From NCBI GenBank assembly GCA_046757845.1, contig JBHHYZ010000007.1, positions 7,896-71,895 of the forward strand: a DNA stretch of 64,000 nucleotides, in the 5' to 3' direction. Below, in pieces: positions 1-64,000 of the stretch (positions are counted from its first letter, which is position 1; each line of letters starts with the position of its first letter). The notes under the pieces were generated by a model. The model was not told where the DNA came from and searched no databases. It saw nothing but the letters and a program-made list of their open reading frames with translations. The position numbers and the translations under genes are program-made. Source of the stretch: Gemmatimonadota bacterium (GTDB taxonomy: Bacteria > Gemmatimonadota > Gemmatimonadetes > Palauibacterales > Palauibacteraceae).

Positions 1-721
1 TCCGCTACCAACTCATCCAGCCGAAGCCATCCGTCCACGGTCGCGCGGAGGCGGCCGGCGTCTTCCGTCAACCACCCGGCTCGCAGGAACGTCTGGAGCG
101 AAGAACCGCTTTCCACGACCCCTCCCGTTCCCCGCCGCCTCTCGGGCGGGCCGAGGCCCCGCCGTGTGCGCGGGCCCAGCCACAGGCGCTCCAGGCGCCC
201 CGTCTCTCCCCGGTGACGCGCTCCCACCCCTCACACGGCATCTGGCCGGCGGCTACCTTCTCCCGATACGCGCTCCACCGGAACACGTTCCACATCCTGT
301 AGGGGGGCAGATAGCTGTGCGCGGACGGACCCACACCAAGATAGGCCGCCCCGTTCCAGTACCGCCAGTTATGCCGGCACTCGAATCCCGGCATCGCGTA
401 GTTCGACACTTCATAGTGAACATACCCCGCCCGGGTCAACACACGCGCCGCCTCGACCGCCGCGAGCGCCTCCTCAGCCCGGTGGATACGGCCCAGCCAC
501 CGGAGCACCCGATCGTCGAACGATTGCACCCCCAGACTCAGGCGAGTCACGCCCACAGCTCGCCACGCCCGGGCCAGCTCGCGCGTCAGAGAGTTGGGAT
601 TGGCCTCGGCCGTCCACTCGATCCCGTCATCGTCCCACCGGAACCAGCGCCGGCTTCCGAGTGCGAGCGACGGAGAAACCGCAGTAATGGCACCTATGAA
701 CGCAGAACGGGACGTGCACAT
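1..721 (-). pseudogene. HemW/HemN-like radical-SAM protein remnant (5' truncated, internal deletion, frameshift; runs off the window edge)
   Basis: ORF 68..721 carries HemW-type blocks (FIG..SPSL, EANP, LSLGVQSF, GRIH). It then jumps straight to the C-terminal AGYxHYEVSNYA / HNWRYW / LGVGPSAHS block. dprA ends at 734, so there is no room for the CxxxCxxC segment. The HemW C-terminal region (ETGRLERLWLGPRTRRGL...LTEDAGRLRATVDGWLRLDELVA) continues in another minus frame from about 206 to position 1. Confidence 0.6.
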
Positions 722-733
722 AGAGGGAACCGC

Positions 734-1876
734 TCACGAGGCGCCCGCTTCCGAGCGGGCCGTCGTTCCCAGTTCGTACCGGCCGCCGGCGAGGGCGGAC
801 ACCCTTCCCTCCATCTCCAGCCGCGCCAACGCGGCCAGCGCCTCACTCGTGCTGAAGCCGCCCACGGCCGTGAGCGAATCCGCCGTAGCCGGGCCGGCCC
901 GGAGCCGCTCGAGCACCCGTCGTCGAGGATCTCCGCGCGGATACGGGTCGTCAGCCGTCTCCTCGGATCCCGCGCCCGCATCCCAACCCAGCTCCCTCAG
1001 CACGTCAGCCGCGCAGGTCGCCAACCCCGCCCCCTCGCGCAGCAGTCGATGAACACCTTCGCTCGCTTCCGGTCCGACCGGACCCGGCACCGCAAAGACT
1101 TGCCGGCCCAGATCCAGCGCGTGCCCCACGGTGATGGACGCCCCGCTCCTTCGCCCCGCCTGCACGACGACCACGGCCTGGGCGAGCGCCGCGATGATGC
1201 GATTCCGCCTGGGGAACAAACCCGCGGATGCGGGCGTGTCCGGCGCGAATTCGCTCACCAGCAGGCCTTCCTCGGCCACTCTCCGGTAGAGCCGATGCTG
1301 GAAGGGCGGATACTCGTGGTTCAACCCGCAGCCGAGTATGCCCAGGGTCCATCCTCCGGCATCCAGAGCCCCCCGATGCGCCGCCGCGTCGATGCCTCGC
1401 GCCATCCCACTTACCACCGCGCAGCCCTGATCGGCCAGTTGCCGGCCCAGATCGCGCGCCATTCGTCTGCCATACTCCGTGGCCTGGCGAGTCCCCACCA
1501 CGGCCACCGTCCGGCCCGGGGGAAGACGGCCCGGCCCGCGCAGGAACAGGAGGGGCGGAGGATGGTGCAGGTGAGTGAGGGATTCCGGATAGCCCGGGCC
1601 GCGATACGTCACCACTTCGATGCCGAGCGCCCGTAGCCCCCTCAAGCGGCGCTCGGAGACCGGCCGAACATCCCGCAGTCTCCCGCGAAGCGCCGCCGCC
1701 CCCTTCGCATCGCCGCCGAACTCCGGACCCGGTTCGCCGCGCCGGAACGCGCACACAGCGGCCGACGCCGAGCCGAACCGGTCCACCAGCCACCGAAATC
1801 GTGCGGCGCCCAGTCCCTTCACCTCCGACAGAGCCAAGGCCGCAAGGATCTCCTCCGTCCCCCGGGGCGGCCTCAT
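734..1876 (-). CDS. dprA: DNA processing protein DprA/Smf
   Basis: 380 aa. N-terminal SAM-like region (LSEVKGLGAARFRWL), Rossmann core with GMARGIDAAAHRGAL, and a C-terminal winged-helix tail. Confidence 0.9.
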   Translation of the reverse strand: MRPPRGTEEILAALALSEVKGLGAARFRWLVDRFGSASAAVCAFRRGEPGPEFGGDAKGAAALRGRLRDVRPVSERRLRGLRALGIEVVTYRGPGYPESLTHLHHPPPLLFLRGPGRLPPGRTVAVVGTRQATEYGRRMARDLGRQLADQGCAVVSGMARGIDAAAHRGALDAGGWTLGILGCGLNHEYPPFQHRLYRRVAEEGLLVSEFAPDTPASAGLFPRRNRIIAALAQAVVVVQAGRRSGASITVGHALDLGRQVFAVPGPVGPEASEGVHRLLREGAGLATCAADVLRELGWDAGAGSEETADDPYPRGDPRRRVLERLRAGPATADSLTAVGGFSTSEALAALARLEMEGRVSALAGGRYELGTTARSEAGAS

Positions 1877-1906
1877 CGCCCGCCTGACGCCCGACTCACC
1901 ACGCCA

Positions 1907-2950
1907 TCACGGCGTCCACGGGCCCAGATCGCCGAACGGGTCGAGTTGACGTTCGCCCCGCTCCCGCCGCCGCTCTTCCTCCACCCTGCCCCACAGCTCC
2001 TCGAGCAGCGGGCCCACCCCTTCGCGCGTCACCGACGAGACGACGAACACGCCCCAGGCGTCCGGCGCCCGCAGGCTCACCCTCTTCGCCGAATCGGGAA
2101 CGAGATCGGCCTTGGACAGGATCACGCAGTGCGGAGCCAGGGCCAGGGCGGGGTCGTGCCCCAGCAGTTCGGCCCGCAGCAGGTCATAGGCGGCCTGAAC
2201 GTCGGACGAGTCGATCGGCACCACAAGCATCAGGGTCCGAGTGCGCTCCACGTGCCGCAGGAACCGCGTCCCCAATCCCTTGCCTTCGTGCGCCCCTTCG
2301 ATGATCCCGGGGATGTCCGCGAGCACGAACGAACGGGAGTCGGACAGTCGAACCACTCCCAGCTGCGGGGCCACGGTGGTGAAGGGATACGGCGCAACCT
2401 TGGGCCGAGCCGCCGAAACAGTGGCTAAAAAGGTCGACTTCCCCGCGTTCGGCTCGCCCACCAATCCCACATCGGCGATCAGCTTAAGCTCCAGCTGGAT
2501 CCTTCTCTCCTCCCCCCACTCCCCCGGCTCCCACTCCCGCGGAACCTGGTGCGTGGCCGTGGCGAACGCGGCATTGCCCCTTCCGCCCCGGCCTCCTCTC
2601 GCCACCACCAGCTCCTCCCCCTCTCGAAGCACCTCGCCCACGCGAACCCCGGTCTCCGCATCGCTCACCACGGTCCCCAGCGGTACCGGCAGCACCAGTC
2701 GCTCTCCGTCGGCGCCGCGGCGATTGGATCCCTCTCCGTGCCCGGCTCTTCCGGCCCGGTAGTGCTCCCGGTAACTGTAGTCGAGCAGCGTGGCCAGGTT
2801 GGGATCTCCCCGCAGGACCACGTCCCCGCCCGTCCCCCCGTCTCCACCGCTGGGACCTCCGCGGGGCACGCCCTTCTCCCGCCGAAACGCCACCGCGCCG
2901 GCGCCTCCGGCCCCTCCGGTCACACGTATGAGTGCGTGATCTATAAACAT
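1907..2950 (-). CDS. obg: GTPase Obg/CgtA
   Basis: 347 aa. N-terminus MFIDHALIRVTGGAGGAGAVAFRREKGVPRGGPSGGDGGTGGDV is the Gly-rich Obg fold. G1 motif GEPNAGKST and DIPGIIEGA are present. Confidence 0.95.
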   Translation of the reverse strand: MFIDHALIRVTGGAGGAGAVAFRREKGVPRGGPSGGDGGTGGDVVLRGDPNLATLLDYSYREHYRAGRAGHGEGSNRRGADGERLVLPVPLGTVVSDAETGVRVGEVLREGEELVVARGGRGGRGNAAFATATHQVPREWEPGEWGEERRIQLELKLIADVGLVGEPNAGKSTFLATVSAARPKVAPYPFTTVAPQLGVVRLSDSRSFVLADIPGIIEGAHEGKGLGTRFLRHVERTRTLMLVVPIDSSDVQAAYDLLRAELLGHDPALALAPHCVILSKADLVPDSAKRVSLRAPDAWGVFVVSSVTREGVGPLLEELWGRVEEERRRERGERQLDPFGDLGPWTP

Positions 2951-2984
2951 ATAACGCGAGTACTGTTACAACGTTTGTATAATG

Positions 2985-3698
2985 TCACGCTTTAGATTCT
3001 CCGGAGCCATCGCCGACCGACCGGTGACGAGCCCGGACCCGTTCCCATTCCCTTCGTACCATCTTTCGCCTCTCTTCGTCCCGCACGGAACGAAGCCCGA
3101 TCGCTACGGCTTCGGACACCTCCTCCGGAGTGGCCCCGACATTCAGCGACCCCCGCAGATGGGAATGGAGCTGAGGCTCCCGGCCGGTCCCCGACAGGAG
3201 CGAGACGATGCACAGCTCCCGAGTCTTCTGGTCCAGCCCCGGCCGGCCCAGAACCTTGCCGTAGCCCTCTTCCACCATCCAGCGGTCCAGCTCCGGGTGC
3301 AACCGGCGAACATTGCGCCGGAGCTTTTCGTAGCTGTCACCGTACACCCGGCGGCATACCTCTTCCCCCCGCCGGCTCCAGGTCTCGTACTCGGCCCCCG
3401 GCTCAACGTCCGCCGCCGGAGAATGTCCACATACCTCCCGCCACACGCCCATGGCCACGAGCACCTCCGGGAACCCGAGAAACAGGTAGGCCTGCAACAG
3501 AGCCTCCTCGATCTTCGGCGCCGGAACCGCAGCCACTGCTCCCTCGAGCTCCTCCCGGATCTGATTCAGCGACCCCCCGGCCAGGGCGGCCGAAAGCCGA
3601 ACGAGCGACGCCGCCTCGGAATCCAGAGCCCGGGCAGAGCCCGACGCTTCCCCCGGCCTCCGCGTCACGACGCTGCGGCGCCGCTCCGGACTCCGCAT
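2985..3698 (-). CDS. carboxymuconolactone decarboxylase (AhpD-like) family protein
   Basis: The tail of ORF 2985..4229 has a CMD-type helix pattern (TRELCIVSLLSGTGREPQLHSHLRGSLNVGATPEEVSEAVAI). The upstream 177 aa are Arg/Gly-rich shadow. ATG at 3698 is preceded by GGAG. An alternative GTG at 3668 overlaps the upstream stop as GTGA. Confidence 0.7.
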   Translation of the reverse strand: MRSPERRRSVVTRRPGEASGSARALDSEAASLVRLSAALAGGSLNQIREELEGAVAAVPAPKIEEALLQAYLFLGFPEVLVAMGVWREVCGHSPAADVEPGAEYETWSRRGEEVCRRVYGDSYEKLRRNVRRLHPELDRWMVEEGYGKVLGRPGLDQKTRELCIVSLLSGTGREPQLHSHLRGSLNVGATPEEVSEAVAIGLRSVRDEERRKMVRREWERVRARHRSVGDGSGESKA

Positions 3699-4678
3699 CG
3701 GCTCTCCACCACCACGCGGCCCACGCGCCGGCTCCGCGTGTTGAGGATCTCCGTTGACCGGAACTCCGCGAGCTCCGCCAGCTCCCCCGCCGTGAGGAGC
3801 CCCAGCGAATCGAGCATCTCCAGCAGAGCCGGACCGACAGCGCGCGTGGCCCCATCGCTCACCTTGAGAGCCGCCCCCCACCCTTCCGAGAGCGAGGCCA
3901 CGCAGAACACTCCTTCGGCTCCGTTCTTGCCAAGCAGGCGCCCTCCGGTCGCTTCCATGACCCGGGTGGCCAGGCGACCCGGTCCCGCCACAAGTTCCGG
4001 GAACGACGTCATCGCTTCGACAACCGACCGAGCCGCCGCGCGATCCGAGGAGCCCAGAAGGGCATAGGCGCGCGCCATCCGGCGCACGGACAGATACGGG
4101 GTCGGGACCCCGCAGCCGTCGGTGGCCCAGGGCAGCGAGTCCGGCTCCACGTCCAGCCACATCGCCAGCTCCCGCCGGATTCGGCTCTGCACCGCGTGCG
4201 GGAACTCGGCGTAGGACTCCACCGGCCACCCGTGGTGCAGGGACAGCGCCAGCATTCCCACGTGCTTCCCGGAGCAGTTGTTATGCAGGCGACCGGGCGC
4301 GGCACCCCGGCATTCGAGCGCCCGGGCCGCTTGCTCGTCATACGGCCGGTGCGGGCCGCACATCAGGGCTTCCTCGGTCAGGCCCAGGCTCCGAAGCATG
4401 GCCGCGGCGCGGCTCACGTGCCGGTCCGATCCGACATGCGACGCGCAGCAGAGCGCGAGATCGGCCGGCTCCCAGCCACAGGCGACAATGGCTCCATCCT
4501 CGACCAGCGGCAGGGCCTGGAACGGTTTCATCGCGGAACGCCAGTAAGCCGGTCGGTCGGGCTCTCCGAACGGCGCCTCCTGGCCCGAGTCCACATCGAC
4601 GACGACCCCGTGGACCCGGTGCAGCGACTCACACTCCGATCCGCGCATCACCCGCACCGGAATACCGTTCGCGCTCAC
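3665..4678 (-). CDS. asparaginase II-like family protein (PF06089-type)
   Basis: Contains VRVMRGSECESLH at the N-terminus, the NNCSGKHVGMLA hallmark, and DGCGVPT. Start assigned to GTG 4678, which overlaps the upstream TGA stop as GTGA. The upstream 166 aa of ORF 3665..5176 are shadow. Confidence 0.8.
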   Translation of the reverse strand: MSANGIPVRVMRGSECESLHRVHGVVVDVDSGQEAPFGEPDRPAYWRSAMKPFQALPLVEDGAIVACGWEPADLALCCASHVGSDRHVSRAAAMLRSLGLTEEALMCGPHRPYDEQAARALECRGAAPGRLHNNCSGKHVGMLALSLHHGWPVESYAEFPHAVQSRIRRELAMWLDVEPDSLPWATDGCGVPTPYLSVRRMARAYALLGSSDRAAARSVVEAMTSFPELVAGPGRLATRVMEATGGRLLGKNGAEGVFCVASLSEGWGAALKVSDGATRAVGPALLEMLDSLGLLTAGELAELAEFRSTEILNTRSRRVGRVVVESRCGVRSGAAAS

Positions 4679-5340
4679 CCACCCCCCAGCAGTTCGTCCA
4701 ACGCTCTGGCCGTCGAGCTCATGGGAGTCGCATCCCCTCTCAGACGCTCGAGCGACCGCGGCTCGTCCACATCGTACCAGGAAGCCAGGCGAATCGGCTC
4801 CAGGCCGATCTCCCTGGCCCGTGTACAGGTCGCCTCGAATACCCGGCCCGTGGACCATGGGATCTCTCGGAACAGGGTCCCGGCCGCCGGCCAGGCGCGG
4901 CGATGCAGCGCGAGCGCATAGTAGCCCCCGTCCTCCGTCGGACCGAGGGCCAGCAGCCCATCGTCCAGCGCATCCAGGGCGCTGGCGAGGTAGCCCGGCG
5001 GAAGAGTGGGATGATCGCTTCCCACGACCAGGGCTCGCTCGCTCCCTTCTTCGAACGCTTTCCGGAAGGCGCCGCGGAGTCGGTCTCCGAGCTCGCCGGG
5101 ATCCTGCCAGCGCAGTCCCACATCGGGATACCGGGCGCGGACCGCACCGGCGGCGCGTGGGTGGGGCTCCATCCACAGCTCCACCTCGACGCGGGGGACC
5201 CTCAGGGCAGCCTCCACCGTGTCGTCCAGAAACGCCTGGTAGAGACGGGCCGCCCCTTCCAGGCCCAGGCGGGGCTGCAGACGTGTCTTGGTTCGGCCCG
5301 CCTCCGGAAGCTTGGCGAAGATCAGAAGGCGGCGACGCAC
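4675..5340 (-). CDS. DUF2064 / TIGR04282-type nucleotidyl/glycosyl-transferase-like protein
   Basis: 221 aa. The N-terminus RRLLIFAKLPEAGRTKTRLQPRLG, then GSDHPTLP and DGGYYALAL, are typical of this family. Confidence 0.75.
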   Translation of the reverse strand: MRRRLLIFAKLPEAGRTKTRLQPRLGLEGAARLYQAFLDDTVEAALRVPRVEVELWMEPHPRAAGAVRARYPDVGLRWQDPGELGDRLRGAFRKAFEEGSERALVVGSDHPTLPPGYLASALDALDDGLLALGPTEDGGYYALALHRRAWPAAGTLFREIPWSTGRVFEATCTRAREIGLEPIRLASWYDVDEPRSLERLRGDATPMSSTARALDELLGGG

Positions 5341-5359
5341 CGCGGATTCGCTCGAGGGG

Positions 5360-5794
5360 TCAGCCGGCGGGAGTATGGCCGTCCTTGGTCGTCACCTGGA
5401 TCACGCCTCCGCTGGCCTCGGGGCGCCGCAGGCGCGGGCCCACCTCACTCGCGTAGATCAACTCTATGACCGCGATATTGCGAGTGGGGATGAGCCGCAA
5501 TACCGTCGTGGGGCTGCCCAGGTAGTAGTCTCCGTTCACCACGATGAGCGGCAGGCTGTACCGTTTGTTCTCGCCGTCCAGATTGGCCCCCCCGCGGAAA
5601 GCGATTTCGCCTTCCTGAATCAGCAACCGGCGGTGATGCGCCAGGACGTCGAAGGCGGTCTTGTACCGCACCCCTTCCAGATCCGCGGAGGTGATGTACA
5701 GCGAGTTGAACGGGTCCGGGCCCCGGCGCGCGGTAGCGCACCCGGTGGCCAGCGGGACCAGTATCAGAAGTCCGTTGCGTAACAAGCGTCGCAT
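5360..5794 (-). CDS. hypothetical lipoprotein
   Basis: 144 aa with a lipobox (LVPLATGC). The C-terminal GGVIQVTTK resembles the end of TonB-plug-like domains. No firm family assignment. Confidence 0.55.
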   Translation of the reverse strand: MRRLLRNGLLILVPLATGCATARRGPDPFNSLYITSADLEGVRYKTAFDVLAHHRRLLIQEGEIAFRGGANLDGENKRYSLPLIVVNGDYYLGSPTTVLRLIPTRNIAVIELIYASEVGPRLRRPEASGGVIQVTTKDGHTPAG

Positions 5795-5870
5795 GATTCC
5801 ACCCCCGTCCTTTCGCCGTCTTCCTCAGCAGCGATTCCTACCGCGACCGGGGAGGATCCGGACGAGGCGG

Positions 5871-7526
5871 CTACTGATTCGGCTCCTGGCGTTCCGCTCC
5901 CTGTTCGCTTCCTTGCGCTTCCGCCAGGGCGAGAGAGAACAGTCCCTCCGTGCTGCCGGCCTTCCGCAGCAGCCGAACGGCATCGTCGACCTGCGAATCG
6001 CGCCGCAGCCTCAACTCCTGCCGCGCCGTCTCTCCAAACGCTGCGTTGGCGATCTCCACACCCAGCAGCCAATCCACATATCCTCGGGAGTCGTCGTACA
6101 GCGACCGGTCCACGCCGGCGTGCCGCTCCTGAAGGTACTTGAAGAAACCTCGCCGCATGTCATCATCCACCTGGAAGCCCCGGGGGATGTCGGGATGCTC
6201 CGCCGTCCAGCCCGCGCTGAACTCCAGCGCCGCGTTGAACAGCGACACGCCGGCCTTCACGGCGGTCGAACGGAACAGTTGCTCGCGCGTGGTGAGCGTG
6301 TCCGGAAGCACGATGAGGTCCGGCGTGATCCCTCCTCCTCCGTAGACCACCCGGCCGCCGTCGGTCCGGAAGGTGGTCCGCTTCGTGGTGTCCACGGCGC
6401 TGGCCACGGGTGCCCCATCCATCGAGATCGCCTCGGCGACCAGCCGCGACGCGTCGTCGGCGGAATGGTCCTTCTGGATGGAGCGACCGCTGGGCGTGTA
6501 CCACTTGGCCGTGGTGATCTTCAGGTGGTTGCCGCCCGACAGGCCGTACAGCGTCTGGACCGAGCCCTTTCCGTAGGTCGTCGTTCCCAGAATCAGCGCC
6601 CGGTCGTGATCCTGAAGTGCCCCGGCCACGATCTCCGAGGCGCTGGCGCTGAAGCCGTTCACCAGGACGACCAGTGGAAGATCCGGATACGCCTCCTGTT
6701 CGGGAGCCCGGTAGATATGCGTCTGATCCGGCAGCCGGGACTTCGTGGCCACCACTTCGCCCCCTTTGGGTAGGAAGAGATTGGACACCGCGATCCCTTC
6801 CTCCAGAAGTCCGCCGGGATTGACGCGGAGGTCGAACACGACCGATTGGGCCCCCTGTTGCAGGAGACCGTCGATCGCCGCTTTCACCTCGTCCCTGGCC
6901 TCCTCGCTGAACGTGTTCAGCTTCACGTAGCCGATCTGGTCGTCCAGCATGAACGACTGCACGGCCACGACGTGGATCTCGTCGCGCTCGATCCGGAAGC
7001 TCAGCGGCCGGTCCAGTCCGACCCGCGCCACGGCGATCGAGACTTCGCTGCCCTTGGGGCCACGCAGCACCCGGACGGCCTCCTCCGTGGTCCAGTTCTC
7101 GGCGGACGCCCCATCCACCTCGACGATCCGGTCTCCGGTGTGAATATCGTGGCGCTCGGCCGGAGTGCCCGGCAACACGCTGACCACCGTGATCCAGCCG
7201 TTGTTGGACTCGATTCGGATCCCGAGACCCCCGTAGTTGCCGGTGGTGCTCAGACGGAGATCGTCCCAGGCTCGCCGATCCAGGAAGGTGGTGTACGGAT
7301 CGCCGAGCTCCTTGAGCATCCCCGTGATCGCCATCTCGTACAACTTGGAGGGATCGACCTCGTCGACGAATCGATCCGCGACGAGATGATGGACTTCCTC
7401 CAGAAGCCGGGCGTTCGCGTAGACATCGCTACCCGTTCCCACGCTTCGCTGAAGAAGCCAGCCTCCGCTGACCATGGAGACCACACCCACGATGACCGCG
7501 GGCACCCACGATCGCTGGAACTTCAT
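5871..7526 (-). CDS. S41 family C-terminal processing (tail-specific) peptidase
   Basis: 551 aa. N-terminal TM anchor, PDZ segment (GLGIRIESNNGWITVVSVLPGTPAERHDIHTGDRIVEVDG), and S41 core (VVLVNGFSASASEIVAGALQDHDRALILGTTTYGKGSVQ). Confidence 0.9.
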   Translation of the reverse strand: MKFQRSWVPAVIVGVVSMVSGGWLLQRSVGTGSDVYANARLLEEVHHLVADRFVDEVDPSKLYEMAITGMLKELGDPYTTFLDRRAWDDLRLSTTGNYGGLGIRIESNNGWITVVSVLPGTPAERHDIHTGDRIVEVDGASAENWTTEEAVRVLRGPKGSEVSIAVARVGLDRPLSFRIERDEIHVVAVQSFMLDDQIGYVKLNTFSEEARDEVKAAIDGLLQQGAQSVVFDLRVNPGGLLEEGIAVSNLFLPKGGEVVATKSRLPDQTHIYRAPEQEAYPDLPLVVLVNGFSASASEIVAGALQDHDRALILGTTTYGKGSVQTLYGLSGGNHLKITTAKWYTPSGRSIQKDHSADDASRLVAEAISMDGAPVASAVDTTKRTTFRTDGGRVVYGGGGITPDLIVLPDTLTTREQLFRSTAVKAGVSLFNAALEFSAGWTAEHPDIPRGFQVDDDMRRGFFKYLQERHAGVDRSLYDDSRGYVDWLLGVEIANAAFGETARQELRLRRDSQVDDAVRLLRKAGSTEGLFSLALAEAQGSEQGAERQEPNQ

Positions 7527-7569
7527 GCGCCCTCCCTGTCAGCTCTGTGCGAGTCGGTGTTATCGAAAG

Positions 7570-8232
7570 CTACTCGCATCGGTAACCCGATTCCAGGTCG
7601 AAAGTTTCCGGCCAGCGGCGAGCCAGCTCTTGCAGGATGCGTTCCTGGACATCCGGCACGGCGAGATCGCCATCCACGGTGATGATTCCCGGAACTCGTT
7701 CCGCCAGCTCACGATACGCCGCCGCCACACGGAGAAAAAACTCGTCCGGCTCTCGCTCGATCCGGTCCGCCGCTCCCCGCTTGCGCCGCCGGCCCGCCTC
7801 CGGCTCCACGGCCAACAGGATCACGGCATCGGGCTCCAGGCCGCCGGTGGCGAAGGCGTTCAGCCGGCGCACCGTATCCAGGCCCAGGCCCCTCGCAATC
7901 CCCTGGTACGCGAAGGTGGAGAGTTCGTACCGATCCGCCAGGACGACTTCTCCCCGCGCCAGCGCCGGCCGCACCAATCGGCGAACGAACTCGGCTCTGG
8001 CCGCGAGCATCAGGAGCAGCTCCGCCTCGGCGCAGATGTCCAACACCGGATCGAGGACCACGCGGCGGATGCGCTCGCCCGCTGGCGTGCCGCCCGGCTC
8101 CCGAACCACACAGTGGGGAATCCCTTTCCGCCGCAGCCGCTCGGCCAGCAGTCGAAGGTGGGTGGACTTGCCCGCCCCTTCGACTCCTTCGAACACGATG
8201 AACAGACCCGTCGAATCCGAATCCCCGTTCAC
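7570..8232 (-). CDS. tmk: thymidylate kinase
   Basis: 220 aa. P-loop FIVFEGVEGAGKST and a DRY-type motif (LADRYELSTFAYQG). Confidence 0.9.
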   Translation of the reverse strand: MNGDSDSTGLFIVFEGVEGAGKSTHLRLLAERLRRKGIPHCVVREPGGTPAGERIRRVVLDPVLDICAEAELLLMLAARAEFVRRLVRPALARGEVVLADRYELSTFAYQGIARGLGLDTVRRLNAFATGGLEPDAVILLAVEPEAGRRRKRGAADRIEREPDEFFLRVAAAYRELAERVPGIITVDGDLAVPDVQERILQELARRWPETFDLESGYRCE

Positions 8233-8306
8233 TCGATCCTCAGGCGCTCGAGCTTCCGACGGGCACCGCGACCCGGGCGGGGCGGCGATCTCCGAGCCGG
8301 CACGGT

Positions 8307-9623
8307 TCAGTCGTAGTACTCCAACCCGAGGTGGGTGATCTGCTCCTCACCCATCAGCCACCGCAGCGTGTTCTTCAGCTTCCAGTGTTGGATGAACAGA
8401 TCGTGCTCGGGATACAGATCCGGCGCCACCTGGGGGCTCTTGAAGTAGAACGACAGCCACTCCTGGATCCCCGACAGTCCGGCGCGCCGGGCGAGATCGA
8501 GAAACAGCACGAGGTCCAACACGATGGGTGCGGCCAGGATGGAGTCCTTGCACAGGAAATCCACCTTGATCTGCATCGGGTAGCCCAGCCACCCGAACAA
8601 GTCGATGTTGTCCCAGCCTTCCTTGTCGTCTCCCCTCGGCGGATAGTAGTTGATCCGTACCTTGTGGTAATAGTCTCCGTACAGCTCGGGATACATCTCG
8701 GGCTGGAGGATGTAGTCGAGCACGCCGAGCTTGGATTCTTCCTTGGTCTTGAAGCTCTCCGGGTCATCCAGCACGGCACCGTCCCGGTTGCCCAGGATGT
8801 TGGTGGAGAACCAGCCGTTCAGTCCCAGCATGCGCGCCTTCAGGCCCGGGGCGATGATCGTCTTCATCAGCGTCTGACCGGTCTTGAAGTCCTTCCCGGC
8901 GATCGGCAGTCCCCGCTGCTGGGCCAGGCCGGTCAACGCCGGTATGTCCACGGTGAGATTCGGCGCGCCGTTGGCGAACGGGACGCCCTCGCCGAGGGCG
9001 GCGTACGCGTAGATCATGGACGGCGCGATGGCCTCGTGGCTACTCTCGAGGGCGTCTTCGAACGCTTCCAAGGTCTCGTGCACCGCGTGCTGTCGCAGGA
9101 AGATCTCCGTGGAGGCACACCAGATCATCACCAGCCGGTCACAGCCGTGCTCCCGCTTGAAGCGACGGATGTCCTCGCGGACCTGGTCGGCCAGCTCTCG
9201 CTTGTTCGCACCCACTTTGACGTTGGGACCATCCAGCTTCTTCACGTAGCCGGGATCGAACACTGCCGGCATGGGTCGGATGGAGCTCAGGAACTCCCGC
9301 GATGGCTCCACGTCGGACTCCGACAGGACTCCGGCCACCCGGGCCGAACGGTAGGCATCATCGGAGATCGGATCCCAGGCTCCGAACACCAGGCTGTCCA
9401 GATCGGCCAACGGGACGAACTCCCGCACCCGCGGCGTACGCCCGTCGGTCCGTTGTCCCAGGCGAATCGTGTTCATCTGAGTGAGCGAGCCGAACGGGGT
9501 CGCGCGTCCGCGGCGGACCGCCTCCACTCCGGCGATGAACGTGGTGGAGACCGCCCCCAGGCCTACCAGCAGGACCCCGAGCCGGCCCTCCGCGGGCTGG
9601 ATTTGATTCTTCGTTTCACTCAC
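8307..9623 (-). CDS. ino1: myo-inositol-1-phosphate (inositol-3-phosphate) synthase
   Basis: 438 aa. Rossmann N-terminus GVLLVGLGAVSTT, then NILGNRDG and the SYFFKSP tail typical of MIPS. Confidence 0.88.
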   Translation of the reverse strand: MSETKNQIQPAEGRLGVLLVGLGAVSTTFIAGVEAVRRGRATPFGSLTQMNTIRLGQRTDGRTPRVREFVPLADLDSLVFGAWDPISDDAYRSARVAGVLSESDVEPSREFLSSIRPMPAVFDPGYVKKLDGPNVKVGANKRELADQVREDIRRFKREHGCDRLVMIWCASTEIFLRQHAVHETLEAFEDALESSHEAIAPSMIYAYAALGEGVPFANGAPNLTVDIPALTGLAQQRGLPIAGKDFKTGQTLMKTIIAPGLKARMLGLNGWFSTNILGNRDGAVLDDPESFKTKEESKLGVLDYILQPEMYPELYGDYYHKVRINYYPPRGDDKEGWDNIDLFGWLGYPMQIKVDFLCKDSILAAPIVLDLVLFLDLARRAGLSGIQEWLSFYFKSPQVAPDLYPEHDLFIQHWKLKNTLRWLMGEEQITHLGLEYYD

Positions 9624-10339
9624 CGATTCACATCCACCTTTCCATAGGCTGCGCGCGGCTCTGCGGCTTCCCTCGTCGACTCGTCCGCCGGACCTCGATG
9701 CGGATCCGTGGCGACTCGAGTGCTACGGTACACCCACCAGATGCGCTGCAACACGGTAAAGTTCGTCAGTCCGGCCAGCAGGACGATCGCGCCCTCCAGG
9801 ACGAGTCCGCTATGGCCCAGCATGGTCGATTCCCCAAACAACAGTGCGGCGGAGCCGATCAGGATCACCCGTTCGGCCCGCTGCATGAGCCCGATGTGGC
9901 AGTCCACATCGAGTCCCTCCGCCCTGGCGCGGGTGTAGCTGATCATCAGCGATCCGCCCATGGCCAGGATCACGGCATAGATCATCCCCACGTCGCGCAA
10001 CTCCAGCCGGTAATCGTTGTACAGGGACAGCAGGCCCAGATACACGACGATTTCGGACAGCCGATCCAGGGTCGAGTCGTAGAACGCTCCGAATGCCGAG
10101 GCGAGGCCCGTCCTCCGGGCCACCGTCCCATCGACCAGGTCGAACAGGCCGCCCAGCAGGATGAGCAGGCCCGCGGTTCTCACGTGGTGTCGGTGGAAGA
10201 AGAAACCCGAAGAGCAGGTGATCGCGAAACCGATCGTGCTCAACGCATTGGGATGGACTCGCCACCGGACCAAACGGGAGATGAGAGGTTCGACGCCGGC
10301 CCGCAGCGCCCGTTCCAACAGGGCCCGAATCCTCTTCAT
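9620..10339 (-). CDS. CDP-alcohol phosphatidyltransferase (candidate phosphatidylinositol-phosphate synthase)
   Basis: 239 aa polytopic protein. It has the family motif DG-x2-AR-x8-G-x3-D-x3-D (DLVDGTVARRTGLASAFGAFYDSTLDRLSE). ATGA overlaps occur at both ends (9620-9623 and 10336-10339). Confidence 0.85.
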   Translation of the reverse strand: MKRIRALLERALRAGVEPLISRLVRWRVHPNALSTIGFAITCSSGFFFHRHHVRTAGLLILLGGLFDLVDGTVARRTGLASAFGAFYDSTLDRLSEIVVYLGLLSLYNDYRLELRDVGMIYAVILAMGGSLMISYTRARAEGLDVDCHIGLMQRAERVILIGSAALLFGESTMLGHSGLVLEGAIVLLAGLTNFTVLQRIWWVYRSTRVATDPHRGPADESTREAAEPRAAYGKVDVNR

Positions 10340-10710
10340 GAAGGCAGGATGATCCTGCTTTCTTCGCCCTTCTTGATCCCCTTGCCGATGGTACGGTGGA
10401 CCTTCTCCATCAGCTTGTCGAAGTTCGCCTGGCTGGCGATCAACGATTGATACCGGGGGCTCTGCTGGATCTGCCCCTGCAACGACTCATACTCGGAACG
10501 AACTTCCTCCGGAGGCTCCTTCCCCTGTCGCAGGTGCTCCAGCACTTCGTCCTGCAGGTGCCGGAGGCGGGCGATCTTCTCTGTCGCTTCCCGATCGCCG
10601 TCGATCTCCCGATTCGCCGCCTGCAGATACGCGTACTCGGCCGTCTGGGAGATCAGTCGACCCAATTCCTCGGCCTTGTCGAACAGGCGCTCCCGCACCT
10701 CCGTATTCAT
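10336..10710 (-). CDS. YlbF/YmcA (UPF0342, Com_YlbF-like) family protein
   Basis: All-helical 124 aa starting at MNTEVRERLFDKAEELGRLI. The pattern (AYLQAANREI...KIARLRHLQDEV...SPRYQSLIASQANFDKLMEKV) fits the YlbF family. The upstream 26 codons of the ORF were trimmed. Confidence 0.6.
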   Translation of the reverse strand: MNTEVRERLFDKAEELGRLISQTAEYAYLQAANREIDGDREATEKIARLRHLQDEVLEHLRQGKEPPEEVRSEYESLQGQIQQSPRYQSLIASQANFDKLMEKVHRTIGKGIKKGEESRIILPS

Positions 10711-10836
10711 GGAAGCCGTGCTACCTCCAGTTGTGGAACGGCCAGGCATCGGCCTTTGGCGGCGCGGGTGCCGGGGCACCCGGCCCATAACCCGTGCAGT
10801 ATAACCGCCGAACCGGGCCCGTGCGAATCGTCGCCC

Positions 10837-11763
10837 TCAACCACGCAGCGCCCGTACAAAGCGGTCCCGGCCGGCCAGATCCCGCTGCACCCGAACCGAG
10901 CCCCACTCCCGCCGAGCCTTCAGCAGATCTCTCACCCGCTCGCCCTGATCCGCGCCGATCTCGAGGAACAGCGCTCCCCCGGGAAGGACCCGCGACCCGG
11001 CTCCCCCCACGATCTCACGAAGCACGTCGAGGCCGTCGGCACCTCCCTCCAGGGCGAGACGCGGCTCGTGATCGCGCACCTCCGGCGCCAGGGCCGCCAG
11101 GGCGTCGCGCGCGACATAAGGAGGGTTCGAGACGATGAGGTCGAAACGTTCGTTCGCCTCCACGGCATCCCAAACCGGACCCTCGATGTGACGGAGCTCG
11201 AATCGCCACGCCGGAACCCCCGCTCTCCCGCGGTTCTGGCGCGCCTGCCGAAGCGCCGATTCGGAGGGATCGAGACCCACGACCGTCTCGGCCAGACCTT
11301 CCGTGAGCAACGCGAGCGCGATGGCGCCGGAGCCGGTCCCGATGTCCAGTGCGGCCGGCAGAGGCGCCCGCTGGCCCACCCACGCCGCGATGCGATCGAT
11401 CAGCTCCTCGGTCTCCGGGCGAGGAATCAGCGCCCTGGCATCCGAGACCAGCGTGAGGTCGCGAAACGCGGCCGTTCCCTCGATGTGCTGAAGAGGCTCC
11501 CGGGAGAGTCGGCGGCCCACGGCCCGAGCCAGCCTGCCCGCCTCCTCCGGACCCAGCATCTCGCCCCCCGTCACAGCCAGATCGGAAAGCTCGATGCCGA
11601 GAGCCCAGGCCACCAGCCGCTTCGCCTCCAGATCCGGGCTTTCCATACCGGCGGCGCGGAGCTCGGCGGTCAGCCCCCGCACCACCTCGCGGCGACTCGG
11701 AGCCGCCGGTCTCCGGGGCGGGGACTCGCCGCCCCGGCCCCCCGGCTCGTCCGGGTTCCTCAT
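10837..11763 (-). CDS. prmC: release-factor glutamine N5-methyltransferase PrmC/HemK
   Basis: 308 aa. SAM motif LDIGTGSGAIALAL and catalytic IVSNPPYV. Sits 4 nt downstream of prfA. Confidence 0.9.
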   Translation of the reverse strand: MRNPDEPGGRGGESPPRRPAAPSRREVVRGLTAELRAAGMESPDLEAKRLVAWALGIELSDLAVTGGEMLGPEEAGRLARAVGRRLSREPLQHIEGTAAFRDLTLVSDARALIPRPETEELIDRIAAWVGQRAPLPAALDIGTGSGAIALALLTEGLAETVVGLDPSESALRQARQNRGRAGVPAWRFELRHIEGPVWDAVEANERFDLIVSNPPYVARDALAALAPEVRDHEPRLALEGGADGLDVLREIVGGAGSRVLPGGALFLEIGADQGERVRDLLKARREWGSVRVQRDLAGRDRFVRALRG

Positions 11764-11767
11764 CGGC

Positions 11768-12856
11768 TCAGTCCGCCGCAGCTCCCAGCCGCTCCTCCAT
11801 CCCCGCCGTCCTCAACGCGTCCACGATCTCGTCCAGGTCGCCGTCCAGGATCGCCTCCAGACGATGGCTGGTGAAATGAATTCGGTGGTCCGTCACGCGA
11901 TTCTGCGGAAAGTTGTACGTACGGATCTTGGCCGAGCGATCACCCGTGCCGACCTGCAGACGACGCTCGCGAGCGCGCTCCGCCTCCTGCTCCGCAACCC
12001 TCCGATCCAGCAGTCGACTGCGGAGGACCTTCAGGGCCTTCGCCTTGTTCTTGTGCTGGGACTTCTCATCCTGGCACGTTACGACCAGGCCGCTGGGGAG
12101 GTGGGTGATCCGAACCGCGGAGTCGGTGGTGTTGACCGACTGCCCCCCCGGACCCGAGGATCGGTACACGTCGATCTTGAGCTCCGCCGGCTCGATCGCC
12201 ACATCGACCTCCTCCGCCTCCGGCAGCACCGCCACCGTCGCCGCCGAGGTGTGAATCCTCCCGGAACTCTCCGTCTCCGGCACCCGCTGCACGCGATGCA
12301 CGCCCGACTCGTAGCGCAGACGGCCGTACGCATCCCGGCCACCGGCCACGAATACGATCTCCTTCACCCCCCCCAGCGCGCCCTCGCTGCTCTGTATGAC
12401 CTCCACGGTCCAGCCCTTCGATGCGGCGTACCGGCTGTACATCCGGTACAGGTCAGCGGCGAACAGGGCCGCCTCATCGCCTCCCGTGCCCGCCCGGATC
12501 TCGACCACCGCCGGCCGGTCGTCGAGCGGATCCCGCGGCACGAGAAGGCGGCGGATCTCCCCGAGCTCGATCTCGCGACGGGCTTTCAGCTCCGCGAGCT
12601 CGGCCCGCGCCAGCTCGACCAACTCCGGGTCCTCGCTCGTCTCCGCGAGCTCTCGAGCGTCCCGGATGAGGTCCAGCGTACGAAGGTAACGCTTGCCGGA
12701 TTCCACGACCGCCACCAGCTCGGAGTGCTCCTTGCCCAGCTCGCGGAGTCGGGAGACATCGGACAGAACCGTCGGATCGGACATGAGTCGCCCGACCTCC
12801 TCCTGGCGCCGAAACAGTTCTCGAAGGCGTTGGGCGACCCGCTCGTCCGTGTTCAT
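11768..12856 (-). CDS. prfA: peptide chain release factor 1
   Basis: 362 aa. GGQ motif ([23 protein letters not shown]) and the RF1-type block [26 protein letters not shown]. Confidence 0.95.
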
Positions 12857-12902
12857 GATGGCTGGGGTCGGGCCTCCGGATGAATGAAAGGACGGAGTCC
12901 GG

Positions 12903-13196
12903 TCAGGCGCCGGCCTCCGATTCGGCCTCGCGCCCAGCGGCCTCCGCGGCCACGGTGGACTGCGCGTCCCGCTCCTGCGGAGCCGCGGCGGGGGAACCTT
13001 CCTTCCCGTACTTGGCGATGAACCGCTCCACGCGTCCGGCGGTGTCGACCAGCTTCTGGCGCCCAGTGAAGAACGGGTGGCAATGGGAACAGATCTCCAC
13101 GTGGAGCTCCTCGACCGTCGAGCGCGTCTCCGTGACCCGGCCGCAGGCGCAGGTGATCAACGTCCTCTTATACTCTGGATGTATCCCGGCTTTCAT
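12903..13196 (-). CDS. rpmE: 50S ribosomal protein L31 (Zn-binding type) with Ala/Glu-rich C-terminal extension
   Basis: [21 protein letters not shown]...[24 protein letters not shown], followed by a tail of about 30 aa ([30 protein letters not shown]). Confidence 0.93.
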
Positions 13197-13503
13197 CGTT
13201 TCTCCCGCTGAGAGAATCCCCGCGCGACCCGCCGCGCGGCGTTCACCGGATCGCTGCCGCCGCCCGCGACCCGTGGATGCGGAACAACTGAATCCAAACC
13301 AGTTATTTTACCGGGTCCACCGCGCGCGGACAAGCTTTCGGCGCCGGCGGCCGGGGTCGCGCGTGCTCGGTCGGGCGCCGGGCCCACCTCCGCCGGCCGG
13401 GCCTTCCGCGCCGCGATCCGAATCGACTCGCGCGGGGTAGACGGGCGGAGAATGGCGGTCGACCGGCCGGCGCGGATTCCGAGCGCCGGCTCCAGAACGG
13501 GGA

Positions 13504-14388
13504 ATGAGCTGGGGGGTTGAGGATGCGCGCGGGAGCGAGCTGGTGAACCGGGCGGCGAGCCCGATCACGAATCGATCCAGGGCCGGGAGCCGCGCCACGC
13601 CCCGGATCGTGAGGCCGGCCGCGATCCTGGCGGCCCTCCTGGCGTTCGCGCCCGTTTCCGTCCACGCCCAGTCCGGCCCCGCCGGGGATTTCACGGCCCC
13701 GGATACCGTTTCCCTGGCCCGGGGCCCGTTCTCGACCATGTCCATGCGGCTCGACAAGACTCCGTTGCACCTGAACGTGCTCTCTCTCCGGTTGCGGCTG
13801 GACCTCGAGACGGCGGAAAGACTGCGGCGGCTCGCCGCGGGCCGCAGCTACTCGGAGAACCTGGCCGACTCGATCGCCCGCACGGTGGTCGACGTCCGGG
13901 ACGCCTGGGCTCGCATCCGGTTCGCGCGCAGCGTAGGCCTGGGCCAGTTCCTGGACGGAATCCTGGGCAACGTCCGAAAGGCGTGGAAAGCGGGCATCAT
14001 CGAGCGCTCCGATTACAACCACATGAAGAAGAACCTGCGGCGCTGGTTCGCGTTTCTCCGCCGCCGGGGAATTCGCAAGGGGGACCAGCTGTTGTATCGG
14101 GTCCGGAGTGGGAGCCTTCGGACCATCTTCATGACAGCCGACGGCCGGGTCCTGCTGGACCAGACCGATCGGGGGCGCTCCCCGCCCCGCATCCTGATGG
14201 GAAGTTACTTCGCCCCCGACTCCGATTTTCGCCGTCCGTTGATCGAATCGCTGTTCGCATCCGCGGGGCGGAGGGTCAGCCGGCTCCCGAGCGGGCGGGC
14301 CGCCGTCGGCGGAGCCCCCTTCGATCAGGGTTCGGGCGCCAGGACGGTCACCTGTTCGGCCACGGCCCGGATGGCGGGCGCCGAGTAG
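13504..14388 (+). CDS. hypothetical secreted protein
   Basis: 294 aa ORF with a signal-peptide-like segment (AAILAALLAFAPVSVHAQ). No family recognised. The last 64 nt overlap the convergent acylase gene. Start codon uncertain. Confidence 0.45.
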   Translation: MSWGVEDARGSELVNRAASPITNRSRAGSRATPRIVRPAAILAALLAFAPVSVHAQSGPAGDFTAPDTVSLARGPFSTMSMRLDKTPLHLNVLSLRLRLDLETAERLRRLAAGRSYSENLADSIARTVVDVRDAWARIRFARSVGLGQFLDGILGNVRKAWKAGIIERSDYNHMKKNLRRWFAFLRRRGIRKGDQLLYRVRSGSLRTIFMTADGRVLLDQTDRGRSPPRILMGSYFAPDSDFRRPLIESLFASAGRRVSRLPSGRAAVGGAPFDQGSGARTVTCSATARMAGAE

Positions 14389-16832
14389 TAGAGCGGAAAG
14401 TAGCGATCCCGAGCCCACGACTCGAACAGATCGCGGTAATGGGGAGACGCCGGATCTCCCACCTGGCCCGGGGTGTTCGTCACCATCGTGTGGTCCCACT
14501 CCCCCACCTCGGCGATCATTCGGAACGACGGTCCCGTGGCCTGATTGTCGGCTCGGCCCGTATTGTTGACGGTCCAGGCGTCTCCTCCCCGAGGGAACGG
14601 CCCGACCTCCAGGACAGCCCGAGTGGCGTCGTCGACCGCACGGCTCAGCGGGTGGTGCAGAAGCACATGCTTGTATCCCGGCTGTCCATAGCGCCACTCG
14701 GATACGTCGGAGCCGAATCTCTCCCGCAGGGAGGAAACCGCTCCGCGAAGAGACTTCACGAGCAACGTGTCCCGCCGGGCCACCGGATCTTCGCCGAACC
14801 AGGGCGGCGGGACCGCGATCCAGTCCAGAATCTTCTTCATGGACAGCGGGGTCAGGTACGGGCGCGCCTTCTCCGGCACCGCCCGCCCGGTGATCTCCTC
14901 CACCACCCGGCCCTGCCAGGCCTCGTAGATGCCGGCGGCGACCGAAGCGGGCGAGAGCACGAAATCCCATTCCAGCAGAACCCGCCGAGCCCATTCCACG
15001 GTGGGGTCGTCCGGCACCTTGAGCCCGTCCAGGAACGGCACCAGAGATCTCGCCGGAATCGACACATAATCGGTCTGCAGGGCCATCATGTCGGCCAACG
15101 TGTGCCGGCGCCCCGTCCCGAGGACCTCCACGATCCTGGCCTTCCGGAACGGGTCGCTCCAGGTCCAGCCGACCGCGTCGCGGTGCGGATAGCCTGCCGG
15201 GATGAGATCCTCGTTCGCCGTCGCCCAGAAGCCCTGATCCGGGTTGTACACGTGCGGCTTCTCCGCGATGGGCAGGAACCCCGACCACTCGTAGCGCCCA
15301 TCTCCCGGAACGGGCACCAGTCCGCTCCAGTTGGGCCGAATCGGAGCGATCCCGACCGCCTGCCATCCGATGTTCCCGGCCGTGTCGGCCCACACCATGT
15401 TCTCACCCGGGATGTTGCTGTACGTGCAGGCGTCCCGGAACTCCTCCCAGCTGGACGCCTGGTCCATCCGCAGGCTGGCCAGATACGGAGCCCCGCCTGG
15501 CTCGAGCCACGCCGCCCGGACCGCATAGGCCTTGTGGTGCGCCGAATCCTCGTACACGACGGGACCGTGGCGCGTGTACTTGAGCTCCACCCGGACCGGC
15601 GGCTGCCCCTTCACCGCCACCTCGTCCCGGACCACCGTCATCTCCTCCCAGCCCGAGCCGTACCGGTAGCGGGTGGGATGCGCCGGGTCCGTCTCATACA
15701 CGTAGAGATCCTCCGCATCGGTGAGGAAGACGGTGAGCCCCCAAGCGCCATGCGGGTTGTGTCCGATGGATACTCCCGGGATCTCCGGCTCCCCTCCGCC
15801 GGCGACATTCCATCCGGGTCCCACCAGGTGGACCATGTAACGCAGCGAAGGAGCCTGTTGAACCCGGTGCGGGTCGTTGGCCATGATCGGGTTGCCGCCC
15901 AACGTACGGGCGCCCCGAACCACCCAGTTGTTGCTCCCGACGGCGGACCGGTTCAGCCGCGGCGACGGTGCCCAGCCGCCCGGCTCCGTGCTCTCTCCCG
16001 ATTCCCCGGTCTCCGGCCCCGACCCGGATTGCGGGGAGGCGCGGGCACGGTGGGCCGCCACTACATCCCGCGGTCGAAAGCGCACGGGGCTGTGGAACGC
16101 GGTGTACAGCTTCAGGATGTCGTCACCGAGCAAGGAGCCATCGACGCGCGGATCCAGAGCGATGTCCGGATCTCCCGGATGGAAGTACGACAGATGCTTG
16201 ACCTTCTCGGGCCCGAGCAGGGCGACCGCGCGCCCCACATTCAGCTCCTCCTCGACGTTCCACAGGAGCCCCTGGTGTCGCGACACCACGATCTCGGGCG
16301 TCCAACGCCCCGGCCGGATTCCGAGCAGCTCGAACTCGAGCGGCAACAGCGCGGGACGGCGTTCCGTCTCCGCGATGTAGGCGTTGACGCCATCCACGAA
16401 GGCTCGGACGATGGCGGGGCCTCTGGGATGGTAGCGGGTCAGCTCTTCGCGAAGATCACCCCGAAACCGAAACAGGCGAGCTCCGATGTCACGCTTGAGC
16501 TCCCGGGGACCCAGAATCTCCGCTATGGTTCCCGTAGCCCGGCGACGCCAGATCTCCAGCTGAAACAGCCGGTCCCTGGCCGCGTTGTAGCCCTGGGCGA
16601 AGAACAGATCATGTTCCGTGCGGGCGTAGATGTGCACGACGCCCCACCTGTCCCGCACCAGCCGAACGGGTCGATCCAGGCCGTGCACCCGGAGGGTGTC
16701 CTCGGCAGCGCCTTCCGCCGCCTCGGGCCCCAGCGGATGGCTCCGGACCGGAAGCGGACGCAGCGCAAACACCCCCGCTACCAGGAGAGCGCACACGGCC
16801 CACGACGTGCCGACCGGAACTCGCCGCTTCAT
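14325..16832 (-). CDS. penicillin acylase (S45 Ntn-hydrolase) family protein, possible acyl-homoserine-lactone/beta-lactam acylase
   Basis: 835 aa. Signal peptide, alpha-chain block RDRWGVVHIYARTEHDLFFAQGYNAARDRLFQLEIWRR, and nucleophile context GSNNWVVRG...ANDPH. Confidence 0.88.
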   Translation of the reverse strand: MKRRVPVGTSWAVCALLVAGVFALRPLPVRSHPLGPEAAEGAAEDTLRVHGLDRPVRLVRDRWGVVHIYARTEHDLFFAQGYNAARDRLFQLEIWRRRATGTIAEILGPRELKRDIGARLFRFRGDLREELTRYHPRGPAIVRAFVDGVNAYIAETERRPALLPLEFELLGIRPGRWTPEIVVSRHQGLLWNVEEELNVGRAVALLGPEKVKHLSYFHPGDPDIALDPRVDGSLLGDDILKLYTAFHSPVRFRPRDVVAAHRARASPQSGSGPETGESGESTEPGGWAPSPRLNRSAVGSNNWVVRGARTLGGNPIMANDPHRVQQAPSLRYMVHLVGPGWNVAGGGEPEIPGVSIGHNPHGAWGLTVFLTDAEDLYVYETDPAHPTRYRYGSGWEEMTVVRDEVAVKGQPPVRVELKYTRHGPVVYEDSAHHKAYAVRAAWLEPGGAPYLASLRMDQASSWEEFRDACTYSNIPGENMVWADTAGNIGWQAVGIAPIRPNWSGLVPVPGDGRYEWSGFLPIAEKPHVYNPDQGFWATANEDLIPAGYPHRDAVGWTWSDPFRKARIVEVLGTGRRHTLADMMALQTDYVSIPARSLVPFLDGLKVPDDPTVEWARRVLLEWDFVLSPASVAAGIYEAWQGRVVEEITGRAVPEKARPYLTPLSMKKILDWIAVPPPWFGEDPVARRDTLLVKSLRGAVSSLRERFGSDVSEWRYGQPGYKHVLLHHPLSRAVDDATRAVLEVGPFPRGGDAWTVNNTGRADNQATGPSFRMIAEVGEWDHTMVTNTPGQVGDPASPHYRDLFESWARDRYFPLYYSAPAIRAVAEQVTVLAPEP

Positions 16833-16931
16833 GCCCGAATATATCCGCCACCGGGGTTCGGGGGCGAGCCGCCCGGCCGAACCCCCGAGCGCGGGGTGTG
16901 GGCCGGCGTACCGACATTCCGACGAGGACGT

Positions 16932-17417
16932 TCAGATGAAATCACGTTGGCGGGGCGGCTCCCGGCCCATGAGCCGGAGGTAGACCATGAGCTGTCCCCG
17001 GTGATGCATCGCCTCCTCGAACGCCAGCATCATGCTCTCGAACCCTCCTCGCATGCCGAACGGAAACCGCACCATGCGATCCAGATCCGCCTCGGTGAAG
17101 CGCGCCACGGCCTGCCGAACGTAGCGTCGCACCCTCCGGCTGTAGGCGACGATCTGCTCGGGCGAGGTGGCCTGGTCCAAGGCGAACGGGAGCAACTGGA
17201 AGTCCGCTTCCCGGAATTCCCCCCGCTCGGTCCCCCGCGTCAGGCAGAACAGCACCTGTGGGACGTGGTGCGAGAGCTCCGCGGCGCTCATGTTCCACGG
17301 TGTCGGACGAAAGTCCATCCAGTCGGCAGGAATGAGCAGAACGGCCCGGTCGAACGTTTCCAGCGCAACATCGAGCAGATAGTCGCTCTGGCGGCGAACG
17401 GTGTCGAGTTTCGACAT
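16932..17417 (-). CDS. DinB-like four-helix-bundle family protein
   Basis: Trimmed to MSKLDTVRRQSDYLLDV. C-terminal HHRGQLMVYLRLMG is the DinB family signature. Confidence 0.7.
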   Translation of the reverse strand: MSKLDTVRRQSDYLLDVALETFDRAVLLIPADWMDFRPTPWNMSAAELSHHVPQVLFCLTRGTERGEFREADFQLLPFALDQATSPEQIVAYSRRVRRYVRQAVARFTEADLDRMVRFPFGMRGGFESMMLAFEEAMHHRGQLMVYLRLMGREPPRQRDFI

Positions 17418-17457
17418 GGTGACTCCGGACCGCGGCCCGTACCCATGGAGGAGGAAG

Positions 17458-18381
17458 ATGTCGCCTCGAGAGAGCCGCCCAACCCTGTGGCGAATGACGT
17501 CGGGGGTCGCCGTCGCGGCCCTCGTCCCGATCGCTTTCGCCGGCGCCCAGGCTCCACCCGACACGGACATCTATGTGGCGGAACTGGAGCCGGCGAACGG
17601 GACCTGGAACCTCGGTGCCGTCACCAACATCACCCATCGTGAAGGCTATGACAACCAGCCGCAGTTCACGCCGGACGGGCGCGCCCTTCTCTACACATCC
17701 ATCCGGGAGGATGGGCAGGCGGACACATACCGCTACGACCTGGACACCGGAGCCACGACTCGCCTCACCGCCACGCCGGAAAGCGAATACTCTCCAACCC
17801 CGATGCCCGGTGGATTCGAGTTCTCCGCCGTCCGGGTGGAGGCCGACTCCACGCAACGGCTGTGGGCCTTCCAGCTCGATGGATCGCAGCCCCGGCTGCT
17901 GCTGCCGGATGTCGCGCCGGTAGGCTACCACGCGTGGGCGGACGACACGACGGTCGCGCTGTTCCTGCTCGGTGATCCGCCCACGCTCCACATCGCCCAC
18001 CTGCGCGCGGACTCGGTGGAGAAAGTGGCCGATGGCGTCGGTCGATCCGTTCATCGGATCCCGGGTCGGCATGCCGTCAGCTTCGTGCGTAAGCGCTCGA
18101 AGGACGAATGGTGGATCGAGAGCTTCTCGCTGGACGCGGGCAGGGTCGCACCGCTGACCCGGACACGGCCGGGGAACGAAGACTACACCTGGACGCCGGA
18201 CGGAGCGATCCTCATGGGAGACGGAGCGAGGCTGTTCGTGTGGCGGCGGGGTTCGACCTGGCGGCGGCTCGCGGACCTGGAGAGCGCCGGTCTGGGCCGC
18301 GTCACCCGACTGGCGGTGAGCCCCGACGGCCGGCGGCTCGCGATCGTCGCCGCCACCCGCCGGGCCCCGGAGGACCGGTAG
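17458..18381 (+). CDS. PD40/TolB-like beta-propeller repeat protein (secreted)
   Basis: Signal peptide (VAVAALVPIAFAGAQA). PD40-type repeats (GYDNQPQFTPDGRALLYTS, YSPTPMPGG, VSPDGRRLAIV). Start trimmed to ATG 17458. Confidence 0.75.
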   Translation: MSPRESRPTLWRMTSGVAVAALVPIAFAGAQAPPDTDIYVAELEPANGTWNLGAVTNITHREGYDNQPQFTPDGRALLYTSIREDGQADTYRYDLDTGATTRLTATPESEYSPTPMPGGFEFSAVRVEADSTQRLWAFQLDGSQPRLLLPDVAPVGYHAWADDTTVALFLLGDPPTLHIAHLRADSVEKVADGVGRSVHRIPGRHAVSFVRKRSKDEWWIESFSLDAGRVAPLTRTRPGNEDYTWTPDGAILMGDGARLFVWRRGSTWRRLADLESAGLGRVTRLAVSPDGRRLAIVAATRRAPEDR

Positions 18382-18522
18382 GGTGACCGGAAGGCCGCCC
18401 GGGACGGGAACCATACCGCGCTCGTGCCGGTTGTTGAAGTGAGCGGGATCCGTTGTCGGAGTGGAAGCGGTCGGGGTTGAGCAGAGCCGCGGGACGCGCC
18501 ACGCTACTTGAAGGGGGCTGTA

Positions 18523-19176
18523 ATGGAGAAGCGAAAGGCAATCCGGCGCATGCAACGACGCGTGCTGGGAATCGCCATGGTCCTGTCGCTGGGCGCTCAC
18601 GCGGCGGTGCTCGCGTACTTCCACCTGACCATTCATCCGGTGAGCGACGATGAGTCCGCGAGACCGCTGCGGGTGATTCAGCTCTCCAAGGCGACTCTCC
18701 TCGAGCGGCCGCTCCAGGTCCTGAAGGTGCGGCCGGTGACCCGGCGTTCCTCCTCATCCTCCTCGGCGTCGAGCTCGAGAGCGCGCGGCGGGCTCCGGAT
18801 CGCGAGGTCCAAGCTTTCCGGCCACCTCACCGCGAAACCGGTCCTCCGCGCGGCGTCCTATCCGACTACCGGTGAGATGAACCTGGCCGTGGTCCGGACC
18901 GTGGCGGCCCAACCACTCCGGCTGACCCGATCGCGGCGAGGGGTCGTACAGCGCGCCAACGTCCGCTTCGCTTCCACCAACGGCGAGGTCGCGTTCCGAG
19001 CGGCCAGCCAGGCGGCCCGCGACCGTGAGCGCAGACGGCGCGGGATTCTGGGCGGCCGGGGCGGCAGCGGCATCGTGATCACGGGCCTCGGAGGAGACTG
19101 CAACACTCCGACCAGTCTGGTCGATTCGTTCGCCGGAGCGTTCCAGGGGAGAGGGATCGGCGTAGGCGGCCACTGA
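18523..19176 (+). CDS. hypothetical membrane-anchored low-complexity protein
   Basis: ATG 18523 is preceded by GGGGG. One N-terminal TM (VLGIAMVLSLGAHAAVLAYF), a Ser run, and no recognisable domain. Confidence 0.4.
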   Translation: MEKRKAIRRMQRRVLGIAMVLSLGAHAAVLAYFHLTIHPVSDDESARPLRVIQLSKATLLERPLQVLKVRPVTRRSSSSSSASSSRARGGLRIARSKLSGHLTAKPVLRAASYPTTGEMNLAVVRTVAAQPLRLTRSRRGVVQRANVRFASTNGEVAFRAASQAARDRERRRRGILGGRGGSGIVITGLGGDCNTPTSLVDSFAGAFQGRGIGVGGH

Positions 19177-19416
19177 ACGGCATCCTCGCCGCGATGTAGC
19201 GAGGGCGGGAAGCCCGCGGTGGCACTCCCGCCCCCCCGGAACCGGCCCGTGCCCTCCTGTGGCAAGGTACGCCGCACGCGGCGACTGATCTTCTGATGAG
19301 CACATCCGGTTCGCTTCTCAGAAAGCTACTCCGGGGATTCGGGACGAGCAAGGGCCATCGCGGATGCTCCTCGGTGCACCCGGGATGGCGCGTTTCCCTC
19401 CGGCCCGCGCGGCTCC

Positions 19417-20733
19417 TCAGACCGTCGCGAACGGCTCCTCCAGAGACGGGCTCTGCGGCGTGAACAGGCGGGCGCCCTCCTCGGTGATCACCATGTCGTC
19501 TTCCAGGCGCACGCCGAATTCACCCCGGATGTAGATTCCCGGCTCGTCGCTGAACGTCATCCCGGGCCGCATGGCCAGCGTGTTGCCGCGCACCAGATAC
19601 GGCCACTCATGGCCGTCCATGCCGATCCCGTGCCCCACTCGGTGGCTGAAATACCGGTAGTCGGGACCGTAACCCGCCTCCGCGATCACCTGTCTGGCCG
19701 CCGCATCGACGGCCTGGCATTCCACGCCGGGACCGGCGGCCGCCAGGGCGGCGCTCTGCGCACGATGTTCGATCTCGAACACCCGCTTCATCTTGTCGGT
19801 GGCTCGGCCGAGCACGAAGGTGCGGCTGATGTCGGAGCGGTACCCTTCCACGCTGCATCCCCCGTCGATCAGCAGGATCGTGCCCTCCCGGACCACCTGG
19901 GGAGTGATCGAGCCGTGCGGAAGCGCCGAGAACTCTCCCACCTGCACGCCCGCTCCACCCGCAAAGCCCAGCCGCTGGTGGGCCAGGCGGACCAACCGCG
20001 CGAAGCCGTCCTGCGTCATGCCCTCTTCCAGGGCGCGGTAGGCCGCCTCGTACGCCTTCAGGGTCACGCGATTGGCCAGTTGCATCAGCTCCAGCTCGTG
20101 CTCGTCCTTCACGCCCCGGCAGCCCGCCGTCACGGGGGTGGCGCTGACCAGATCGAGCGCGGGCGCCTCCCGTGCGATCCCGTTGCTGAACACGAAGCGC
20201 ACCGTCTCCTCGATCCCCAGCCGGCCGGTGGCGATTCCGAGCTGGCGCAGACCCGAGGAGACGAGGCGATAGGGATTCTCGTCCTCCTGCCACGTGTAGA
20301 CGGGGGAGCCCGCTTCGAACGGGCCGGCTTCCAGCTGTTCACGCGCCCGCGCCTCTTCGAACGCCGGACTCACGATGAACGGCTTGCCGCTGGCCGGAAC
20401 CACCAGGGCCAGCAGCCTCTCGCTGAGACCCCAGCTGATATTCGAATAGTACTCGAGCGAGGTCCCGCCCGTCAGCACCAGCGCCTGCATGGAGTGCTCA
20501 CGCATCAGTCGGCGGGCCTTTTCCAGCCGGCCCCGCCGTTCCTCGACCGTGATGGGCCGGGCTCGATCCCGCATCGAGTGCAGCGCCGCGATGGAGGGGG
20601 GAAGCTCCTGCGGGCTCTCGGAGGATACCTCCGGGACGGTCAGAGCCCCCAGTGGATCGGGCAGCGCGGCCCGATAGGCGGCACCCAGGACGGTGGCGGT
20701 CGAGGCTCCGACGAACGCGCGACGAGACAACAT
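19417..20733 (-). CDS. M24 family Xaa-Pro aminopeptidase/creatinase-like peptidase with Tat-type signal
   Basis: 438 aa. N-terminus MLSRRAFVGASTATVLGAA is twin-arginine-like. The pita-bread metal ligand blocks are present (IDGGCSVEGYRSDISRTF, HRVGHGIGMDGHEWP, SDEPGIY, VRLED). Confidence 0.88.
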   Translation of the reverse strand: MLSRRAFVGASTATVLGAAYRAALPDPLGALTVPEVSSESPQELPPSIAALHSMRDRARPITVEERRGRLEKARRLMREHSMQALVLTGGTSLEYYSNISWGLSERLLALVVPASGKPFIVSPAFEEARAREQLEAGPFEAGSPVYTWQEDENPYRLVSSGLRQLGIATGRLGIEETVRFVFSNGIAREAPALDLVSATPVTAGCRGVKDEHELELMQLANRVTLKAYEAAYRALEEGMTQDGFARLVRLAHQRLGFAGGAGVQVGEFSALPHGSITPQVVREGTILLIDGGCSVEGYRSDISRTFVLGRATDKMKRVFEIEHRAQSAALAAAGPGVECQAVDAAARQVIAEAGYGPDYRYFSHRVGHGIGMDGHEWPYLVRGNTLAMRPGMTFSDEPGIYIRGEFGVRLEDDMVITEEGARLFTPQSPSLEEPFATV

Positions 20734-20931
20734 GGCCCTACCTCCCGATCAAAGACTCCGCGTGCGACGCGGCGTGGACGGATTTCTGGCCATCGTATCA
20801 CTCCCACCCACCCGCGGCTACGACCGGGCCTCGTCCCGCGCGGCCCGGCCACGGCCCGCGGAGGCCGGATCGGGTGCCCGTCCGGGAGCGCCCGGGTGGA
20901 CAGGGGCGCACCGGCCCTCTAACATCGGGCG

Positions 20932-22272
20932 ATGAAGATTCGGTTCCCCCATCCGCTGACCCTCCTGACCGGTTGCATCTTCCTCGGAGCCGCGCTCAGC
21001 TATGTGCTTCCGGCCGGCCAGTACGAACGGCGGGACGACCCGGCGACGGGCCGGCAAGTCGTCGTCGCGGGCACCTACCACGAGATCGCCCGCCAACCCG
21101 TCGGACCCTTCCAATCGGTCGTGGCCATCCCACGCGGGCTGGCCGACGCGGGCTCGATCGTGTTCCTCGTGTTCCTGATCGGCGGAGCCTTCACGGTGGT
21201 GGACAAGACCGGCGCGTTACGCCGGGGCGTGGGCTGGCTCGTGGCGAGGCTCGGGCACCGGGAGCTGCTGGTGATTCCGGTCGTGTCCCTGGCCTTCGCC
21301 TCCGCGGGAGCCCTCGAGAACATGCAGGAGGAGATCATCGCCCTGATCCCCGTCCTGCTGGTCCTCACCCGGGGACTCGGGTTTCCCGCGCTCACGGCCG
21401 TCTCGATGAGCGCCGGCGCGGCGTTCGTGGGCGCGGCGTTCAGTCCGATCAACCCGTTCCAGGTCGGGATCGCCCAGAAGCTGGCGGAGCTGCCCCTCCT
21501 CTCGGGAGCCCCCTTCCGTCTCATCTTCCTGGCGCTCGCGCTGGCGGTGTGGATCGGAGCCACCATGCGCCATGCGAGGCGCCGGCGCACGGCGCCCGAG
21601 ATCTCATCGGACGGGAATGGGGAGCCGATGAACCGTCGCGACGGGCTGATCCTCGGGCTGGTCCTGGCCACCTTCGGCGTGCTCGTATACGGCCTGTTGG
21701 GCCTGGGCTGGGACTTCGACCAGATGTCCGCGCTGTTCTTCGTCATGGGCGTCGTGGTCGGATTGGTGGGAAGGCTCGGAGTGACGGGGACGGCGGAGGC
21801 CTACGCCGAAGGTTTCCGTTCCATGGCCTACGCGGCGCTTCTCATCGGCTTCGCGCGCGCCATCTTCGTCGTGCTGCAGGACGGGCGCGTCGTCGACACG
21901 ATCATCCACGGCATGTTCACGCCGATCGCCGACCTGTCGCTCGGACTGTCCGCGCTCGGAATGATGGTGGCCCACACGGCCGTGCACGTGCCCGTGCCCA
22001 GCGTGAGCGGGCAGGCCGTGCTCACCATGCCGGTGCTGGTCCCGCTGTCCGATCTCCTGGGCCTGTCCCGACAGGTCACGGTCCTGGCCTACCAGTTCGG
22101 CGCCGGCCTGTGCGATCTCATCACACCCACGAACGGTGCCCTGCTGGCCATCCTGGCCGCCGGCGGCGTGGGTTACCAGGAGTGGTTGAGCTTCGCGTTC
22201 CGCTGGTACGTGGCTCTGTTCGCCCTCGGCGCCGTGGCCCTCGTCACAGCCGTGCTGACCGGACTAGCCTAG
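20932..22272 (+). CDS. YfcC/DcuC-like C4-dicarboxylate-anaerobic-carrier family transporter
   Basis: 446 aa polytopic protein. The N-terminus MKIRFPHPLTLLTGCIFLGAALSYVLPAGQYER is typical of YfcC-type proteins. Confidence 0.8.
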   Translation: MKIRFPHPLTLLTGCIFLGAALSYVLPAGQYERRDDPATGRQVVVAGTYHEIARQPVGPFQSVVAIPRGLADAGSIVFLVFLIGGAFTVVDKTGALRRGVGWLVARLGHRELLVIPVVSLAFASAGALENMQEEIIALIPVLLVLTRGLGFPALTAVSMSAGAAFVGAAFSPINPFQVGIAQKLAELPLLSGAPFRLIFLALALAVWIGATMRHARRRRTAPEISSDGNGEPMNRRDGLILGLVLATFGVLVYGLLGLGWDFDQMSALFFVMGVVVGLVGRLGVTGTAEAYAEGFRSMAYAALLIGFARAIFVVLQDGRVVDTIIHGMFTPIADLSLGLSALGMMVAHTAVHVPVPSVSGQAVLTMPVLVPLSDLLGLSRQVTVLAYQFGAGLCDLITPTNGALLAILAAGGVGYQEWLSFAFRWYVALFALGAVALVTAVLTGLA

Positions 22273-23765
22273 CGCGGCGGGCGAACCTCCGTGACCGGAC
22301 CGAACCGGCGCAGCTGCGATGCGATCTTCGACCTGTCGCCGGTGACGACAAGAAGCATGTCCTCGCTCCGCAGGTAGTCGTTCGCGATGCGCTGAACGTC
22401 CGGCGCCGTCACCGAGTACACCCGGTTCACGTATCCCGTCAGGTATTCGTCCGTCAGGCCGTGCAGGTCCAGGAAGGACAGCTGGCCGATGATGCCGGCC
22501 CGGTTCGAGTTCTGGAGCACGAAGATTCCCGCCATGTAGTTCTGGATTCCCCGCAGCTCCTCCTCATCCGGCGGTTCGGCGCGCAGCCGGTCGATCTCAT
22601 TGAGAATCTCCCGAATCGCCGGACCCGTCGCGGCCGTGGTCACGTCGGCGACCTCGACCCAATACCCGTCCCGGTAGCGCGTCGAGACCTGGCTGAACGG
22701 AGAATACGTGTAGCCCTTGTCTTCCCTGATGTTGCGCGTGATCCGCGAGCCGAACGAGCCGCCCAACAGCGAGTTCGTGACCTGGAGCGGCACCCAGTCG
22801 GGATCGGAGGGATCGATGACGGGCAGGCCCAGATACACGGTCGCCTGGGGCGCTCCCGGCCGGTCGATCAGGTAGATCGCTCGCCGGGTGACCGGCTCGG
22901 GCGGGTGGGCCTGCGCGGCCGTGCCCGCCGCCCAATCGCCGAACGCCTCGGTGATCGCGCTGCGCAGGGCCTCGGGATCGAACCGGCCGCTCACGTACAG
23001 GTGCGAGCGGGCGGCCCCGAAGTGGCTCGCCCAGAAATCGCGAACCTGATCGATCGTGTACCCTCGCAGCATCGTTTCGGTGGGAAAGATCCTCCCGTAC
23101 GGGTGGTCCGGGTACATCCGCCGGCGAAACTCGGCCAGCGTGATGGAGCGCGGCTGCTGCTTCGCCACGCTGAGCTGGCGGATCCGGTCGCCCTTGAGCC
23201 GTTCCAGCTCCGACTCCGGAAGCGCCGGGTGCCGCACCACATCGGCGATGAGGCGAACGATCTCGGGAGCGAAGTCCGACAGGACCTCGCCGCTCACCGA
23301 GGTGCGGTCCTGACCCACCCCGATGCGGATTTCGCCCCCCATCGCGGCGGCGGCCCGCGCGATCTGCTCGGCGCTCCGCGTCGTGGTCCCCTCCTTCATC
23401 AGATCGCCGGTCAGATCCGCCAGCCACACCTGGTCGGGCCCCTCATCAATGTTCCCGGTCCTCACCGTCAGCTGCGCGAGCACCTTCGGGACCGCGCCAT
23501 ACGGGACCAGGGTGACCTCAAGCCCGTCGCCGAGTCGAAACGTCTCCTTGGCCGGCAGGCTGAAGTCCTTCGGCCTGCCGCCCACCGGCGGCTTCTCCTT
23601 GCGCCTCTCCGGCGACGCCTGCCCGTACACCCCGGAGCTCGCGACCAGGATCCCGAGCGCGGTGCACAGCCAACGGGCGTTGAATCTTCTCATCTTCGCG
23701 GGTCTCCCCTGTCCGGCCAGCGGGAAGGCCGGTCCGGCCACGCGGGCCAACTCGCCGAGACTCAT
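22269..23765 (-). CDS. M16 family peptidase, non-catalytic (beta-like) subunit
   Basis: 498 aa with pitrilysin fold blocks but no HxxEH. ATGA overlap with the upstream M16 gene. An internal ATG at 23693 (MRRFNARWLCTALGILVASSG) gives a better signal peptide. Confidence 0.8.
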   Translation of the reverse strand: MSLGELARVAGPAFPLAGQGRPAKMRRFNARWLCTALGILVASSGVYGQASPERRKEKPPVGGRPKDFSLPAKETFRLGDGLEVTLVPYGAVPKVLAQLTVRTGNIDEGPDQVWLADLTGDLMKEGTTTRSAEQIARAAAAMGGEIRIGVGQDRTSVSGEVLSDFAPEIVRLIADVVRHPALPESELERLKGDRIRQLSVAKQQPRSITLAEFRRRMYPDHPYGRIFPTETMLRGYTIDQVRDFWASHFGAARSHLYVSGRFDPEALRSAITEAFGDWAAGTAAQAHPPEPVTRRAIYLIDRPGAPQATVYLGLPVIDPSDPDWVPLQVTNSLLGGSFGSRITRNIREDKGYTYSPFSQVSTRYRDGYWVEVADVTTAATGPAIREILNEIDRLRAEPPDEEELRGIQNYMAGIFVLQNSNRAGIIGQLSFLDLHGLTDEYLTGYVNRVYSVTAPDVQRIANDYLRSEDMLLVVTGDRSKIASQLRRFGPVTEVRPPR

Positions 23766-25174
23766 CGGTCACCTCCCCCGCTGTTCGCCGCACCGGCGCC
23801 CGGCTCCACCACCAGGACCGTGCGATTGGTGGGCCTCAGGTACTCCCGGGCCGTTCGCTGAAGCAGCTCCGGAGTCACCCGCGCGAACTCGTCCTCGAGC
23901 CGATCGATCCTGGAAGGCTCATCATCGAACAGGGCGAAGGACGCCAGCAGATCGGCCCGCCCGAAGCCGAATAGGCCCTCGATGCCCGAGTACAGGGCGG
24001 AGCGGTTCTTCACCCGGGCCCGGTCCAGCGTCTCCCGATCCAGCAGCTCCGTCCGCACGCGCTCGATCACGGAGTCGGCCACGGCCAGGATCCGCTCGGG
24101 AGACTTGTCGGCATCGTGAAGGAGAGAGACGGTCCACAGCATGGGCCCGTCGTAATCGAACATGTTGCCGAGCAGATTGATCCCGCCGCTCACCGCGCCG
24201 GTCAGCCCCGCGCGCTGCACGAGCGCCTGCCGGAGCAGCGCGTCGTCGCCCTGGAGGAGGATCTGGTCCAGCAGTCCCATCGCGTAATACTCCGGGGAGT
24301 TTCGCTCCGGCATGTGATAGCCCAAGGCGATGGCCGGCCGGTTGGCCAGCCTGTCCGTCTTGGTGAAGCGCTTCTCCTCCTCCTGACGCGGCTCCGCGAG
24401 GTCCGGCCGGTCGATCTCCGGCCCCGCCGGAATCTCGCCGAAGTATTGCCGAACCCATCGCATCGCCTGTTCGGGCTCGAAATCCCCCCCGATGACCAGC
24501 GCGGCGTTATTCGGAGCGTAGTACTGGCGGAAAAACCCCTTCACGTCCTCGAGCGTCGCCGAGTCGATGTCTTCCAGGTCGCCATAGAAATTGTGGGCGT
24601 TGTACCAGTTCTCGTTGGCGTACTGGGGGAGATCCAGCCAGGGAAAGCCGCCGTAGGGCCGGTTGAGCACGTTCACCCGCACCTCGTTCTTCACCACGCC
24701 CTGCTGGTTGACCAGGTTGTCCTGCGTGATGGCGAGCCCCTTCATCCGATCGGCCTCGGCCCACAGCATGGTCTCCAGCTTATGGGAGGGAACGATCTCG
24801 AAGTAGTTGGTGAAATCGAACCGCGTGGAGCCGTTGAGGATGCCGCCGTTCTGCTGGATCAGGTTGACGAATTCCATCTTCCCGAGGTTCTCCGAGCCCT
24901 GGAACATCATATGCTCGAACAGGTGCGCGAACCCCGTCCGGTCCCTCGGCTCCAGGCGAAACCCGATGTGGTAGTAGACGGCAACCGTCGTGATCGGGGC
25001 CGTCGCATCGGGAGACAGCACGACCCGCAGCCCGTTGTCCAGCTTGTGATACTCGGTGGCCACGTGGAAGCCGCCGTCCGCGGAGACCTCCTCGTCCGAT
25101 CCGGCGCACGACGCCGCCAGGAGCACCGCGGCGACCAGCCCCGTGAAGCGCGACAGATTGTTGGCGTTTCGCAT
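23762..25174 (-). CDS. M16 family zinc peptidase (HxxEH catalytic subunit), lipoprotein-like signal
   Basis: Trimmed to MRNANNLSRFTGLVAAVLLAASCAG. Inverted zinc motif GFAHLFEHMMFQGS. The upstream 254 codons of ORF 23762..25936 are shadow. Confidence 0.88.
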   Translation of the reverse strand: MRNANNLSRFTGLVAAVLLAASCAGSDEEVSADGGFHVATEYHKLDNGLRVVLSPDATAPITTVAVYYHIGFRLEPRDRTGFAHLFEHMMFQGSENLGKMEFVNLIQQNGGILNGSTRFDFTNYFEIVPSHKLETMLWAEADRMKGLAITQDNLVNQQGVVKNEVRVNVLNRPYGGFPWLDLPQYANENWYNAHNFYGDLEDIDSATLEDVKGFFRQYYAPNNAALVIGGDFEPEQAMRWVRQYFGEIPAGPEIDRPDLAEPRQEEEKRFTKTDRLANRPAIALGYHMPERNSPEYYAMGLLDQILLQGDDALLRQALVQRAGLTGAVSGGINLLGNMFDYDGPMLWTVSLLHDADKSPERILAVADSVIERVRTELLDRETLDRARVKNRSALYSGIEGLFGFGRADLLASFALFDDEPSRIDRLEDEFARVTPELLQRTAREYLRPTNRTVLVVEPGAGAANSGGGDR

Positions 25175-25188
25175 CAGCTGCCTCCCGC

Positions 25189-25896
25189 TCACAGCTTGAG
25201 GTAGAGGGAAGCGAAGAAGCGGTCCGCGCTTCGGTCCGTTCCCGTGCGGTCCGTCGGGTCGAAGATCGTCTCCGCATTCACGCGGTAGCGCCGCCACTCG
25301 GCCCTCAGACCGACGGAGGGAGTGAGGTCGGCATCGAGCCCGCCTCCGTATACGGCCGCGCTCTGGGACTTCGTCGCCAGACCGTCTCCATCCGGCGCGT
25401 GCACCACGGCCCCGATCCCGATCGTGCCGAACGGAACGACCCCGAGCCGTTGTAGGGGCCCGATGGCCAGATGGCCGGCCAGCGTCAGGTCCACCACATA
25501 CTGGTCCGCATCCACGGCGGCCGAGTCCCCGGTGACGGTCGTGCGGCCGTACGCGGCCCCGAGGCGAAGCGAGAAGAAGCGCTGGATCCGGTTCTCCAGA
25601 TCGAAGCCCACCATCGCGCGGTCGTCGATCCGGTCCACCCCCCGTTCGTCGTTCCAAGCCAGCAGGCCGCCCGTCAAAGCCAGACGGAACTGTCTGGGAG
25701 CCCGGGCCATCTCGGGCTCCCGCGGCGGGCCCTCCGTTTCGGAGACGGGAGCATCGGGCTTCCCACCCTCCTGCGCGTGCAACACCGCGGGCCCATACAG
25801 CCCCAGCGAAGCGCACAGCGCCGCGGTCGCCCCGGCGAGGCCGCTCCGCGTGAGACCGCGCGCGCCCGTAGTTCTTCCGGGTGGCGGCGGTCTCAA
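25189..25896 (-). CDS. small outer-membrane beta-barrel protein (OmpA-barrel/OmpW-like porin family)
   Basis: Alternating beta-strand pattern ending in ...FFASLYLKL with an aromatic-rich C-terminus. Signal peptide ...AALCASLGLYGPAVLHA|QE. The only in-frame start after the tolC stop is TTG 25896-25894, which overlaps that stop as TTGA. Confidence 0.6.
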   Translation of the reverse strand: MRPPPPGRTTGARGLTRSGLAGATAALCASLGLYGPAVLHAQEGGKPDAPVSETEGPPREPEMARAPRQFRLALTGGLLAWNDERGVDRIDDRAMVGFDLENRIQRFFSLRLGAAYGRTTVTGDSAAVDADQYVVDLTLAGHLAIGPLQRLGVVPFGTIGIGAVVHAPDGDGLATKSQSAAVYGGGLDADLTPSVGLRAEWRRYRVNAETIFDPTDRTGTDRSADRFFASLYLKL

Positions 25897-27320
25897 CGCT
25901 CCCCCATCGCCGCGACGAGCCGGGCCTGGGCCACATTGTAATTGAACAGCGCCTGGGCGTAGTTGGTTCGCGCCCGCGTTACCGCCAGCTCCGAATCGTT
26001 CAGCTCGACCTGGGTCGAGAGGCCGTTGCGGAAGCGGGTCTGGGCGATCTTCAGGGCCCGCTCGGCCCGGCGCACGTTGGATTCGGAAGCCTCCGCCTGC
26101 GCCCGCGCCGCTCCCAGGGCCTGCCTGGCCTGCTGCACCTCGAGCTGGACGTCGCCCGAGAGCTGTCTCAGGCGGTAACGCTCGCGATCCAGGGCCGCCC
26201 GAGCCTGCTGAACGCGCCCCGCCCGGGCCCGCCCATCGAACAGGGGGATGGAGACCTGGAGGCCCGCCGTCAGGCTCTGGGAGAAGTCCTCCTCGCTGGG
26301 GAAGAACTGGCTGCTCGAGCCCCGCCGGCTCAGGCTGGCCAGCAGGTCGAACGACGGCAGCGCGTCGCTCCGCTGAGCCGACAGGTTCTGGGACTGGAGA
26401 TCCACCACCAGCTCCTGCGCCTCCAGGTCCGCCCGATGCTCCATCGCGTGCTTCACGGCCGCCCGCATCGCCACGGACTCGGCCTCCGCCCGCTCCGGCG
26501 CCGGCGGAGGCGGCCGCTCCAGCGAATCCGTGAGAACGAGCTCCGTGGCGATCGGGAGGTTGACCGTCCTCTTCAACCGGTTCCCATCCAGCTCCAGCCG
26601 ATTGCGCGCCTCGATCAACTGGGGCCGGATGTTCTCGACTTCCACCTGGGCCGTGAGCAGATCGAAATCGGCGGCTGTGCCGGCCCGGTTCATCGCCTCG
26701 ACTTCCTTCAGCCGCGCGGCGGCCTGCTCGAGCGCCTGCTCCTGTACCCGGACCAGCGCCCGGTCCAGCAGCACCGTGTAGTAATCCAGTCGCGCCTGGA
26801 GCGCGGCCGCCACCCTGGCCGACTCCACCTGCGCCGAGCTCGCGCGCCGACTGAGTCCCGCCGCCTTGCGGGCCGGACCCAGCGAAAAATCGAGCAGCGG
26901 CTGCTTCAGGCTCAACCCGAACGTGTAGTCGTTGTCGTCGCCGATCGAGATCTGCTGAACCCCGTTGGGCGTGTTGAAGAACAGCACCGGCCGCTGCACG
27001 TTTCGCGTGTAGTTCACGTTGGCCGTCACCTCCGGCAACGCGTCCGCCCGGGTCTCCGTGGCGATTCCCTCGGCCCGGGCCTGCTCGGCCCGCGCCATCA
27101 GGACGACCTCGTTCAGAGTCGTCGCCCGGCGGACGGCCGACTCCAGGCTCAGACGCACCTGCCGGGCTCGCCCGGGCTGCTGCGCGGAGGCAGGGACCAC
27201 CGCGCCTACGAGCCATGCGGCGCAAAGCACCCCGCCCGCCAACAGATGGAGGAATCTCCCGCCCGGCCGCCCGGCCTCTCCGGACCGGCCGCTCCCGTAC
27301 CTCGACAGAGATTCATGCAT
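25893..27320 (-). CDS. TolC family outer-membrane efflux protein
   Basis: About 475 aa. Signal peptide ...AVVPASAQQ, and two repeats of the long coiled-coil/barrel pattern typical of OEP (ARAEQARAEG..., LDYYTVLLDRALV...). ATG 27320 preferred over the TTG at 27329. Confidence 0.88.
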   Translation of the reverse strand: MHESLSRYGSGRSGEAGRPGGRFLHLLAGGVLCAAWLVGAVVPASAQQPGRARQVRLSLESAVRRATTLNEVVLMARAEQARAEGIATETRADALPEVTANVNYTRNVQRPVLFFNTPNGVQQISIGDDNDYTFGLSLKQPLLDFSLGPARKAAGLSRRASSAQVESARVAAALQARLDYYTVLLDRALVRVQEQALEQAAARLKEVEAMNRAGTAADFDLLTAQVEVENIRPQLIEARNRLELDGNRLKRTVNLPIATELVLTDSLERPPPPAPERAEAESVAMRAAVKHAMEHRADLEAQELVVDLQSQNLSAQRSDALPSFDLLASLSRRGSSSQFFPSEEDFSQSLTAGLQVSIPLFDGRARAGRVQQARAALDRERYRLRQLSGDVQLEVQQARQALGAARAQAEASESNVRRAERALKIAQTRFRNGLSTQVELNDSELAVTRARTNYAQALFNYNVAQARLVAAMGER

Positions 27321-27330
27321 AGTCCACAAC

Positions 27331-27357
27331 CTACGTTGTTTTAATTACTTACAATCT
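27331..27357 (-). promoter_or_regulatory. AT-rich island between the RND pump gene and tolC (possible internal promoter/UP-like element)
   Basis: ctacgttgttttaattacttacaatct stands out against the GC-rich background. It lies 11-37 nt upstream of the tolC start on the minus strand. Confidence 0.25.
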
Positions 27358-27411
27358 CGCCACTCGATACGATGTGGCGGGCACGCTCCCCCCGCCCCAC
27401 CCTCCGAATCC

Positions 27412-30400
27412 TCAGATCTCCAACCGCCGCTGGCCGGCCAGCTCCCGGCGTCCGGCCCGGAGCCGAGCATGCCGCCGCACCCACGCGAGGGCATCATCCA
27501 GCGCCAGGTAGAAGGTGGGCACCACAAACAGGGTGAGGACCGTGGACACCGTCATGCCCCCCATCACCGCTACCCCGAGAGGGCGACGCGACTCGGCGCC
27601 GGCGCCGAGCGCCAGCGCGATCGGGGCCACCCCCAGAATGACGGTGGTCGAAGTCATGAGGATGGGCCGCAGCCGGACCAGGCCCGCTCGGATCACCGCC
27701 TCCCTGCGCGCCATCCCTCGCCGCCGCAGCGTGTTGGTGTAGTCGACCAGGAGGATGGAATTCTTGGTCACCAGGCCCACCAGCATGATGACTCCGATCA
27801 TGCTGTAGATGTTGAGCGTCATGCCGAGCGCCGCCAGGGACACGACGGCGCCGAAGAAGGCGAAGGGAAGCGCCAGCATGATCGTCAGCGGGTGAACGAA
27901 GCTCTCGAACTGGCCGGCCAGCACCAGATACACTGCGACCACCGCCAGGAAGAGCGCGAACAGGAGACTGGAGATCGAGTCCCTGAACAGCTGCGCCTCG
28001 CCCGTCACCTCCGTGCGGAACTTCGGCGTGAGCGTCTCGGCGGCGATCGCGTCCACCCGCTTCAGCCCTTCCCCCAGCGGGATCCCGTCCAGGTTGGCGT
28101 CCAGGGTGGCCGCGCGGATTCGGTCCACGTGGTTGATCTGGCTGGGACCGACGCCCTCCCGCACGTCGACCACGTTAGCCAGTTGGACGAGCTGTCCACC
28201 GGCCCCCCGGAGGAAGATGGACCGAAGATCGTCGGGAGAGCTCCGGTCGGACTTCCGGAGCTGCGCGATCACGTCGAACCGCTCGTTCCCACGCCTGAAC
28301 TTGCTCAGATCCTGCCCGCCGAGCAGCACCTGCAGCGTGGTCGCGACATCGGCCACCCGAACGCCTACCGCCGCCGCCTTGGCCCGGTTGACCGTGACCG
28401 AGAGCTTCGGCTTGTCCAGCTTCAGATCCGTGTCCACGGCCTGCAGGCCCGGCGTGCGACGCATCCTGGCCACCATCGCCTCGGAGGCCCGCGATAGCTG
28501 GTCCAGATCCGGATTCTGGATCACGTACTGCAGGGGCTTGCCGCGGCCCGTCTGAAACGCGCTGAACGAGATGAGGTACACGTTCACGCCGGCCAGCTTA
28601 CGGACCTTAGCCCTCAGCCGGTCCATGATCTCGAACTGGTCGAGCTTCCGATCGTCCTTGAGCCGGATGTACACGAAGCCGCTGTTCACCGAGGCGGGGC
28701 CGCCGAAGCCCAGGCCGATGGCCGAGAAATACCGGTCGATCCCCTCCGTCTCCCGGGCCATCTCCTCGATCTGCCGCAGGTAGCTGTCCGTGTACGCCAG
28801 GGTGGCGCCTTCCGGCGCCTTCACGCTGGCCATGAACCCTCCCCGATCTTCCGGAGGGGCGAACTCCTTCCCCATCACGGCCATGAGAACGCCGCTGGCC
28901 ACCAGGGACGCCACGGCCAGTCCGAGCACGAGCACCCGGTGGCCCAACGCCCAGCCCAGCGCCGTGCCGTACCTGTCCGTGAGCCACGCCAGTCCCCGCT
29001 CGATCTTCAGCAGCAGACCCCGCGGGCTGCCCAGCTTGAGATAGCGGGAGGAGACCATCGGAGTCAGGGTGAGCGAGACGAACGCCGAGATGGCCACCGC
29101 CACGGCCACCGTGAGGGCGAACTCCCGGAACAGGCGCCCGATCACTCCGCTGATGAAGCCCAGTGGAAGGAAGACGATGATCAGGGTGAGCGAGATCGCG
29201 ATCACCGCGAAGGCGATCTCGCCCGTCCCGTCCCGGGCGGCGTCTCGGGCGCTCTTCCCCTCCTCCATATGGCGGTAGGTGTTCTCCAGGACCACGATCG
29301 CGTCGTCGATCACGATTCCGATGACCAGCACCAGAGCCAGCAGCGTGAGCGTGTTGATCGAGAAGCCCAGCAGGCTCAGGGCCGCGAACGAGCCGATGAG
29401 GGACACCGGGATGGCCAGGGTCGGAATCAGCGTCGCCCAGCCGCTGTGCAGGAACAGGTAGATCAGGGCCACCACAAGGAGGAAGGCCACCACGAGCGTC
29501 TGCTGCACCTCGTGCAGAGAGTCCTGGATGTGCTCGGAGTTGTCGACCGCGAACGAGAGGATGTAGCCCGGGGGCAGGTTGGCGCGGATTCGGTCCACCT
29601 CCGCGTGGACCAGCCGGGCCACGTCCACCGTGTTGGCCTCCGGCTGCCGGACCACCCCGAGCCCGATAGTCGGTTCGCCATTGAACCGGGCGATCGTGCG
29701 CTCGTTCTCGACCCCCGCGACCGCCCGTCCCACGGCGCCCAGCCGGACCGGCACCCCATCGCGCCACGCCACGATCAGATCGTTGAACTGCTCCGGGGTG
29801 GTGAACTGCCCCTCGGTCCGAACGCTGAACTCCCGGCTGTCGCTCTCGATGCGGCCGGACGGGATCTCCACGTTGCCTTCCTGCAGCGCGCGACGGATGT
29901 CCGGAACCGTGAGATCGTAGGCCGCCAGCTTCTGGGCATCGAGCCGTACCCGGACCGCGAACCGCTGGGCGCCTCCGAAGATGACCGAGCCCACTCCGGG
30001 AAGCGTCTGCAACCGATCCTTGATCACGTTCTCGGCGTAGTCGTTGACCTCCGTCATGTCGACGGACGGGTTCTGAAGGGTAAGCCAGATGATGGGCTGG
30101 GCGTCGGGATCCAGCTTGGCGATGACCGGCTCTTCCACATCGTCCGGCAGCTGCCCCCGCACCCGGCTGACCTTGTCCCGCACATCCTGCAGAGCCAGGT
30201 CGATGTCGCGGCTCAACTCGAACTCGACCGTCACCAGGCTCGCTCCCTCCCCGCTGACGGAAGAGAGCTTGCGAATCCCCTCGATCGTGTTGATGTCGCT
30301 CTCCAGAACTTCGGTCACCTCGGTCTCCACGACCTCCGGGCTGGCGCCTGGCAGCACGGTGGTGACGCTCACGATCGGGAAATCGATCTTCGGCAGCTCG

Positions 30401-30504
30401 CGCACGGGCAGGCCCCGGTACCCGAGCCAGCCCACGAGCAGGATCGCCGCCGTGACCACGGTCGTCAGGACCGGCCGCTCTATGGACCTGTCGGACAGGA
30501 ACAT
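27412..30504 (-). CDS. RND (HAE1/AcrB-type) efflux transporter permease
   Basis: 1030 aa, 12-TM architecture with two large periplasmic loops. N-terminus MFLSDRSIERPVLTTVVTAAILLVG, plus VIGIVIDDAIVVLEN and LVTKNSILLVDY blocks. Confidence 0.95.
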   Translation of the reverse strand: MFLSDRSIERPVLTTVVTAAILLVGWLGYRGLPVRELPKIDFPIVSVTTVLPGASPEVVETEVTEVLESDINTIEGIRKLSSVSGEGASLVTVEFELSRDIDLALQDVRDKVSRVRGQLPDDVEEPVIAKLDPDAQPIIWLTLQNPSVDMTEVNDYAENVIKDRLQTLPGVGSVIFGGAQRFAVRVRLDAQKLAAYDLTVPDIRRALQEGNVEIPSGRIESDSREFSVRTEGQFTTPEQFNDLIVAWRDGVPVRLGAVGRAVAGVENERTIARFNGEPTIGLGVVRQPEANTVDVARLVHAEVDRIRANLPPGYILSFAVDNSEHIQDSLHEVQQTLVVAFLLVVALIYLFLHSGWATLIPTLAIPVSLIGSFAALSLLGFSINTLTLLALVLVIGIVIDDAIVVLENTYRHMEEGKSARDAARDGTGEIAFAVIAISLTLIIVFLPLGFISGVIGRLFREFALTVAVAVAISAFVSLTLTPMVSSRYLKLGSPRGLLLKIERGLAWLTDRYGTALGWALGHRVLVLGLAVASLVASGVLMAVMGKEFAPPEDRGGFMASVKAPEGATLAYTDSYLRQIEEMARETEGIDRYFSAIGLGFGGPASVNSGFVYIRLKDDRKLDQFEIMDRLRAKVRKLAGVNVYLISFSAFQTGRGKPLQYVIQNPDLDQLSRASEAMVARMRRTPGLQAVDTDLKLDKPKLSVTVNRAKAAAVGVRVADVATTLQVLLGGQDLSKFRRGNERFDVIAQLRKSDRSSPDDLRSIFLRGAGGQLVQLANVVDVREGVGPSQINHVDRIRAATLDANLDGIPLGEGLKRVDAIAAETLTPKFRTEVTGEAQLFRDSISSLLFALFLAVVAVYLVLAGQFESFVHPLTIMLALPFAFFGAVVSLAALGMTLNIYSMIGVIMLVGLVTKNSILLVDYTNTLRRRGMARREAVIRAGLVRLRPILMTSTTVILGVAPIALALGAGAESRRPLGVAVMGGMTVSTVLTLFVVPTFYLALDDALAWVRRHARLRAGRRELAGQRRLEI

Positions 30505-30507
30505 CGC

Positions 30508-31680
30508 TCAGTTCTCCGCGCCATCCTGTGTGAATTCGGTCTCCGGCGGCGCGCGTAGGGTGGGCGCCACCGCCGACCCTTCCCGGATCTTCTGTTGCCC
30601 GGCCACCACCACCGTGTCCCCGAGCGCCACGCCTCGCACCACCTCGACGACCCCGCGAACCCGTTCTCCGGTCTCCACCTTCTGCAGATACGCCTGGCCG
30701 GCCCGGATCAGGAACACGAAGCTCTCCCCTCCCCGCGGGACGATCGCCGCCTCCGGAAGCACGAGAGCATCCGGACGGTGCTCGAGGCCCAGCGTGACGC
30801 TGGCGAACTGGCCGCTCCGCAGCAGCCCATCCGGGTTCCCCACCCGGGCCTTCATGCGGACCGTGCGATTCACGGGATCGACGGTCGGACTCACGAAGTC
30901 CACCGTCCCCCGGAAAGCCCGATCCGGAAAGCTCTCCACCCGCAGCGTCACGGGGCTGCCGCGCCGGAGGCGGCCGATGTAACGTTCCGGCACCGAGAAG
31001 CCGATCCGGAGAGAATCGTCGTCGACCAGCGCGAACAGGGGTTCCCCCTCACGCACGTAGTCCCCCACGTCGACCCGGCGCTCCCCCGTGCGCCCGGTGA
31101 ACGGCGCTCGCACCGAAGCGTCCGCGAGCCGGCGCCGCTCCAGGGCGGCCGTCGCTCTCGCCTCCTCCAGACGGGCCCGCGATGCCTCATAGGCCGTCTT
31201 CAGGTCGTCGTAAGCCTGCTGAGAGATCGCGCCTGCCCGCAGCAGGCCGTCGTTCCGTTCCACCTGCCGGCGGAGATTCTCCGTCTCCGCGGCGTATCTC
31301 GCCTCGACGGCCTCGGCCTCCTCGAGCTGTGCCTGAAGCTTGGCCCGGTCCAGCACGAGCACGCTCTGACCTCGCCGAACGCGCTCGCCCTCCCGGAACA
31401 GGATTCGCGCCACACGCCCCTCGGCTTCCGCTTTGACATCCACGTCCGCGGCCGCCTCGAGCGAGCCCACGGAGCGCACGGTGATGGTCAGGGTGTCGGT
31501 CCGGGCCACCACCGCCTCCACCGGCACCGGCGCCCCCGACGAACGTTCGGCGGCCTCGTTGCCGCGGCACGATGAGACAGCGGCCAGCAGGGCCAATGAC
31601 GCGCCCCGCACGGCCGATGAACTCCAGCTCACGGCCCTTCGACGCCGTGACGTAGCAGTGGGCATCACTCGACTCGCCAT
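30508..31680 (-). CDS. RND efflux periplasmic adaptor (MFP/HlyD family), lipoprotein-like
   Basis: Trimmed to MASRVMPTATSRRRRAVSW...LLAAVSSCRG. Coiled-coil hairpin (KLQAQLEEAEAVEARYAAETENLRRQVERN) and beta-barrel blocks. The stop is 3 nt upstream of the RND start. Confidence 0.88.
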   Translation of the reverse strand: MASRVMPTATSRRRRAVSWSSSAVRGASLALLAAVSSCRGNEAAERSSGAPVPVEAVVARTDTLTITVRSVGSLEAAADVDVKAEAEGRVARILFREGERVRRGQSVLVLDRAKLQAQLEEAEAVEARYAAETENLRRQVERNDGLLRAGAISQQAYDDLKTAYEASRARLEEARATAALERRRLADASVRAPFTGRTGERRVDVGDYVREGEPLFALVDDDSLRIGFSVPERYIGRLRRGSPVTLRVESFPDRAFRGTVDFVSPTVDPVNRTVRMKARVGNPDGLLRSGQFASVTLGLEHRPDALVLPEAAIVPRGGESFVFLIRAGQAYLQKVETGERVRGVVEVVRGVALGDTVVVAGQQKIREGSAVAPTLRAPPETEFTQDGAEN

Positions 31681-31688
31681 TTCGTTTC

Positions 31689-32189
31689 TCAGCGCGGATC
31701 GCCCGCCACCGCGACGGGCGGAGCGGAGATCTTCCGGCGCTCCCATTCGGCCAGGATGTCGCACATCCGCTCCTGCGCGAACGCGATGAACTCCACGTGG
31801 TCCTTGAGCGCCAGCCGCACCTGCTCGCAGCAACCTCCCTCGTCCAGCACATCCTGGAGTAGCTGGCGCAGGATGAACGTGCGCTCGATCCTCCTCTCGA
31901 TCTGATCCCGCCAGTCCCCGACCCGACTCCGGAAGTAGCGCTTCCGGTCCCCCAGACGTCGTACGGACTCCACCTTCTCCAGATTCAACAGGAGGTTGAC
32001 CGCCGCGCTGGTGGCTCCCTTGCTGAGACCCGTCAGCTCGCGGATCTCATCGAAGGTGAGCTCCCCCTTGGGACAGATGAGCAGCAGTCCGAGAACCCGG
32101 CCCGCCGCTGGCGGCATGCCGATTTCCTCCTCGTACGCACCGAGGCGCTCCACCAACCGGCACTGCTTCTCCGTGAGCTTCTTGGCCAT
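31689..32189 (-). CDS. MarR/GbsR-type winged-helix transcriptional regulator
   Basis: Trimmed to MAKKLTEKQCRLVERLG. wHTH segment LTFDEIRELTGLSKGATSAAVNLLLNLEKVESV. First gene of the efflux operon. Confidence 0.75.
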   Translation of the reverse strand: MAKKLTEKQCRLVERLGAYEEEIGMPPAAGRVLGLLLICPKGELTFDEIRELTGLSKGATSAAVNLLLNLEKVESVRRLGDRKRYFRSRVGDWRDQIERRIERTFILRQLLQDVLDEGGCCEQVRLALKDHVEFIAFAQERMCDILAEWERRKISAPPVAVAGDPR

Positions 32190-32246
32190 CGGTTTTCTCC
32201 CTCCCGGGATGCTCCCGGCTCTCCGGGTTCGACTGCTGTTCGCGAC

Positions 32247-32278
32247 CATAGTTCATTTAGTTCAGAAAAACAAGAACC
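32247..32278 (-). promoter_or_regulatory. AT-rich island upstream of marR-efflux operon (candidate promoter/operator)
   Basis: catagttcatttagttcagaaaaacaagaacc lies 58-89 nt upstream of the marR start. It is locally much lower in GC than its surroundings. Confidence 0.3.
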
Positions 32279-32340
32279 GAACGGGGCGCCTCTCCCAAGC
32301 GGCTGGAGAGGCGGTAGTTGGCAGCGCTCCGGTCAGCGTT

Positions 32341-34404
32341 TCAGTCGCCGGTTCCCCGGTAGCGATCGAACCAGGCGAGCACGTACTGGACCTTGGCGAT
32401 CAGGTGGCTGGGACGTGCCGCGATGCCGTGGCCCGAGTCCGGGATGCGAACCAGCACGCTGGGCACCTCGCGCAGCTTCAGGGCCTGATAGAACTGCTCG
32501 GACTCCGAGATCGGAGTGCGGTAATCCTCTTCTCCCGTGATCAGCATGGTGGGGGTGGTCACGTGACCGGCGTAGGAGATGGGGGACCGTTTCATGTAGT
32601 GTTCCAGGTTGTCCCACGGGAGCCCGGGCAGCCAGTACTTGTAGATGGTCCCGATGTCCGCGGTGAGAACCCAGCTATACCAATTGATGACCGGTTTCTG
32701 CACCACCGCCGCCGCGAAGCGGTCCGTGTGGCCCACGATCCAGCTCGACAGTACGCCGCCGCCGCTCCCGCCGGTCACGAACAGGTGATCCTCGTCCACG
32801 TAGCCCCGGGCGATCACCGCGTCGACCCCCGACATCAGGTCGTCGTAGTCGTGCCCCGGGTAGGCGTGGTGAATCAGGTTGCCGAACTCCTCCCCATAGC
32901 TCGTGCTTCCCCGCGGATTGGTGTAGAGCACCACGTATCCCGCCGCCGCGTACAGTTGGATCTCGGCCGCGAAGCGGTCCCCGTAGTTGGCGAACGGCCC
33001 GCCGTGGATTTCCAGGATGAGCGGGTATTTCCTCGTCGGATCGAAGCCCGGCGGCTTGACGATCCACCCCTGGATCCTCCGGCCGTCGAACGAGGACTCG
33101 AACCACATCTCCTCGACCCGGCCCAGCTCCTTGTGCCCCAGCAGGTCGTCGTTGAGCCGGGTGAGGCGCACGGGCGGCTTGCCCGCCGCGGCCACCGCCA
33201 GGTCGGCGGGATGATCCGGGCGCGTCTCGGTGAACGCGAAACGTCCATCCGCCGCCACCGAGTAGCTGCCGCCCGAGTAAGGCCGGCCCAGCGAGAGGCC
33301 ACCCACATCGGAGGCCAGCGTGGCCACCGCGCCGTCCAGGGTCACGTAGCCGAGCTTTCCGTTCCCTTCGTCGTCATACTGGAAGAACAGGCCCTTCCCG
33401 TCGGCCGCCCACCGCACCCGCGCCACGCTCCGGTCCAGCGACGAGGTCAGCGCGCGGCTCCCCCCTCCATCGCGGCTCATCACGTACAGGCGGGTCACCT
33501 GGTAGCCCTGGTAGCGATCGTCGAAGCCCGTGTACGCGATCATCGAGCCATCCGGGGACACGATGGCGCCGTTGTCGGGCCCGTGCCGGCGTGTGAGCGC
33601 CCGAATCGAACCGTCCTCGACCGAGATCTCGTACACCTCGGTGTCGTTGGAATCGTACTCCCAATCCTCGTGGCGATTCGCCGACAGGATCAGGTGCCGG
33701 CCATCCGGGGTCCACGACGGGGTGCCCCGCTCGTTGAACGGTCCCCGGGTGAGCTGGCGTGGAGTCCCGCCTTCGGCCGGCAGGATGAAGACGTGCGTGT
33801 AACCGGGAGGCAGGTAGCCGGCGCCGTCGAATCGGTAGTTGAGCCGCCGCATGACGCGCGGCGCTCCGGCCCACTCGGCGCCTTTCGGCTTGGCCGGCAT
33901 GTGGGCGAAAGGCTTTGGCGTCTCGGGCACGAAGAGGGTGAGCGCGATCCTCCGGCCATCCGGCGACCACGCGATCCCGCCCGGGCTCCTGTCGAGATGC
34001 GTCAGCATGGCCGTCTGTCCGGTGTCCATCCAGCGGCGAAACAGCTGAAGCTTACCGTTCTCATCCTTCCCGACATACAGGATCTGCGAGCCATCCGGCG
34101 ACCACCGCGGTGAGGAGTAGTCCGCATCGCCCGTGGTGAGCGGCCGGTTTCCCGTGCCATCGGCGTTGACGATCCACAGGTTCCGGCGCGGCCGGTCCGT
34201 CATGATGTCCAGGCTGGTGCGGACGTAGATGATCCTGCGGCCGTCCGGGGAGATCTGGGGATCCGCCGCGTACTCCAACTGGAACACGTCGGCTGGCTGA
34301 AACCGGGAATCGGCGGCGGCGGCGGCATCTCCGGCCGCCTGCTGCGCGGCGAGCGCGGGCCCCATCAGGAGCGTCGCGCCGAACGCGAGGAACAGCTTGT
34401 TCAT
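32341..34404 (-). CDS. S9 family serine peptidase (acylaminoacyl-peptidase/DPP-like; beta-propeller + alpha/beta hydrolase), secreted
   Basis: Trimmed to MNKLFLAFGATLLMGPALAAQQ. PD40-type propeller repeats (ISPDGRRIIY, WSPDGSQILY, WSPDGRRIAL). Nucleophile elbow TGGSGGG, and C-terminal GHGI. Confidence 0.88.
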   Translation of the reverse strand: MNKLFLAFGATLLMGPALAAQQAAGDAAAAADSRFQPADVFQLEYAADPQISPDGRRIIYVRTSLDIMTDRPRRNLWIVNADGTGNRPLTTGDADYSSPRWSPDGSQILYVGKDENGKLQLFRRWMDTGQTAMLTHLDRSPGGIAWSPDGRRIALTLFVPETPKPFAHMPAKPKGAEWAGAPRVMRRLNYRFDGAGYLPPGYTHVFILPAEGGTPRQLTRGPFNERGTPSWTPDGRHLILSANRHEDWEYDSNDTEVYEISVEDGSIRALTRRHGPDNGAIVSPDGSMIAYTGFDDRYQGYQVTRLYVMSRDGGGSRALTSSLDRSVARVRWAADGKGLFFQYDDEGNGKLGYVTLDGAVATLASDVGGLSLGRPYSGGSYSVAADGRFAFTETRPDHPADLAVAAAGKPPVRLTRLNDDLLGHKELGRVEEMWFESSFDGRRIQGWIVKPPGFDPTRKYPLILEIHGGPFANYGDRFAAEIQLYAAAGYVVLYTNPRGSTSYGEEFGNLIHHAYPGHDYDDLMSGVDAVIARGYVDEDHLFVTGGSGGGVLSSWIVGHTDRFAAAVVQKPVINWYSWVLTADIGTIYKYWLPGLPWDNLEHYMKRSPISYAGHVTTPTMLITGEEDYRTPISESEQFYQALKLREVPSVLVRIPDSGHGIAARPSHLIAKVQYVLAWFDRYRGTGD

Positions 34405-34704
34405 CGAGGCCTCCGGGAATGAGCGGGCTGCGGCTGCTTGCTGCATCGTGCCCATACTACCGGAGGCCGGCGGTCCCGGGCCAGCACCGCACGCCGCGGG
34501 GGCGGCGCACCCGTTACCCGGGCCGGCCCCGGGCGCCGCCGCCCCGCACGGATGGCGTCGATACTCTATGCGGAAAACGGCGCCATCCGGCCCATGCCGG
34601 CCTGTCTCGGAATCGCCGGCCTCCCTATGTTGAGCGTTCGTTCCCGACCCCGACAGAGCGCCGGGGCGTGACCGGCAACGAAAAGCAGACGCGAGGAATC
34701 CGGC

Positions 34705-35793
34705 GTGAGCAGAGCCCAGACGATGCGTCCTCCCGTCACGATTCGCTGGACGGACGATGGAGCCGGGCTGCTCATCCTGGACCAGACGGAGTTGCCGGAG
34801 CGCAGGATCGAGCGAGAGCTTCGCGACCTCGCCGAAGTGGAGGAGGCGATCCGGAGCCTGCGCGTCCGGGGAGCCCCGCTGATCGGGATCACGGCGGCGA
34901 TGGGAGTGGCCGCCCTGGCCCGGACGGCCTCCCCTGCCGAAGATCTCGCGACCCGCGTCGGCCAATGGTGCGACAGTTTGGCCGCCGCGCGGCCGACGGC
35001 CGTGAACCTGGCCTGGGCCCTCCGGCGAATGCGCCGGGTAGCGGAACGGGCGGCCGCCCGCGCGGTTTCCTCCGAGGAGCTGGTGGAGCGCCTCCGGGCG
35101 GAGGCCGACCGAATCCTGGACGAGGATCGCGCCATGTGCCGTGAGATCGGTCGGCACGCCGTGGACCTGCTCCGGGACGGCGGCACCGTGATCACCCACT
35201 GCAATGCGGGAGCCCTGGCGACCGGCGGAATCGGGACGGCGCTGGCTCCCGTTTACGTGGCCGCGGAGAGAGGATGGCACGTGCACGTCTACGCAGATGA
35301 GACCCGGCCGCTGCTGCAGGGAAGCCGGCTCACCGCCTGGGAGCTGGGCGAAGCGGGAATCGAGGTCACGGTGATCGCCGACAACATGGCCGGCGCGCTC
35401 ATGAGCCGGGAACGCCCCGACGCCGTTCTGGTGGGAGCGGACCGGATCGCGGCCAACGGCGACGTCGCCAACAAGGTCGGCACGTACGGGCTGGCCGTCC
35501 TGGCTCGTCACCACAGCGTTCCCGTTTACGTTCTGGCCCCCACCTCGACGGTGGATCTGGAGGCCACCAGCGGAGCGGAGATCCCGATCGAGCACCGTTC
35601 CGCCGAGGAGATCCGGCGCGGCTTCGGGTCGCTCACGGCTCCGGCGGACTCGGACGTGTGGAGCCCGGCGTTCGACGTGACTCCGGCCGAACTGGTGTCG
35701 GCCATCGTCACCGAGCGGGGGATCTGCCGACCTCCGTTCGAGTCCGGATTGAGGGCGGCGGTGGAGACCGCGGTCCGGGAGCGCCTCGGATGA
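34705..35793 (+). CDS. mtnA: S-methyl-5-thioribose-1-phosphate isomerase (eIF-2B family)
   Basis: 362 aa with a GTG start. Contains LILDQTELP, IRSLRVRGAPLIGITAA, THCNAGALAT, and GADRIAANGDVANKVGTY. Confidence 0.9.
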   Translation: MSRAQTMRPPVTIRWTDDGAGLLILDQTELPERRIERELRDLAEVEEAIRSLRVRGAPLIGITAAMGVAALARTASPAEDLATRVGQWCDSLAAARPTAVNLAWALRRMRRVAERAAARAVSSEELVERLRAEADRILDEDRAMCREIGRHAVDLLRDGGTVITHCNAGALATGGIGTALAPVYVAAERGWHVHVYADETRPLLQGSRLTAWELGEAGIEVTVIADNMAGALMSRERPDAVLVGADRIAANGDVANKVGTYGLAVLARHHSVPVYVLAPTSTVDLEATSGAEIPIEHRSAEEIRRGFGSLTAPADSDVWSPAFDVTPAELVSAIVTERGICRPPFESGLRAAVETAVRERLG

Positions 35794-36173
35794 CCGAGAC
35801 GCCCGCCATGCGGATCAGAGTGGAGCCCTACTTCCTGGCCGGCCAGTCGGATCCGCGAGTCCCGCGCTACGTGTTCCCGTACAACGCCCGGATCGAGAAC
35901 GCCGGCCGGGAGCCGGCGCAACTGTACTGGAGACACTGGATCATCCATGACCCGGTAGCGGGCGATCAGGAGGTACAGGGAGAGGGCGTGGTCGGAGAGA
36001 GCCCGCTGCTGCGCCCCGGCGAGGTCCACGAGTATCAGAGCTTCTGTGTCCTCGAGTCTCCGATCGGCCACATGGAAGGCTTCTACCACTTCCGCCGGGA
36101 GGACGGCTCGACCTTCCGCGCACCGATTCCCAGGTTCACGCTTCAGGCCCCGATGGGCCGCCCGGACGCGTAG
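35790..36173 (+). CDS. apaG: ApaG (DUF525) protein
   Basis: Trimmed to MTETPAMRIRVEPYF. Contains YVFPYNARIENAG and GEGVVGESPLLRPGEVHEYQS. ATGA overlap with the mtnA stop. Confidence 0.85.
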   Translation: MTETPAMRIRVEPYFLAGQSDPRVPRYVFPYNARIENAGREPAQLYWRHWIIHDPVAGDQEVQGEGVVGESPLLRPGEVHEYQSFCVLESPIGHMEGFYHFRREDGSTFRAPIPRFTLQAPMGRPDA

Positions 36174-36206
36174 CCGACGCCGCGCCGCCGGACGCTTCCG
36201 CGACGG

Positions 36207-37025
36207 ATGCTCGCCTCCCGACCCGCCAACGCGCTGCCCTGCCTGACCCCCGCCCAGATGCGCGAAGTGGACCGCGCGATGGTCGAGGACTACGGCATCA
36301 CGCTGCTCCAGATGATGGAGCAAGCCGGGCGCCACCTGGCCCATGTGGCCAGAGCCCGCTTCCTGGACGGAGACCCCCGCGGGCGGCCCGTGGCGATCCT
36401 GTGCGGGACGGGCGGAAACGGGGGAGGCGGGCTGGTGGCGGCCCGCCGTCTCCACGCCTGGGGGGCCCGGGTGCACGTGTTCACGACGCGGCGGGACGAG
36501 AGATTCTCGGGCGTGCCGGCCCTCCAGCTGTCGATCCTGCGTCGCCTGGAGGTGGGCGTCACGGCTCCCGAGCGGGCGGTGGAGAGAGAATCTCCGCTCC
36601 GCGGCGAGTCCATCGACGGCCGGGCGGAGCCGTTGCGTGGAGATAGGGCGCCGGTCGCCCTCTCCTCGTGCGATCTGATCCTGGACGCGCTCATCGGCTA
36701 CGGTCTCGCGGGCTCGCCGCGAGGCGCCGCCGCGCGGCTCATCGAGCTGGCCAACGCGCAGGGAGCACCCATCTTGAGCCTCGACGTGCCCTCGGGCCTG
36801 GACGCCGGCTCGGGCCGGGTCCGCGAGCCGACGATCCGCGCGGCGGCGACCCTGACCCTGGCCCTGCCGAAGACCGGCGTCCGCGAGCCGGCCGCAGCCG
36901 GCCACGTCGGGGAGCTGTACCTCGCGGACATCGGAGTGCCCCCCCAGCTGTATACCCGCCCCGGCCTCGGACTGCGGGTGGGCGCGATCTTCGCGCGCGA
37001 GGAGGTGCTGCGGCTGTCCGAGTGA
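36207..37025 (+). CDS. nnrE: NAD(P)H-hydrate epimerase (YjeF N-terminal domain only)
   Basis: 272 aa. Contains LTPAQMREVDRAMVEDYGITLLQMMEQAG and ILCGTGGNGGGGLVAARRL. No C-terminal dehydratase (NnrD) domain. Confidence 0.82.
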   Translation: MLASRPANALPCLTPAQMREVDRAMVEDYGITLLQMMEQAGRHLAHVARARFLDGDPRGRPVAILCGTGGNGGGGLVAARRLHAWGARVHVFTTRRDERFSGVPALQLSILRRLEVGVTAPERAVERESPLRGESIDGRAEPLRGDRAPVALSSCDLILDALIGYGLAGSPRGAAARLIELANAQGAPILSLDVPSGLDAGSGRVREPTIRAAATLTLALPKTGVREPAAAGHVGELYLADIGVPPQLYTRPGLGLRVGAIFAREEVLRLSE

Positions 37026-37093
37026 GAGGAGCCCAGGAGGCGGGGCTTCACGACCCACGACGTTACACAACCCACAACGAGGAGGGATGCAGC

Positions 37094-37525
37094 GTGCCTG
37101 AACCCATCGATCTGGCCTCGAGCGCCGAGCACGGAGAGGGGATCCATACGTTGCGCGGAGGGGAGAACTGCCGTGAGTGGAACAACATTCGCTACAAGGC
37201 GGGGCTGTCGGCCAACAACGTGCCGGCCCGGAAGCTGTCGATGAACGTGGCCACGGTCCCGCCCGGCGGGATCGCCTACGCGCACATCCACGTGGATTTC
37301 GAAGTGATGCTCTACCTGCTCCACGGACGAGTTCGGCACGAGTACGGGCCCGGCCTGAAGAATGTGGTGGAGAACGAGGCGGGAGACTTCATCTTCATCG
37401 AACCCGGAGTGCCCCACGAGGTGTTCAACCTCAGCGACACCGAGCCGGTGGTGGCCGTGGTGGCCCGTTCGGACCCGAACGAGTGGGAGAACATCGTCGA
37501 CTACGACCGAAGTTCCGGCGCGTGA
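37094..37525 (+). CDS. cupin domain protein
   Basis: GTG 37094 is preceded by GAGGAGG (37079-37085). Cupin motifs PPGGIAYAHIHVDFEVMLYLLHG and GDFIFIEPGVPHEV. The upstream part of ORF 36668..37525 overlaps nnrE out of frame. Confidence 0.75.
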   Translation: MPEPIDLASSAEHGEGIHTLRGGENCREWNNIRYKAGLSANNVPARKLSMNVATVPPGGIAYAHIHVDFEVMLYLLHGRVRHEYGPGLKNVVENEAGDFIFIEPGVPHEVFNLSDTEPVVAVVARSDPNEWENIVDYDRSSGA

Positions 37526-37579
37526 GACGCCGGACGACGGAGGGACGGGAGAGCGCGGCGGGGTGCTGAGGGGGTCCGT

Positions 37580-38986
37580 GTGAGCCGGCCGGCGGGGCGC
37601 GAGACGTTCGGCTCCCGCTTCGGCCTCATCATGGTCATGATCGGCGTGGCGGCCGGCCTGGGTAACATCTGGCGCTTCCCATACATGGTGGGCCGATTCG
37701 GCGGCGCCGCGTTCGTGCTCGTGTACGTGACGGCGGTGCTGGCCATCGGCGTTCCCGCCCTGATGGCCGAATGGGCACTGGGCCGCCACACGCGGCGCGG
37801 CCCGGTGGGCGCGTTCGAGCGGGCCGGGCTTCCGCTGGGCCAGCCCATCGGGTGGTTCTTCTTCTGCGTGGTCGTGGCGGCCACCGGCTACTACACGGCG
37901 GTGATCGGTTGGGTGTTGTTCCACGCCGTGGCGCTGGCGGCCGGAGGGCTCGGAGTACCGGTTCAGGCCTCGGCGATCCTCCCGCCGGCCACCGGCTTCG
38001 CCGCGCGCTCCTTCGCCCTGCAGGCCGGGGCCACCGGGCTGGTGATCCTCTCGTGCGTCACGGTCCTGCTGCGGGGCCTCAGGTCCGGCATCGAGGCGGC
38101 GAGCAAGGTGATCACTCCCGCCCTGTTCCTCACGCTGCTGGTCCTGATCGTGCGCTCCACGACGCTGCCGGGCTCGTTCGAGGGGATCCACTGGTATCTG
38201 CTCAAGTTCGAGCTGGCGGATCTCTCGCCGCGCGTGATCCTGGCCGGGCTGGGCCAGGCGGTGTTCTCGCTCTCGCTGGGCGGCACGTTCATGGTGATCT
38301 ACGGATCCTATCTCCGGCCCGAGGACGATCTCGCGTCGGGCGCCCTGTTCACCGCGTTCGGCGATACGGCGGTCGGCCTCCTGGCGGGGCTGGTGATCTT
38401 CCCGGCGGTGTTCGCGCAGGGCCTGGAACCCACCAGCGGGCCGGGACTCCTGTTCGCAACCCTGCCCGGCGTTTTCGCCTCCATTCCGGCCGGCGCGCTG
38501 TTCGGGATCCTCTTCTTCGGCGCTCTGTTCGGCGCGGCCTACCTGTCGGATGTCGCCGCGTTCGAGGTCCTGGTGGCGGGCCTCACCGACAACCTCCGGA
38601 TGGGGCGAAAGCGCGCCGTCTGGCTGATGGCGGGCCTCGTCTTCCTGCTCTCTCTCCCGCCCACCCTGAACATGAAGGTGTTCGTTCCATGGGACCTGAC
38701 ATTCGGCTCCGGGATGCAGACCCTCGGCGTCCTGCTCGCGGTCCTCACGGCGGGCTGGGCGCTCCGCCGGGCCGACGCTCTGCGCGAGCTCGCCCCGAGG
38801 AGCGCGGCTCGCCGGGGGGAGGCGCATTCGGCGGCCGAGGAGTCCGAGCCGGGGCACTCTGAGCCTCCGCCGGCACTCACCCGGGCGCTCTACTACTGGC
38901 TCCGCTTCGTCGTGCCCGGGGCCATCCTGGCCGTCGGAATCTGGTGGCTCCTCACCGACGTTCTGGGTGTATCTCGCGGCGTCTGA
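37580..38986 (+). CDS. neurotransmitter:sodium symporter (NSS/SNF) family transporter
   Basis: 468 aa. TM1 signature GSRFGLIMVMIGVAAGLGNIWRFPYMVGRFGGAAF. Confidence 0.9.
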   Translation: MSRPAGRETFGSRFGLIMVMIGVAAGLGNIWRFPYMVGRFGGAAFVLVYVTAVLAIGVPALMAEWALGRHTRRGPVGAFERAGLPLGQPIGWFFFCVVVAATGYYTAVIGWVLFHAVALAAGGLGVPVQASAILPPATGFAARSFALQAGATGLVILSCVTVLLRGLRSGIEAASKVITPALFLTLLVLIVRSTTLPGSFEGIHWYLLKFELADLSPRVILAGLGQAVFSLSLGGTFMVIYGSYLRPEDDLASGALFTAFGDTAVGLLAGLVIFPAVFAQGLEPTSGPGLLFATLPGVFASIPAGALFGILFFGALFGAAYLSDVAAFEVLVAGLTDNLRMGRKRAVWLMAGLVFLLSLPPTLNMKVFVPWDLTFGSGMQTLGVLLAVLTAGWALRRADALRELAPRSAARRGEAHSAAEESEPGHSEPPPALTRALYYWLRFVVPGAILAVGIWWLLTDVLGVSRGV

Positions 38987-39130
38987 CGCCTCCGCGCCGC
39001 CGGTCCGAAACATCGCCTGACGGCCAGCGTAAACGAACCCTGAATCCGGCGTGTTCTTCCTGCGGAGCGGGGGGCGCGCGGGATGCCGAACACGAAGAAA
39101 GGCGAGTAGAGGATCGCTGGCGAGTCGAGT

Positions 39131-42007
<2,877 letters not shown>

Positions 42008-42100
42008 CAGATCGCTAGGCGGATCGCCCCGCTCCCAGGCGACGCGCGCCCCGCGGTGCCGAGCGCCGATCGAGGCCCGACCATCGGGATCGGCACCGGG

Positions 42101-42505
42101 CTAGCGAATCCCGGTGTCGCACTCCAACGCGACGGAAGTCATCTCTCCCCGGCTCACCGTGGCCGCGACCGGTCCAGGCAAGCTCATCGCTCCCGGACAG
42201 ACCGTCACGCTCACCCGGTACTCGCCCGGATCCAACGCCAGGCTGGCCCGGCCATCGGCCCCGGAGTGCACTACCGCCCGGTCCGAACCGTCAGCCCGGC
42301 GGATCACCACCGTCGCCCCCTCCACGGGAGCGGAATCCGGCTGGCCCGGGGTGCCCACGGGCTGGATGGGGCCCTTGCGGATCTCCACGGAGAGTCCTGT
42401 GGAGGGATCGCTCCCCCCCAGCGTCTCCGAACAGGCCGCCAGTGAGATGAGCAGCCCGCCCGCCAGCCCCGCCACCAGCCCACAGGCCCATCGGGCATCT
42501 CGCAT
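42101..42505 (-). CDS. lipoprotein with carboxypeptidase-regulatory-like (Ig-like) domain
   Basis: 134 aa. Lipobox LISLAAC. Contains GATVVIRRADGSDRAVVHSGADGRASLALDPGEYRVSV. Confidence 0.6.
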   Translation of the reverse strand: MRDARWACGLVAGLAGGLLISLAACSETLGGSDPSTGLSVEIRKGPIQPVGTPGQPDSAPVEGATVVIRRADGSDRAVVHSGADGRASLALDPGEYRVSVTVCPGAMSLPGPVAATVSRGEMTSVALECDTGIR

Positions 42506-42517
42506 GGATGTCGTCTC

Positions 42518-45397
42518 TCAGCCGCCTTTCACCACCCGGAGGCCGCGGTACGCCGCGGCGGCGCCACCAGTCGTCGAACCGTCGCACCGTGGACGTTCGG
42601 CGCTCGCCCCCAGCGAGACGCCGGCGCCACTCCCGTCCACGGCCCATTCGGCCACATTGCCGCCCAGATCATACACGTGAGGCGCCGGGCCGCTCCCGTC
42701 TCCCGGATAGCTACCCACCTCGCGCAGCAGCGGCGCCGGGCCGGGGAGTCGGGCGATCGCGGCCTCGAGCCTCCCCCGATCCTCCGGGTTGGGCCGGTAG
42801 CCGGCCCAGTAGTCGAGCGTGATCCCGCCGCTCGCCCCCTTCATCCAGCCTTCCAGCTCCGTTCGACTGGGCAACCGATACGGCTGGCCCGTCCACTTCG
42901 CCAGCCACCGGACGTACGCCCGCGCTCGCTCGAACGAGATCCCGCTAGCCGGCCAGTTCTCCGTCCCCGGTTCGATGACGTACGCCGGGTCGAACTCGTG
43001 CCACTGCGCCCGGGTCACCTCGAACCGGCCCGGCTCGGGGCCGCCTTCCGAACCCCCGGCCGCCTCGGCGCCGGGGACCGTGACCGTCTCGGGTGCCAGC
43101 ACACCGGCGACCCGCATCCCGAACAAGCCCCCGGTCCGGATGGCCCGGCCGCGGGCCACGAGGCTCGCCAGCGGAGATCCCTCGTCGAGCGCCCGGTTGG
43201 CCGTGTCCGGCCGCCCCCACAGATACCGGTCCAGCCAGCGGAGCTCCTCTTCCACCTTGCGGCGCTGGTGCGGCGGCTTGCGAGGGCCGTGGGGCTCGCC
43301 CGGGAACAGGACGAAGCGCACCTCGGTGTGGCCCAGCTGCTGGAGCGCCCGATAGAGATTCCACCCCTGGCTGGGCGGCACGTTGCGGTCCTCGGTGCCG
43401 AAAAAGATGAGCGTAGGGGCGCGCATGCGGTCCAGCCGGAAGTAGGGGCTGAGCTCGATGTAGCGCTGCGGATCCTCCAGCGGGCTCGCCCCGAAGTAGT
43501 AGTTGTCGAACGACGCGCCGAAATCCACGTTGGCCCAGTCGGAGATCCACTCCACATCGCCCGCCCCGGCGATCAGCGCCCTGTAACGCTCCGGATCCTC
43601 CACGGCGAGCGCGATCGAGAGGATGGCTCCGTTGCTCCACCCCGCGGCCACGATGCTATCGGGGTGGAACAGCCCGCGCCGGACGAACTCGTCCACGCCG
43701 GCCTCGATGTCCGGAATCTCGAGCGAGTAATACCTGCCGTCGGAGATCGACTCCACCCACTCGAGCCCGTAGCAGCAGCTCCCGTGGTAGTTGATCCGAA
43801 ACACGAACGCGCCCTTCTGGTTGAACAGCACGTACGGATCGTGCCAGCCCTGAACCCAGGCGTCCCGGTCTCGGCTGGTGGGACCCCCGTGGGGGCTCAC
43901 CACGACCGGGTAGGCGCGCCCCGGACGGTAGTTCAACGGATAGTAGAGGATCCCCTCCACCTGGTCTCCGCGCGCGCCCTTCCACCGCACGACCTCCGTC
44001 CGAGGCATGGGCTTACCCGCCAATCCCGGGTTGAGCCGGGCCAGCCGGCGCGGCGGGCCGAGCGCCGTGCCGTCCAGCCGCGCGACGTACGGCTGCGGGG
44101 GAGTGTGCGCGTTCGAGGTCGTGTAGGCGATCACCCGGGCGTCCCGGGAGACTCTCCAGTTCTCGAGATGTCCGGCGTGATCTCCCTCCAGCGGCCGGGA
44201 GCGCCACGTGTCCCCGTGGCGCATGTACAGAGCCACCCGGTCGCGGACCCCGTCCGCCAGGGAGGCCAGGAAGCCGCCCGGGGTCACCTGGAAGCTCCGG
44301 GCCAGCCCGCGGTCCCAGCCCAGATCCACCGGGACGAAGCGGTCCGCCTCCAGGTCGTAGTAGGCCACCCGCGTCACGGTGGCCGTCCGGTAGATGGGAT
44401 GGCTGGAGTACGGGTACGACAGGTAGACTCCGGCTCCGTCCCGGGCCCATTCCATCCCCGAGGGCACGGTCCGCTCCGGCAGGTCGAGCGCCCGGCGCCG
44501 GCCGCTCTCCAGGTCTACCAGGAAGGTGCGCGGCGGGATCTTCTGGTCGTACTGGTAGCTGAGCGAGCGGCCGGCCCGCACCACCGCACGCCGGCCATCG
44601 GGCGACACCGCCAGCGCCTGGATCCAGTCCCGATTCCGGGTGAGGCGGCGCACGCCGCCCCGCATGGACACCGACCACAGCCGGGTGGGTGGCGAGTCCA
44701 GCGTGTCCTCCACCGCGACCGCGTCGTCCTTCGCATTGTGCCGCCGGATCTCGAACCGGCTGCGGGCTTCCCGGGCCACAAACACCAGGCTATCCGAGCT
44801 CGAGCCTTTCCAGACGAACGCGCCCAGACCACGCGCGCGGCGCGTCAGGGGCCACGGGTCTCCGCCCTGGAGTCTCAGGATCCACAGCTGCGGACCGGGC
44901 CTTTCCCCTCCCCCGCCCGAGCTCTCCGCTTGCTCCTCCTCGCCTTCCCCTCCGCCTCCCACGGGCGCCTGGCGATCGGAGATGAACGCGATCCACCGGC
45001 CATCCGGTGACCAGCGAGGGGCTCGGTTCGCATCCGAGCCCCGGGTGAGTGCCCAGGACTCGCCGTCCTCCACCCGGGTGAGCCACAGGTTGGACGCGAT
45101 GCGGTTCGTCTTCCGGTCCATCCGATAACGAACCCATACGATCCAGCGCCCGTCCGGAGAGAAGTCGAACGAGCCGGCGCGCTCCTGGTAGAGGAGGTCA
45201 CCGATGGTCCAGCGGCTCGAAGCAACGGGGCCGGACACGGCCTCCGCCTGTCCACGGACCCCGCCCGGCTGCTGACCGTACGCACCGGCCGGCGCCGCCG
45301 GCCCCGCGAACGCCGCGCCCGAGATCAGGCCGCCAAGGATCCCCCATGGAACCGCACCCGGTGTACGTCTCATCCTCATCCTCCGCGATGTCGTCAT
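42518..45397 (-). CDS. S9 family serine peptidase fused to a C-terminal FGE/SUMF1 (formylglycine-generating-enzyme-like) domain
   Basis: Trimmed to MTTSRRMRMRRTPG... with a signal-like segment. PD40 propeller (FSPDGRWIVW, WSPDGRWIAF, VSPDGRRAVV). Nucleophile elbow GWSNGA. Then a linker and RFEVTRAQWHEF...ISFERARAYVRWLAKWTGQPYRLPSRTELEGW...YDLGGNVAEWAVD...RGLRVVKGG. Confidence 0.8.
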   Translation of the reverse strand: MTTSRRMRMRRTPGAVPWGILGGLISGAAFAGPAAPAGAYGQQPGGVRGQAEAVSGPVASSRWTIGDLLYQERAGSFDFSPDGRWIVWVRYRMDRKTNRIASNLWLTRVEDGESWALTRGSDANRAPRWSPDGRWIAFISDRQAPVGGGGEGEEEQAESSGGGGERPGPQLWILRLQGGDPWPLTRRARGLGAFVWKGSSSDSLVFVAREARSRFEIRRHNAKDDAVAVEDTLDSPPTRLWSVSMRGGVRRLTRNRDWIQALAVSPDGRRAVVRAGRSLSYQYDQKIPPRTFLVDLESGRRRALDLPERTVPSGMEWARDGAGVYLSYPYSSHPIYRTATVTRVAYYDLEADRFVPVDLGWDRGLARSFQVTPGGFLASLADGVRDRVALYMRHGDTWRSRPLEGDHAGHLENWRVSRDARVIAYTTSNAHTPPQPYVARLDGTALGPPRRLARLNPGLAGKPMPRTEVVRWKGARGDQVEGILYYPLNYRPGRAYPVVVSPHGGPTSRDRDAWVQGWHDPYVLFNQKGAFVFRINYHGSCCYGLEWVESISDGRYYSLEIPDIEAGVDEFVRRGLFHPDSIVAAGWSNGAILSIALAVEDPERYRALIAGAGDVEWISDWANVDFGASFDNYYFGASPLEDPQRYIELSPYFRLDRMRAPTLIFFGTEDRNVPPSQGWNLYRALQQLGHTEVRFVLFPGEPHGPRKPPHQRRKVEEELRWLDRYLWGRPDTANRALDEGSPLASLVARGRAIRTGGLFGMRVAGVLAPETVTVPGAEAAGGSEGGPEPGRFEVTRAQWHEFDPAYVIEPGTENWPASGISFERARAYVRWLAKWTGQPYRLPSRTELEGWMKGASGGITLDYWAGYRPNPEDRGRLEAAIARLPGPAPLLREVGSYPGDGSGPAPHVYDLGGNVAEWAVDGSGAGVSLGASAERPRCDGSTTGGAAAAYRGLRVVKGG

Positions 45398-45444
45398 GTC
45401 CTCCCCGACCGGTAGGCCGGAGAGCCCGCAGGATGCCGCATCTC

Positions 45445-45912
45445 TCACTCGGAGAGCGCGCGAAACTGCTCGTCGGTTGCCGAGATGCCGAGCCACGTCT
45501 CCGCCGCCAGTTGCGCGATTCCCGCCAGGAGCAGGACGCAGCCAATGAGAGCGGCGCCGATGGCCAGCAAGCCCGATCCCTCGGCACCCAGGCCGGCCGC
45601 CCCAATCAGCAGCACGACCAGGATGAACAGGCCGCCCGACAGGTAGAGCGCCAGGAGCGCCCGGTGGGCGAAGCGCGCGCGGCGCCGGTGGCGGGCCGCC
45701 AGGGAGCGGAACCGGCCACGGTCCAGGCCGGAGCCATCCGGGTCCGAAAGCTCTCCCCTCTCGAGCCGCTCCTCGAGCTCTCTCAGGCGCTTCAGGATGG
45801 ACTGCAGACGCTGATTGGTGGACAGGATCAGCATGGCGTTGCCGAGCAGGAGCACCGCCGGCGTCGCCATCGAGGCGATCAGCTCGAACCCGTCTCGCGC
45901 GTTCGGGATCAC
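45445..45912 (-). CDS. DUF2721 family membrane protein
   Basis: GTG 45912 overlaps the upstream TGA as GTGA. Three TM segments plus LSTNQRLQSILKRLRELEERL are typical of DUF2721. The upstream part of ORF 45445..46494 is shadow. Confidence 0.65.
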   Translation of the reverse strand: MIPNARDGFELIASMATPAVLLLGNAMLILSTNQRLQSILKRLRELEERLERGELSDPDGSGLDRGRFRSLAARHRRRARFAHRALLALYLSGGLFILVVLLIGAAGLGAEGSGLLAIGAALIGCVLLLAGIAQLAAETWLGISATDEQFRALSE

Positions 45913-48575
45913 CTCGGGCCGCCGCCGGGCCGCACTCGCCGCGTCCCACGCCGAACCCGCATCAACTCGGCATCGAGATTCCGATAGCTCTGCATGGCGG
46001 CAGACTCCACGTTCGCCTTGTCCACGGCGGCCAGCGCCGCCCGATCCACATCCAGCGCGCCGCACGGTCCCCTGCCCCGGGCGGCTCTCCGGACGGAATC
46101 CGCCCGTTCGGCCCCGCCCGCCGGCGGACGCGCCGTGACGACCGATCGCGCCCCGTCGATCGCCTTGCGAAACAGCGCGATCGACTCCGTGTTCCGGCCG
46201 CGCTTCCAGGCGATATAGCCCTTCAGGTACAAGGCGTCCACACTTTGCTCGTTCACAGAGGTTACCGCGTCCAGCTCCTCGGTCGCCTCCTCCAGATCCC
46301 CTCGTAGCAGGGCCACCTGGCCCAGCCGAAGCAACGGCCCCGTCTCCTCGGAGTTGATCTCCCGGGCGCGCCGAAACTCCCTCTCCGCGCGCTCGAGATC
46401 CAGACCCTCCGGGTGGCTCGGGCACGCGTGCAGGCGCCCGAGCTGGAAATGGACCCGAGCGCTGCCCGGGTCCAGAGCCTCGAGCCTCTCCCACGCTTCC
46501 GCCGCCGCTCTGAAATCTCCGCGCTCCAGCTCCACGTTGCCCAGGTAGTAGAGCGCATCCTCGTGGGTGGAGTCCAGCGTCAGCGCCGCGGCGTATTCCC
46601 GCGCGGCCGTCTCCAGATCCCCCGCGATGCGCGCCCGCGAAGCCTCGCGGTAGCGCTGCCAGAACCTGCGCGTCCGTTCACGCGCCTCGAGGGACCCGCG
46701 CGACGAGACCGACGAGCCCGCCGAATCCGCGCTCCGCCCACCGCCAACCCCCGACGCCACCCGGGCCGGCCTCCCCTCGGCGATCTCCAGAATCCGATCG
46801 GTGGGTGGAGCGGGGACCACCTGCCGCAGACCGCTGGGCCACCGGATCACGAGCGAATCGACAGCCGCCCGGGCTCCGAGTCCGAAATGGACCACGGGGC
46901 TGTTCTGCGACAGATAAGAGCTCTGCACCCCGACTTCGCGCGTCTGGACGGAGCCGCCGGACAGCAGGTCGACTCTCGCGCCGAGCGCCGATCGGTTGCT
47001 CCGCGTCCCCCGCAGGCGCAGCTCCAGCCAGTGGCGTCCCGGGGCGCCCGAATTACGGAGCAGAACCCCAGGCCCCCCGTTGTTCACGATGAACACGTCC
47101 ACGGCCCCGTCGTTGTCGTAGTCGCCGAACGCTGCGCCCCGTCCCACGTACTGCCGGGAGAAGTACTCGCCGGCCACCGGCGAGAGGTCGTAGAAGCCCT
47201 CCTCGGGTCCCCGATTCCAGAACAGCTGATCGGACATCGGGATCAGGCGCTCCGGGTGCTCGGCCTCCTGGAAGGTGCTCCCGTTCACCACCAGGAGATC
47301 GACCCGCCCGTCGTTGTCGTAGTCGAAGAACGAAGTGCCCCACCCCACGAAGTCGAGTGCGATTTGGCCCAATCCGTAGCGGTCCGCCTCATCCATGAAC
47401 TGGAGCGTGTTGGGGGCGGGCGCCTCGAGTGACTCGAAGGCGGAGCGCAGCCTGTTGTCGTAGAACGCGTTCTCCTGGGCGATCCAGTGGGTGACGAACA
47501 GGTCGAGGTCGGAGTCCCCATTCCAGTCTCCCACCGCCAGCCCCATCGCGCCCCGGTAGTCCGCCACCCTCGTCAGATGGCTCACGTCCTCGAAGGTGCC
47601 GTCTCCCCGGTTTCGATACAGGGCGTTGTCGGACACGTCGTTGGCCACGTACAGGTCCGGCCACCCGTCCTGGTCGAAATCGGCCCACGCCGCGGACAGG
47701 CTTCGGCCCTCGGGGTCGCTCACGCCCGCCCGCCCGGCCACCTCCGTGAAGCGGCCGCCCCCCAAATTGTGGAACAAGAGGTTGCGCTCCGGCTCGAACG
47801 ACTCCGGATTCAGGCTGGGTGGGACCTCCACATCGTACTGCCGGCTCGTGGCCCCGCCGTCGAGGGTTTCGTACTTCACGTAGGCGGTCACGTAGAGGTC
47901 CGCCAACCCGTCCCGATCGTAGTCCGCCCACGCGGCCCCCGTCCAGAAGCCGCGAGGCCCGGACAGCCCGGCCTTCGCCGTGCGATCCGTGAACCGGCCG
48001 TCGCCTTCGTTGTGCAGGAGCGTGATCCCGCCGTACGAGGTGATCGCCAGATCCGGATGGCCGTCATTGTCGTAGTCCGTCCACGCGGCGGCCATTCCCC
48101 AGCCGCGCAGATCGATCCCGACGGCCTCGGTCACGTCGGTGAACCGGCCATCTCCTTCGTTGTGGTACAGGGTGGAGCGAGCCGGAGAGGACTTCGCCTG
48201 CGCGGGCCCGAGCGTGAGCGGCCCGACCTCGTTGACCACGAACAGGTCCAGCCAGCCGTCCCCGTCGTAGTCGCCCCACGCCGCGCCGGAGCCCATGTCC
48301 TCGGGAAGCTGATTGGAGCGCCGCCCCGAAAAGTGGCGGAAGCGGATCCCGGCGGCCTCGCTCACATCCTGGAACGTGACCCTCGGATAGTCCTCGGGAA
48401 GCGAGCGGGCCAGCTCGGAGGTGAGTCCCTCCACGTCCTCGCCGGGGCGGTAGGGCGCGGCCGGGGCCCGCAGGAGCCGCAGGCCGCCGATCACCGCCGC
48501 CAGGAACAGGGCGGTGAGCACGCCGCTGATGGCCAGCAGCCGCTTCCGCCGCGGCAGCCGGCTCCAGGCTCGCAC
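45909..48575 (-). CDS. CRTAC1-family protein: FG-GAP/VCBS repeats + ASPIC/UnbV domain + C-terminal TPR repeats
   Basis: 888 aa. N-terminal TM/signal, and repeated DYDGDGWLDLFV / DYDNDGHPDL / DFDQDGWPDLYV / DYDNDGRVDLLV / DYDNDGAVDVFI motifs. ASPIC-type RSNRSALGARV...SYLSQNSPVVHFGLG, then TPR-like helices. Confidence 0.85.
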   Translation of the reverse strand: MRAWSRLPRRKRLLAISGVLTALFLAAVIGGLRLLRAPAAPYRPGEDVEGLTSELARSLPEDYPRVTFQDVSEAAGIRFRHFSGRRSNQLPEDMGSGAAWGDYDGDGWLDLFVVNEVGPLTLGPAQAKSSPARSTLYHNEGDGRFTDVTEAVGIDLRGWGMAAAWTDYDNDGHPDLAITSYGGITLLHNEGDGRFTDRTAKAGLSGPRGFWTGAAWADYDRDGLADLYVTAYVKYETLDGGATSRQYDVEVPPSLNPESFEPERNLLFHNLGGGRFTEVAGRAGVSDPEGRSLSAAWADFDQDGWPDLYVANDVSDNALYRNRGDGTFEDVSHLTRVADYRGAMGLAVGDWNGDSDLDLFVTHWIAQENAFYDNRLRSAFESLEAPAPNTLQFMDEADRYGLGQIALDFVGWGTSFFDYDNDGRVDLLVVNGSTFQEAEHPERLIPMSDQLFWNRGPEEGFYDLSPVAGEYFSRQYVGRGAAFGDYDNDGAVDVFIVNNGGPGVLLRNSGAPGRHWLELRLRGTRSNRSALGARVDLLSGGSVQTREVGVQSSYLSQNSPVVHFGLGARAAVDSLVIRWPSGLRQVVPAPPTDRILEIAEGRPARVASGVGGGRSADSAGSSVSSRGSLEARERTRRFWQRYREASRARIAGDLETAAREYAAALTLDSTHEDALYYLGNVELERGDFRAAAEAWERLEALDPGSARVHFQLGRLHACPSHPEGLDLERAEREFRRAREINSEETGPLLRLGQVALLRGDLEEATEELDAVTSVNEQSVDALYLKGYIAWKRGRNTESIALFRKAIDGARSVVTARPPAGGAERADSVRRAARGRGPCGALDVDRAALAAVDKANVESAAMQSYRNLDAELMRVRRGTRRVRPGGGPR

Positions 48576-48582
48576 GGCGATC

Positions 48583-50715
48583 TCAGTCCGCGGTCCGGGG
48601 AGCCACCGTGATCGTCTTCTCGTCCTCGGAGAGGACCGTCACCGGAGCCGTCATCCCCGCGTCCTCCCCGAACAGGAAGTTGAGCAGGAACTGGTCGAAC
48701 TTGCGGTACAACAGCTTCACCGAGACGTGGAGCGCGGTGACTCTGTGCGGCGCCCGGAAGGCGAACTCACCGTCCAGCGGGACCGTGTCGCCCGGGTCCG
48801 AATCCGAGCGGGCCACCGTCAGGGTGGAATCCGAGAACAGCAGCGCCGGACACTGGAAGGTGAACTCCGCCCGATCGGAGAAGCCCGGGAACACGGCGCG
48901 CTTGTAGCGGACCCCGACCATCTCCCACAGGTTGTGGCGATCGATCAGGTTTCCGTACTGATCCACGGGCTCGGCCTTGAAGATGAACGAGCCCTTGTGG
49001 ATGAAGTGCCGCTCGTCCCGCCCGCCGGATTCGAACACCAGCTGGCCGTCCTGGTCGGTGACCTTCACCTCCAGCCACGCCTGGATGATGTCCAGCGGTC
49101 CGGTCGGAAACTCGTGGCCCACCTTGTTGTTGGTGATCACCGCCTGGATCTTCACCTTCTGGCCCGGGGCCACCCGCTGGGGCACGACCAGCTCCACGGG
49201 GAGCGCCGGCCCGCTCTTCCACTTGTCCGCGATCTCGGGAACCTCGATCTCGCCGCGCAGCCATTTGCGGATCAGCTCCACGTGCTCCTCGGCGCCCGGC
49301 AGCTTGAGGGCCACGGGCACGAACTGGTTGGCGGCCAGGAAACGGTGGCTTCGGTGCTTGCCATCGTCCGGCGTCCGGTTGTAATCCAGGTCGTCGCCGT
49401 TGCCGGGATCCGGCGTGTCCAGCAGGGGCATGTGGCACTCGCGGCATTCGATCGTCTTGCTCGGATCGCCGGGGTGGTTCCAGCGGCTCTTTCGCCAGTT
49501 GTCGTACTGGTTCTGGAGCTGCACCCAACCCACCTGGTTGACCTCCTGATCGATGAACTGCTTGTGGCAGGCCGCGCAGAACTCCGGACTCTTGAACAAC
49601 TTGTGCTGGAGCGTCTCGACGTGGTGCCGGGGGTAGGCGCGGATCAGGAAGTCGCTCACCCGCCTGGCCGCCGCGCCCTCCTTCAGTTCGAACATGTACC
49701 GGTCCGGCTCGGTCATCACGTAGTTCGCGTTGCCCTTGATGTCCGTCTTCTTGATCGCGTGACAGACGACGCAGGAAACCCCTTCCTGGTAGCCGGTCTG
49801 ATTGGTGAGATCCTCCGCGAACACGTTCTTGGTGCCCGAGAACAGGGAGATCGGATCGTGGCAACCCCCGCAATAGCGGGTGGACTCGGCGCCGTTCTGC
49901 TTGGCCATCACGGTCTGCACCGCCTGGAAGGCGGGGTCCATGGCGGAGTAGCGGTGGGCGCTCACCTCCCACTCGTGCTTCACCTGCTCGTGGCACCCGC
50001 CGCTCCCGCAGGTATCCGAGCCGCCCAGCGCGCGCGGGTCCAGCGCACCACCGGTAGCGGTGGTGGCCAGGCTGGGGGCGAAGGGCCGATCCGGACCGTA
50101 CAGGTAGCTGTAGTCGTCGGGGAACTCGTGGCGCAGCTCCACCGGCCGGTACGCGCGGGCCAGGAGCACGGCCACCCCGATCAGCAGGCCCGCCAGGGCC
50201 AACGCGCCGAGGCCGAACCGTCGCTGCGCGGCCAGCACGGGCCGCACCGCCGGGACCGCCCGGGCCCGCAGCGCCCGGACCATCAGGACCACCACGTGCG
50301 GCAGGACGGACCCGATCACCCCGAACGTGGCGATGATGTGGACCAGATCCCACGCGTACCCGATGCGGGTGCCCAGCAGGGCCTGGCCCGTGAGCACCAC
50401 ACCCGTCACCAGGGCCACCAGGGTGGCGGCCATGGCCACGTATCCGGTGAGAACCACGTGGGACAGGCGCATCCTCCGGTAATGGAGCCAGTGCTTGGCC
50501 TGATACCAGGCGAACGGTGTCAGGAAGGCGAGGCCGGCCCCGGTGTGCAGCAGGACCATCACCTGGTTGGGCAGGCTGAACGGAAGCAGCCACATGGACA
50601 GGCCGGTCAGCGTCTCGAACAGAAGGAGCCCTCCCACGCACAGGAGGAGCCGCGACCGCCAACTCTCGTCGAGGGAACGGCGGTTGAGCCCTCCGTTCCC
50701 GGATCTGCTGCTCAT
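48583..50715 (-). CDS. membrane-anchored multihaem cytochrome c (five-helix His-bearing N-terminal domain + five haem-c motifs + beta-rich C-terminal domain)
   Basis: ATG 50715 is preceded by GGAGG. Predicted TM helices carry conserved His (LLHTGAGLAF, VHIIATFGVIGSVLPHV). Haem motifs are CGSGGCH, CGGCH, CVVCH, CAACH and CRECH (nt about 49432-50010). The C-terminal part contains GHEFPTGP. Confidence 0.85.
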   Translation of the reverse strand: MSSRSGNGGLNRRSLDESWRSRLLLCVGGLLLFETLTGLSMWLLPFSLPNQVMVLLHTGAGLAFLTPFAWYQAKHWLHYRRMRLSHVVLTGYVAMAATLVALVTGVVLTGQALLGTRIGYAWDLVHIIATFGVIGSVLPHVVVLMVRALRARAVPAVRPVLAAQRRFGLGALALAGLLIGVAVLLARAYRPVELRHEFPDDYSYLYGPDRPFAPSLATTATGGALDPRALGGSDTCGSGGCHEQVKHEWEVSAHRYSAMDPAFQAVQTVMAKQNGAESTRYCGGCHDPISLFSGTKNVFAEDLTNQTGYQEGVSCVVCHAIKKTDIKGNANYVMTEPDRYMFELKEGAAARRVSDFLIRAYPRHHVETLQHKLFKSPEFCAACHKQFIDQEVNQVGWVQLQNQYDNWRKSRWNHPGDPSKTIECRECHMPLLDTPDPGNGDDLDYNRTPDDGKHRSHRFLAANQFVPVALKLPGAEEHVELIRKWLRGEIEVPEIADKWKSGPALPVELVVPQRVAPGQKVKIQAVITNNKVGHEFPTGPLDIIQAWLEVKVTDQDGQLVFESGGRDERHFIHKGSFIFKAEPVDQYGNLIDRHNLWEMVGVRYKRAVFPGFSDRAEFTFQCPALLFSDSTLTVARSDSDPGDTVPLDGEFAFRAPHRVTALHVSVKLLYRKFDQFLLNFLFGEDAGMTAPVTVLSEDEKTITVAPRTAD

Positions 50716-50786
50716 GATTCCCCGACCTCCGAGCTCATCCATTTGCCGGAACGCCGCCCGCCGGATCGCGGTCCGCGTCCCGCATC

Positions 50787-50804
50787 GCCGCGCCAGGGCG
50801 CGGC
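50787..50804 (-). terminator. GC hairpin just downstream of the ADH stop (possible weak terminator/processing site, no U-tract)
   Basis: gccgcgcc-ag-ggcgcggc is perfectly self-complementary, 6-23 nt after the stop at 50810. Confidence 0.2.
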
Positions 50805-50809
50805 CGCTT

Positions 50810-51832
50810 TCAGGGTGTCACCACCCATCGAATTCCGTCTCCCCGGCGGAGTCGATCGAGACCCTCGTTGACCTCCTCCAGCGGCACCGAGCCGCTCACG
50901 ATCGGATCCAGCTGAATGCGACCCGTGCGAACCAGCTCCATGATCTCCGGATACTCCCCGGCACCGCAGCCCAGGCTCCCGACGATCTCCAGCTCGTAGT
51001 ACATGAGCCGCGCCGCCGAGAGCGTCACAGGCTGCCGCGAGTAGCCGATCACGCACAGCCGGCCACCCTTGCGCAGGAAGGAAAAGGCCAGCTGAATCGT
51101 ATCCGGCGATCCGATCGCTTCGAACGCCACATCGACGCCGCCGTCGGTGAGGCTGCGAATCCGGCGATCCGGCCGGTCCACGTCCTGCGGGTTCAGGGTC
51201 TCCCGGGCGCCCAGCTCGCGCGCCAGGGCGAGCCGCTCCTCGTTGAGATCCACGGCGATCACCGAACCCCCCGCCAGGGTCGCGCACTGCACGGCGTTCA
51301 GCCCCACGCCCCCACAGCCGACCACGGCGACCCGGTCGCCGGGCCGCACGCGGCCCCGGTGCTTGACCGCGTGATACGGGGTGGACACGGCATCCGCGAT
51401 CACCGCCGCCTGCTGGAGCGAGATCTCTTCGGGCACCCTCACCAGTTCGACCGCCGGGACCGCCACGTACTCCGCGTACGCCCCGTCCACGTTGTTTCCC
51501 AACATGACGAGATTCTCGCACAGGTTCTCCCGCCCCTGGCGGCAGTAACAGCAGCGGCCGCAGGAGAGCACCGAGGGGACGAGGACCCGATCTCCCTCCT
51601 GCCAGCCGCTCACCTCGGCCCCGATCTCCGCGATCTTACCCGCCGCCTCGTGGCCCAGGATGAGCGGCGGATCCTTGAACGTGGGCACGCCATGGTCCAG
51701 GTAGTGCAGATCCGTGTGGCAGAGTCCGCACGCCGCCACCTCCACCACCACCTCCCCCAGCCCCGGCAGGGGAAGGTCCACTTCCGTCACCTCGAGCGGT
51801 CGCCCGCTTCCGTGAAAGATCGCGGCTCGCAT
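50810..51832 (-). CDS. zinc-dependent MDR alcohol dehydrogenase; candidate 6-hydroxycyclohex-1-ene-1-carbonyl-CoA dehydrogenase (Had-like)
   Basis: 340 aa. Catalytic Zn context CGLCHTDLHYL...GHEAAG, structural Zn CGRCCYCRQGRENLC, and Rossmann VVGCGGVGL. The Had assignment rests on operon context only. Confidence 0.8.
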   Translation of the reverse strand: MRAAIFHGSGRPLEVTEVDLPLPGLGEVVVEVAACGLCHTDLHYLDHGVPTFKDPPLILGHEAAGKIAEIGAEVSGWQEGDRVLVPSVLSCGRCCYCRQGRENLCENLVMLGNNVDGAYAEYVAVPAVELVRVPEEISLQQAAVIADAVSTPYHAVKHRGRVRPGDRVAVVGCGGVGLNAVQCATLAGGSVIAVDLNEERLALARELGARETLNPQDVDRPDRRIRSLTDGGVDVAFEAIGSPDTIQLAFSFLRKGGRLCVIGYSRQPVTLSAARLMYYELEIVGSLGCGAGEYPEIMELVRTGRIQLDPIVSGSVPLEEVNEGLDRLRRGDGIRWVVTP

Positions 51833-51847
51833 GTCGTTCTCTCGCCC

Positions 51848-52639
51848 TCAGGCGGCCACGCGCTGCAGCCGGTAGCGACCCAGCAGGGCCGCCCCCAGCG
51901 CGCCCGCGTACTCGGCATCCGGCGATACGTTGATCGGACACCCCAGCGCGTCGCTCAGCCAGCGTACGAACGCCGGGTTGTGGACCACACCTCCCGTGAG
52001 CGTGACCTCGGGTTCCGGCTTCAGCGGCTTCACCAACGAGGCCACCCGGCCCGTGATGGCGCGATGCGCTCCCGCCAGGATGTCCTCGGTCGGCTTCTCC
52101 TGGCTCACCAGGTTGATCACCTCGGACTCGGCCAGAACCGCGCAGATCGAGGAGATCTCGCACGGAGCCTGGGCTTGCAGCGCGCGGGGTCCGACCTCCT
52201 CCAGCCTCAGCTCCAGCGCCTTGGCCACCCGCTCCAGGAAGCGGCCGGAGCCCGAGGCGCACTTGTCGTTCTGCCGAAACGCCCGGATTCGGCCTTCCGG
52301 GCCGACCCGCATGGCTCGAGTCGTCTGCGCCCCCCCGTCGATGACCGTGCGCGTGCCCGGAAACAGCGCCACGGCGCCGCGCGCGTGACACGTGATCTCG
52401 GTGATCTGGACCTGGCGGAACGGGATCCGGTAGCGCCCGTATCCCGTGGTGGCCACGTATCCGATCTCGTCCGGCTCGATGCCGGCCTGCTCGCAGCACG
52501 CCTGCCGAGCCTTCTCGGCCGCCTGGGCGAAGAACACCCCCGTGGTCGTGCCGGCCCGGGCGATCTCCTCACCGTCCAGGTCCAGGAGGACGGCCTTGGT
52601 GTAGCGCGCGCCCACGTCGATCCCCAGCACGTAGTTCAT
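51848..52639 (-). CDS. bcrD: BcrD/BadG-type ATPase subunit (BadF/BadG/BcrA/BcrD family) of a benzoyl-CoA-reductase-like enzyme
   Basis: Trimmed to [19 protein letters not shown]. Cluster Cys contexts [13 protein letters not shown] and [16 protein letters not shown] overlap with the preceding paralogue. The A/D assignment is by gene order only. Confidence 0.8.
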
Positions 52640-53439
52640 GCCGCCACCTCCGATCCCGCCCCTCGGTGGGCCCGCTCCCACGCGAACAGCGCCGCCCCGA
52701 TCGCCCCCATGTAATGCGAGTCTTCGGAGGCGTTGAGCGGACTGCCGAGCCGTTCTTCGAGCGCGGCCCGCATCCCCGGGTTCCGTGAGACGCCGCCGGT
52801 GAACGTGAACTGCGGCTCCAGCCCGATCCGCCGGATGAGGCCGACGGCCCGCCGCGCGATAGCCCGGTGCACGCCGGCCAGCACATCGCTGACCTTGCGG
52901 CCCCTGGCCAGATGGCTCAGGATCTCGGTCTCCACGAACACGGTGCAGACGTTGGTGATCTTGATCGGAACTCGCGCCTCCAGGGAGAGCGGCCCGATCT
53001 CGCTCAGCTCTAGCCCCATGACCTCGGCGGCCGCTTCCAGGAAGCGCCCCGTTCCGGCGGCGCACTTGTCGTTCATGCAGAAGTCGAGCACCTCGCCGCC
53101 CTCGTCCACCCGGATCGCCTTGGTGTCCTGCCCCCCGATGTCCAGAACCGTCGTGGTCCCGGGAAACACGAAGCTCGCGCCCTTCGCGTGGCAGCTGATC
53201 TCGGTCACCTGGTCGTCTCCGAACGTGACCTTGTAGCGCCCGTAGCCCGTGCCGATCACGTAGCCCACGTCGTGCGCCTCCAGCCCCGCGTCCTCGAGCG
53301 ACACGCCGAAGGAGCGCTCGGCCGCCCGCACCACGTGCGCCCCCGTCTGGGTGAGCGCCCGACCCACGATCCTGCGGTTCTCGTCCAGGAGCACGGCCTT
53401 CGTCTGGGTGGATCCCACATCGACACCGCCTACGACCAT
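52636..53439 (-). CDS. bcrA: BcrA/BadF-type ATPase subunit (BadF/BadG/BcrA/BcrD family)
   Basis: 267 aa. Contains [31 protein letters not shown], and [12 protein letters not shown]. Paralogue of the downstream gene. Confidence 0.8.
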
Positions 53440-53464
53440 CGTTCCCCCCCCTCTCCGTGCGGCC

Positions 53465-54751
53465 TCAGCACGGCGCCGGCTCGTTGAGCACCACGAGCCG
53501 CTGATGCTTGAGACCCTCGAAGAACGCGTCGATCCGGTTCTGAAGCTGCGCCGCCTGGAAGTACCGGGGATCCGCCAGGTCGCTCTCCACGAACAGCGTC
53601 GGCAGACCCATCCGCTCCCGGAGCGCTTCCCTCAGGTCGGCCTGGCCCACCGAGAAGGAGCGGCAGGACTTGACCGAGTGAATGACGATTCCGTCCGCCT
53701 CGTACTCCTCCGCGTAGGCCTGCAGGAGATCCGTTCGAAGACCCAGGTTCAGGTTCGTGTAGCAGTTCAGGCAGTACTCCGCCTGCGATTCGAGCGGCCG
53801 CTCGGGATCGTGGCGGAAGCCGCGGTCGAAGATCCCCCCCACCTTGGCGTAGCTCGATGCCACCGACACGGCGCCCCAGCGCTTGAACATCTCCCAGAAC
53901 GCCCGGAAGTGGGGCCACGGCGGCGGACCCTCCACCACCACCCGGAACCGTTCCTCCTCGATGGGCCCGATCCCGTGCTCGATCCGCTCCTGGATCTCGA
54001 GCCAGGTGGCCTCGTAGAACTCACGGCACTCCGGCAGCCCGCGGAGGATGTATAGGGGAGCCATGAAGAAGACCGCCTCGAAGTACGCGTCCAGCGGCGC
54101 CGGGCGATGCCTGGCGCTCTGGAGGATGCGGGACCACACGTCCTCCACCACCACGCTGTCAGCCAGCATACGGTGGTGAGCCTCGTCGTCGTACGAGCGA
54201 TCCGCGATCGCTTCCAGCCGCGGGATCAGCTCGCGCAACTGGTCGGTCACATAGGCGACATCGTCCGGCGCGAAGTCCTCGGCCTCCCGGCCCCAGTGGC
54301 GCTGGTACGGCACGTCCAGCATCACCAGCGGCGCGCCGTAGTGCTCCGCCAGCGCCTCGAACCATTTGATGTAGGTCCGGCAGCCCGCGTAGTTGCACAG
54401 GAGCACGTCGGGCGGCGGCAGCTTGCCCAGTGGCGAGGTTCCGTCGGTCTGGGCCAGCCCGATGTCGTTCTTCACGTAGCCGCACACATCGGGCGAGTAG
54501 CCCAGGTCCTCGGCGGCCCCGATGAACGTCCCCGCCATCCGCTTGATCCCACACTGCAGCGAGGTGACCTCCGGGTACACCAGGTGGAAGCCGAAGGAGC
54601 GCAGGTACTCGGCGATGTTTCCGGAGATGAACACGTAGGCGACCTTCTCGTCGCGCTCCCGGGCGGTGTTGACCCGGCCGAAATATTCCGCCAGCAGGCG
54701 CTTCTGGAGCTCGCGCCCGGTCCCCTGATGGACGTAGCCGTTCTCAGACAT
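53465..54751 (-). CDS. bcrB: benzoyl-CoA reductase subunit B-like (2-hydroxyacyl-CoA dehydratase/BcrB/BadE family)
   Basis: 428 aa. HgdB/BcrB-type fold blocks ([59 protein letters not shown]). Overlaps the upstream gene by 8 nt. Confidence 0.78.
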
Positions 54752-55988
54752 AGGCGCCTCTCAGCGGGCTCGGGCCGCGAGCCCCCTCCTCCTCGAAGAA
54801 CAGGATGGACTCGACGAACGTCTCGACCTGGGTCTGAATGGCGTCGAACAGGCCCGCCTTCTCCTCGAACTCGAACAGGACGTAGGGCAGGCCGTGGCGT
54901 TCTGCTTCGTCCCGCAGCAGCACCACGTCGTACAGCGCCGGCTCGCAGAACTTGGCCGAGGCGAAGATCACCCCCTCGGCCCCCGAGCGGGTCAGCTTCT
55001 CCCCGAACGCGGCCACGCGCGACTCGCGACCCACGTAGTGCACGGCGCAGTCCGGGGCGCCGGCCAGGAACGCGCCGGCCAGCGCGTCCAGCGGGTCCTC
55101 CGTGTCCGCGGGCACATCCTCGGAGTACCAGCGCAGGCCCAGCAGCAGGTCGTCGTCGACCACGTAGCACCCGGCCTCTTCGATCATCTCGATCATGGCC
55201 ACCGGCATCTGCTCGCAGAACGAGCCTTCCAGCACCACCCGGATCGCGTCGCGCGGCTTGCGCTCGCGCGCCTCCGCCTCCTCCAGCGCGCGCCGCAGCA
55301 GCTCGTTGTGCTCCTCCCGCGGCATGAACCCGCCGGCCCGGAACAGCCGATAGCTCTCGGCCAGCGCCAGCTTCTCCGGGTGCGCCCTCCGCAGCCCGCG
55401 CAGGGCCCGCATGAGTCGCCGGTTCTCGTTGTAGACGGCCAGCGACGCGTTGAGCTCGTCGACGCCGACCTCCCGGCCCCGCAACTCCTCCAGTCCGGAC
55501 AAGACCCGGGCGAGCTCGGAGCGCAGATAGACCCGGGCGCTCGGGGCATTCGCCTGCTCCGGCCAGTGGCAGTAGCCGATGAACTGGTTCGGGAAGTTGC
55601 GCTTCCAGATCCCGGAGAGATTGCGGGCCACGTCGCAGATGGACGGGAACAGGAACCCGTCCACCATCGGGATCCGCCCGGCCAGGCCCAGCTCCAGTGT
55701 GCTCTTGGCGATCGAGCACACGAAGCTCTGGATCCGGGCGTCCGCCCGCTCGATCTCGATGATCTGTCCGCCGCCGTACAGGTGGGCGGGCAAGAAGCCG
55801 GCGGCGTGCACCAGCTCCTCGGGCGTGTACACCGGGAAGCACCCGATCACCCGACAGTCGCGCCCCCTCTTGCGGTAATCGGCCAGCGCCTGGAGGTCCG
55901 GGTCCGCGAAGGTGCGCTCCGACAGGACGTCCAGCTGTTCGAGCACCGGTCGCGCCGGATCCACCCAACCTTGCGCGCGGTCCATCAT
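54744..55988 (-). CDS. bcrC: benzoyl-CoA reductase subunit C-like (BcrC/BadD family)
   Basis: Trimmed to MMDRAQGWVD (ATG 55988 overlaps the upstream TGA). Contains VIGCFPVYTPEELVHAAGFLP, SFVCSIAKSTLE, SICDVARN, and SAKFCEPALYD. The upstream 206 codons of ORF 54744..56606 are shadow. Confidence 0.78.
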   Translation of the reverse strand: MMDRAQGWVDPARPVLEQLDVLSERTFADPDLQALADYRKRGRDCRVIGCFPVYTPEELVHAAGFLPAHLYGGGQIIEIERADARIQSFVCSIAKSTLELGLAGRIPMVDGFLFPSICDVARNLSGIWKRNFPNQFIGYCHWPEQANAPSARVYLRSELARVLSGLEELRGREVGVDELNASLAVYNENRRLMRALRGLRRAHPEKLALAESYRLFRAGGFMPREEHNELLRRALEEAEARERKPRDAIRVVLEGSFCEQMPVAMIEMIEEAGCYVVDDDLLLGLRWYSEDVPADTEDPLDALAGAFLAGAPDCAVHYVGRESRVAAFGEKLTRSGAEGVIFASAKFCEPALYDVVLLRDEAERHGLPYVLFEFEEKAGLFDAIQTQVETFVESILFFEEEGARGPSPLRGAYV

Positions 55989-56770
55989 CGCCCGCTCCAG
56001 CGCGGGGTCCGCTTCTCGACGAACGCCCGCAGCCCCTCCACCGCGTCCGCGGTCGACATGAGCTCGTCCACGTAGAGGCGGCCCGCCTCGGCCATGGCGG
56101 CGGTCCACCCCTCCTCCGCCCGGCCCACCGCCCGCTTGGTCAGCCGCAGCGCCGCCGGGCTGTGCCGGGCGATCCGGCGCGCGAGCGCCTCGGCCGCCTC
56201 GTCCAACCGGCCGTCCTCGACCACGGAGCACACCAGCCCCAGGCGTCTGGCCTGACGGGCCGTGATCAGATCGCCCGTGAACAGGAGCTCGCGCGCCGCC
56301 GCGGCTCCCACCACCTGAGGGAGCCGCGCGCAGGCGGCGGGCGGGAACACGCCCAGCCCGATCTCCGGCTGGCCGAAGCGGGCGGTCCGGGCGGCCACGA
56401 TCAGATCGGCGGCCTGGGCCAGCTCGAACCCGCCGCCCACGCAACGCCCCCGCACGACGGCCACCGTGGGGGCCGGAAACTCCGCCAGGACGCGAACCGT
56501 GTCCAGGAACTCGGGGATCAGCGCTTCGTGCTCCGGCGGCAGGTGCTCGGCCACGTCCGCCCCCGCCGAGAAGTGCTCGCCGGCGGCGGAGAGCAACAGC
56601 ACGCACAGCTCGCGCTCCCGCGCCAGCCCCGCCATCGCCTCGCGCAGACGGGCCAGCACGTCCCGGGTCAGGATGTTGTAGGGCGGTCGATCGAGGATCA
56701 GCCGGGCGACCCGTTTCTGGCGCTCGACCCGGACCGATTTCGCGGACGTGGAGATGGCCATCTCACTCAT
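55985..56770 (-). CDS. enoyl-CoA hydratase/crotonase; candidate cyclohexa-1,5-diene-1-carbonyl-CoA hydratase (Dch-like)
   Basis: About 261 aa. Crotonase blocks FSAGADV and VRGRCVGGGFELAQAADLIVAA...FGQPEIGLGVFP. Start at ATG 56770 (8-nt overlap) or ATG 56761. Confidence 0.8.
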   Translation of the reverse strand: MSEMAISTSAKSVRVERQKRVARLILDRPPYNILTRDVLARLREAMAGLARERELCVLLLSAAGEHFSAGADVAEHLPPEHEALIPEFLDTVRVLAEFPAPTVAVVRGRCVGGGFELAQAADLIVAARTARFGQPEIGLGVFPPAACARLPQVVGAAAARELLFTGDLITARQARRLGLVCSVVEDGRLDEAAEALARRIARHSPAALRLTKRAVGRAEEGWTAAMAEAGRLYVDELMSTADAVEGLRAFVEKRTPRWSGR

Positions 56771-57872
56771 CTCCCGTCGCCCCATCCTCTCCGGCCAGCG
56801 GCGCGCCACAGGCACCGCAGTACGCGTGCCCGGCCGGCAGGTCCGTCGCTCCGCACTGCCCGCAGGTTCGCAGCGGCGGCCCCCAGACCGCTTCCGATGA
56901 CTCGCCCCGGGCGGCCCGTTCGCGAATCAGCTGGTAGCGCGGGGCGCGCTTCTCGACGAAGGCCCGCATGCCCTCGACCGGCTCCCAACACGCGTAGTGG
57001 AGGGCCAGCCAGTCCTGGGCGTGCCGCACCGTGGAGCTCCAGGCGAAGTCCTTGAGGAAGTTCACCTGCTGCTTCGTGTACCGGGTGCACTCGGGGAAGG
57101 TGGCCAGGAGCCGCCGGCACAGGTCCTCCACGAACGCATCCAGGCGCGACAGATCGATCGAGTAGCCGTCCTCGCCCTTCTGCGCCTTGCGGATCTCCTC
57201 CGTCGAGGCCTCCTCGGCCCAGCCGTCCGCCCGGCGCACCGACGGCACCACCCAGTTGACCAACCCCCACTCCAGCGCCTTGACGGCGGGAATCGGCTCG
57301 TTGAGCAACAGGATCTCGCGGGCCCGCTTGTCGCCCACCACCAGGGGGAGCCATTGGGTGGAGCCCCCGCAGGCCACCGAGCCCACCTGGGAGCCGACCT
57401 GCTTGATGTAGGCGTGCTGGGCCATCACGGTGAGATCGCAGGCCAGCTGGCTCTCGTTCCCGCCCCCCACCGCCATCCCGTTGAGCCGGGCGATCACGGG
57501 CTTGCCGGTGTTGAGGATGCTCTCGACGTAGGAGCGGAACAGCGCCATGTACTTCCAGTAATCGCGCGGCGCGGGCACGTACAGGTCCGCGTACTCCTTG
57601 ACGTCACCCCCCGTGCAGAAGGCCCGCGTTCCCGCGCCGGTGAATACGATGACGCCGACGGAGTCGTCGAAGCTCGCATCCCGAAACGCGGCTGCGAGCT
57701 CCTCGAGCGCCGCGGTGGAGTACGCGTTGTAGCGCTCCGGCCGGTGGATGGTGATGCGGGCGACCCCATCCGCCTTGTCGTACAGGACCTCGCGCAGATT
57801 CAGCGCCGCGGGATCTCGCGGCTCGAATCGTCGCTGCGCTTCCGGCGTCCCCGTCTCTGTTCGCGTCGTCAT
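56763..57872 (-). CDS. long crotonase-superfamily protein (MenB/Oah-like; candidate 6-oxocyclohex-1-ene-1-carbonyl-CoA hydrolase) with C-terminal Cys4 zinc-ribbon tail
   Basis: 369 aa. Contains FCTGGDVKEY, ARLNGMAVGGGNESQLACDLTVMA, an insertion (SVRRADGWAEEASTEEIRKAQKGEDGYSIDLSRLDAFVEDL), and the tail CGQCG-x11-CGACG. Confidence 0.75.
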   Translation of the reverse strand: MTTRTETGTPEAQRRFEPRDPAALNLREVLYDKADGVARITIHRPERYNAYSTAALEELAAAFRDASFDDSVGVIVFTGAGTRAFCTGGDVKEYADLYVPAPRDYWKYMALFRSYVESILNTGKPVIARLNGMAVGGGNESQLACDLTVMAQHAYIKQVGSQVGSVACGGSTQWLPLVVGDKRAREILLLNEPIPAVKALEWGLVNWVVPSVRRADGWAEEASTEEIRKAQKGEDGYSIDLSRLDAFVEDLCRRLLATFPECTRYTKQQVNFLKDFAWSSTVRHAQDWLALHYACWEPVEGMRAFVEKRAPRYQLIRERAARGESSEAVWGPPLRTCGQCGATDLPAGHAYCGACGAPLAGEDGATGDE

Positions 57873-57883
57873 CTCATCCTCAC

Positions 57884-57904
57884 GGGCCGGCTCACCGCCG
57901 GCCC
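57884..57904 (-). terminator. perfect 8-bp GC hairpin between the tandem-domain gene and the oah-like gene (candidate terminator, no U-tract)
   Basis: gggccggc-tcacc-gccggccc. It lies 44 nt after the stop at 57948 and 12 nt before the oah-like start codon. Confidence 0.3.
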
Positions 57905-57947
57905 ATCCGGGCGGGTCCCCGGCCGAGGGCCGTGTGTCGGCCCCGCC

Positions 57948-60071
57948 TCAGTGGCCCTGCAGCTTCTCGGGCGCCTCCAGCGTGTTGGTCAGATCCGCCA
58001 CATAAGCCGGATCGTCCTTCTTCAAGGCCGGCCACCGCGCCCCCGGATCGGCGAGCAGGATCCCACCGATCTCCCCCATCGCCGGCTCGGGATCGGGCCG
58101 GCCCGTGGGGTTGTCGTACGCGACCACGATTCGGTACTGGTGGTCGCGGTGAATCGGGATGCCGCCCCGGGCCCACAGCAGAGCGGTCGGAACCCCCGTC
58201 ACGTGTCCGTTCTCATCCCGCTGCGGCTCGGCCTGCCAGACCACCTGGCCCGCCGTCACGTCCTCCAGGCGGATCGAGCGGGCCCGATCGTGCAGGTGAG
58301 CCCCTATGGCCACCAACCGCCCATCGATGGCGGGGCTCCCGGTCCAGGAGCGCTCCGTGCCACCCGCCGGCACGACGAAGGACTTCCGCCCCACCGGACC
58401 CATCACATCCAGGTAGAAGGGGTAGACATCCCTCGGGTGCACCGGGTTGGCGCCGGCTCTCGTGTAGGACAGAAACACGTGCAGGTAGGCTTCCGGGACG
58501 GCCGCCTTCGTGGGGCGCGCGAACATCGCGCTCACCATGAGCCGGGTCCCCTTCTTCACCGGATAGCCCAGGAAGCGCGGCATCTCCTGGCTTCCCGTCT
58601 CCCGCCCGGCCGCCATCACGCGCCGCGGGATCTCGGAGAACAGCTCCCGCTGATCGGGATCGATCAGGTTGATGTGGTGGAGCAGCTCGTCGGGCAGCTT
58701 GCGTCCCGCCCCGTCCGTCATCTCCCACCGGAACCCGTGCAACCATCCTTCCAGAGGCAGATCGATCAGCTGGACCGGCAGCCGCACGTGGTGTCCGCCC
58801 GGCGAGAGGCGGGCCGGGCCCACCACCAGCTCCAGCGCATTCTCGTCTGGATGGTCCACGATGCGGACCAGATGGTCTCGTCCCACCGGCAACGGAGGCG
58901 CCTGGGCGCGCGGACCCGATTCCGGGGCGACGGGGACCGGCTCGCGGAACCCCGGACCCTCCATCGTGGTGCTCGCCAGCACGTTCCGGTAGTCCGTCGC
59001 GTACAGGGGATCCCGCGGATCGGCCGGCGGCCAGTCGGCGGTGTTGCCCGGGATGAACACACCGGCCACCGACCCCATGCCGCCTTCGGGAATCGTCTTG
59101 CCGGTGGGGTTGTCGTAGGTCGCCGACACCCGGTAGACGTGGCTCGGATCGATCGGCACCCCCAGCTGCCCCTCCATGAACATCTTCACGGGGACGGATT
59201 CCAGCTGGCCGTCGGGCCGAGCCGTGGGGTGGATCTCATACAGCACTTTCCCCTCGGTCACGTCCTCGAGCTTCAGGTCCTGGGCGTAGGGGTGGAGGTG
59301 GCCTCCCACGGCGAGGATCGCTCCCGGGATCGCCGGACTGCCCTCCCAGGAGTGGACGGACCGGCCGGGCGGCAGGTCGAACGCCTTGCTGCCCAATGGA
59401 AAGCCCGCATCCATGTGAAACGGGTAGACGCGGTACAGCGGCGTCGTGCCCCGACTGTAGTCGAGGATCAGCCGGACGCGGACCCCCCGATAGCTCTGGG
59501 CGGTGGGGTTGTGCAGCATGGTGAGAAGGATGAACGGATCCCCTCCCTTGAGCGGCAGACCGAACAGCTCCTTGGGCACCCGTTGCGCCCCCGTCTCGCT
59601 GCCGGACGCGAACACGCGCCGCATGATCGGGAGGAACAGCTCCCGGCGCGTGGGGTCCAGCAGGTTGAAGTGGTGGATGACCAGGTGCGGCACCGGGTTG
59701 CCGTCCCGATCCACCGCCTCGGTCCGATAGCCGTGCACCATCAGGTCGAACGGAATCTCTCCGCGCTGCGGCATCATCTGTTGCAGCTTGTGGTGCGACG
59801 TGTGCGCCGGCAGGTCGATGGGCCCCAGCGCCAGCACCAACTCCTGCCGATCCGGATGATCCCGGATCGTGAGCAGATCGGACCCGAGCTCCTGGGCCCC
59901 GAGCGTACGGGCCGCCTGGGGCGCGAAGCACAGCACGGCCAGGACTGAGGCACCGCGCAGGGCCAGCCGGCCCGCATCTCCGCCGTCCGTCCTCCGCCTC
60001 CGGCGAACCGTCTGGTATCGACGCCGGATCGCACCGGCACGAATCGGGGTCATCCTCCGCCTCCTGCTCAT
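57948..60071 (-). CDS. secreted protein with two tandem His-rich domains resembling type II copper monooxygenase (PHM/DBH-like) catalytic cores
   Basis: 707 aa. Arg-rich N-terminus, then a signal-like segment ASVLAVLCFAPQAARTLGAQE. Two units of about 300 aa share the conserved motifs HH, WxHG(Y/F)R, (I/L)HH(F/I)NL(L/I)DP, G(G/A)HLH, YDNPTG and (G/A)MG. Confidence 0.7.
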   Translation of the reverse strand: MSRRRRMTPIRAGAIRRRYQTVRRRRRTDGGDAGRLALRGASVLAVLCFAPQAARTLGAQELGSDLLTIRDHPDRQELVLALGPIDLPAHTSHHKLQQMMPQRGEIPFDLMVHGYRTEAVDRDGNPVPHLVIHHFNLLDPTRRELFLPIMRRVFASGSETGAQRVPKELFGLPLKGGDPFILLTMLHNPTAQSYRGVRVRLILDYSRGTTPLYRVYPFHMDAGFPLGSKAFDLPPGRSVHSWEGSPAIPGAILAVGGHLHPYAQDLKLEDVTEGKVLYEIHPTARPDGQLESVPVKMFMEGQLGVPIDPSHVYRVSATYDNPTGKTIPEGGMGSVAGVFIPGNTADWPPADPRDPLYATDYRNVLASTTMEGPGFREPVPVAPESGPRAQAPPLPVGRDHLVRIVDHPDENALELVVGPARLSPGGHHVRLPVQLIDLPLEGWLHGFRWEMTDGAGRKLPDELLHHINLIDPDQRELFSEIPRRVMAAGRETGSQEMPRFLGYPVKKGTRLMVSAMFARPTKAAVPEAYLHVFLSYTRAGANPVHPRDVYPFYLDVMGPVGRKSFVVPAGGTERSWTGSPAIDGRLVAIGAHLHDRARSIRLEDVTAGQVVWQAEPQRDENGHVTGVPTALLWARGGIPIHRDHQYRIVVAYDNPTGRPDPEPAMGEIGGILLADPGARWPALKKDDPAYVADLTNTLEAPEKLQGH
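57981..59879 (-). repeat. intragenic tandem duplication at protein level (unit 1 nt 58977-59879, unit 2 nt 57981-58877)
   Basis: Manual alignment of aa 65-365 against aa 399-697 gives a constant offset of 332-334 aa for every conserved His/Met motif. Nucleotide identity is low, so the duplication is old. Confidence 0.8.
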
Positions 60072-60129
60072 GGGTGTGAGTGGGTCCGGGCTCTTGGGCG
60101 TGAAGGGACCGGAGCCGCGGGCGCGACCC

Positions 60130-60729
60130 TCACGCCGACCTCGCCGCGGGGGGCCACGAGAGCGCCAGTCCCCCGACCAGGTGCTCCGCGAACCGAGCGC
60201 CCAGCTCCGGCGCGCTCATCGAACCGTCCGGATCGTACCAGCGGGCGATCCAGTTGATCGCCCCCAGCAGAGCCAGAGTCGCGATCTTCGGGTCCACGGG
60301 CCGAAACTCCCCGGCTTCCACGCCCTCGGCCACCAGCTTCCGGACGCTCATCTCGTACCGGTCCCGGCGGGCCACGACCTCCGCTTGATGTTCCCGCGAC
60401 AGAGCCGGCACCTCGAAGGCCAGGGGAGAGCCTTGAAGAAGCTCGGTCATCACCCGGACGTGTTCTCGGATGACCTGCCCCAGCCGCTCCGTGGCCGTAT
60501 CATATCGGGTCCGCGCTTCGTCGAGCACGCGCTCCAGCTCGCTCAGGGAGCGGCGGTGGCACTCGTATAGGATGGACTCCTTATCGGGAAAATAATGGTA
60601 CAGCGCGGTCTTTCTCAGACCCAGGCGCCCGGCGATGTCCTCCAGGGTCGTCCCGTGGTAGCCCTTCTCGCGAAACGCGAGGAGAGCGGAGTGGAGGATC
60701 TCGTCCCGCCGCCGCAGCCGCTTCTTCAT
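60130..60729 (-). CDS. TetR/AcrR family transcriptional regulator
   Basis: Trimmed to MKKRLRRRDEILHSALLAFREKGYHGTTLEDIAGRLGLRKTALYHYFPDKESIL (TetR HTH). Possible longer N-terminus from ATG 60801 or 60816. Sits 58 nt upstream of the tandem-domain gene. Confidence 0.85.
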   Translation of the reverse strand: MKKRLRRRDEILHSALLAFREKGYHGTTLEDIAGRLGLRKTALYHYFPDKESILYECHRRSLSELERVLDEARTRYDTATERLGQVIREHVRVMTELLQGSPLAFEVPALSREHQAEVVARRDRYEMSVRKLVAEGVEAGEFRPVDPKIATLALLGAINWIARWYDPDGSMSAPELGARFAEHLVGGLALSWPPAARSA

Positions 60730-60800
60730 GACGTGCGGCGTGGGCCGCGGCGGACTCGGTCGCCCGGGGGCGGCCTGGGATCCGGCGGAGGCGGCTGGCA

Positions 60801-60970
60801 TTTTTCTCGAACGCATGGTAAAAATATTTAAGGTTGTTGGCTCCCTGTCAACCGTCGCCGAGATGCGGAAGTTCCCGGCACCGCGCATCCGTCACCGGAC
60901 TTGCAGGCGGCCGGACCGGATCCAATGATTAAGGATACAAAGGTATGAAAGGGGGTCGGCAGACGCCAGA
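60801..60970. promoter_or_regulatory. divergent TetR / Rrf2 intergenic control region with AT-rich patches
   Basis: tttttctcgaacgcatggtaaaaatatttaaggttgttgg (60801-60840) and tccaatgattaaggatacaaaggtatgaaaggggg (60921-60955). The second contains the short palindrome ATAC-aaag-GTAT. These are the lowest-GC stretches in the window. Confidence 0.4.
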
Positions 60971-61435
60971 ATGCTCTATTCCCTCACCTGCGAATACGCG
61001 ATTCGCGCGCTGACGTATCTGGCCCAACGCCCGCCCGGCCGACTGTCCCTGCTCGGTGACATCGCGGAGGCGTGCGACCTCCCCCGTCCGTTTCTGGGAA
61101 AGATCCTCCAGGATCTGGTCCGGCACGGGTTCCTGCGGTCCTCACGGGGACCGAGCGGCGGTTACGGGCTGGCCTATCCTCCGGCGGAGATCACCGTGCT
61201 GCAGATCAAGCAGGTGTTCGACGGACTCGAGGATCTGGAGCGCTGCGCGGTGGGACTGGACCCCTGCTCCGATGAGACCCCCTGTCCTCTCCACGAGCGC
61301 TTCAAGCCGTTGCGGGCGGCGATCCTCGCCTACCTGGAGGAGACGACGCTGGACGACCTGGTGCGCGGCCTGTGGGAGAAACAGGCGTTGCTGGAGCGGG
61401 CGAGGATCCGGGCCGGCCTGGCCAGGGAGTCCTGA
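60971..61435 (+). CDS. Rrf2 family transcriptional regulator with Fe-S type Cys3 motif (IscR/NsrR/BadM-like)
   Basis: 154 aa. N-terminus MLYSLTCEYAIRALTYLA and wHTH. Cys92-x6-Cys99-x5-Cys105 followed by His108 (CAVGLDPCSDETPCPLH, nt 61244-61294). Confidence 0.88.
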   Translation: MLYSLTCEYAIRALTYLAQRPPGRLSLLGDIAEACDLPRPFLGKILQDLVRHGFLRSSRGPSGGYGLAYPPAEITVLQIKQVFDGLEDLERCAVGLDPCSDETPCPLHERFKPLRAAILAYLEETTLDDLVRGLWEKQALLERARIRAGLARES

Positions 61436-61439
61436 GCGG

Positions 61440-63191
61440 TCAGTCCGCCGGGCACGCCGCCCGGTGCAGCTCGGCCAACAGCTCATCCAGCTCCAGAGCG
61501 TGCGCCCCGGCCGCGAACTCGAGCGTCTTGTCACGACCGCAGCACAGGTCCAGCCCATGGTCCGCCAGCACGGCCTCGGTTGCGGGATAGGCCTCGAAGA
61601 CCTGGGCGATCGTGGAGCTCGGCGTGATGGAGGTGCGAGTGAAGCGGACGATCCACGCTCCCGAGCTCTCCGGACGGGCGCGGTGCGCGAAGCCCCTGCG
61701 GGCCAGCGCGCGGCAGAGAGGAACCGGCTCGAACGGAGCCACGATCTCCAGTGCCCCACCCTCCGGGATCCGCTCGGCGGACGCCAGGATCCGGTTCAGC
61801 GGCTCCTCTCCCCTGGCCAGGATCGGCCGCACGTCCAGCCGATGGCGGGTCCCGCCACTCTCCGCCGATCGGTCCGCTCCCGCCCGGGCCGGCTCCGAGC
61901 GGGCCGCACCGGGCGATCTCACGACTTCCAGGGCCAGGCTCAGAGCGCCCAGTCCGAATATCCCCGCGCCCAGCACGGCGCCCGAACGGCTCGCCGCATC
62001 GATGGCCAGCGCCAGCGTCCCCGCTCCGGCGGAGAGCAGGAGCAGCCGAATCCAACCCAGCGGCCCGCTCCCGAGATCACCGATCCGGGGGACCCCCGGC
62101 TCTCCGGCCCGCTTCCCGAAGCGGTGGAGCCATCTGAGGAACGGCACGATGCGGGCGTACACGCCTCCAACCATGAGGGCCAGCCACCCCAGGATCCCGA
62201 CCACGCCGTACGCCGCCACCGCCTGCGGATCGGCGGGCCGGGAGAGCAGCAGGCCGAGGCCGAGGACGGTGGCGACGCCCAGGAAAGCATGCGCGACCGC
62301 CATCTGCACCAGATCCGATCCCAGCCGGCGGCGCTCCCGGCGCCGGAAGTAGGAGCCAGCCAGATACAGATACAGCGCGAGACTCGCCGCCAGGACGACG
62401 CCCCCTCCCACCTCCAGCGCCCCGACGCCCCGGATCGTGCCTCCGGCGAAGGCGCACAGGCCGACGAGCAGGAGCGGTCCGATCCAACGGAGCGGCCAGC
62501 TTGGATGGACCCGGGCAAGGAGGAACATCGGGAGCAGCCGGCTTCCGACCCCCACGACCGCGAGCGTGGCGAACCCCACGGCGGCCAGATGGGCGTGCGC
62601 CGCGAGAATCCCGGTGCGGTCCACGCTCCACCAGCCCTGATAGGCGCCGATGTTGGCGCCGATCAGGAGGAGAGCCAGGACCAGCACCAGCCGGGCGCTC
62701 TGCACGTAGGGACCGATGTAGCGGACGCGGGCCGGCGGATCGCTCGGCGGCCGAAGGTTCCAGATGTGCACGCCCACGGCCGCCAGGATCAGCAGCCAGC
62801 CGGGAGCGAGCCAGACCGGAGCCTGGAACCAGGAACCGCCCGCCAGGCACGCGATCCCACCCGTGAGAGCCCAGAACCCGGCGTGGCCGGTACGGATCCC
62901 GCGGGCCGGCGTCTGGAGGGCCACCGGAGCGATCTCGTACAGGGCGCCGAACAGCGTCGTCGTGATCCAGCCCAGCGTGAACAGATGGGTGACCGCGACC
63001 ACCCGGAACTGGAGGAAACCGCCGCGGGCCAGATCCGGCGCCACCGCCACCAGCCCCGCGGATCCCAGGACGAGCCACACGAGAGCGGCCGCGAAGTGCT
63101 CCGCCGGTAGAGAGAAGGGCGGCGCGAACCGCCGGGCCGAACGCTTCATCCTCCCGGGTTCGGACCGCCTTCGACGTCCAGTTTCGGCCAT
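61440..63191 (-). CDS. 12-TM His-bearing membrane protein fused to C-terminal DUF2249-like and ScdA_N (RIC N-terminal)-like domains
   Basis: Start at ATG 63191 (GAGGGGGG upstream) or ATG 63149. Twelve hydrophobic helices include THLFTLGWITTTLFGALYEIAP and AHAHLAAVGFATLAVVGVGSRLLP. The tail (61440-61850) has LDVRPILARGEEPLNRIL...ALEIVAPFEPVPL (DUF2249-like), then TIAQVFEAYPATEAVLADHGLDLCCGRDKTLEFAA (ScdA_N-like CCG motif). Confidence 0.7.
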   Translation of the reverse strand: MAETGRRRRSEPGRMKRSARRFAPPFSLPAEHFAAALVWLVLGSAGLVAVAPDLARGGFLQFRVVAVTHLFTLGWITTTLFGALYEIAPVALQTPARGIRTGHAGFWALTGGIACLAGGSWFQAPVWLAPGWLLILAAVGVHIWNLRPPSDPPARVRYIGPYVQSARLVLVLALLLIGANIGAYQGWWSVDRTGILAAHAHLAAVGFATLAVVGVGSRLLPMFLLARVHPSWPLRWIGPLLLVGLCAFAGGTIRGVGALEVGGGVVLAASLALYLYLAGSYFRRRERRRLGSDLVQMAVAHAFLGVATVLGLGLLLSRPADPQAVAAYGVVGILGWLALMVGGVYARIVPFLRWLHRFGKRAGEPGVPRIGDLGSGPLGWIRLLLLSAGAGTLALAIDAASRSGAVLGAGIFGLGALSLALEVVRSPGAARSEPARAGADRSAESGGTRHRLDVRPILARGEEPLNRILASAERIPEGGALEIVAPFEPVPLCRALARRGFAHRARPESSGAWIVRFTRTSITPSSTIAQVFEAYPATEAVLADHGLDLCCGRDKTLEFAAGAHALELDELLAELHRAACPAD

Positions 63192-63474
63192 CGCGGACCC
63201 CCCTCGCGCGTTGGGGCGAGCCACTGTCGATCCCGCGAGGCCGCCCCCACCAACGGATCCGCGAGAACCTCTCGCATCGAGGGGCACGGGACAAGCGGCG
63301 AACAGCCGCCTCGCCGAAGCCACGAGACGGACCGCCCCGGAGCCCTGCCCGGCGCCCGGGCCGGCATCCCGCCGCCCGTCCGCGGGAGCCGGAGGCCGCA
63401 TCTTCCCACCCGGCCCGCTCGCGTGCATACTCACATCCTGACTGGTCAAACGACCTCCGAACCCGGGGACGGAA

Positions 63475-64000
63475 GTGCTCGCGACGACACAGATCATCCT
63501 TCGAGAGATCCGACTCCCGCTGCGCGAACCGTTCCGCATCTCTTCCGGGACCACCACGCACCGGCGCATCGCTCTGCTCGAGCTCCGTGACGCCGACGGA
63601 CACCGCGCCTGGTCGGAATGCGTGGCCGGAGAGCGACCCAACTACAGCCCGGAAACCATCGACACCGCGTGGCTGGCCATCCGGGAGTGGCTGGCGCCGC
63701 GCGTTCTGGAGCACGAGTTCGCCGAGCCCGCACGGGTCGCCCCGGCCCTGGCCGATGGAATCCGAGGCCACCGCATGGCCAAGGCCGCCGTCGAGATGGG
63801 AATGTGGGCGCTGGCGGCCGAGCGCGAGGGGCTCCCGCTCTCCGTTCGGCTGGGCGGAACCCGCGAGCACATCGAAACCGGAATCTCGCTCGGCATCCAA
63901 CCCACGCCCGCAGCCCTCGCGGAGAAGGTTCGCGAGGCGCTCGCCGCGGGCTACCGGAAGGTCAAGCTCAAGATCCGCCCGGGAGAGGATCTGGCCAACG
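63475..64000 (+). CDS. enolase-superfamily protein, o-succinylbenzoate synthase / N-acylamino-acid racemase-like (3' partial at window edge)
   Basis: Open frame absent from the ORF track because it has no stop inside the window. My translation from GTG 63475 is VLATTQIILREIRLPLREPFRISSGTTTHRRIALLELRDADGHRAWSECVAGERPNYSPETIDTAW...GISLGIQPTPAALAEKVREALAAGYRKVKLKIRPGEDL. An in-frame TGA lies at 63439-63441. Confidence 0.75.
   Translation, partial: MLATTQIILREIRLPLREPFRISSGTTTHRRIALLELRDADGHRAWSECVAGERPNYSPETIDTAWLAIREWLAPRVLEHEFAEPARVAPALADGIRGHRMAKAAVEMGMWALAAEREGLPLSVRLGGTREHIETGISLGIQPTPAALAEKVREALAAGYRKVKLKIRPGEDLAN

Follow-up and report, generated by a model that had tools for sequence, protein, structure and literature searches.

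The stretch of DNA analysed here—64,000 nt in total and referred to as the window—carries a block of seven minus-strand genes between positions 50,810 and 57,872, all of which are intact and translationally coupled. They share an ATG start and a TGA stop, and their junctions measure, in gene order, −8, −4, −8, +25, −4, and +15 nt. Recomputing this layout reproduced exactly the overlaps, gaps, cysteine motifs, and domain families described in a sequence-only reading of the same DNA. The G+C content is even over the whole operon region, and genes called independently on short Logan contigs of the same population have the same 369-, 414-, and 428-aa products.

On the level of Pfam domains, the 414- and 428-aa proteins carry HGD-D, both ATPases BcrAD_BadFG, both crotonases ECH_1, and the 340-aa protein ADH_N and ADH_zinc_N. 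The best NCBIfam equivalog matches are, gene by gene, Oah, Dch, BcrC, BcrB, BcrA, BcrD, and Had—all from the Thauera-type benzoyl-CoA pathway—which supports the earlier proposal of a four-subunit class I benzoyl-CoA reductase-type core in C-B-A-D order between two crotonases and a zinc-dependent dehydrogenase. The labels "Thauera-type" and "oah" overstate membership: all seven proteins score below the curated cut-off of the matching equivalog.

The substrate-reducing module would consist of a BcrC-like subunit (414 aa; 54,744–55,988) and a BcrB-like subunit (428 aa; 53,465–54,751). The former reaches 331 bits on TIGR02263 (BcrC; cut-off 421), 214 bits on the HadC model, and 117.5 bits on the BzdN model; compared directly, it matches MbdN with 245.6 bits at 38% identity and the HadC protein with 180.8 bits. 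The latter reaches 396.8 bits on TIGR02260 (BcrB; cut-off 486.55), 168.5 bits on the HadB model, and 116 bits on the BzdO model, and matches MbdO with 272.7 bits; both subunits are only 37–38% identical to the nearest characterised enzyme. Double-cubane models in NCBIfam score far below BcrB and BcrC for these subunits, as do dehydratase and bzd-type models. When the BcrB model is calibrated, MbdO itself obtains 221 bits, the window protein 397, and its relatives 401–456; missing the cut-off is hence no argument against reductase function, because MbdO scores lower than the window protein. The [4Fe–4S] site of the BcrC-like subunit is made up of Cys91, Cys118, and Cys348, which align with cysteines of MbdN and HadC, and that of the BcrB-like subunit of Cys90, Cys124, and Cys363, which do not vary among 65 members of the clade and have counterparts in MbdO and HadB.

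Two different ATPase genes follow, overlapping by 4 nt and encoding proteins with 46% identity to each other. The alpha-type subunit (BcrA/MbdQ-like, 267 aa; 52,636–53,439) obtains 252.5 bits on the activase domain model TIGR00241 (cut-off 125.4), 213 bits on BcrA—with model positions 216–432 as the best stretch—191 on BzdQ, and 141 on BcrD; it is 63% identical to MbdQ (358 bits) and matches HgdC with 234 bits. The delta-type subunit (BcrD/MbdP-like, 263 aa; 51,848–52,639) likewise exceeds the TIGR00241 cut-off with 210.2 bits, scores almost evenly on BcrD (163), BcrA (161), and BzdQ (156), and matches MbdQ with 229 bits and MbdP, whose CASG and GGxQT motifs it shares, with 191.5 bits. Both bear the cysteine of the NDKCA(A/S)G(T/S)GRFLE motif and a second one in VCTV or ICAV, as described before: Cys126 and Cys165 in the alpha-type, and Cys127 and Cys166 in the delta-type subunit. 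The alpha-type pair aligns with Cys127 and Cys166 of HgdC (1hux), which ligate the bridging cluster. The small size of both ATPases had been regarded as unusual, which is incorrect: MbdQ and MbdP of the solved 3-methylbenzoyl-CoA reductase comprise 269 and 273 aa, and the BzdQ model of the bzd-type enzymes 293 positions. Small ATPases are normal, and enlargement is limited to alpha subunits of the BcrA/BadF type.

For two of the accessory enzymes, score margins are narrow. The short crotonase (261 aa; 55,985–56,770) obtains 194.2 bits on TIGR03189 (Dch; cut-off 292.5), barely ahead of generic enoyl-CoA hydratase models such as EchA19 (183), and is found in most, not all, related loci. The zinc-dependent medium-chain dehydrogenase (340 aa; 50,810–51,832) obtains 252.2 bits on TIGR03201 (Had; cut-off 338.65), with IolM as runner-up at 222.8; it bears the catalytic Cys38, a GHE motif, and the structural zinc ligands Cys91, Cys94, Cys97, and Cys105. 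Most related loci, true-Oah ones among them, carry an orthologue of this dehydrogenase at 54–60% identity. Together with the gene context, these margins make the two proteins candidates for cyclohexa-1,5-diene-1-carbonyl-CoA hydratase and 6-hydroxycyclohex-1-ene-1-carbonyl-CoA dehydrogenase, respectively.

The long crotonase (369 aa; 56,763–57,872), a candidate ring-opening hydrolase of the MenB/BadI/Oah subfamily, had been taken for Oah itself. Its match to TIGR03200 (Oah) amounts to 211.5 bits against a cut-off of 464.45 and covers the N-terminal core only (best stretch residues 38–217), which rules out membership of the Oah equivalog; the BadI and MenB models reach 162.6 and 162.4 bits, and the closest solved structure in the PDB is MenB. 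Judged by these profiles, it is a sister type of Oah outside the equivalog, referred to as type 1. More than 120 clusters, mostly from Gemmatimonadota, are 73–81% identical to it. The protein closes with a zinc ribbon overlooked before (56,808–56,864; Cys337, Cys340, Cys352, and Cys355, spacing CxxC-x11-CxxC). The corresponding CxxCG-x-CGxCGA motif is conserved in type-1 crotonases of Gemmatimonadota, Eisenbacteria, Acidobacteriota, Zixibacteria, Thermoplasmata, and locus L068, whereas the true Oah of Bacteroidota and of Planctomycetota lacks it; a precomputed table assigns Pfam PF13248 to the crotonase homologue P0315.

Two further genes upstream of the operon had also been overlooked. A TetR-family regulator (TetR_N and TetR_C_24; 60,130–60,888, minus strand) is called as 199 aa (start 60,729) or 223 aa on the sister contigs L076 and L077, and its true start likely lies within the frame called here. 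In L001, L005, L059, and L061, the gene immediately preceding the long crotonase is an orthologue with 47–70% identity, TetR_N/TetR_C_24 genes occupy the same position in L083–L085, and TetR-led clusters of this kind are present in near-complete Gemmatimonadota genomes. Among PDB entries it resembles 3dcf and 3vpr most closely, ahead of regulators of FadR, KstR2, and DarR type, with MbdR (4uds) at only 35 bits. Between this gene and the long crotonase, and co-directional with the operon, lies a gene for a secreted 707-aa protein (57,948–60,071, minus strand) with no match in Pfam or NCBIfam. Its AF2 model (mean pLDDT 90.9) displays two tandem copper-monooxygenase-fold repeats, the top 22 Foldseek matches being PHM or DBH (best E = 4e-11), and its family—only 83 homologues found, mostly Gemmatimonadota proteins of about 390 aa—bears invariant HH...HxH...M residues. 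The gene is missing from this position in L001, L059, and L083–L085; it is a lineage-specific insertion, and its product probably stands outside the pathway.

The module recurs in about 70 loci of at least nine phyla—including Gemmatimonadota, Acidobacteriota, Bacteroidota, Planctomycetota, Zixibacteria, Eisenbacteria, and Thermoplasmata—as long crotonase, often an SDR, short crotonase, C, B, A, D, and Zn-ADH. As had been suspected, the DNA of the window likely comes from a member of Gemmatimonadota. Every recovered locus is of MAG or metagenome origin, and we know of no member of this clade that has been assayed biochemically. In the Bacteroidota and Planctomycetota relatives, whose B subunit is about 60% identical, a bona fide Oah takes the operon position of the long crotonase (554.6 bits in L003 and 486.2 bits in L002, respectively, both above the cut-off of 464.45). 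The Bacteroidota loci in addition hold a 4-hydroxybenzoyl-CoA reductase alpha-like protein (909.5 bits, cut-off 994.55), an indolepyruvate:ferredoxin oxidoreductase alpha subunit (689 bits, above the cut-off of 650.9), a thiolase, a FadB-like protein, and an acyl-CoA dehydrogenase. A small ferredoxin gene is not consistently present among the related loci, and the earlier statement was confirmed that the window contains no ferredoxin, aromatic-acid (benzoate) CoA ligase, or ferredoxin-regenerating 2-oxoacid:ferredoxin oxidoreductase.

Taken together, the seven genes probably specify a class I, ATP-dependent reductase that dearomatises an aryl-CoA, and the enzymes that process its product, with benzoyl-CoA as the most likely substrate. 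The two ASKHA ATPases would form a heterodimer bridged by a [4Fe–4S] cluster via one cysteine pair per subunit; a low-potential electron might enter there, probably delivered by a ferredoxin whose gene lies elsewhere in the genome, and be pushed by ATP hydrolysis to the BcrB/BcrC-like heterodimer. At the three-cysteine [4Fe–4S] sites of the latter, the ring of the aromatic thioester would be reduced to a cyclic dienoyl-CoA. The short crotonase may then hydrate this diene, the dehydrogenase oxidise the resulting hydroxyl group, and the zinc-ribbon crotonase cleave the ring by hydrolysis, giving a pimelyl-CoA derivative. The operon would be controlled by the upstream TetR-family protein, probably as an acyl-CoA-responsive repressor.

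The same architecture and mechanism might serve another substrate—a substituted (hydroxy-, methyl-, or amino-) benzoyl-CoA, a heteroaromatic, or a partly reduced ring CoA ester—with ring cleavage by the zinc-ribbon crotonase differing accordingly. We consider this rather unlikely. It would fit the missed equivalog cut-offs, the specialisation of the nearest solved relative for 3-methylbenzoyl-CoA, the replacement of canonical Oah by the type-1 crotonase in Gemmatimonadota, Acidobacteriota, Eisenbacteria, Zixibacteria, and Thermoplasmata, and the tryptophanase/tyrosine-phenol-lyase-like gene that repeatedly adjoins type-1 clusters in three phyla. However, an identity of 45–66% links the B, C, ATPase, and Had-like proteins to their counterparts in the true-Oah clusters of Bacteroidota and Planctomycetota, and this true Oah, together with the 4-hydroxybenzoyl-CoA reductase-like enzyme of the Bacteroidota loci, points to benzoyl-CoA. 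The B-subunit tree, calculated without canonical BcrB/BadE sequences, moreover tracks the organismal phyla and shows nothing that would set a substrate-specific lineage apart, and class I reductases are typically promiscuous toward ring-substituted analogues.

That the core is instead a 2-hydroxyacyl-CoA dehydratase of HgdAB, HadBC, or FldBC type with its activator, acting in amino-acid fermentation and handing an enoyl-CoA to the crotonases and the dehydrogenase, is very improbable. The HGD-D and activase domains, the NCBI label "2-hydroxyacyl-CoA dehydratase" on many homologues, and a peptidase-rich genome neighbourhood would agree with it; against it stand the lower scores on the HadB and HadC than on the BcrB and BcrC models, an identity of the B subunit of 26% to HadB versus 38% to MbdO, a tandem pair of distinct ATPase genes rather than a single activator gene in about 66 related loci, a cluster devoid of CoA-transferase and 2-hydroxyacid dehydrogenase genes, and again the true Oah of the relatives, joined in Bacteroidota by the 4-hydroxybenzoyl-CoA reductase-like enzyme. 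That the genes are an inactive or degenerating relic, or paralogues that lie side by side by chance and do not work together, is hardly credible: the SDR and small ORF of sister Gemmatimonadota clusters are missing here and the unrelated 707-aa gene has been inserted after the TetR gene, but the seven frames are intact and bear Shine–Dalgarno-like sequences and 4- or 8-nt overlaps, GC3 is high (0.86–0.91 in the gene frames that passed the filter), every cluster-ligand residue is conserved, and synteny is kept across phyla.

As a probable dearomatising reductase module, the operon belongs to a widespread branch within a well-known enzyme family and is hence a useful annotation rather than a surprise. 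Among solved structures, each of the four core subunits comes closest to the 3-methylbenzoyl-CoA reductase MbdONQP (273, 246, 358, and 229/191 bits), whereas the large subunits reach 138 and 181 bits against HadBC and 109 and 121 bits against BzdNO.

The reductase module occupies positions 50810–57872 of the minus strand as seven intact genes, each with an ATG start and a TGA stop. In gene order, their products are a long crotonase (369 aa), a short crotonase (261 aa), the large subunits C (414 aa) and B (428 aa), ATPase 1 (267 aa), ATPase 2 (263 aa), and a zinc-dependent, Had-like dehydrogenase (340 aa). The junctions of −8, −4, −8, +25, −4, and +15 nt match exactly the overlaps and gaps of the sequence-only reading, whose seven-gene layout is hereby confirmed, and a GGAG- or GAGG-like sequence precedes most of the genes. 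Codon-position G+C marks the operon frames as coding—with an overall G+C of about 0.69–0.72, the same as in the remaining window—and independent gene calling on Logan contigs of 3–7 kb that stem from the same population yields identical 369-, 414-, and 428-aa products.

On the domain level, Pfam assigns both crotonases to ECH_1, both large subunits to HGD-D, both ATPases to BcrAD_BadFG, and the dehydrogenase to ADH_N plus ADH_zinc_N. The top NCBIfam match of every operon protein is the corresponding equivalog of the Thauera-type pathway: Oah for the long crotonase (TIGR03200; 211.5 bits, cut-off 464.45), Dch for the short one (TIGR03189; 194.2 bits, cut-off 292.5), BcrC for C (TIGR02263; 331 bits, cut-off 421.15), BcrB for B (TIGR02260; 396.8 bits, cut-off 486.55), BcrA for ATPase 1 (TIGR02259; 213.4 bits, cut-off 578), BcrD for ATPase 2 (TIGR02261; 163.3 bits, cut-off 312.85), and Had for the dehydrogenase (TIGR03201; 252.2 bits, cut-off 338.65). 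None of the seven reaches its curated cut-off, and C, B, and both ATPases lie outside the narrow Thauera-type BcrCBAD equivalogs. The earlier label "Thauera-type" holds for the best models, the C-B-A-D order, and the accessory set, but not for equivalog membership.

A 2-hydroxyacyl-CoA dehydratase, the other reading of such large subunits, scores clearly lower: B reaches 168.5 bits on HadB against 397 on BcrB, and C reaches 213.8 bits on HadC against 331 on BcrC, which places both nearer to the reductases. The bzd-type models (TIGR03190–03192 family set) yield 116 (BzdO) and 117.5 bits (BzdN) on B and C, and the double-cubane model 64 and 122 bits. The activase domain model TIGR00241 (cut-off 125.4 bits) is passed by ATPase 1 (252.5 bits) and ATPase 2 (210.2 bits); the two are paralogues of 46% identity, their genes overlap by 4 nt, and the tandem pair is kept in about 66 loci. 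The operon encodes together what broadly characterizes class I—two paralogous HGD-D subunits and two different ASKHA ATPases. Judged from these family matches, the module is best placed as class I benzoyl-CoA-reductase-like, outside the narrow Thauera-type equivalogs, and the core of the sequence-only reading—a dearomatisation and ring-opening module of this class in a Gemmatimonadota-like genome—is upheld.

All four core subunits find their best PDB match in the 3-methylbenzoyl-CoA reductase MbdONQP (9g87, 9gai; also 9gal, 9gba). Subunit B matches MbdO with 272.7 bits and C matches MbdN with 245.6 bits (37–38% identity), followed by the dehydratase HadBC with 138 (B) and 181 bits (C) and by BzdO and BzdN with 109 and 121 bits, respectively. 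ATPase 1 matches MbdQ with 358.1 bits (63% identity), and ATPase 2 matches MbdQ with 229.2 and MbdP with 191.5 bits (40–45% identity). On the BcrB model, MbdO scores 221 bits, window B 397 bits, and four relatives 401–456 bits. Hence, a score below the cut-off is no argument against reductase function, since MbdO itself reaches only 221 bits. By this same model score, the window clade is nearer to canonical BcrB than the structurally solved class I reductase MbdO is. Among PLSDB plasmids, tblastn finds only proteins of 22–26% identity, annotated—where at all—as "2-hydroxyacyl-CoA dehydratase family".

The presence of two small ATPases had been considered unusual. This premise proved wrong, because MbdQ and MbdP comprise 269 and 273 aa. 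The best stretch of ATPase 1 on the BcrA model covers only positions 216–432 of 432, so that a segment specific to BcrA seems to be missing from it; the enlarged ATPase is a speciality of BcrA/BadF.

For the cofactors, Cys126 and Cys165 of ATPase 1 align with Cys127 and Cys166 of HgdC from the dehydratase side—the ligands of its bridging cluster—and with the cysteines of MbdQ and MbdP. The same motifs recur in ATPase 2, with Cys127 and Cys166. In B, Cys90, Cys124, and Cys363 are invariant among 65 clade members and match MbdO and HadB, and in C, Cys91, Cys118, and Cys348 align with MbdN and HadC. The cysteine ligands are present both for a [4Fe-4S] cluster bridging the two ATPases and for a three-cysteine cluster in each large subunit. 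The dehydrogenase bears the usual catalytic and structural zinc ligands.

For the long crotonase, the proposed name oah is backed by the operon position and by Oah being the best model (211.5 bits), but the protein falls outside full-length TIGR03200 membership and represents a distinct, zinc-ribbon type. Its best stretch on the Oah model runs from residue 38 to 217, on model positions 39–218 of 360. Together with its counterpart from L001—one of the numbered related loci from MAGs and metagenomes—it reaches 211–220 bits on Oah, best in the N-terminal core, and lower scores of about 162–168 bits on BadI and MenB. The Oah cut-off is passed by the proteins of L003 (Bacteroidota, 554.6 bits) and L002 (Planctomycetota, 486.2 bits). 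An alignment with these two shows that the zinc-ribbon crotonases, here called type 1, have the core motifs AFCTGG...EY...P..Y..YM and GS...GG in common with Oah. The internal insertion of type 1 is shorter than that of Oah and variable, and its C-terminal zinc ribbon (Cys337, 340, 352, and 355 in the window), absent from Oah, is conserved. Type 1 ranges over Gemmatimonadota, Eisenbacteria, Acidobacteriota, Zixibacteria, Thermoplasmata, and one Planctomycetota locus and is very common, with more than 120 clusters at 73–81% identity, mostly from Gemmatimonadota; a few homologues bear the JGI label "6-oxocyclohex-1-ene-1-carbonyl-CoA hydrolase". The 369-aa protein belongs with Oah, BadI, and MenB to the C–C-bond-active crotonase branch, and from this branch and the operon position it is probably the ring-opening hydrolase.

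The candidate Dch and Had assignments lead by narrow margins, with 183 bits for the runner-up of Dch and 222.8 bits for that of Had. A Had-like protein from a true-Oah cluster likewise remains under the Had cut-off, with 268 bits. The window operon lacks the SDR and the small ORF of its sister Gemmatimonadota clusters. The SDR of related clusters is FabG-like and could be the 3-hydroxypimelyl-CoA dehydrogenase of the following pathway step. In Bacteroidota/Ignavibacteria-type clusters, a DUF2889 protein (about 154 aa; L003 7597–8061) is conserved between SDR and short crotonase, and an HMGL-like and an aconitase_C-like gene lie upstream in the Bacteroidota-type clusters.

More than 2000 homologues of B are found at E below 1e-20, named either "benzoyl-CoA reductase subunit B" or "2-hydroxyacyl-CoA dehydratase". 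When each GTDB species was represented by a single genome, the scan yielded 71 loci, every one of them in a MAG. A Gemmatimonadota MAG comes closest (82–90% identity), followed at 51–66% by Eisenbacteria, Latescibacterota, Bacteroidota/Ignavibacteria, Acidobacteriota, Planctomycetota, Zixibacteria, Tectomicrobia, and Thermoplasmata archaea, with L073 as an outlier at 40%. In a tblastn census, the module is kept throughout—long crotonase, usually an SDR, short crotonase, C, B, two ATPases, and Zn-ADH—and near-complete Gemmatimonadota genomes show the order TetR, crotonase, SDR, crotonase, C, B, A, D, small ORF, Zn-ADH. A neighbor-joining tree of B subunits, comprising clade members, MbdO, and HadB as the outgroup, follows the phyla; MbdO groups with the window clade, yet outside of it. 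For the comparison with canonical BcrB/BadE of Thauera and Rhodopseudomonas, NCBIfam scores calibrated with MbdO took the place of a tree. Window B belongs to a coherent enzyme clade that spans Gemmatimonadota, Acidobacteriota, Bacteroidota, Planctomycetota, and Thermoplasmata archaea. A recent horizontal transfer of the operon was rejected, given the uniform G+C and a B-subunit tree that follows the phyla.

The electron supply has to be sought elsewhere in the genome. Among the approximately 40 ORFs of the window, Pfam lists no AMP-binding ligase, Fer4, or POR domain, and the ferredoxin motif CxxCxxCxxxCP occurs in no frame—in agreement with the earlier observation that ferredoxin, CoA ligase, and ferredoxin-regenerating enzyme are missing here. 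Genes for the electron donor and for the activating ligase must therefore lie outside the window. Across 80 related loci, the same motif occurs inconsistently. The cluster of Thauera aromatica includes genes for a ferredoxin and a 2-oxoglutarate:ferredoxin oxidoreductase, and neither is found within the window.

The clusters of Bacteroidota/Ignavibacteria, whose B and Had-like proteins are 59–63% and 53–58% identical to those of the window, carry true Oah, a Mo-hydroxylase resembling 4-hydroxybenzoyl-CoA reductase alpha (909.5 bits, cut-off 994.55), an indolepyruvate:ferredoxin oxidoreductase (IOR) alpha subunit (689.2 bits, above the cut-off of 650.9), a thiolase, a FadB-like protein, and an acyl-CoA dehydrogenase. 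The IOR subunits adjoin the cluster in the Bacteroidota relatives. Read together, these genes make up a coherent pathway that takes aromatic 2-oxo acids and 4-hydroxybenzoyl-CoA via benzoyl-CoA to β-oxidation and includes its own source of reduced ferredoxin. The window contains none of these additional genes. By analogy, the Oah and the 4-hydroxybenzoyl-CoA reductase-like context of these relatives supports benzoyl-CoA as the predicted substrate of the window enzyme.

A different neighbor adjoins type-1 clusters of Gemmatimonadota, Planctomycetota, and Thermoplasmata: a β-eliminating lyase resembling tryptophanase or tyrosine phenol-lyase (NF009709, 616–669 bits; L001 13907–15286, L059 about 3059–4426, L085 18562–19917, L079 4475–5953, also L047, L052, and L062). 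The window has no such gene. This neighbor hints at a link of type-1 clusters to the breakdown of aromatic amino acids. In the window itself, many genes code for peptidases and amidases that are secreted or large—S41, penicillin amidase, M24, two M16, and two S9—and another codes for an RND efflux pump (5871–7538, 14325–16931, 19417–20748, 22269–25978, 32341–35814, and 42518–45961). Such peptidase richness fits a proteolytic lifestyle, in which aromatic amino acids could feed the pathway.

Gemmatimonadota and Eisenbacteria share a TetR-family gene immediately upstream of the cluster; in the window it spans 60130–60888, its true start probably lying inside this frame. Its closest solved relatives are 3dcf and 3vpr, followed by FadR, KstR2, and DarR types, and MbdR matches weakly with 35 bits; we infer a putative acyl-CoA-responsive repressor. 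A scan for promoters and terminators gave one site of each kind, the promoter-like one ahead of the TetR gene, and both counts stay within the shuffle expectation.

Between the TetR gene and the operon lies a gene for a secreted protein of 707 aa (57948–60071, minus strand) with no match in Pfam or NCBIfam. The protein is a tandem duplication of a unit of about 330 aa and belongs to a very small family, with 83 members among 5.8 billion proteins, most of them Gemmatimonadota hypotheticals of about 390 aa. A bacterial PHM/DBH-like two-copper monooxygenase fold is predicted, because the residues HH...HxH...M are invariant in the family and the AF2 model (pLDDT 90.9) matches peptidylglycine α-hydroxylating monooxygenase and dopamine β-hydroxylase (Foldseek E = 4e-11). 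Within the operon of an oxygen-sensitive enzyme, this is an odd setting for such a gene. Its single-domain homologues in L081 and L082 follow a small ferredoxin gene and precede fpg. Between TetR and long crotonase, the closest Gemmatimonadota relative instead encodes a polytopic membrane protein of 334–342 aa with Cys-rich loops (CNSICP, CPSCTLCTSPGC; L059 5775–6803, L001 15305–16309), which has neither an NCBIfam match nor a domain entry in the precomputed Pfam table. A relation between this protein and the 707-aa protein was rejected, as no similarity was found.

Immediately after the Had-like gene follow, on the minus strand, a membrane-anchored multihaem cytochrome c with four CxxCH motifs (48583–50742) and an FG-GAP/ASPIC/TPR protein (45909–48575). 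The pair also follows Had in Gemmatimonadota L070 (70% and 55% identity) and flanks the cluster in Acidobacteriota L066 (58% and 56%); a distant FG-GAP/ASPIC protein (31%) lies after the ATPases in L080. Just upstream of the TetR gene are an Rrf2-family regulator (60971–61435, plus strand), kept in L059 with 65% identity, and a DUF2249 + ScdA_N protein (61440–63641, minus strand). Sister clusters (L001, L084, and L085) bear hemerythrin genes beside Had or, in L084, a possible Had-hemerythrin fusion. These Rrf2, DUF2249/ScdA_N, and hemerythrin genes could act in the sensing of oxygen or NO, or in the repair of Fe-S clusters, next to an Fe-S enzyme that is sensitive to oxygen.

A farther-reaching interpretation is that the type-1 clusters represent a distinct, ancient, and vertically inherited pathway of aryl-CoA dearomatisation, with a ring substrate, cleavage chemistry, or electron donor unlike that of the Thauera, Azoarcus, and Mbd systems. 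It draws on the non-proteobacterial lineages concerned (Gemmatimonadota, Acidobacteriota, Eisenbacteria, Zixibacteria, and Thermoplasmata archaea), on the zinc-ribbon crotonase in place of Oah, on the lack of a dedicated ferredoxin gene, and on frequent tryptophanase/tyrosine-phenol-lyase-like and hemerythrin-type neighbors. We consider it rather unlikely.

Gemmatimonadota, Acidobacteriota, Bacteroidota, Planctomycetota, and Thermoplasmata are abundant in soil and sediment and seldom counted as anaerobic aromatic degraders. To our knowledge, class I benzoyl-CoA reductases have been characterized mainly in a few Proteobacteria, and we know of no member of the window clade assayed to date. Should the clade prove active, benzoate-type intermediates—such as those that arise when aromatic amino acids, lignin monomers, or pollutants are degraded—would be broken down without oxygen by a far wider range of organisms than culture work suggests. 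Two biochemical targets stand out: a reductase core nearer to BcrBC than MbdNO is (by the score of B on the BcrB model) with Mbd-like small ATPases, and a zinc-ribbon crotonase standing in for Oah. The gain is incremental, since bcrABCD has already been predicted from genomes in related FCB phyla (bioRxiv 10.1101/2023.07.10.548433); in the same study, bcr genes were found in none of 37 other FCB MAGs, including a Gemmatimonadetes genome.

Compared with known systems, the dehydratases HadBC/HadI and HgdC (PDB 3o3m, 4eht, 1hux) share the superfamily—HGD-D with a three-cysteine [4Fe-4S] cluster and an ASKHA ATPase with a bridging cluster of the Cys127/Cys166 type—but window B is only 26% identical to HadB. 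Moreover, 2-hydroxyacyl-CoA dehydratases use a single homodimeric activator and have CoA-transferase and 2-hydroxyacid dehydrogenase genes as neighbors, whereas two different ATPase genes are present here and neither of these neighbors was found within the window. Azoarcus-type BzdNOPQ (PDB 8s02) has the four-subunit class I architecture and small ATPases in common with the window, and ATPase 1 reaches 191 bits on the BzdQ model; its large subunits, however, are distant (BzdO 116/109 and BzdN 117.5/121 bits, NCBIfam/PDB). MbdONQP is the nearest solved structure, with two small ATPases and shared cysteine ligands, yet its catalytic subunits are only 37–38% identical to B and C, MbdO lies outside the window clade, and the gene order implied by its name is O-N-Q-P rather than C-B-A-D. 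Oah/BamA corresponds in operon position to the 369-aa protein, which is only 33–39% identical to the true Oah of related clusters. From the Thauera aromatica system, the window differs by the lack of a nearby fdx or korAB, by a long crotonase of another subfamily with a zinc ribbon, and by an alpha ATPase that is not enlarged as in BcrA/BadF (267 aa versus a 432-position model). In common with it, the window encodes four distinct subunits in C-B-A-D order, one short crotonase, one zinc-dependent dehydrogenase, and one long crotonase, and keeps every Fe-S ligand cysteine.

Follow-up and report, generated by a model that had tools for sequence, protein, structure and literature searches.

Two predicted PHM-like cores in one protein from Gemmatimonadota: a fusion of two anciently diverged paralogues

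The window is the whole stretch of DNA that was analysed, 64,000 nucleotides from a member of the Gemmatimonadota. On its reverse strand there is an open reading frame at 57948..60071, stop codon included, which encodes a protein of 707 amino acids. In database gene calls the start is Met7 (60053), for a length of 701 amino acids (P0001). The first 59 residues (59895..60071, reverse strand) were assigned as a putative export signal region from a hydropathy scan and an alignment of homologue N-termini. An Arg-rich n-region is followed by a hydrophobic core at residues 36-54 (LALRGASVLAVLCFAPQAA). Cleavage probably occurs at LGA/QE, between Ala and Gln, and the same site is found in homologues. 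Given the hydrophobic N-terminal segment and the recurrence of this site, the protein is probably exported to the periplasm, with a mature form of about 650 residues. Its sole cysteine, C48, is in the signal region.

Upstream, on the same strand, lies a gene for a TetR-family regulator (60130..60888, reverse strand). Gene calls for this regulator give 199-223 amino acids, and the true start is therefore probably internal to the open reading frame. Downstream there are two enoyl-CoA hydratase genes and a BcrC/HGD-D-like gene. The best models for these are Oah, Dch and BcrC, with NCBIfam scores below the curated cut-offs.

It could be that the protein is a component of this TetR-regulated, benzoyl-CoA-like anaerobic aromatic cluster, for example in a periplasmic pre-oxidation of aromatics. 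The genes share a strand with short gaps, 58 bp on the TetR side and 75 bp on the side of the Oah-like hydratase gene; no terminator-like site was found between the gene and its flanking genes, and the arrangement is repeated in two other contigs encoding an identical protein. It was however seen only in contigs with that identical protein; at the loci of two other two-unit proteins, P0003 and P0005, and of every single-unit relative examined, the neighbours are unrelated, and the scores of the cluster genes are, as noted, below cut-off. Benzoyl-CoA reductases work in the cytoplasm and are sensitive to oxygen. The animal copper enzyme that the protein resembles (see below), peptidylglycine alpha-hydroxylating monooxygenase (PHM), belongs to a type that is extracytoplasmic and requires O2. 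The original prediction had pointed to the TetR gene and a benzoyl-CoA module as neighbours. Both are there, but none of the other fusion loci examined has such neighbours, and on that ground a functional link to the cluster was rejected. The chance that this explanation is right is very slim.

After the signal region the protein consists of two units and a linker. Unit 1 spans residues 60-365 (58977..59894, reverse strand) and is a predicted core of two beta-sandwich domains with a C-terminal helix. The linker, residues 366-398 (58878..58976, reverse strand), is Pro-rich; it was delimited with the full-length AlphaFold2 (AF2) model and an alignment of fusion proteins. Unit 2, also a predicted PHM-fold core, spans residues 399-707 (57951..58877, reverse strand). 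When residues 41-385 are compared with residues 386-707 by BLASTP, 305 columns align at 38% identity, with 8 gaps (E=2e-70). The repeat is far beyond chance, and the end-to-end alignment of two units that was originally proposed is borne out.

A script confirmed all motif coordinates given with that proposal, at unit offsets of 332-334 residues. Pairs of histidines occur at 93/94 and 427/428, and again at 133/134 and 465/466, where each pair is followed by RELF (at 143 and 475). Single histidines are H113 (vHGYR) and H445 (lHGFR). HLH is found at 258-260 in unit 1 and at 592-594 in unit 2, YDNPTG at 319 and 652. Candidate Met ligands are M332 (GGMG) in unit 1 and M665 (PAMG) in unit 2. HH and HxH lie 124 residues apart in unit 1, 126 in unit 2 and 134 in PHM. 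From HxH to Met the distance is 72 and 71 residues, and 70 in PHM.

The protein has 83 relatives with E-values from 1e-37 to 0. A profile search at E<=1e-3 extends this to 1998 clusters at 50% identity, and the homology to single-core members is full-length, with shared HH, E-T, HxH, Y.N and Met columns. This large family is without annotation in Pfam and NCBIfam, and literature searches turned up no account of a PHM-fold family in bacteria.

Two subfamilies, here called types A and B, matter for the window protein. Free-standing proteins of type A have 55-61% identity to unit 1, and those of type B have 56-61% identity to unit 2. Between the two units themselves, identity is no more than about 37-38%. 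In a neighbour-joining tree, the unit-1 halves fall within clade A and the unit-2 halves within clade B. A recent tandem duplication was considered and rejected, since the units are less alike than each is to its own type and the tree splits them. Judged by these sequences, the gene is a fusion of two old, anciently diverged paralogues. Of the tandem copies in the original prediction, the repeat is real, but its origin is such a fusion and not an internal duplication.

A survey of one-unit and two-unit forms found five fusions, all in the order A then B. Normally A and B are separate genes. Most are in Gemmatimonadota and unlinked; in two MAGs the A and B genes are on different contigs. The genome scan used a pattern that matches the A and B subfamilies only, and most of the loci found are type B; the taxonomic range given here is that of these two subfamilies. 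Given that A and B are mostly separate and unlinked, their fusion suggests that they work together (Rosetta-stone evidence). The type-A and type-B singles (P0006-P0010; P0011-P0014, P0024, P0025) are homologues that share the style of signal peptide, the core and the ligand pattern with the window protein. They differ from it in having one core, a length of about 390-410 amino acids and separate loci, and many carry a His/Met-rich C-terminal tail.

There is no conserved operon around genes of this family. No cytochrome, DOMON domain, copper chaperone, reductase or precursor peptide recurs as a partner beside the members examined. Type-B genes do sit in a housekeeping block, in the order 2-oxoacid dehydrogenase, lipoyl synthase, ferredoxin, type-B gene, fpg; clades other than type B have unrelated neighbours. 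Some type-B genes are preceded by a conserved open reading frame of 86 amino acids, which has no signal peptide and is absent from the window.

The fold was predicted with AF2. Unit 1 is modelled with a pLDDT of 92.2 and a pTM of 0.87, the full-length protein with 89.2 and 0.55. In the full-length model, unit 2 has a pLDDT of about 87-97 and the same strand pattern as unit 1. In the alignment behind this model, MAFFT placed all single-unit sequences on unit 2, leaving unit 1 at a depth of 5 sequences. Residues 369-387 of the linker (model residues 310-328) have a pLDDT below 50 and are predicted to be disordered. With its pTM of 0.55, the full-length model lends no support to a fixed packing or a defined interface between A and B.

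In a Foldseek search of the PDB with the unit 1 model, every hit from rank 1 to rank 26 is PHM or human dopamine beta-hydroxylase (DBH), with E-values from 8.4e-11 to 3.6e-8, a probability of 1.00 and about 300 aligned columns. The full-length model gives the same outcome, with PHM on top. The TM-scores are modest (0.43-0.55) and the rmsd is high, which means that the domain orientation differs from that in PHM crystal structures. The search did not place the protein in an unrelated beta-sandwich family. The models thus support the originally proposed core, in that each unit is predicted to be a PHM/DBH-like assembly of two sandwiches.

Sequence methods see far less of this. The Pfam models for copper type II ascorbate-dependent monooxygenases, Cu2_monooxygen (PF01082) and Cu2_monoox_C (PF03712), which the original prediction had named as a check, match neither the protein in a scan at E<=10, where only BigA_beta appears (E=0.33), nor any of 129 diverse relatives at E<=1. 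An NCBIfam scan of the window protein gives no match. Among the 129 relatives there is one stray match to the Pfam model SURNod19, at E=0.12. Searches of PDB sequences yield only a noise match to PatF (phmmer with the window protein, E=0.3) and nothing at all (hmmsearch with the family profile). The signatures HHM..F.C and H.F....HTH..G, written as regular expressions, occur in none of 190 family members and not in the window protein; the positive control, PHM, is matched at residues 107 and 235.

A link does appear when profiles are compared with profiles. In hhalign, 190 family sequences and 98 PHM sequences are co-linear over 194 columns (P=5.5e-4), and HH133/134 is paired with PHM H107/H108, and H258/H260 with H242/H244. 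The N-domains compared with each other give P=1.2e-4, against 0.025-0.54 for reversed and cross-domain controls. The probability is only 30-55%, and the C-domain comparison by itself is weak (P=0.011); a forced global alignment of the C-domains was discarded as meaningless. An alignment of 36 family sequences set against a single PHM sequence gives a probability of 0.45%, which is no link. A usable signal is thus obtained only with profiles on both sides. Kinship to the Cu2 monooxygenases is at the level of superfamily or fold and is not family membership.

Several hallmarks of PHM are absent. Its disulfide framework is missing: 82% of family cores are without cysteine, and so are those of the window protein. 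The substrate-binding Arg240 lies opposite Gly256 in the profile alignment, and so the set that binds the peptidyl-glycine carboxylate (R240, N316, Y318) is not reproduced. N316 and Y318 fall outside the aligned region, and the family has conserved Y313, R314, Y319 and N321 upstream of the Met.

These absences, and the failure of sequence methods to join the family to the Cu2 monooxygenases, would fit a metal-free double beta-sandwich of the PHM/PNGase-F type: a periplasmic hydrolase, or a glycan or peptide binder, in which the histidines are acid-base or structural. Such folds are among the lower Foldseek ranks. PM2 capsid protein P2 (2VVF) has E=5e-7, and the E-values of PNGase F-like chains are about 1e-5 to 1e-4; PNGF-II (4R4X), BF (3KS7) and GH172/DUF2961 (4KQ7, E about 1e-5) are, like P2, built of two consecutive eight-stranded jelly-rolls, the whole group spanning 5e-7 to 1e-4. 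PHM and DBH matches are however 4-5 orders better than the PNGase-like ones and take all the top ranks; PNGase-F-fold proteins as a class score 4-6 orders weaker than PHM and lack the HH, HxH and Met set. The conserved residues of the family are the PHM ligand set, in PHM order, spacing and columns, and a near-invariant Met is unusual outside Cu(I) sites. A metal-free protein is therefore quite improbable.

In PHM, CuH is the electron-transfer site and CuM the O2-binding site, with H107, H108 and H172 as the ligands of CuH, and H242, H244 and M314 as those of CuM. Conservation of the putative counterparts was counted in an alignment of 190 family sequences. The CuH-like pair of unit 1, His133-His134 (59670..59675, reverse strand), is aligned with H107/H108 by hhalign, is present in 185 and 186 of the 190 sequences, and is at the start of a beta-strand in the unit 1 model, as in PHM. 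The candidate third CuH ligand, His187 (MLHNP; 59511..59513, reverse strand), is placed by the profile alignment no more than 2 residues from H172; a histidine is found in this column in 114 of 190 sequences, and type B has Ala there. The CuM-like His258-Leu-His260 (59292..59300, reverse strand) is aligned with H242/H244, with H258 in 189/190 and H260 in 187/190. Met332 (59076..59078, reverse strand; 182/190) follows a GG aligned with the 'IGG' upstream of PHM M314. All six of these residues are at the ends or starts of strands in the AF2 model, the same placement as in the PHM structure.

Unit 2 carries a CuH-like pair, His465-His466 (58674..58679), and the CuM-like His592-Leu-His594 (58290..58298), both on the reverse strand and assigned from conservation and the fusion alignment. 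Its CuM-like Met665 (58077..58079, reverse strand) is retained in 5/5 fusion proteins. The fusion alignment thus places the HxH and Met set in both units. The equivalent of H172 is absent: the hallmark of type B is Ala at this place, here Ala518 (MFARP; 58518..58520, reverse strand). A third CuH histidine is missing from about 40% of the family in all. His531 (YLHVF; 58479..58481, reverse strand), in the next strand, is a possible substitute that occurs in most type-B proteins, though not in every one; of 33 sequences whose 187 column is Ala, 16 also have a histidine here.

By alignment, the ligand columns are equivalent to those of PHM and are conserved. Unit 1, as type A, has all six PHM-equivalent ligands and unit 2, as type B, has five. 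Of the two complete cores once proposed, unit 1 would qualify with its H187 and unit 2 would not, and the accompanying caveat that the units do not share the third CuH histidine (H187 versus Ala518) was well placed. Across the family, the list of motifs that the proposal gave as conserved in both units holds in part: HH133/134, HxH, YDN (Y319 in 184/190, N321 in 180/190) and Met are near-invariant, but H93 (120/190), H94 (54/190) and H113 (75/190) are only partly conserved. HH93/94 was accordingly dropped as a conserved metal pair. In the P0003 and P0004 fusions, unit 1 is without Met and without H187, which means that two active sites are not obligatory in the fusion architecture.

Such losses of ligands from a retained gene would also suit a periplasmic copper binder that is not an enzyme but a buffer, chaperone or sensor, with sites and tails that sequester or pass on Cu(I)/Cu(II). 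His/Met-rich tails are typical of periplasmic copper-handling proteins, and many family members have C-terminal tails rich in His, Met and Asp. Tails are 10.3% His and 5.4% Met, cores 4.1% and 2.7%, a difference that hints at metal binding. That no substrate-related or reductase gene is conserved nearby, and that type B has its place within a housekeeping syntenic block, point the same way. Against this, the window protein itself has no such tail, and the neighbourhoods examined contain no cop, cus or pco genes. In the 190 sequences, from a family of about 2000 clusters, conservation is 96-99% at two spatially separate and differently built sites, HH(+H) and HxH+Met, and this is the catalytic signature of PHM and not that of a simple binding site. 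Other conserved polar residues (R143, R152, E159, T160, Y313, R314, Y319 and N321) suggest a substrate pocket. A mere copper binder is on this evidence rather unlikely.

The closest known structures are those of PHMcc (PDB 1PHM, 1OPM, 3MLJ and others; Foldseek E=8e-11), with the same core of two beta-sandwiches. The likeness extends to HH in the N-domain, HxH in the C-domain, a Met some 70 residues beyond, a His near H172 in unit 1 and an extracytoplasmic location, which for the window protein is probable. Identity to PHM is only about 12%. The window protein is bacterial and not eukaryotic, has two cores per chain, lacks an H172 equivalent in unit 2, and is without disulfides, of which PHM has five. 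PHM and DBM are tabulated only under eukaryotes in a 2020 metalloproteome review (PMC7435645). A DOMON domain and a domain for disulfide-linked dimerisation are part of human DBH (PDB 4ZEL); the window protein has neither (no Pfam match, no Cys). DBH forms dimers or tetramers with at least two catalytic cores per particle (PMC12164859), to which the two cores in the window chain are loosely analogous. The cores of DBH are however identical subunits, whereas those of the window protein are diverged paralogues (37-38%) in a fixed order, A then B.

On balance, the probable explanation is an exported copper enzyme with two PHM-fold cores, which came about by fusion of A and B and has a flexible Pro-rich linker. 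In each core, the HH pair of the N-terminal beta-sandwich would be the counterpart of the CuH site, and the HxH...Met of the C-terminal beta-sandwich that of the CuM site. The textbook examples of non-coupled binuclear copper monooxygenases are PHM, DBM and TBM (tyramine beta-monooxygenase), which are treated as eukaryotic enzymes. Copper binding and monooxygenase chemistry in the window protein are inferred from this analogy: each core would hold two mononuclear coppers without magnetic coupling, O2 activation and hydroxylation of a C-H bond of the substrate would take place at the CuM-like site, and the CuH-like site would relay an electron from a reductant. A more far-reaching proposal, to be held tentatively, is that these are genuine bacterial non-coupled binuclear copper monooxygenases, periplasmic, disulfide-free and ascorbate-independent, and acting on new substrates. 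The A-B fusion would then be a hetero-pair with up to 4 coppers and two active sites per chain.

The family thus amounts to some 2000 clusters (at 50% identity) unseen by Pfam and NCBIfam, with a predicted PHM fold, 5-6 of the six ligand positions and no disulfides. Should no copper be bound, the finding reduces to a new fold family without an assigned function. The A-B fusion is a ready-made construct for testing joint action of the paralogues. If the enzymatic interpretation is true, copper enzymologists would gain a simple model of the CuH/CuM mechanism that can be expressed in bacteria, and the family would be relevant to how PHM and DBM arose in evolution. Gemmatimonadota are widespread in soils and marine settings, and few of their enzymes have been characterised; for this phylum, the family would point to hitherto undescribed hydroxylation chemistry in the periplasm.

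The open reading frame at 57948-60071 on the reverse strand encodes 707 amino acids; database gene calls start it at Met7. Its two halves, aa 41-385 and aa 386-707, align by BLASTP with 38% identity over 305 columns (E=2e-70), so the internal repeat described in the original prediction is real. The motif positions proposed with it all proved exact. In units 1 and 2 respectively these are HH at 93/94 and 427/428, a single histidine at H113 and H445, a second HH at 133/134 and 465/466, HLH at 258-260 and 592-594, YDNPTG at 319 and 652, and methionines M332 and M665. The offset from one unit to the other is 332-334 residues. The spacings held up too: HH to HxH spans 124 (unit 1) and 126 (unit 2) residues, against 134 in peptidylglycine alpha-hydroxylating monooxygenase (PHM), and HxH to Met spans 72 and 71, against 70 in PHM.

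The protein is one of a large family that carries no annotation. The 83 relatives returned by a word-indexed search are all labelled 'hypothetical', and none has a Pfam domain. When 1.84 billion cluster representatives were searched exhaustively with a profile, 1998 clusters matched at E<=1e-3, of which 1134 at E<=1e-10. The original prediction had raised the question of one-unit and two-unit forms; nearly all clusters are single-unit, at 330-420 aa. No description of a bacterial PHM-fold family was found in the full-text literature, a scope outside which most subscription papers fall, and an earlier description is possible.

The fold is like that of PHM and dopamine beta-hydroxylase (DBH). 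An AlphaFold2 model of unit 1 (aa 60-385), made from a 36-sequence alignment, has pLDDT 92.2 and pTM 0.87. It is all-beta, with two sandwiches and a C-terminal helix. The first 26 ranks of a Foldseek search of the PDB all go to PHM or human DBH, with E from 8.4e-11 to 3.6e-8, probability 1.00, about 300 columns and about 12% identity. Beneath these come the double jelly roll of PM2 capsid P2 (E=5e-7), and PNGase F-like and DUF2961 chains (E about 1e-5 to 1e-4). The full-length model (pLDDT 89.2) has PHM on top again, and its strand pattern is alike in both units. Structure searching thus bears out the PHM/DBH-like cores first proposed. TM-scores are 0.43-0.55 with large rmsd values, so the inter-domain orientation differs from that in the crystal structures.

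Sequence libraries tell a different story. At E<=10 the protein has a noise match alone in Pfam, NCBIfam gives zero matches, and neither phmmer nor the family profile matches anything among all PDB sequences. The Pfam families named in the original prediction, Cu2_monooxygen and Cu2_monoox_C, match neither this protein nor any of 129 diverse relatives at E<=1. The PROSITE-type PHM signatures it quoted, HHM..F.C and H.F....HTH..G, occur in 0 of 190 family members by pattern search, which in verified rat PHM, the control, finds them at residues 107 and 235. By these measures the protein is no member of the Cu2_monooxygen family at the level of sequence. What stands of the proposed PHM/DBH-like core is the likeness in fold and in ligand set.

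The ligand set comes from profile comparison, with a rat PHMcc reference that is 100% identical to PDB 4e4z_A (PAM residues 45-356). The family profile (n=190) and a PHM profile (n=98) align locally in a single co-linear stretch of 194 columns (P=5.5e-4, probability 30%). This pairs HH133/134 with PHM H107/H108 and H258/H260 with H242/H244. It stops at the GG just before M332, facing the 'IGG' upstream of PHM M314. H187, in the motif MLHNP, is at most 2 residues from PHM H172. Compared by domain, the two N-domains align at P=1.2e-4 and the two C-domains at P=0.011, while cross-domain and reversed controls give P 0.025-0.54. In the unit 1 model the candidate ligands lie at strand starts or ends, as they do in PHM.

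Across the 190 sequences, H133 is found in 185, H134 in 186, H258 in 189, H260 in 187 and M332 in 182. Other well-kept residues are E159 (183), T160 (178), R143 (178), R152 (177), Y313 (177), R314 (180), Y319 (184) and N321 (180). No feature of the family is thus better conserved than the core PHM ligand set. H113 is present in 75. The first HH, which the original prediction listed as conserved in both units, is not a conserved pair in the family (H93 120/190, H94 54/190). The caveat that it attached to the third CuH histidine was justified: this residue varies across the family, with H187 in 114 of 190 and Ala in 33.

All six PHM-type ligands appear to be carried by unit 1 only. Each unit had been proposed to be complete; by sequence this holds for unit 1, but unit 2 has Ala518. 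Position 518 is Ala in all five fusions, and unit 2 keeps H428, HH, M516, HxH, H644 and M665 in all five. The unit 1 site is intact in this protein and in two fusion orthologues, P0002 and P0005. Two others, P0003 and P0004, lack H93, M185, H187 and M332 in unit 1, at an overall conservation equal to that of unit 2 (61% each). The fusion architecture thus does not require unit 1 to have a complete CuM-type site.

The two units, first read as tandem copies, are indeed homologous. A recent tandem duplication as their origin is rejected, given that each matches separate free-standing proteins better than it matches the other unit. Unit 1 is 55-61% identical to single-unit proteins of type A, which have H93 and H187, and unit 2 is 56-61% identical to those of type B, in which the 187 column is Ala and the following strand often carries His531. 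Between the units themselves, identity is only 37%. In a neighbour-joining tree, drawn without bootstrap values, the unit-1 halves of this protein and P0002-P0004 group as a single clade within A, and their unit-2 halves as a single clade within B. The halves of P0005 branch apart from the other fusions, so P0005 may be an independent fusion. The order is A then B in 5/5 fusions. The protein is thus a fusion of two paralogues that diverged long ago.

Among 185,579 species-representative genomes, a scan found 64 loci, all single-unit; 61 of them carry the label of Gemmatimonadota or of one of its lineages. The pattern used matches A- and B-like sequences only, so the range seen is that of these two types. 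In the metagenome-assembled genomes JBFILW01 and CAZJXR01, A and B are each on different contigs. Type-B genes are flanked by a ferredoxin gene and fpg, within a block of housekeeping genes. At about a dozen type-B loci there is also an 86-aa acidic ORF (51-65% identity), which at L001:7744-8004 overlaps the type-B start codon by 4 bp. Homologues are in L010, L018, L020, L033, L034, L038, L039, L043, L048 and L067. It has no signal peptide and no Pfam match, and is missing from the window.

In the full-length model (pTM 0.55; alignment depth in unit 1 only 5 sequences), aa 369-387 are disordered, with pLDDT below 50. The protein is predicted to be two well-folded modules on a flexible linker, and no packing between them is predicted with confidence. 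Its N-terminus combines an Arg-rich region with a hydrophobic stretch (aa 36-54) ending in LGA|QE, a site common to its homologues; it is probably exported. The mature protein has zero Cys, and 82% of family cores are Cys-free. Family C-terminal tails are richer than cores in His (10.3% vs 4.1%) and Met (5.4% vs 2.7%), a weak hint of metal handling. The present protein has no such tail. Its His707 (57951-57953) is the last alignment column and invariant in 34/34 fusion, type-A and type-B sequences. The invariant histidine lies some 10-12 residues past the C-terminal helix, in ends such as ...LQGH, ...GGHGHG and ...AHDHG. Although in a low-confidence tail, it might fold back onto a metal site.

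Some relatives appear fused to membrane modules: P0165/P0362 (557-567 aa), P0099 (720 aa) and P0131 (506 aa). One has a C-terminal PAP2 phosphatase domain (NCBI name PAP2 family protein, Gemmatimonadales). Another has an N-terminal region like a glycosyltransferase-2 membrane domain, assigned by eye and with no Pfam GT2 match. A third has a His-rich tail and, after it, a transmembrane segment resembling DUF2231. Such fusions hint at an envelope-associated role; some may be gene-calling artefacts.

The neighbours named in the original prediction are real: a TetR gene 58 bp upstream, and two crotonase-family genes and an HGD-D gene downstream, after 75 bp. No terminator-like site was found in these two gaps. 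The benzoyl-CoA reading of this setting fared less well. The best NCBIfam models of the downstream genes are Oah, Dch and BcrC, all under curated cut-offs (Oah 211 bits, far under 464). The TetR/hydratase arrangement recurs only on contigs encoding the identical protein, P0003 and P0005 have different neighbours, and the other family clades share none. These results thus give no support to a functional link with the benzoyl-CoA-like genes. Such a link would also fit poorly with the biochemistry: the pathway runs in the cytoplasm and is sensitive to oxygen, whereas an enzyme of the PHM type works outside the cytoplasm and requires O2.

Other features of the region may be listed. A strong sigma-70-like match at 60823-60851(-) (TTGACA, 17 nt, AATATT; 10/12 positions) lies inside the longest TetR ORF, upstream of the gene callers' start; this putative promoter could drive a single transcript covering TetR, the fusion gene and the hydratase genes. 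The Oah-like crotonase (56763-57872(-), 369 aa) is extended at its C-terminus by a segment with a zinc-ribbon-like CxxC...CxxC motif (CGQCGATDLPAGHAYCGACGAPL), unusual among enoyl-CoA hydratases. A long ORF at 61440-63641(-), mechanically 733 aa and called as 583 aa in L072, has a seeming multi-helix membrane region, followed at the C-terminus by DUF2249 and ScdA_N domains of the iron-sulfur repair type; it matches no NCBIfam model. Beside it, an Rrf2-family regulator is encoded on the other strand (60971-61435(+)). The two ORFs end about 4 bp apart and could form an NO or iron-sulfur stress module.

A divergent clade of the family (about 30% identity to unit 1) is found at L074:6001-7176 (P0081) and L078-L081:7001-8176 (P0080). 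The gene lies on the same strand as a PTPS gene, 30 bp after it, inside a tetrahydromethanopterin/methanofuran C1-transfer and pterin cluster. This cluster has Amidohydro_3 (FhcA-like), FTR, GXGXG, MCH, RimK-like, CitG, PTPS, 4HFCP_synth, AA_kinase, Pterin_4a and a pterin-binding DUF6513 protein. Seen in one lineage, this setting could point to a role or a reductant for the clade that is C1-related or pterin-linked.

Taken as a whole, the original interpretation keeps its fold and ligand set and loses Cu2_monooxygen membership, duplication and the completeness of unit 2. The most likely function, which we favour with moderate confidence, is that of a periplasmic copper-dependent monooxygenase or oxidase; the main rival is a non-catalytic role in binding copper. 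A 2020 review places PHM and DBM under eukaryotic copper proteins only (PMC7435645). The chief interest of the finding is that it brings to light what would be a large bacterial branch of a class of enzymes counted as eukaryotic.
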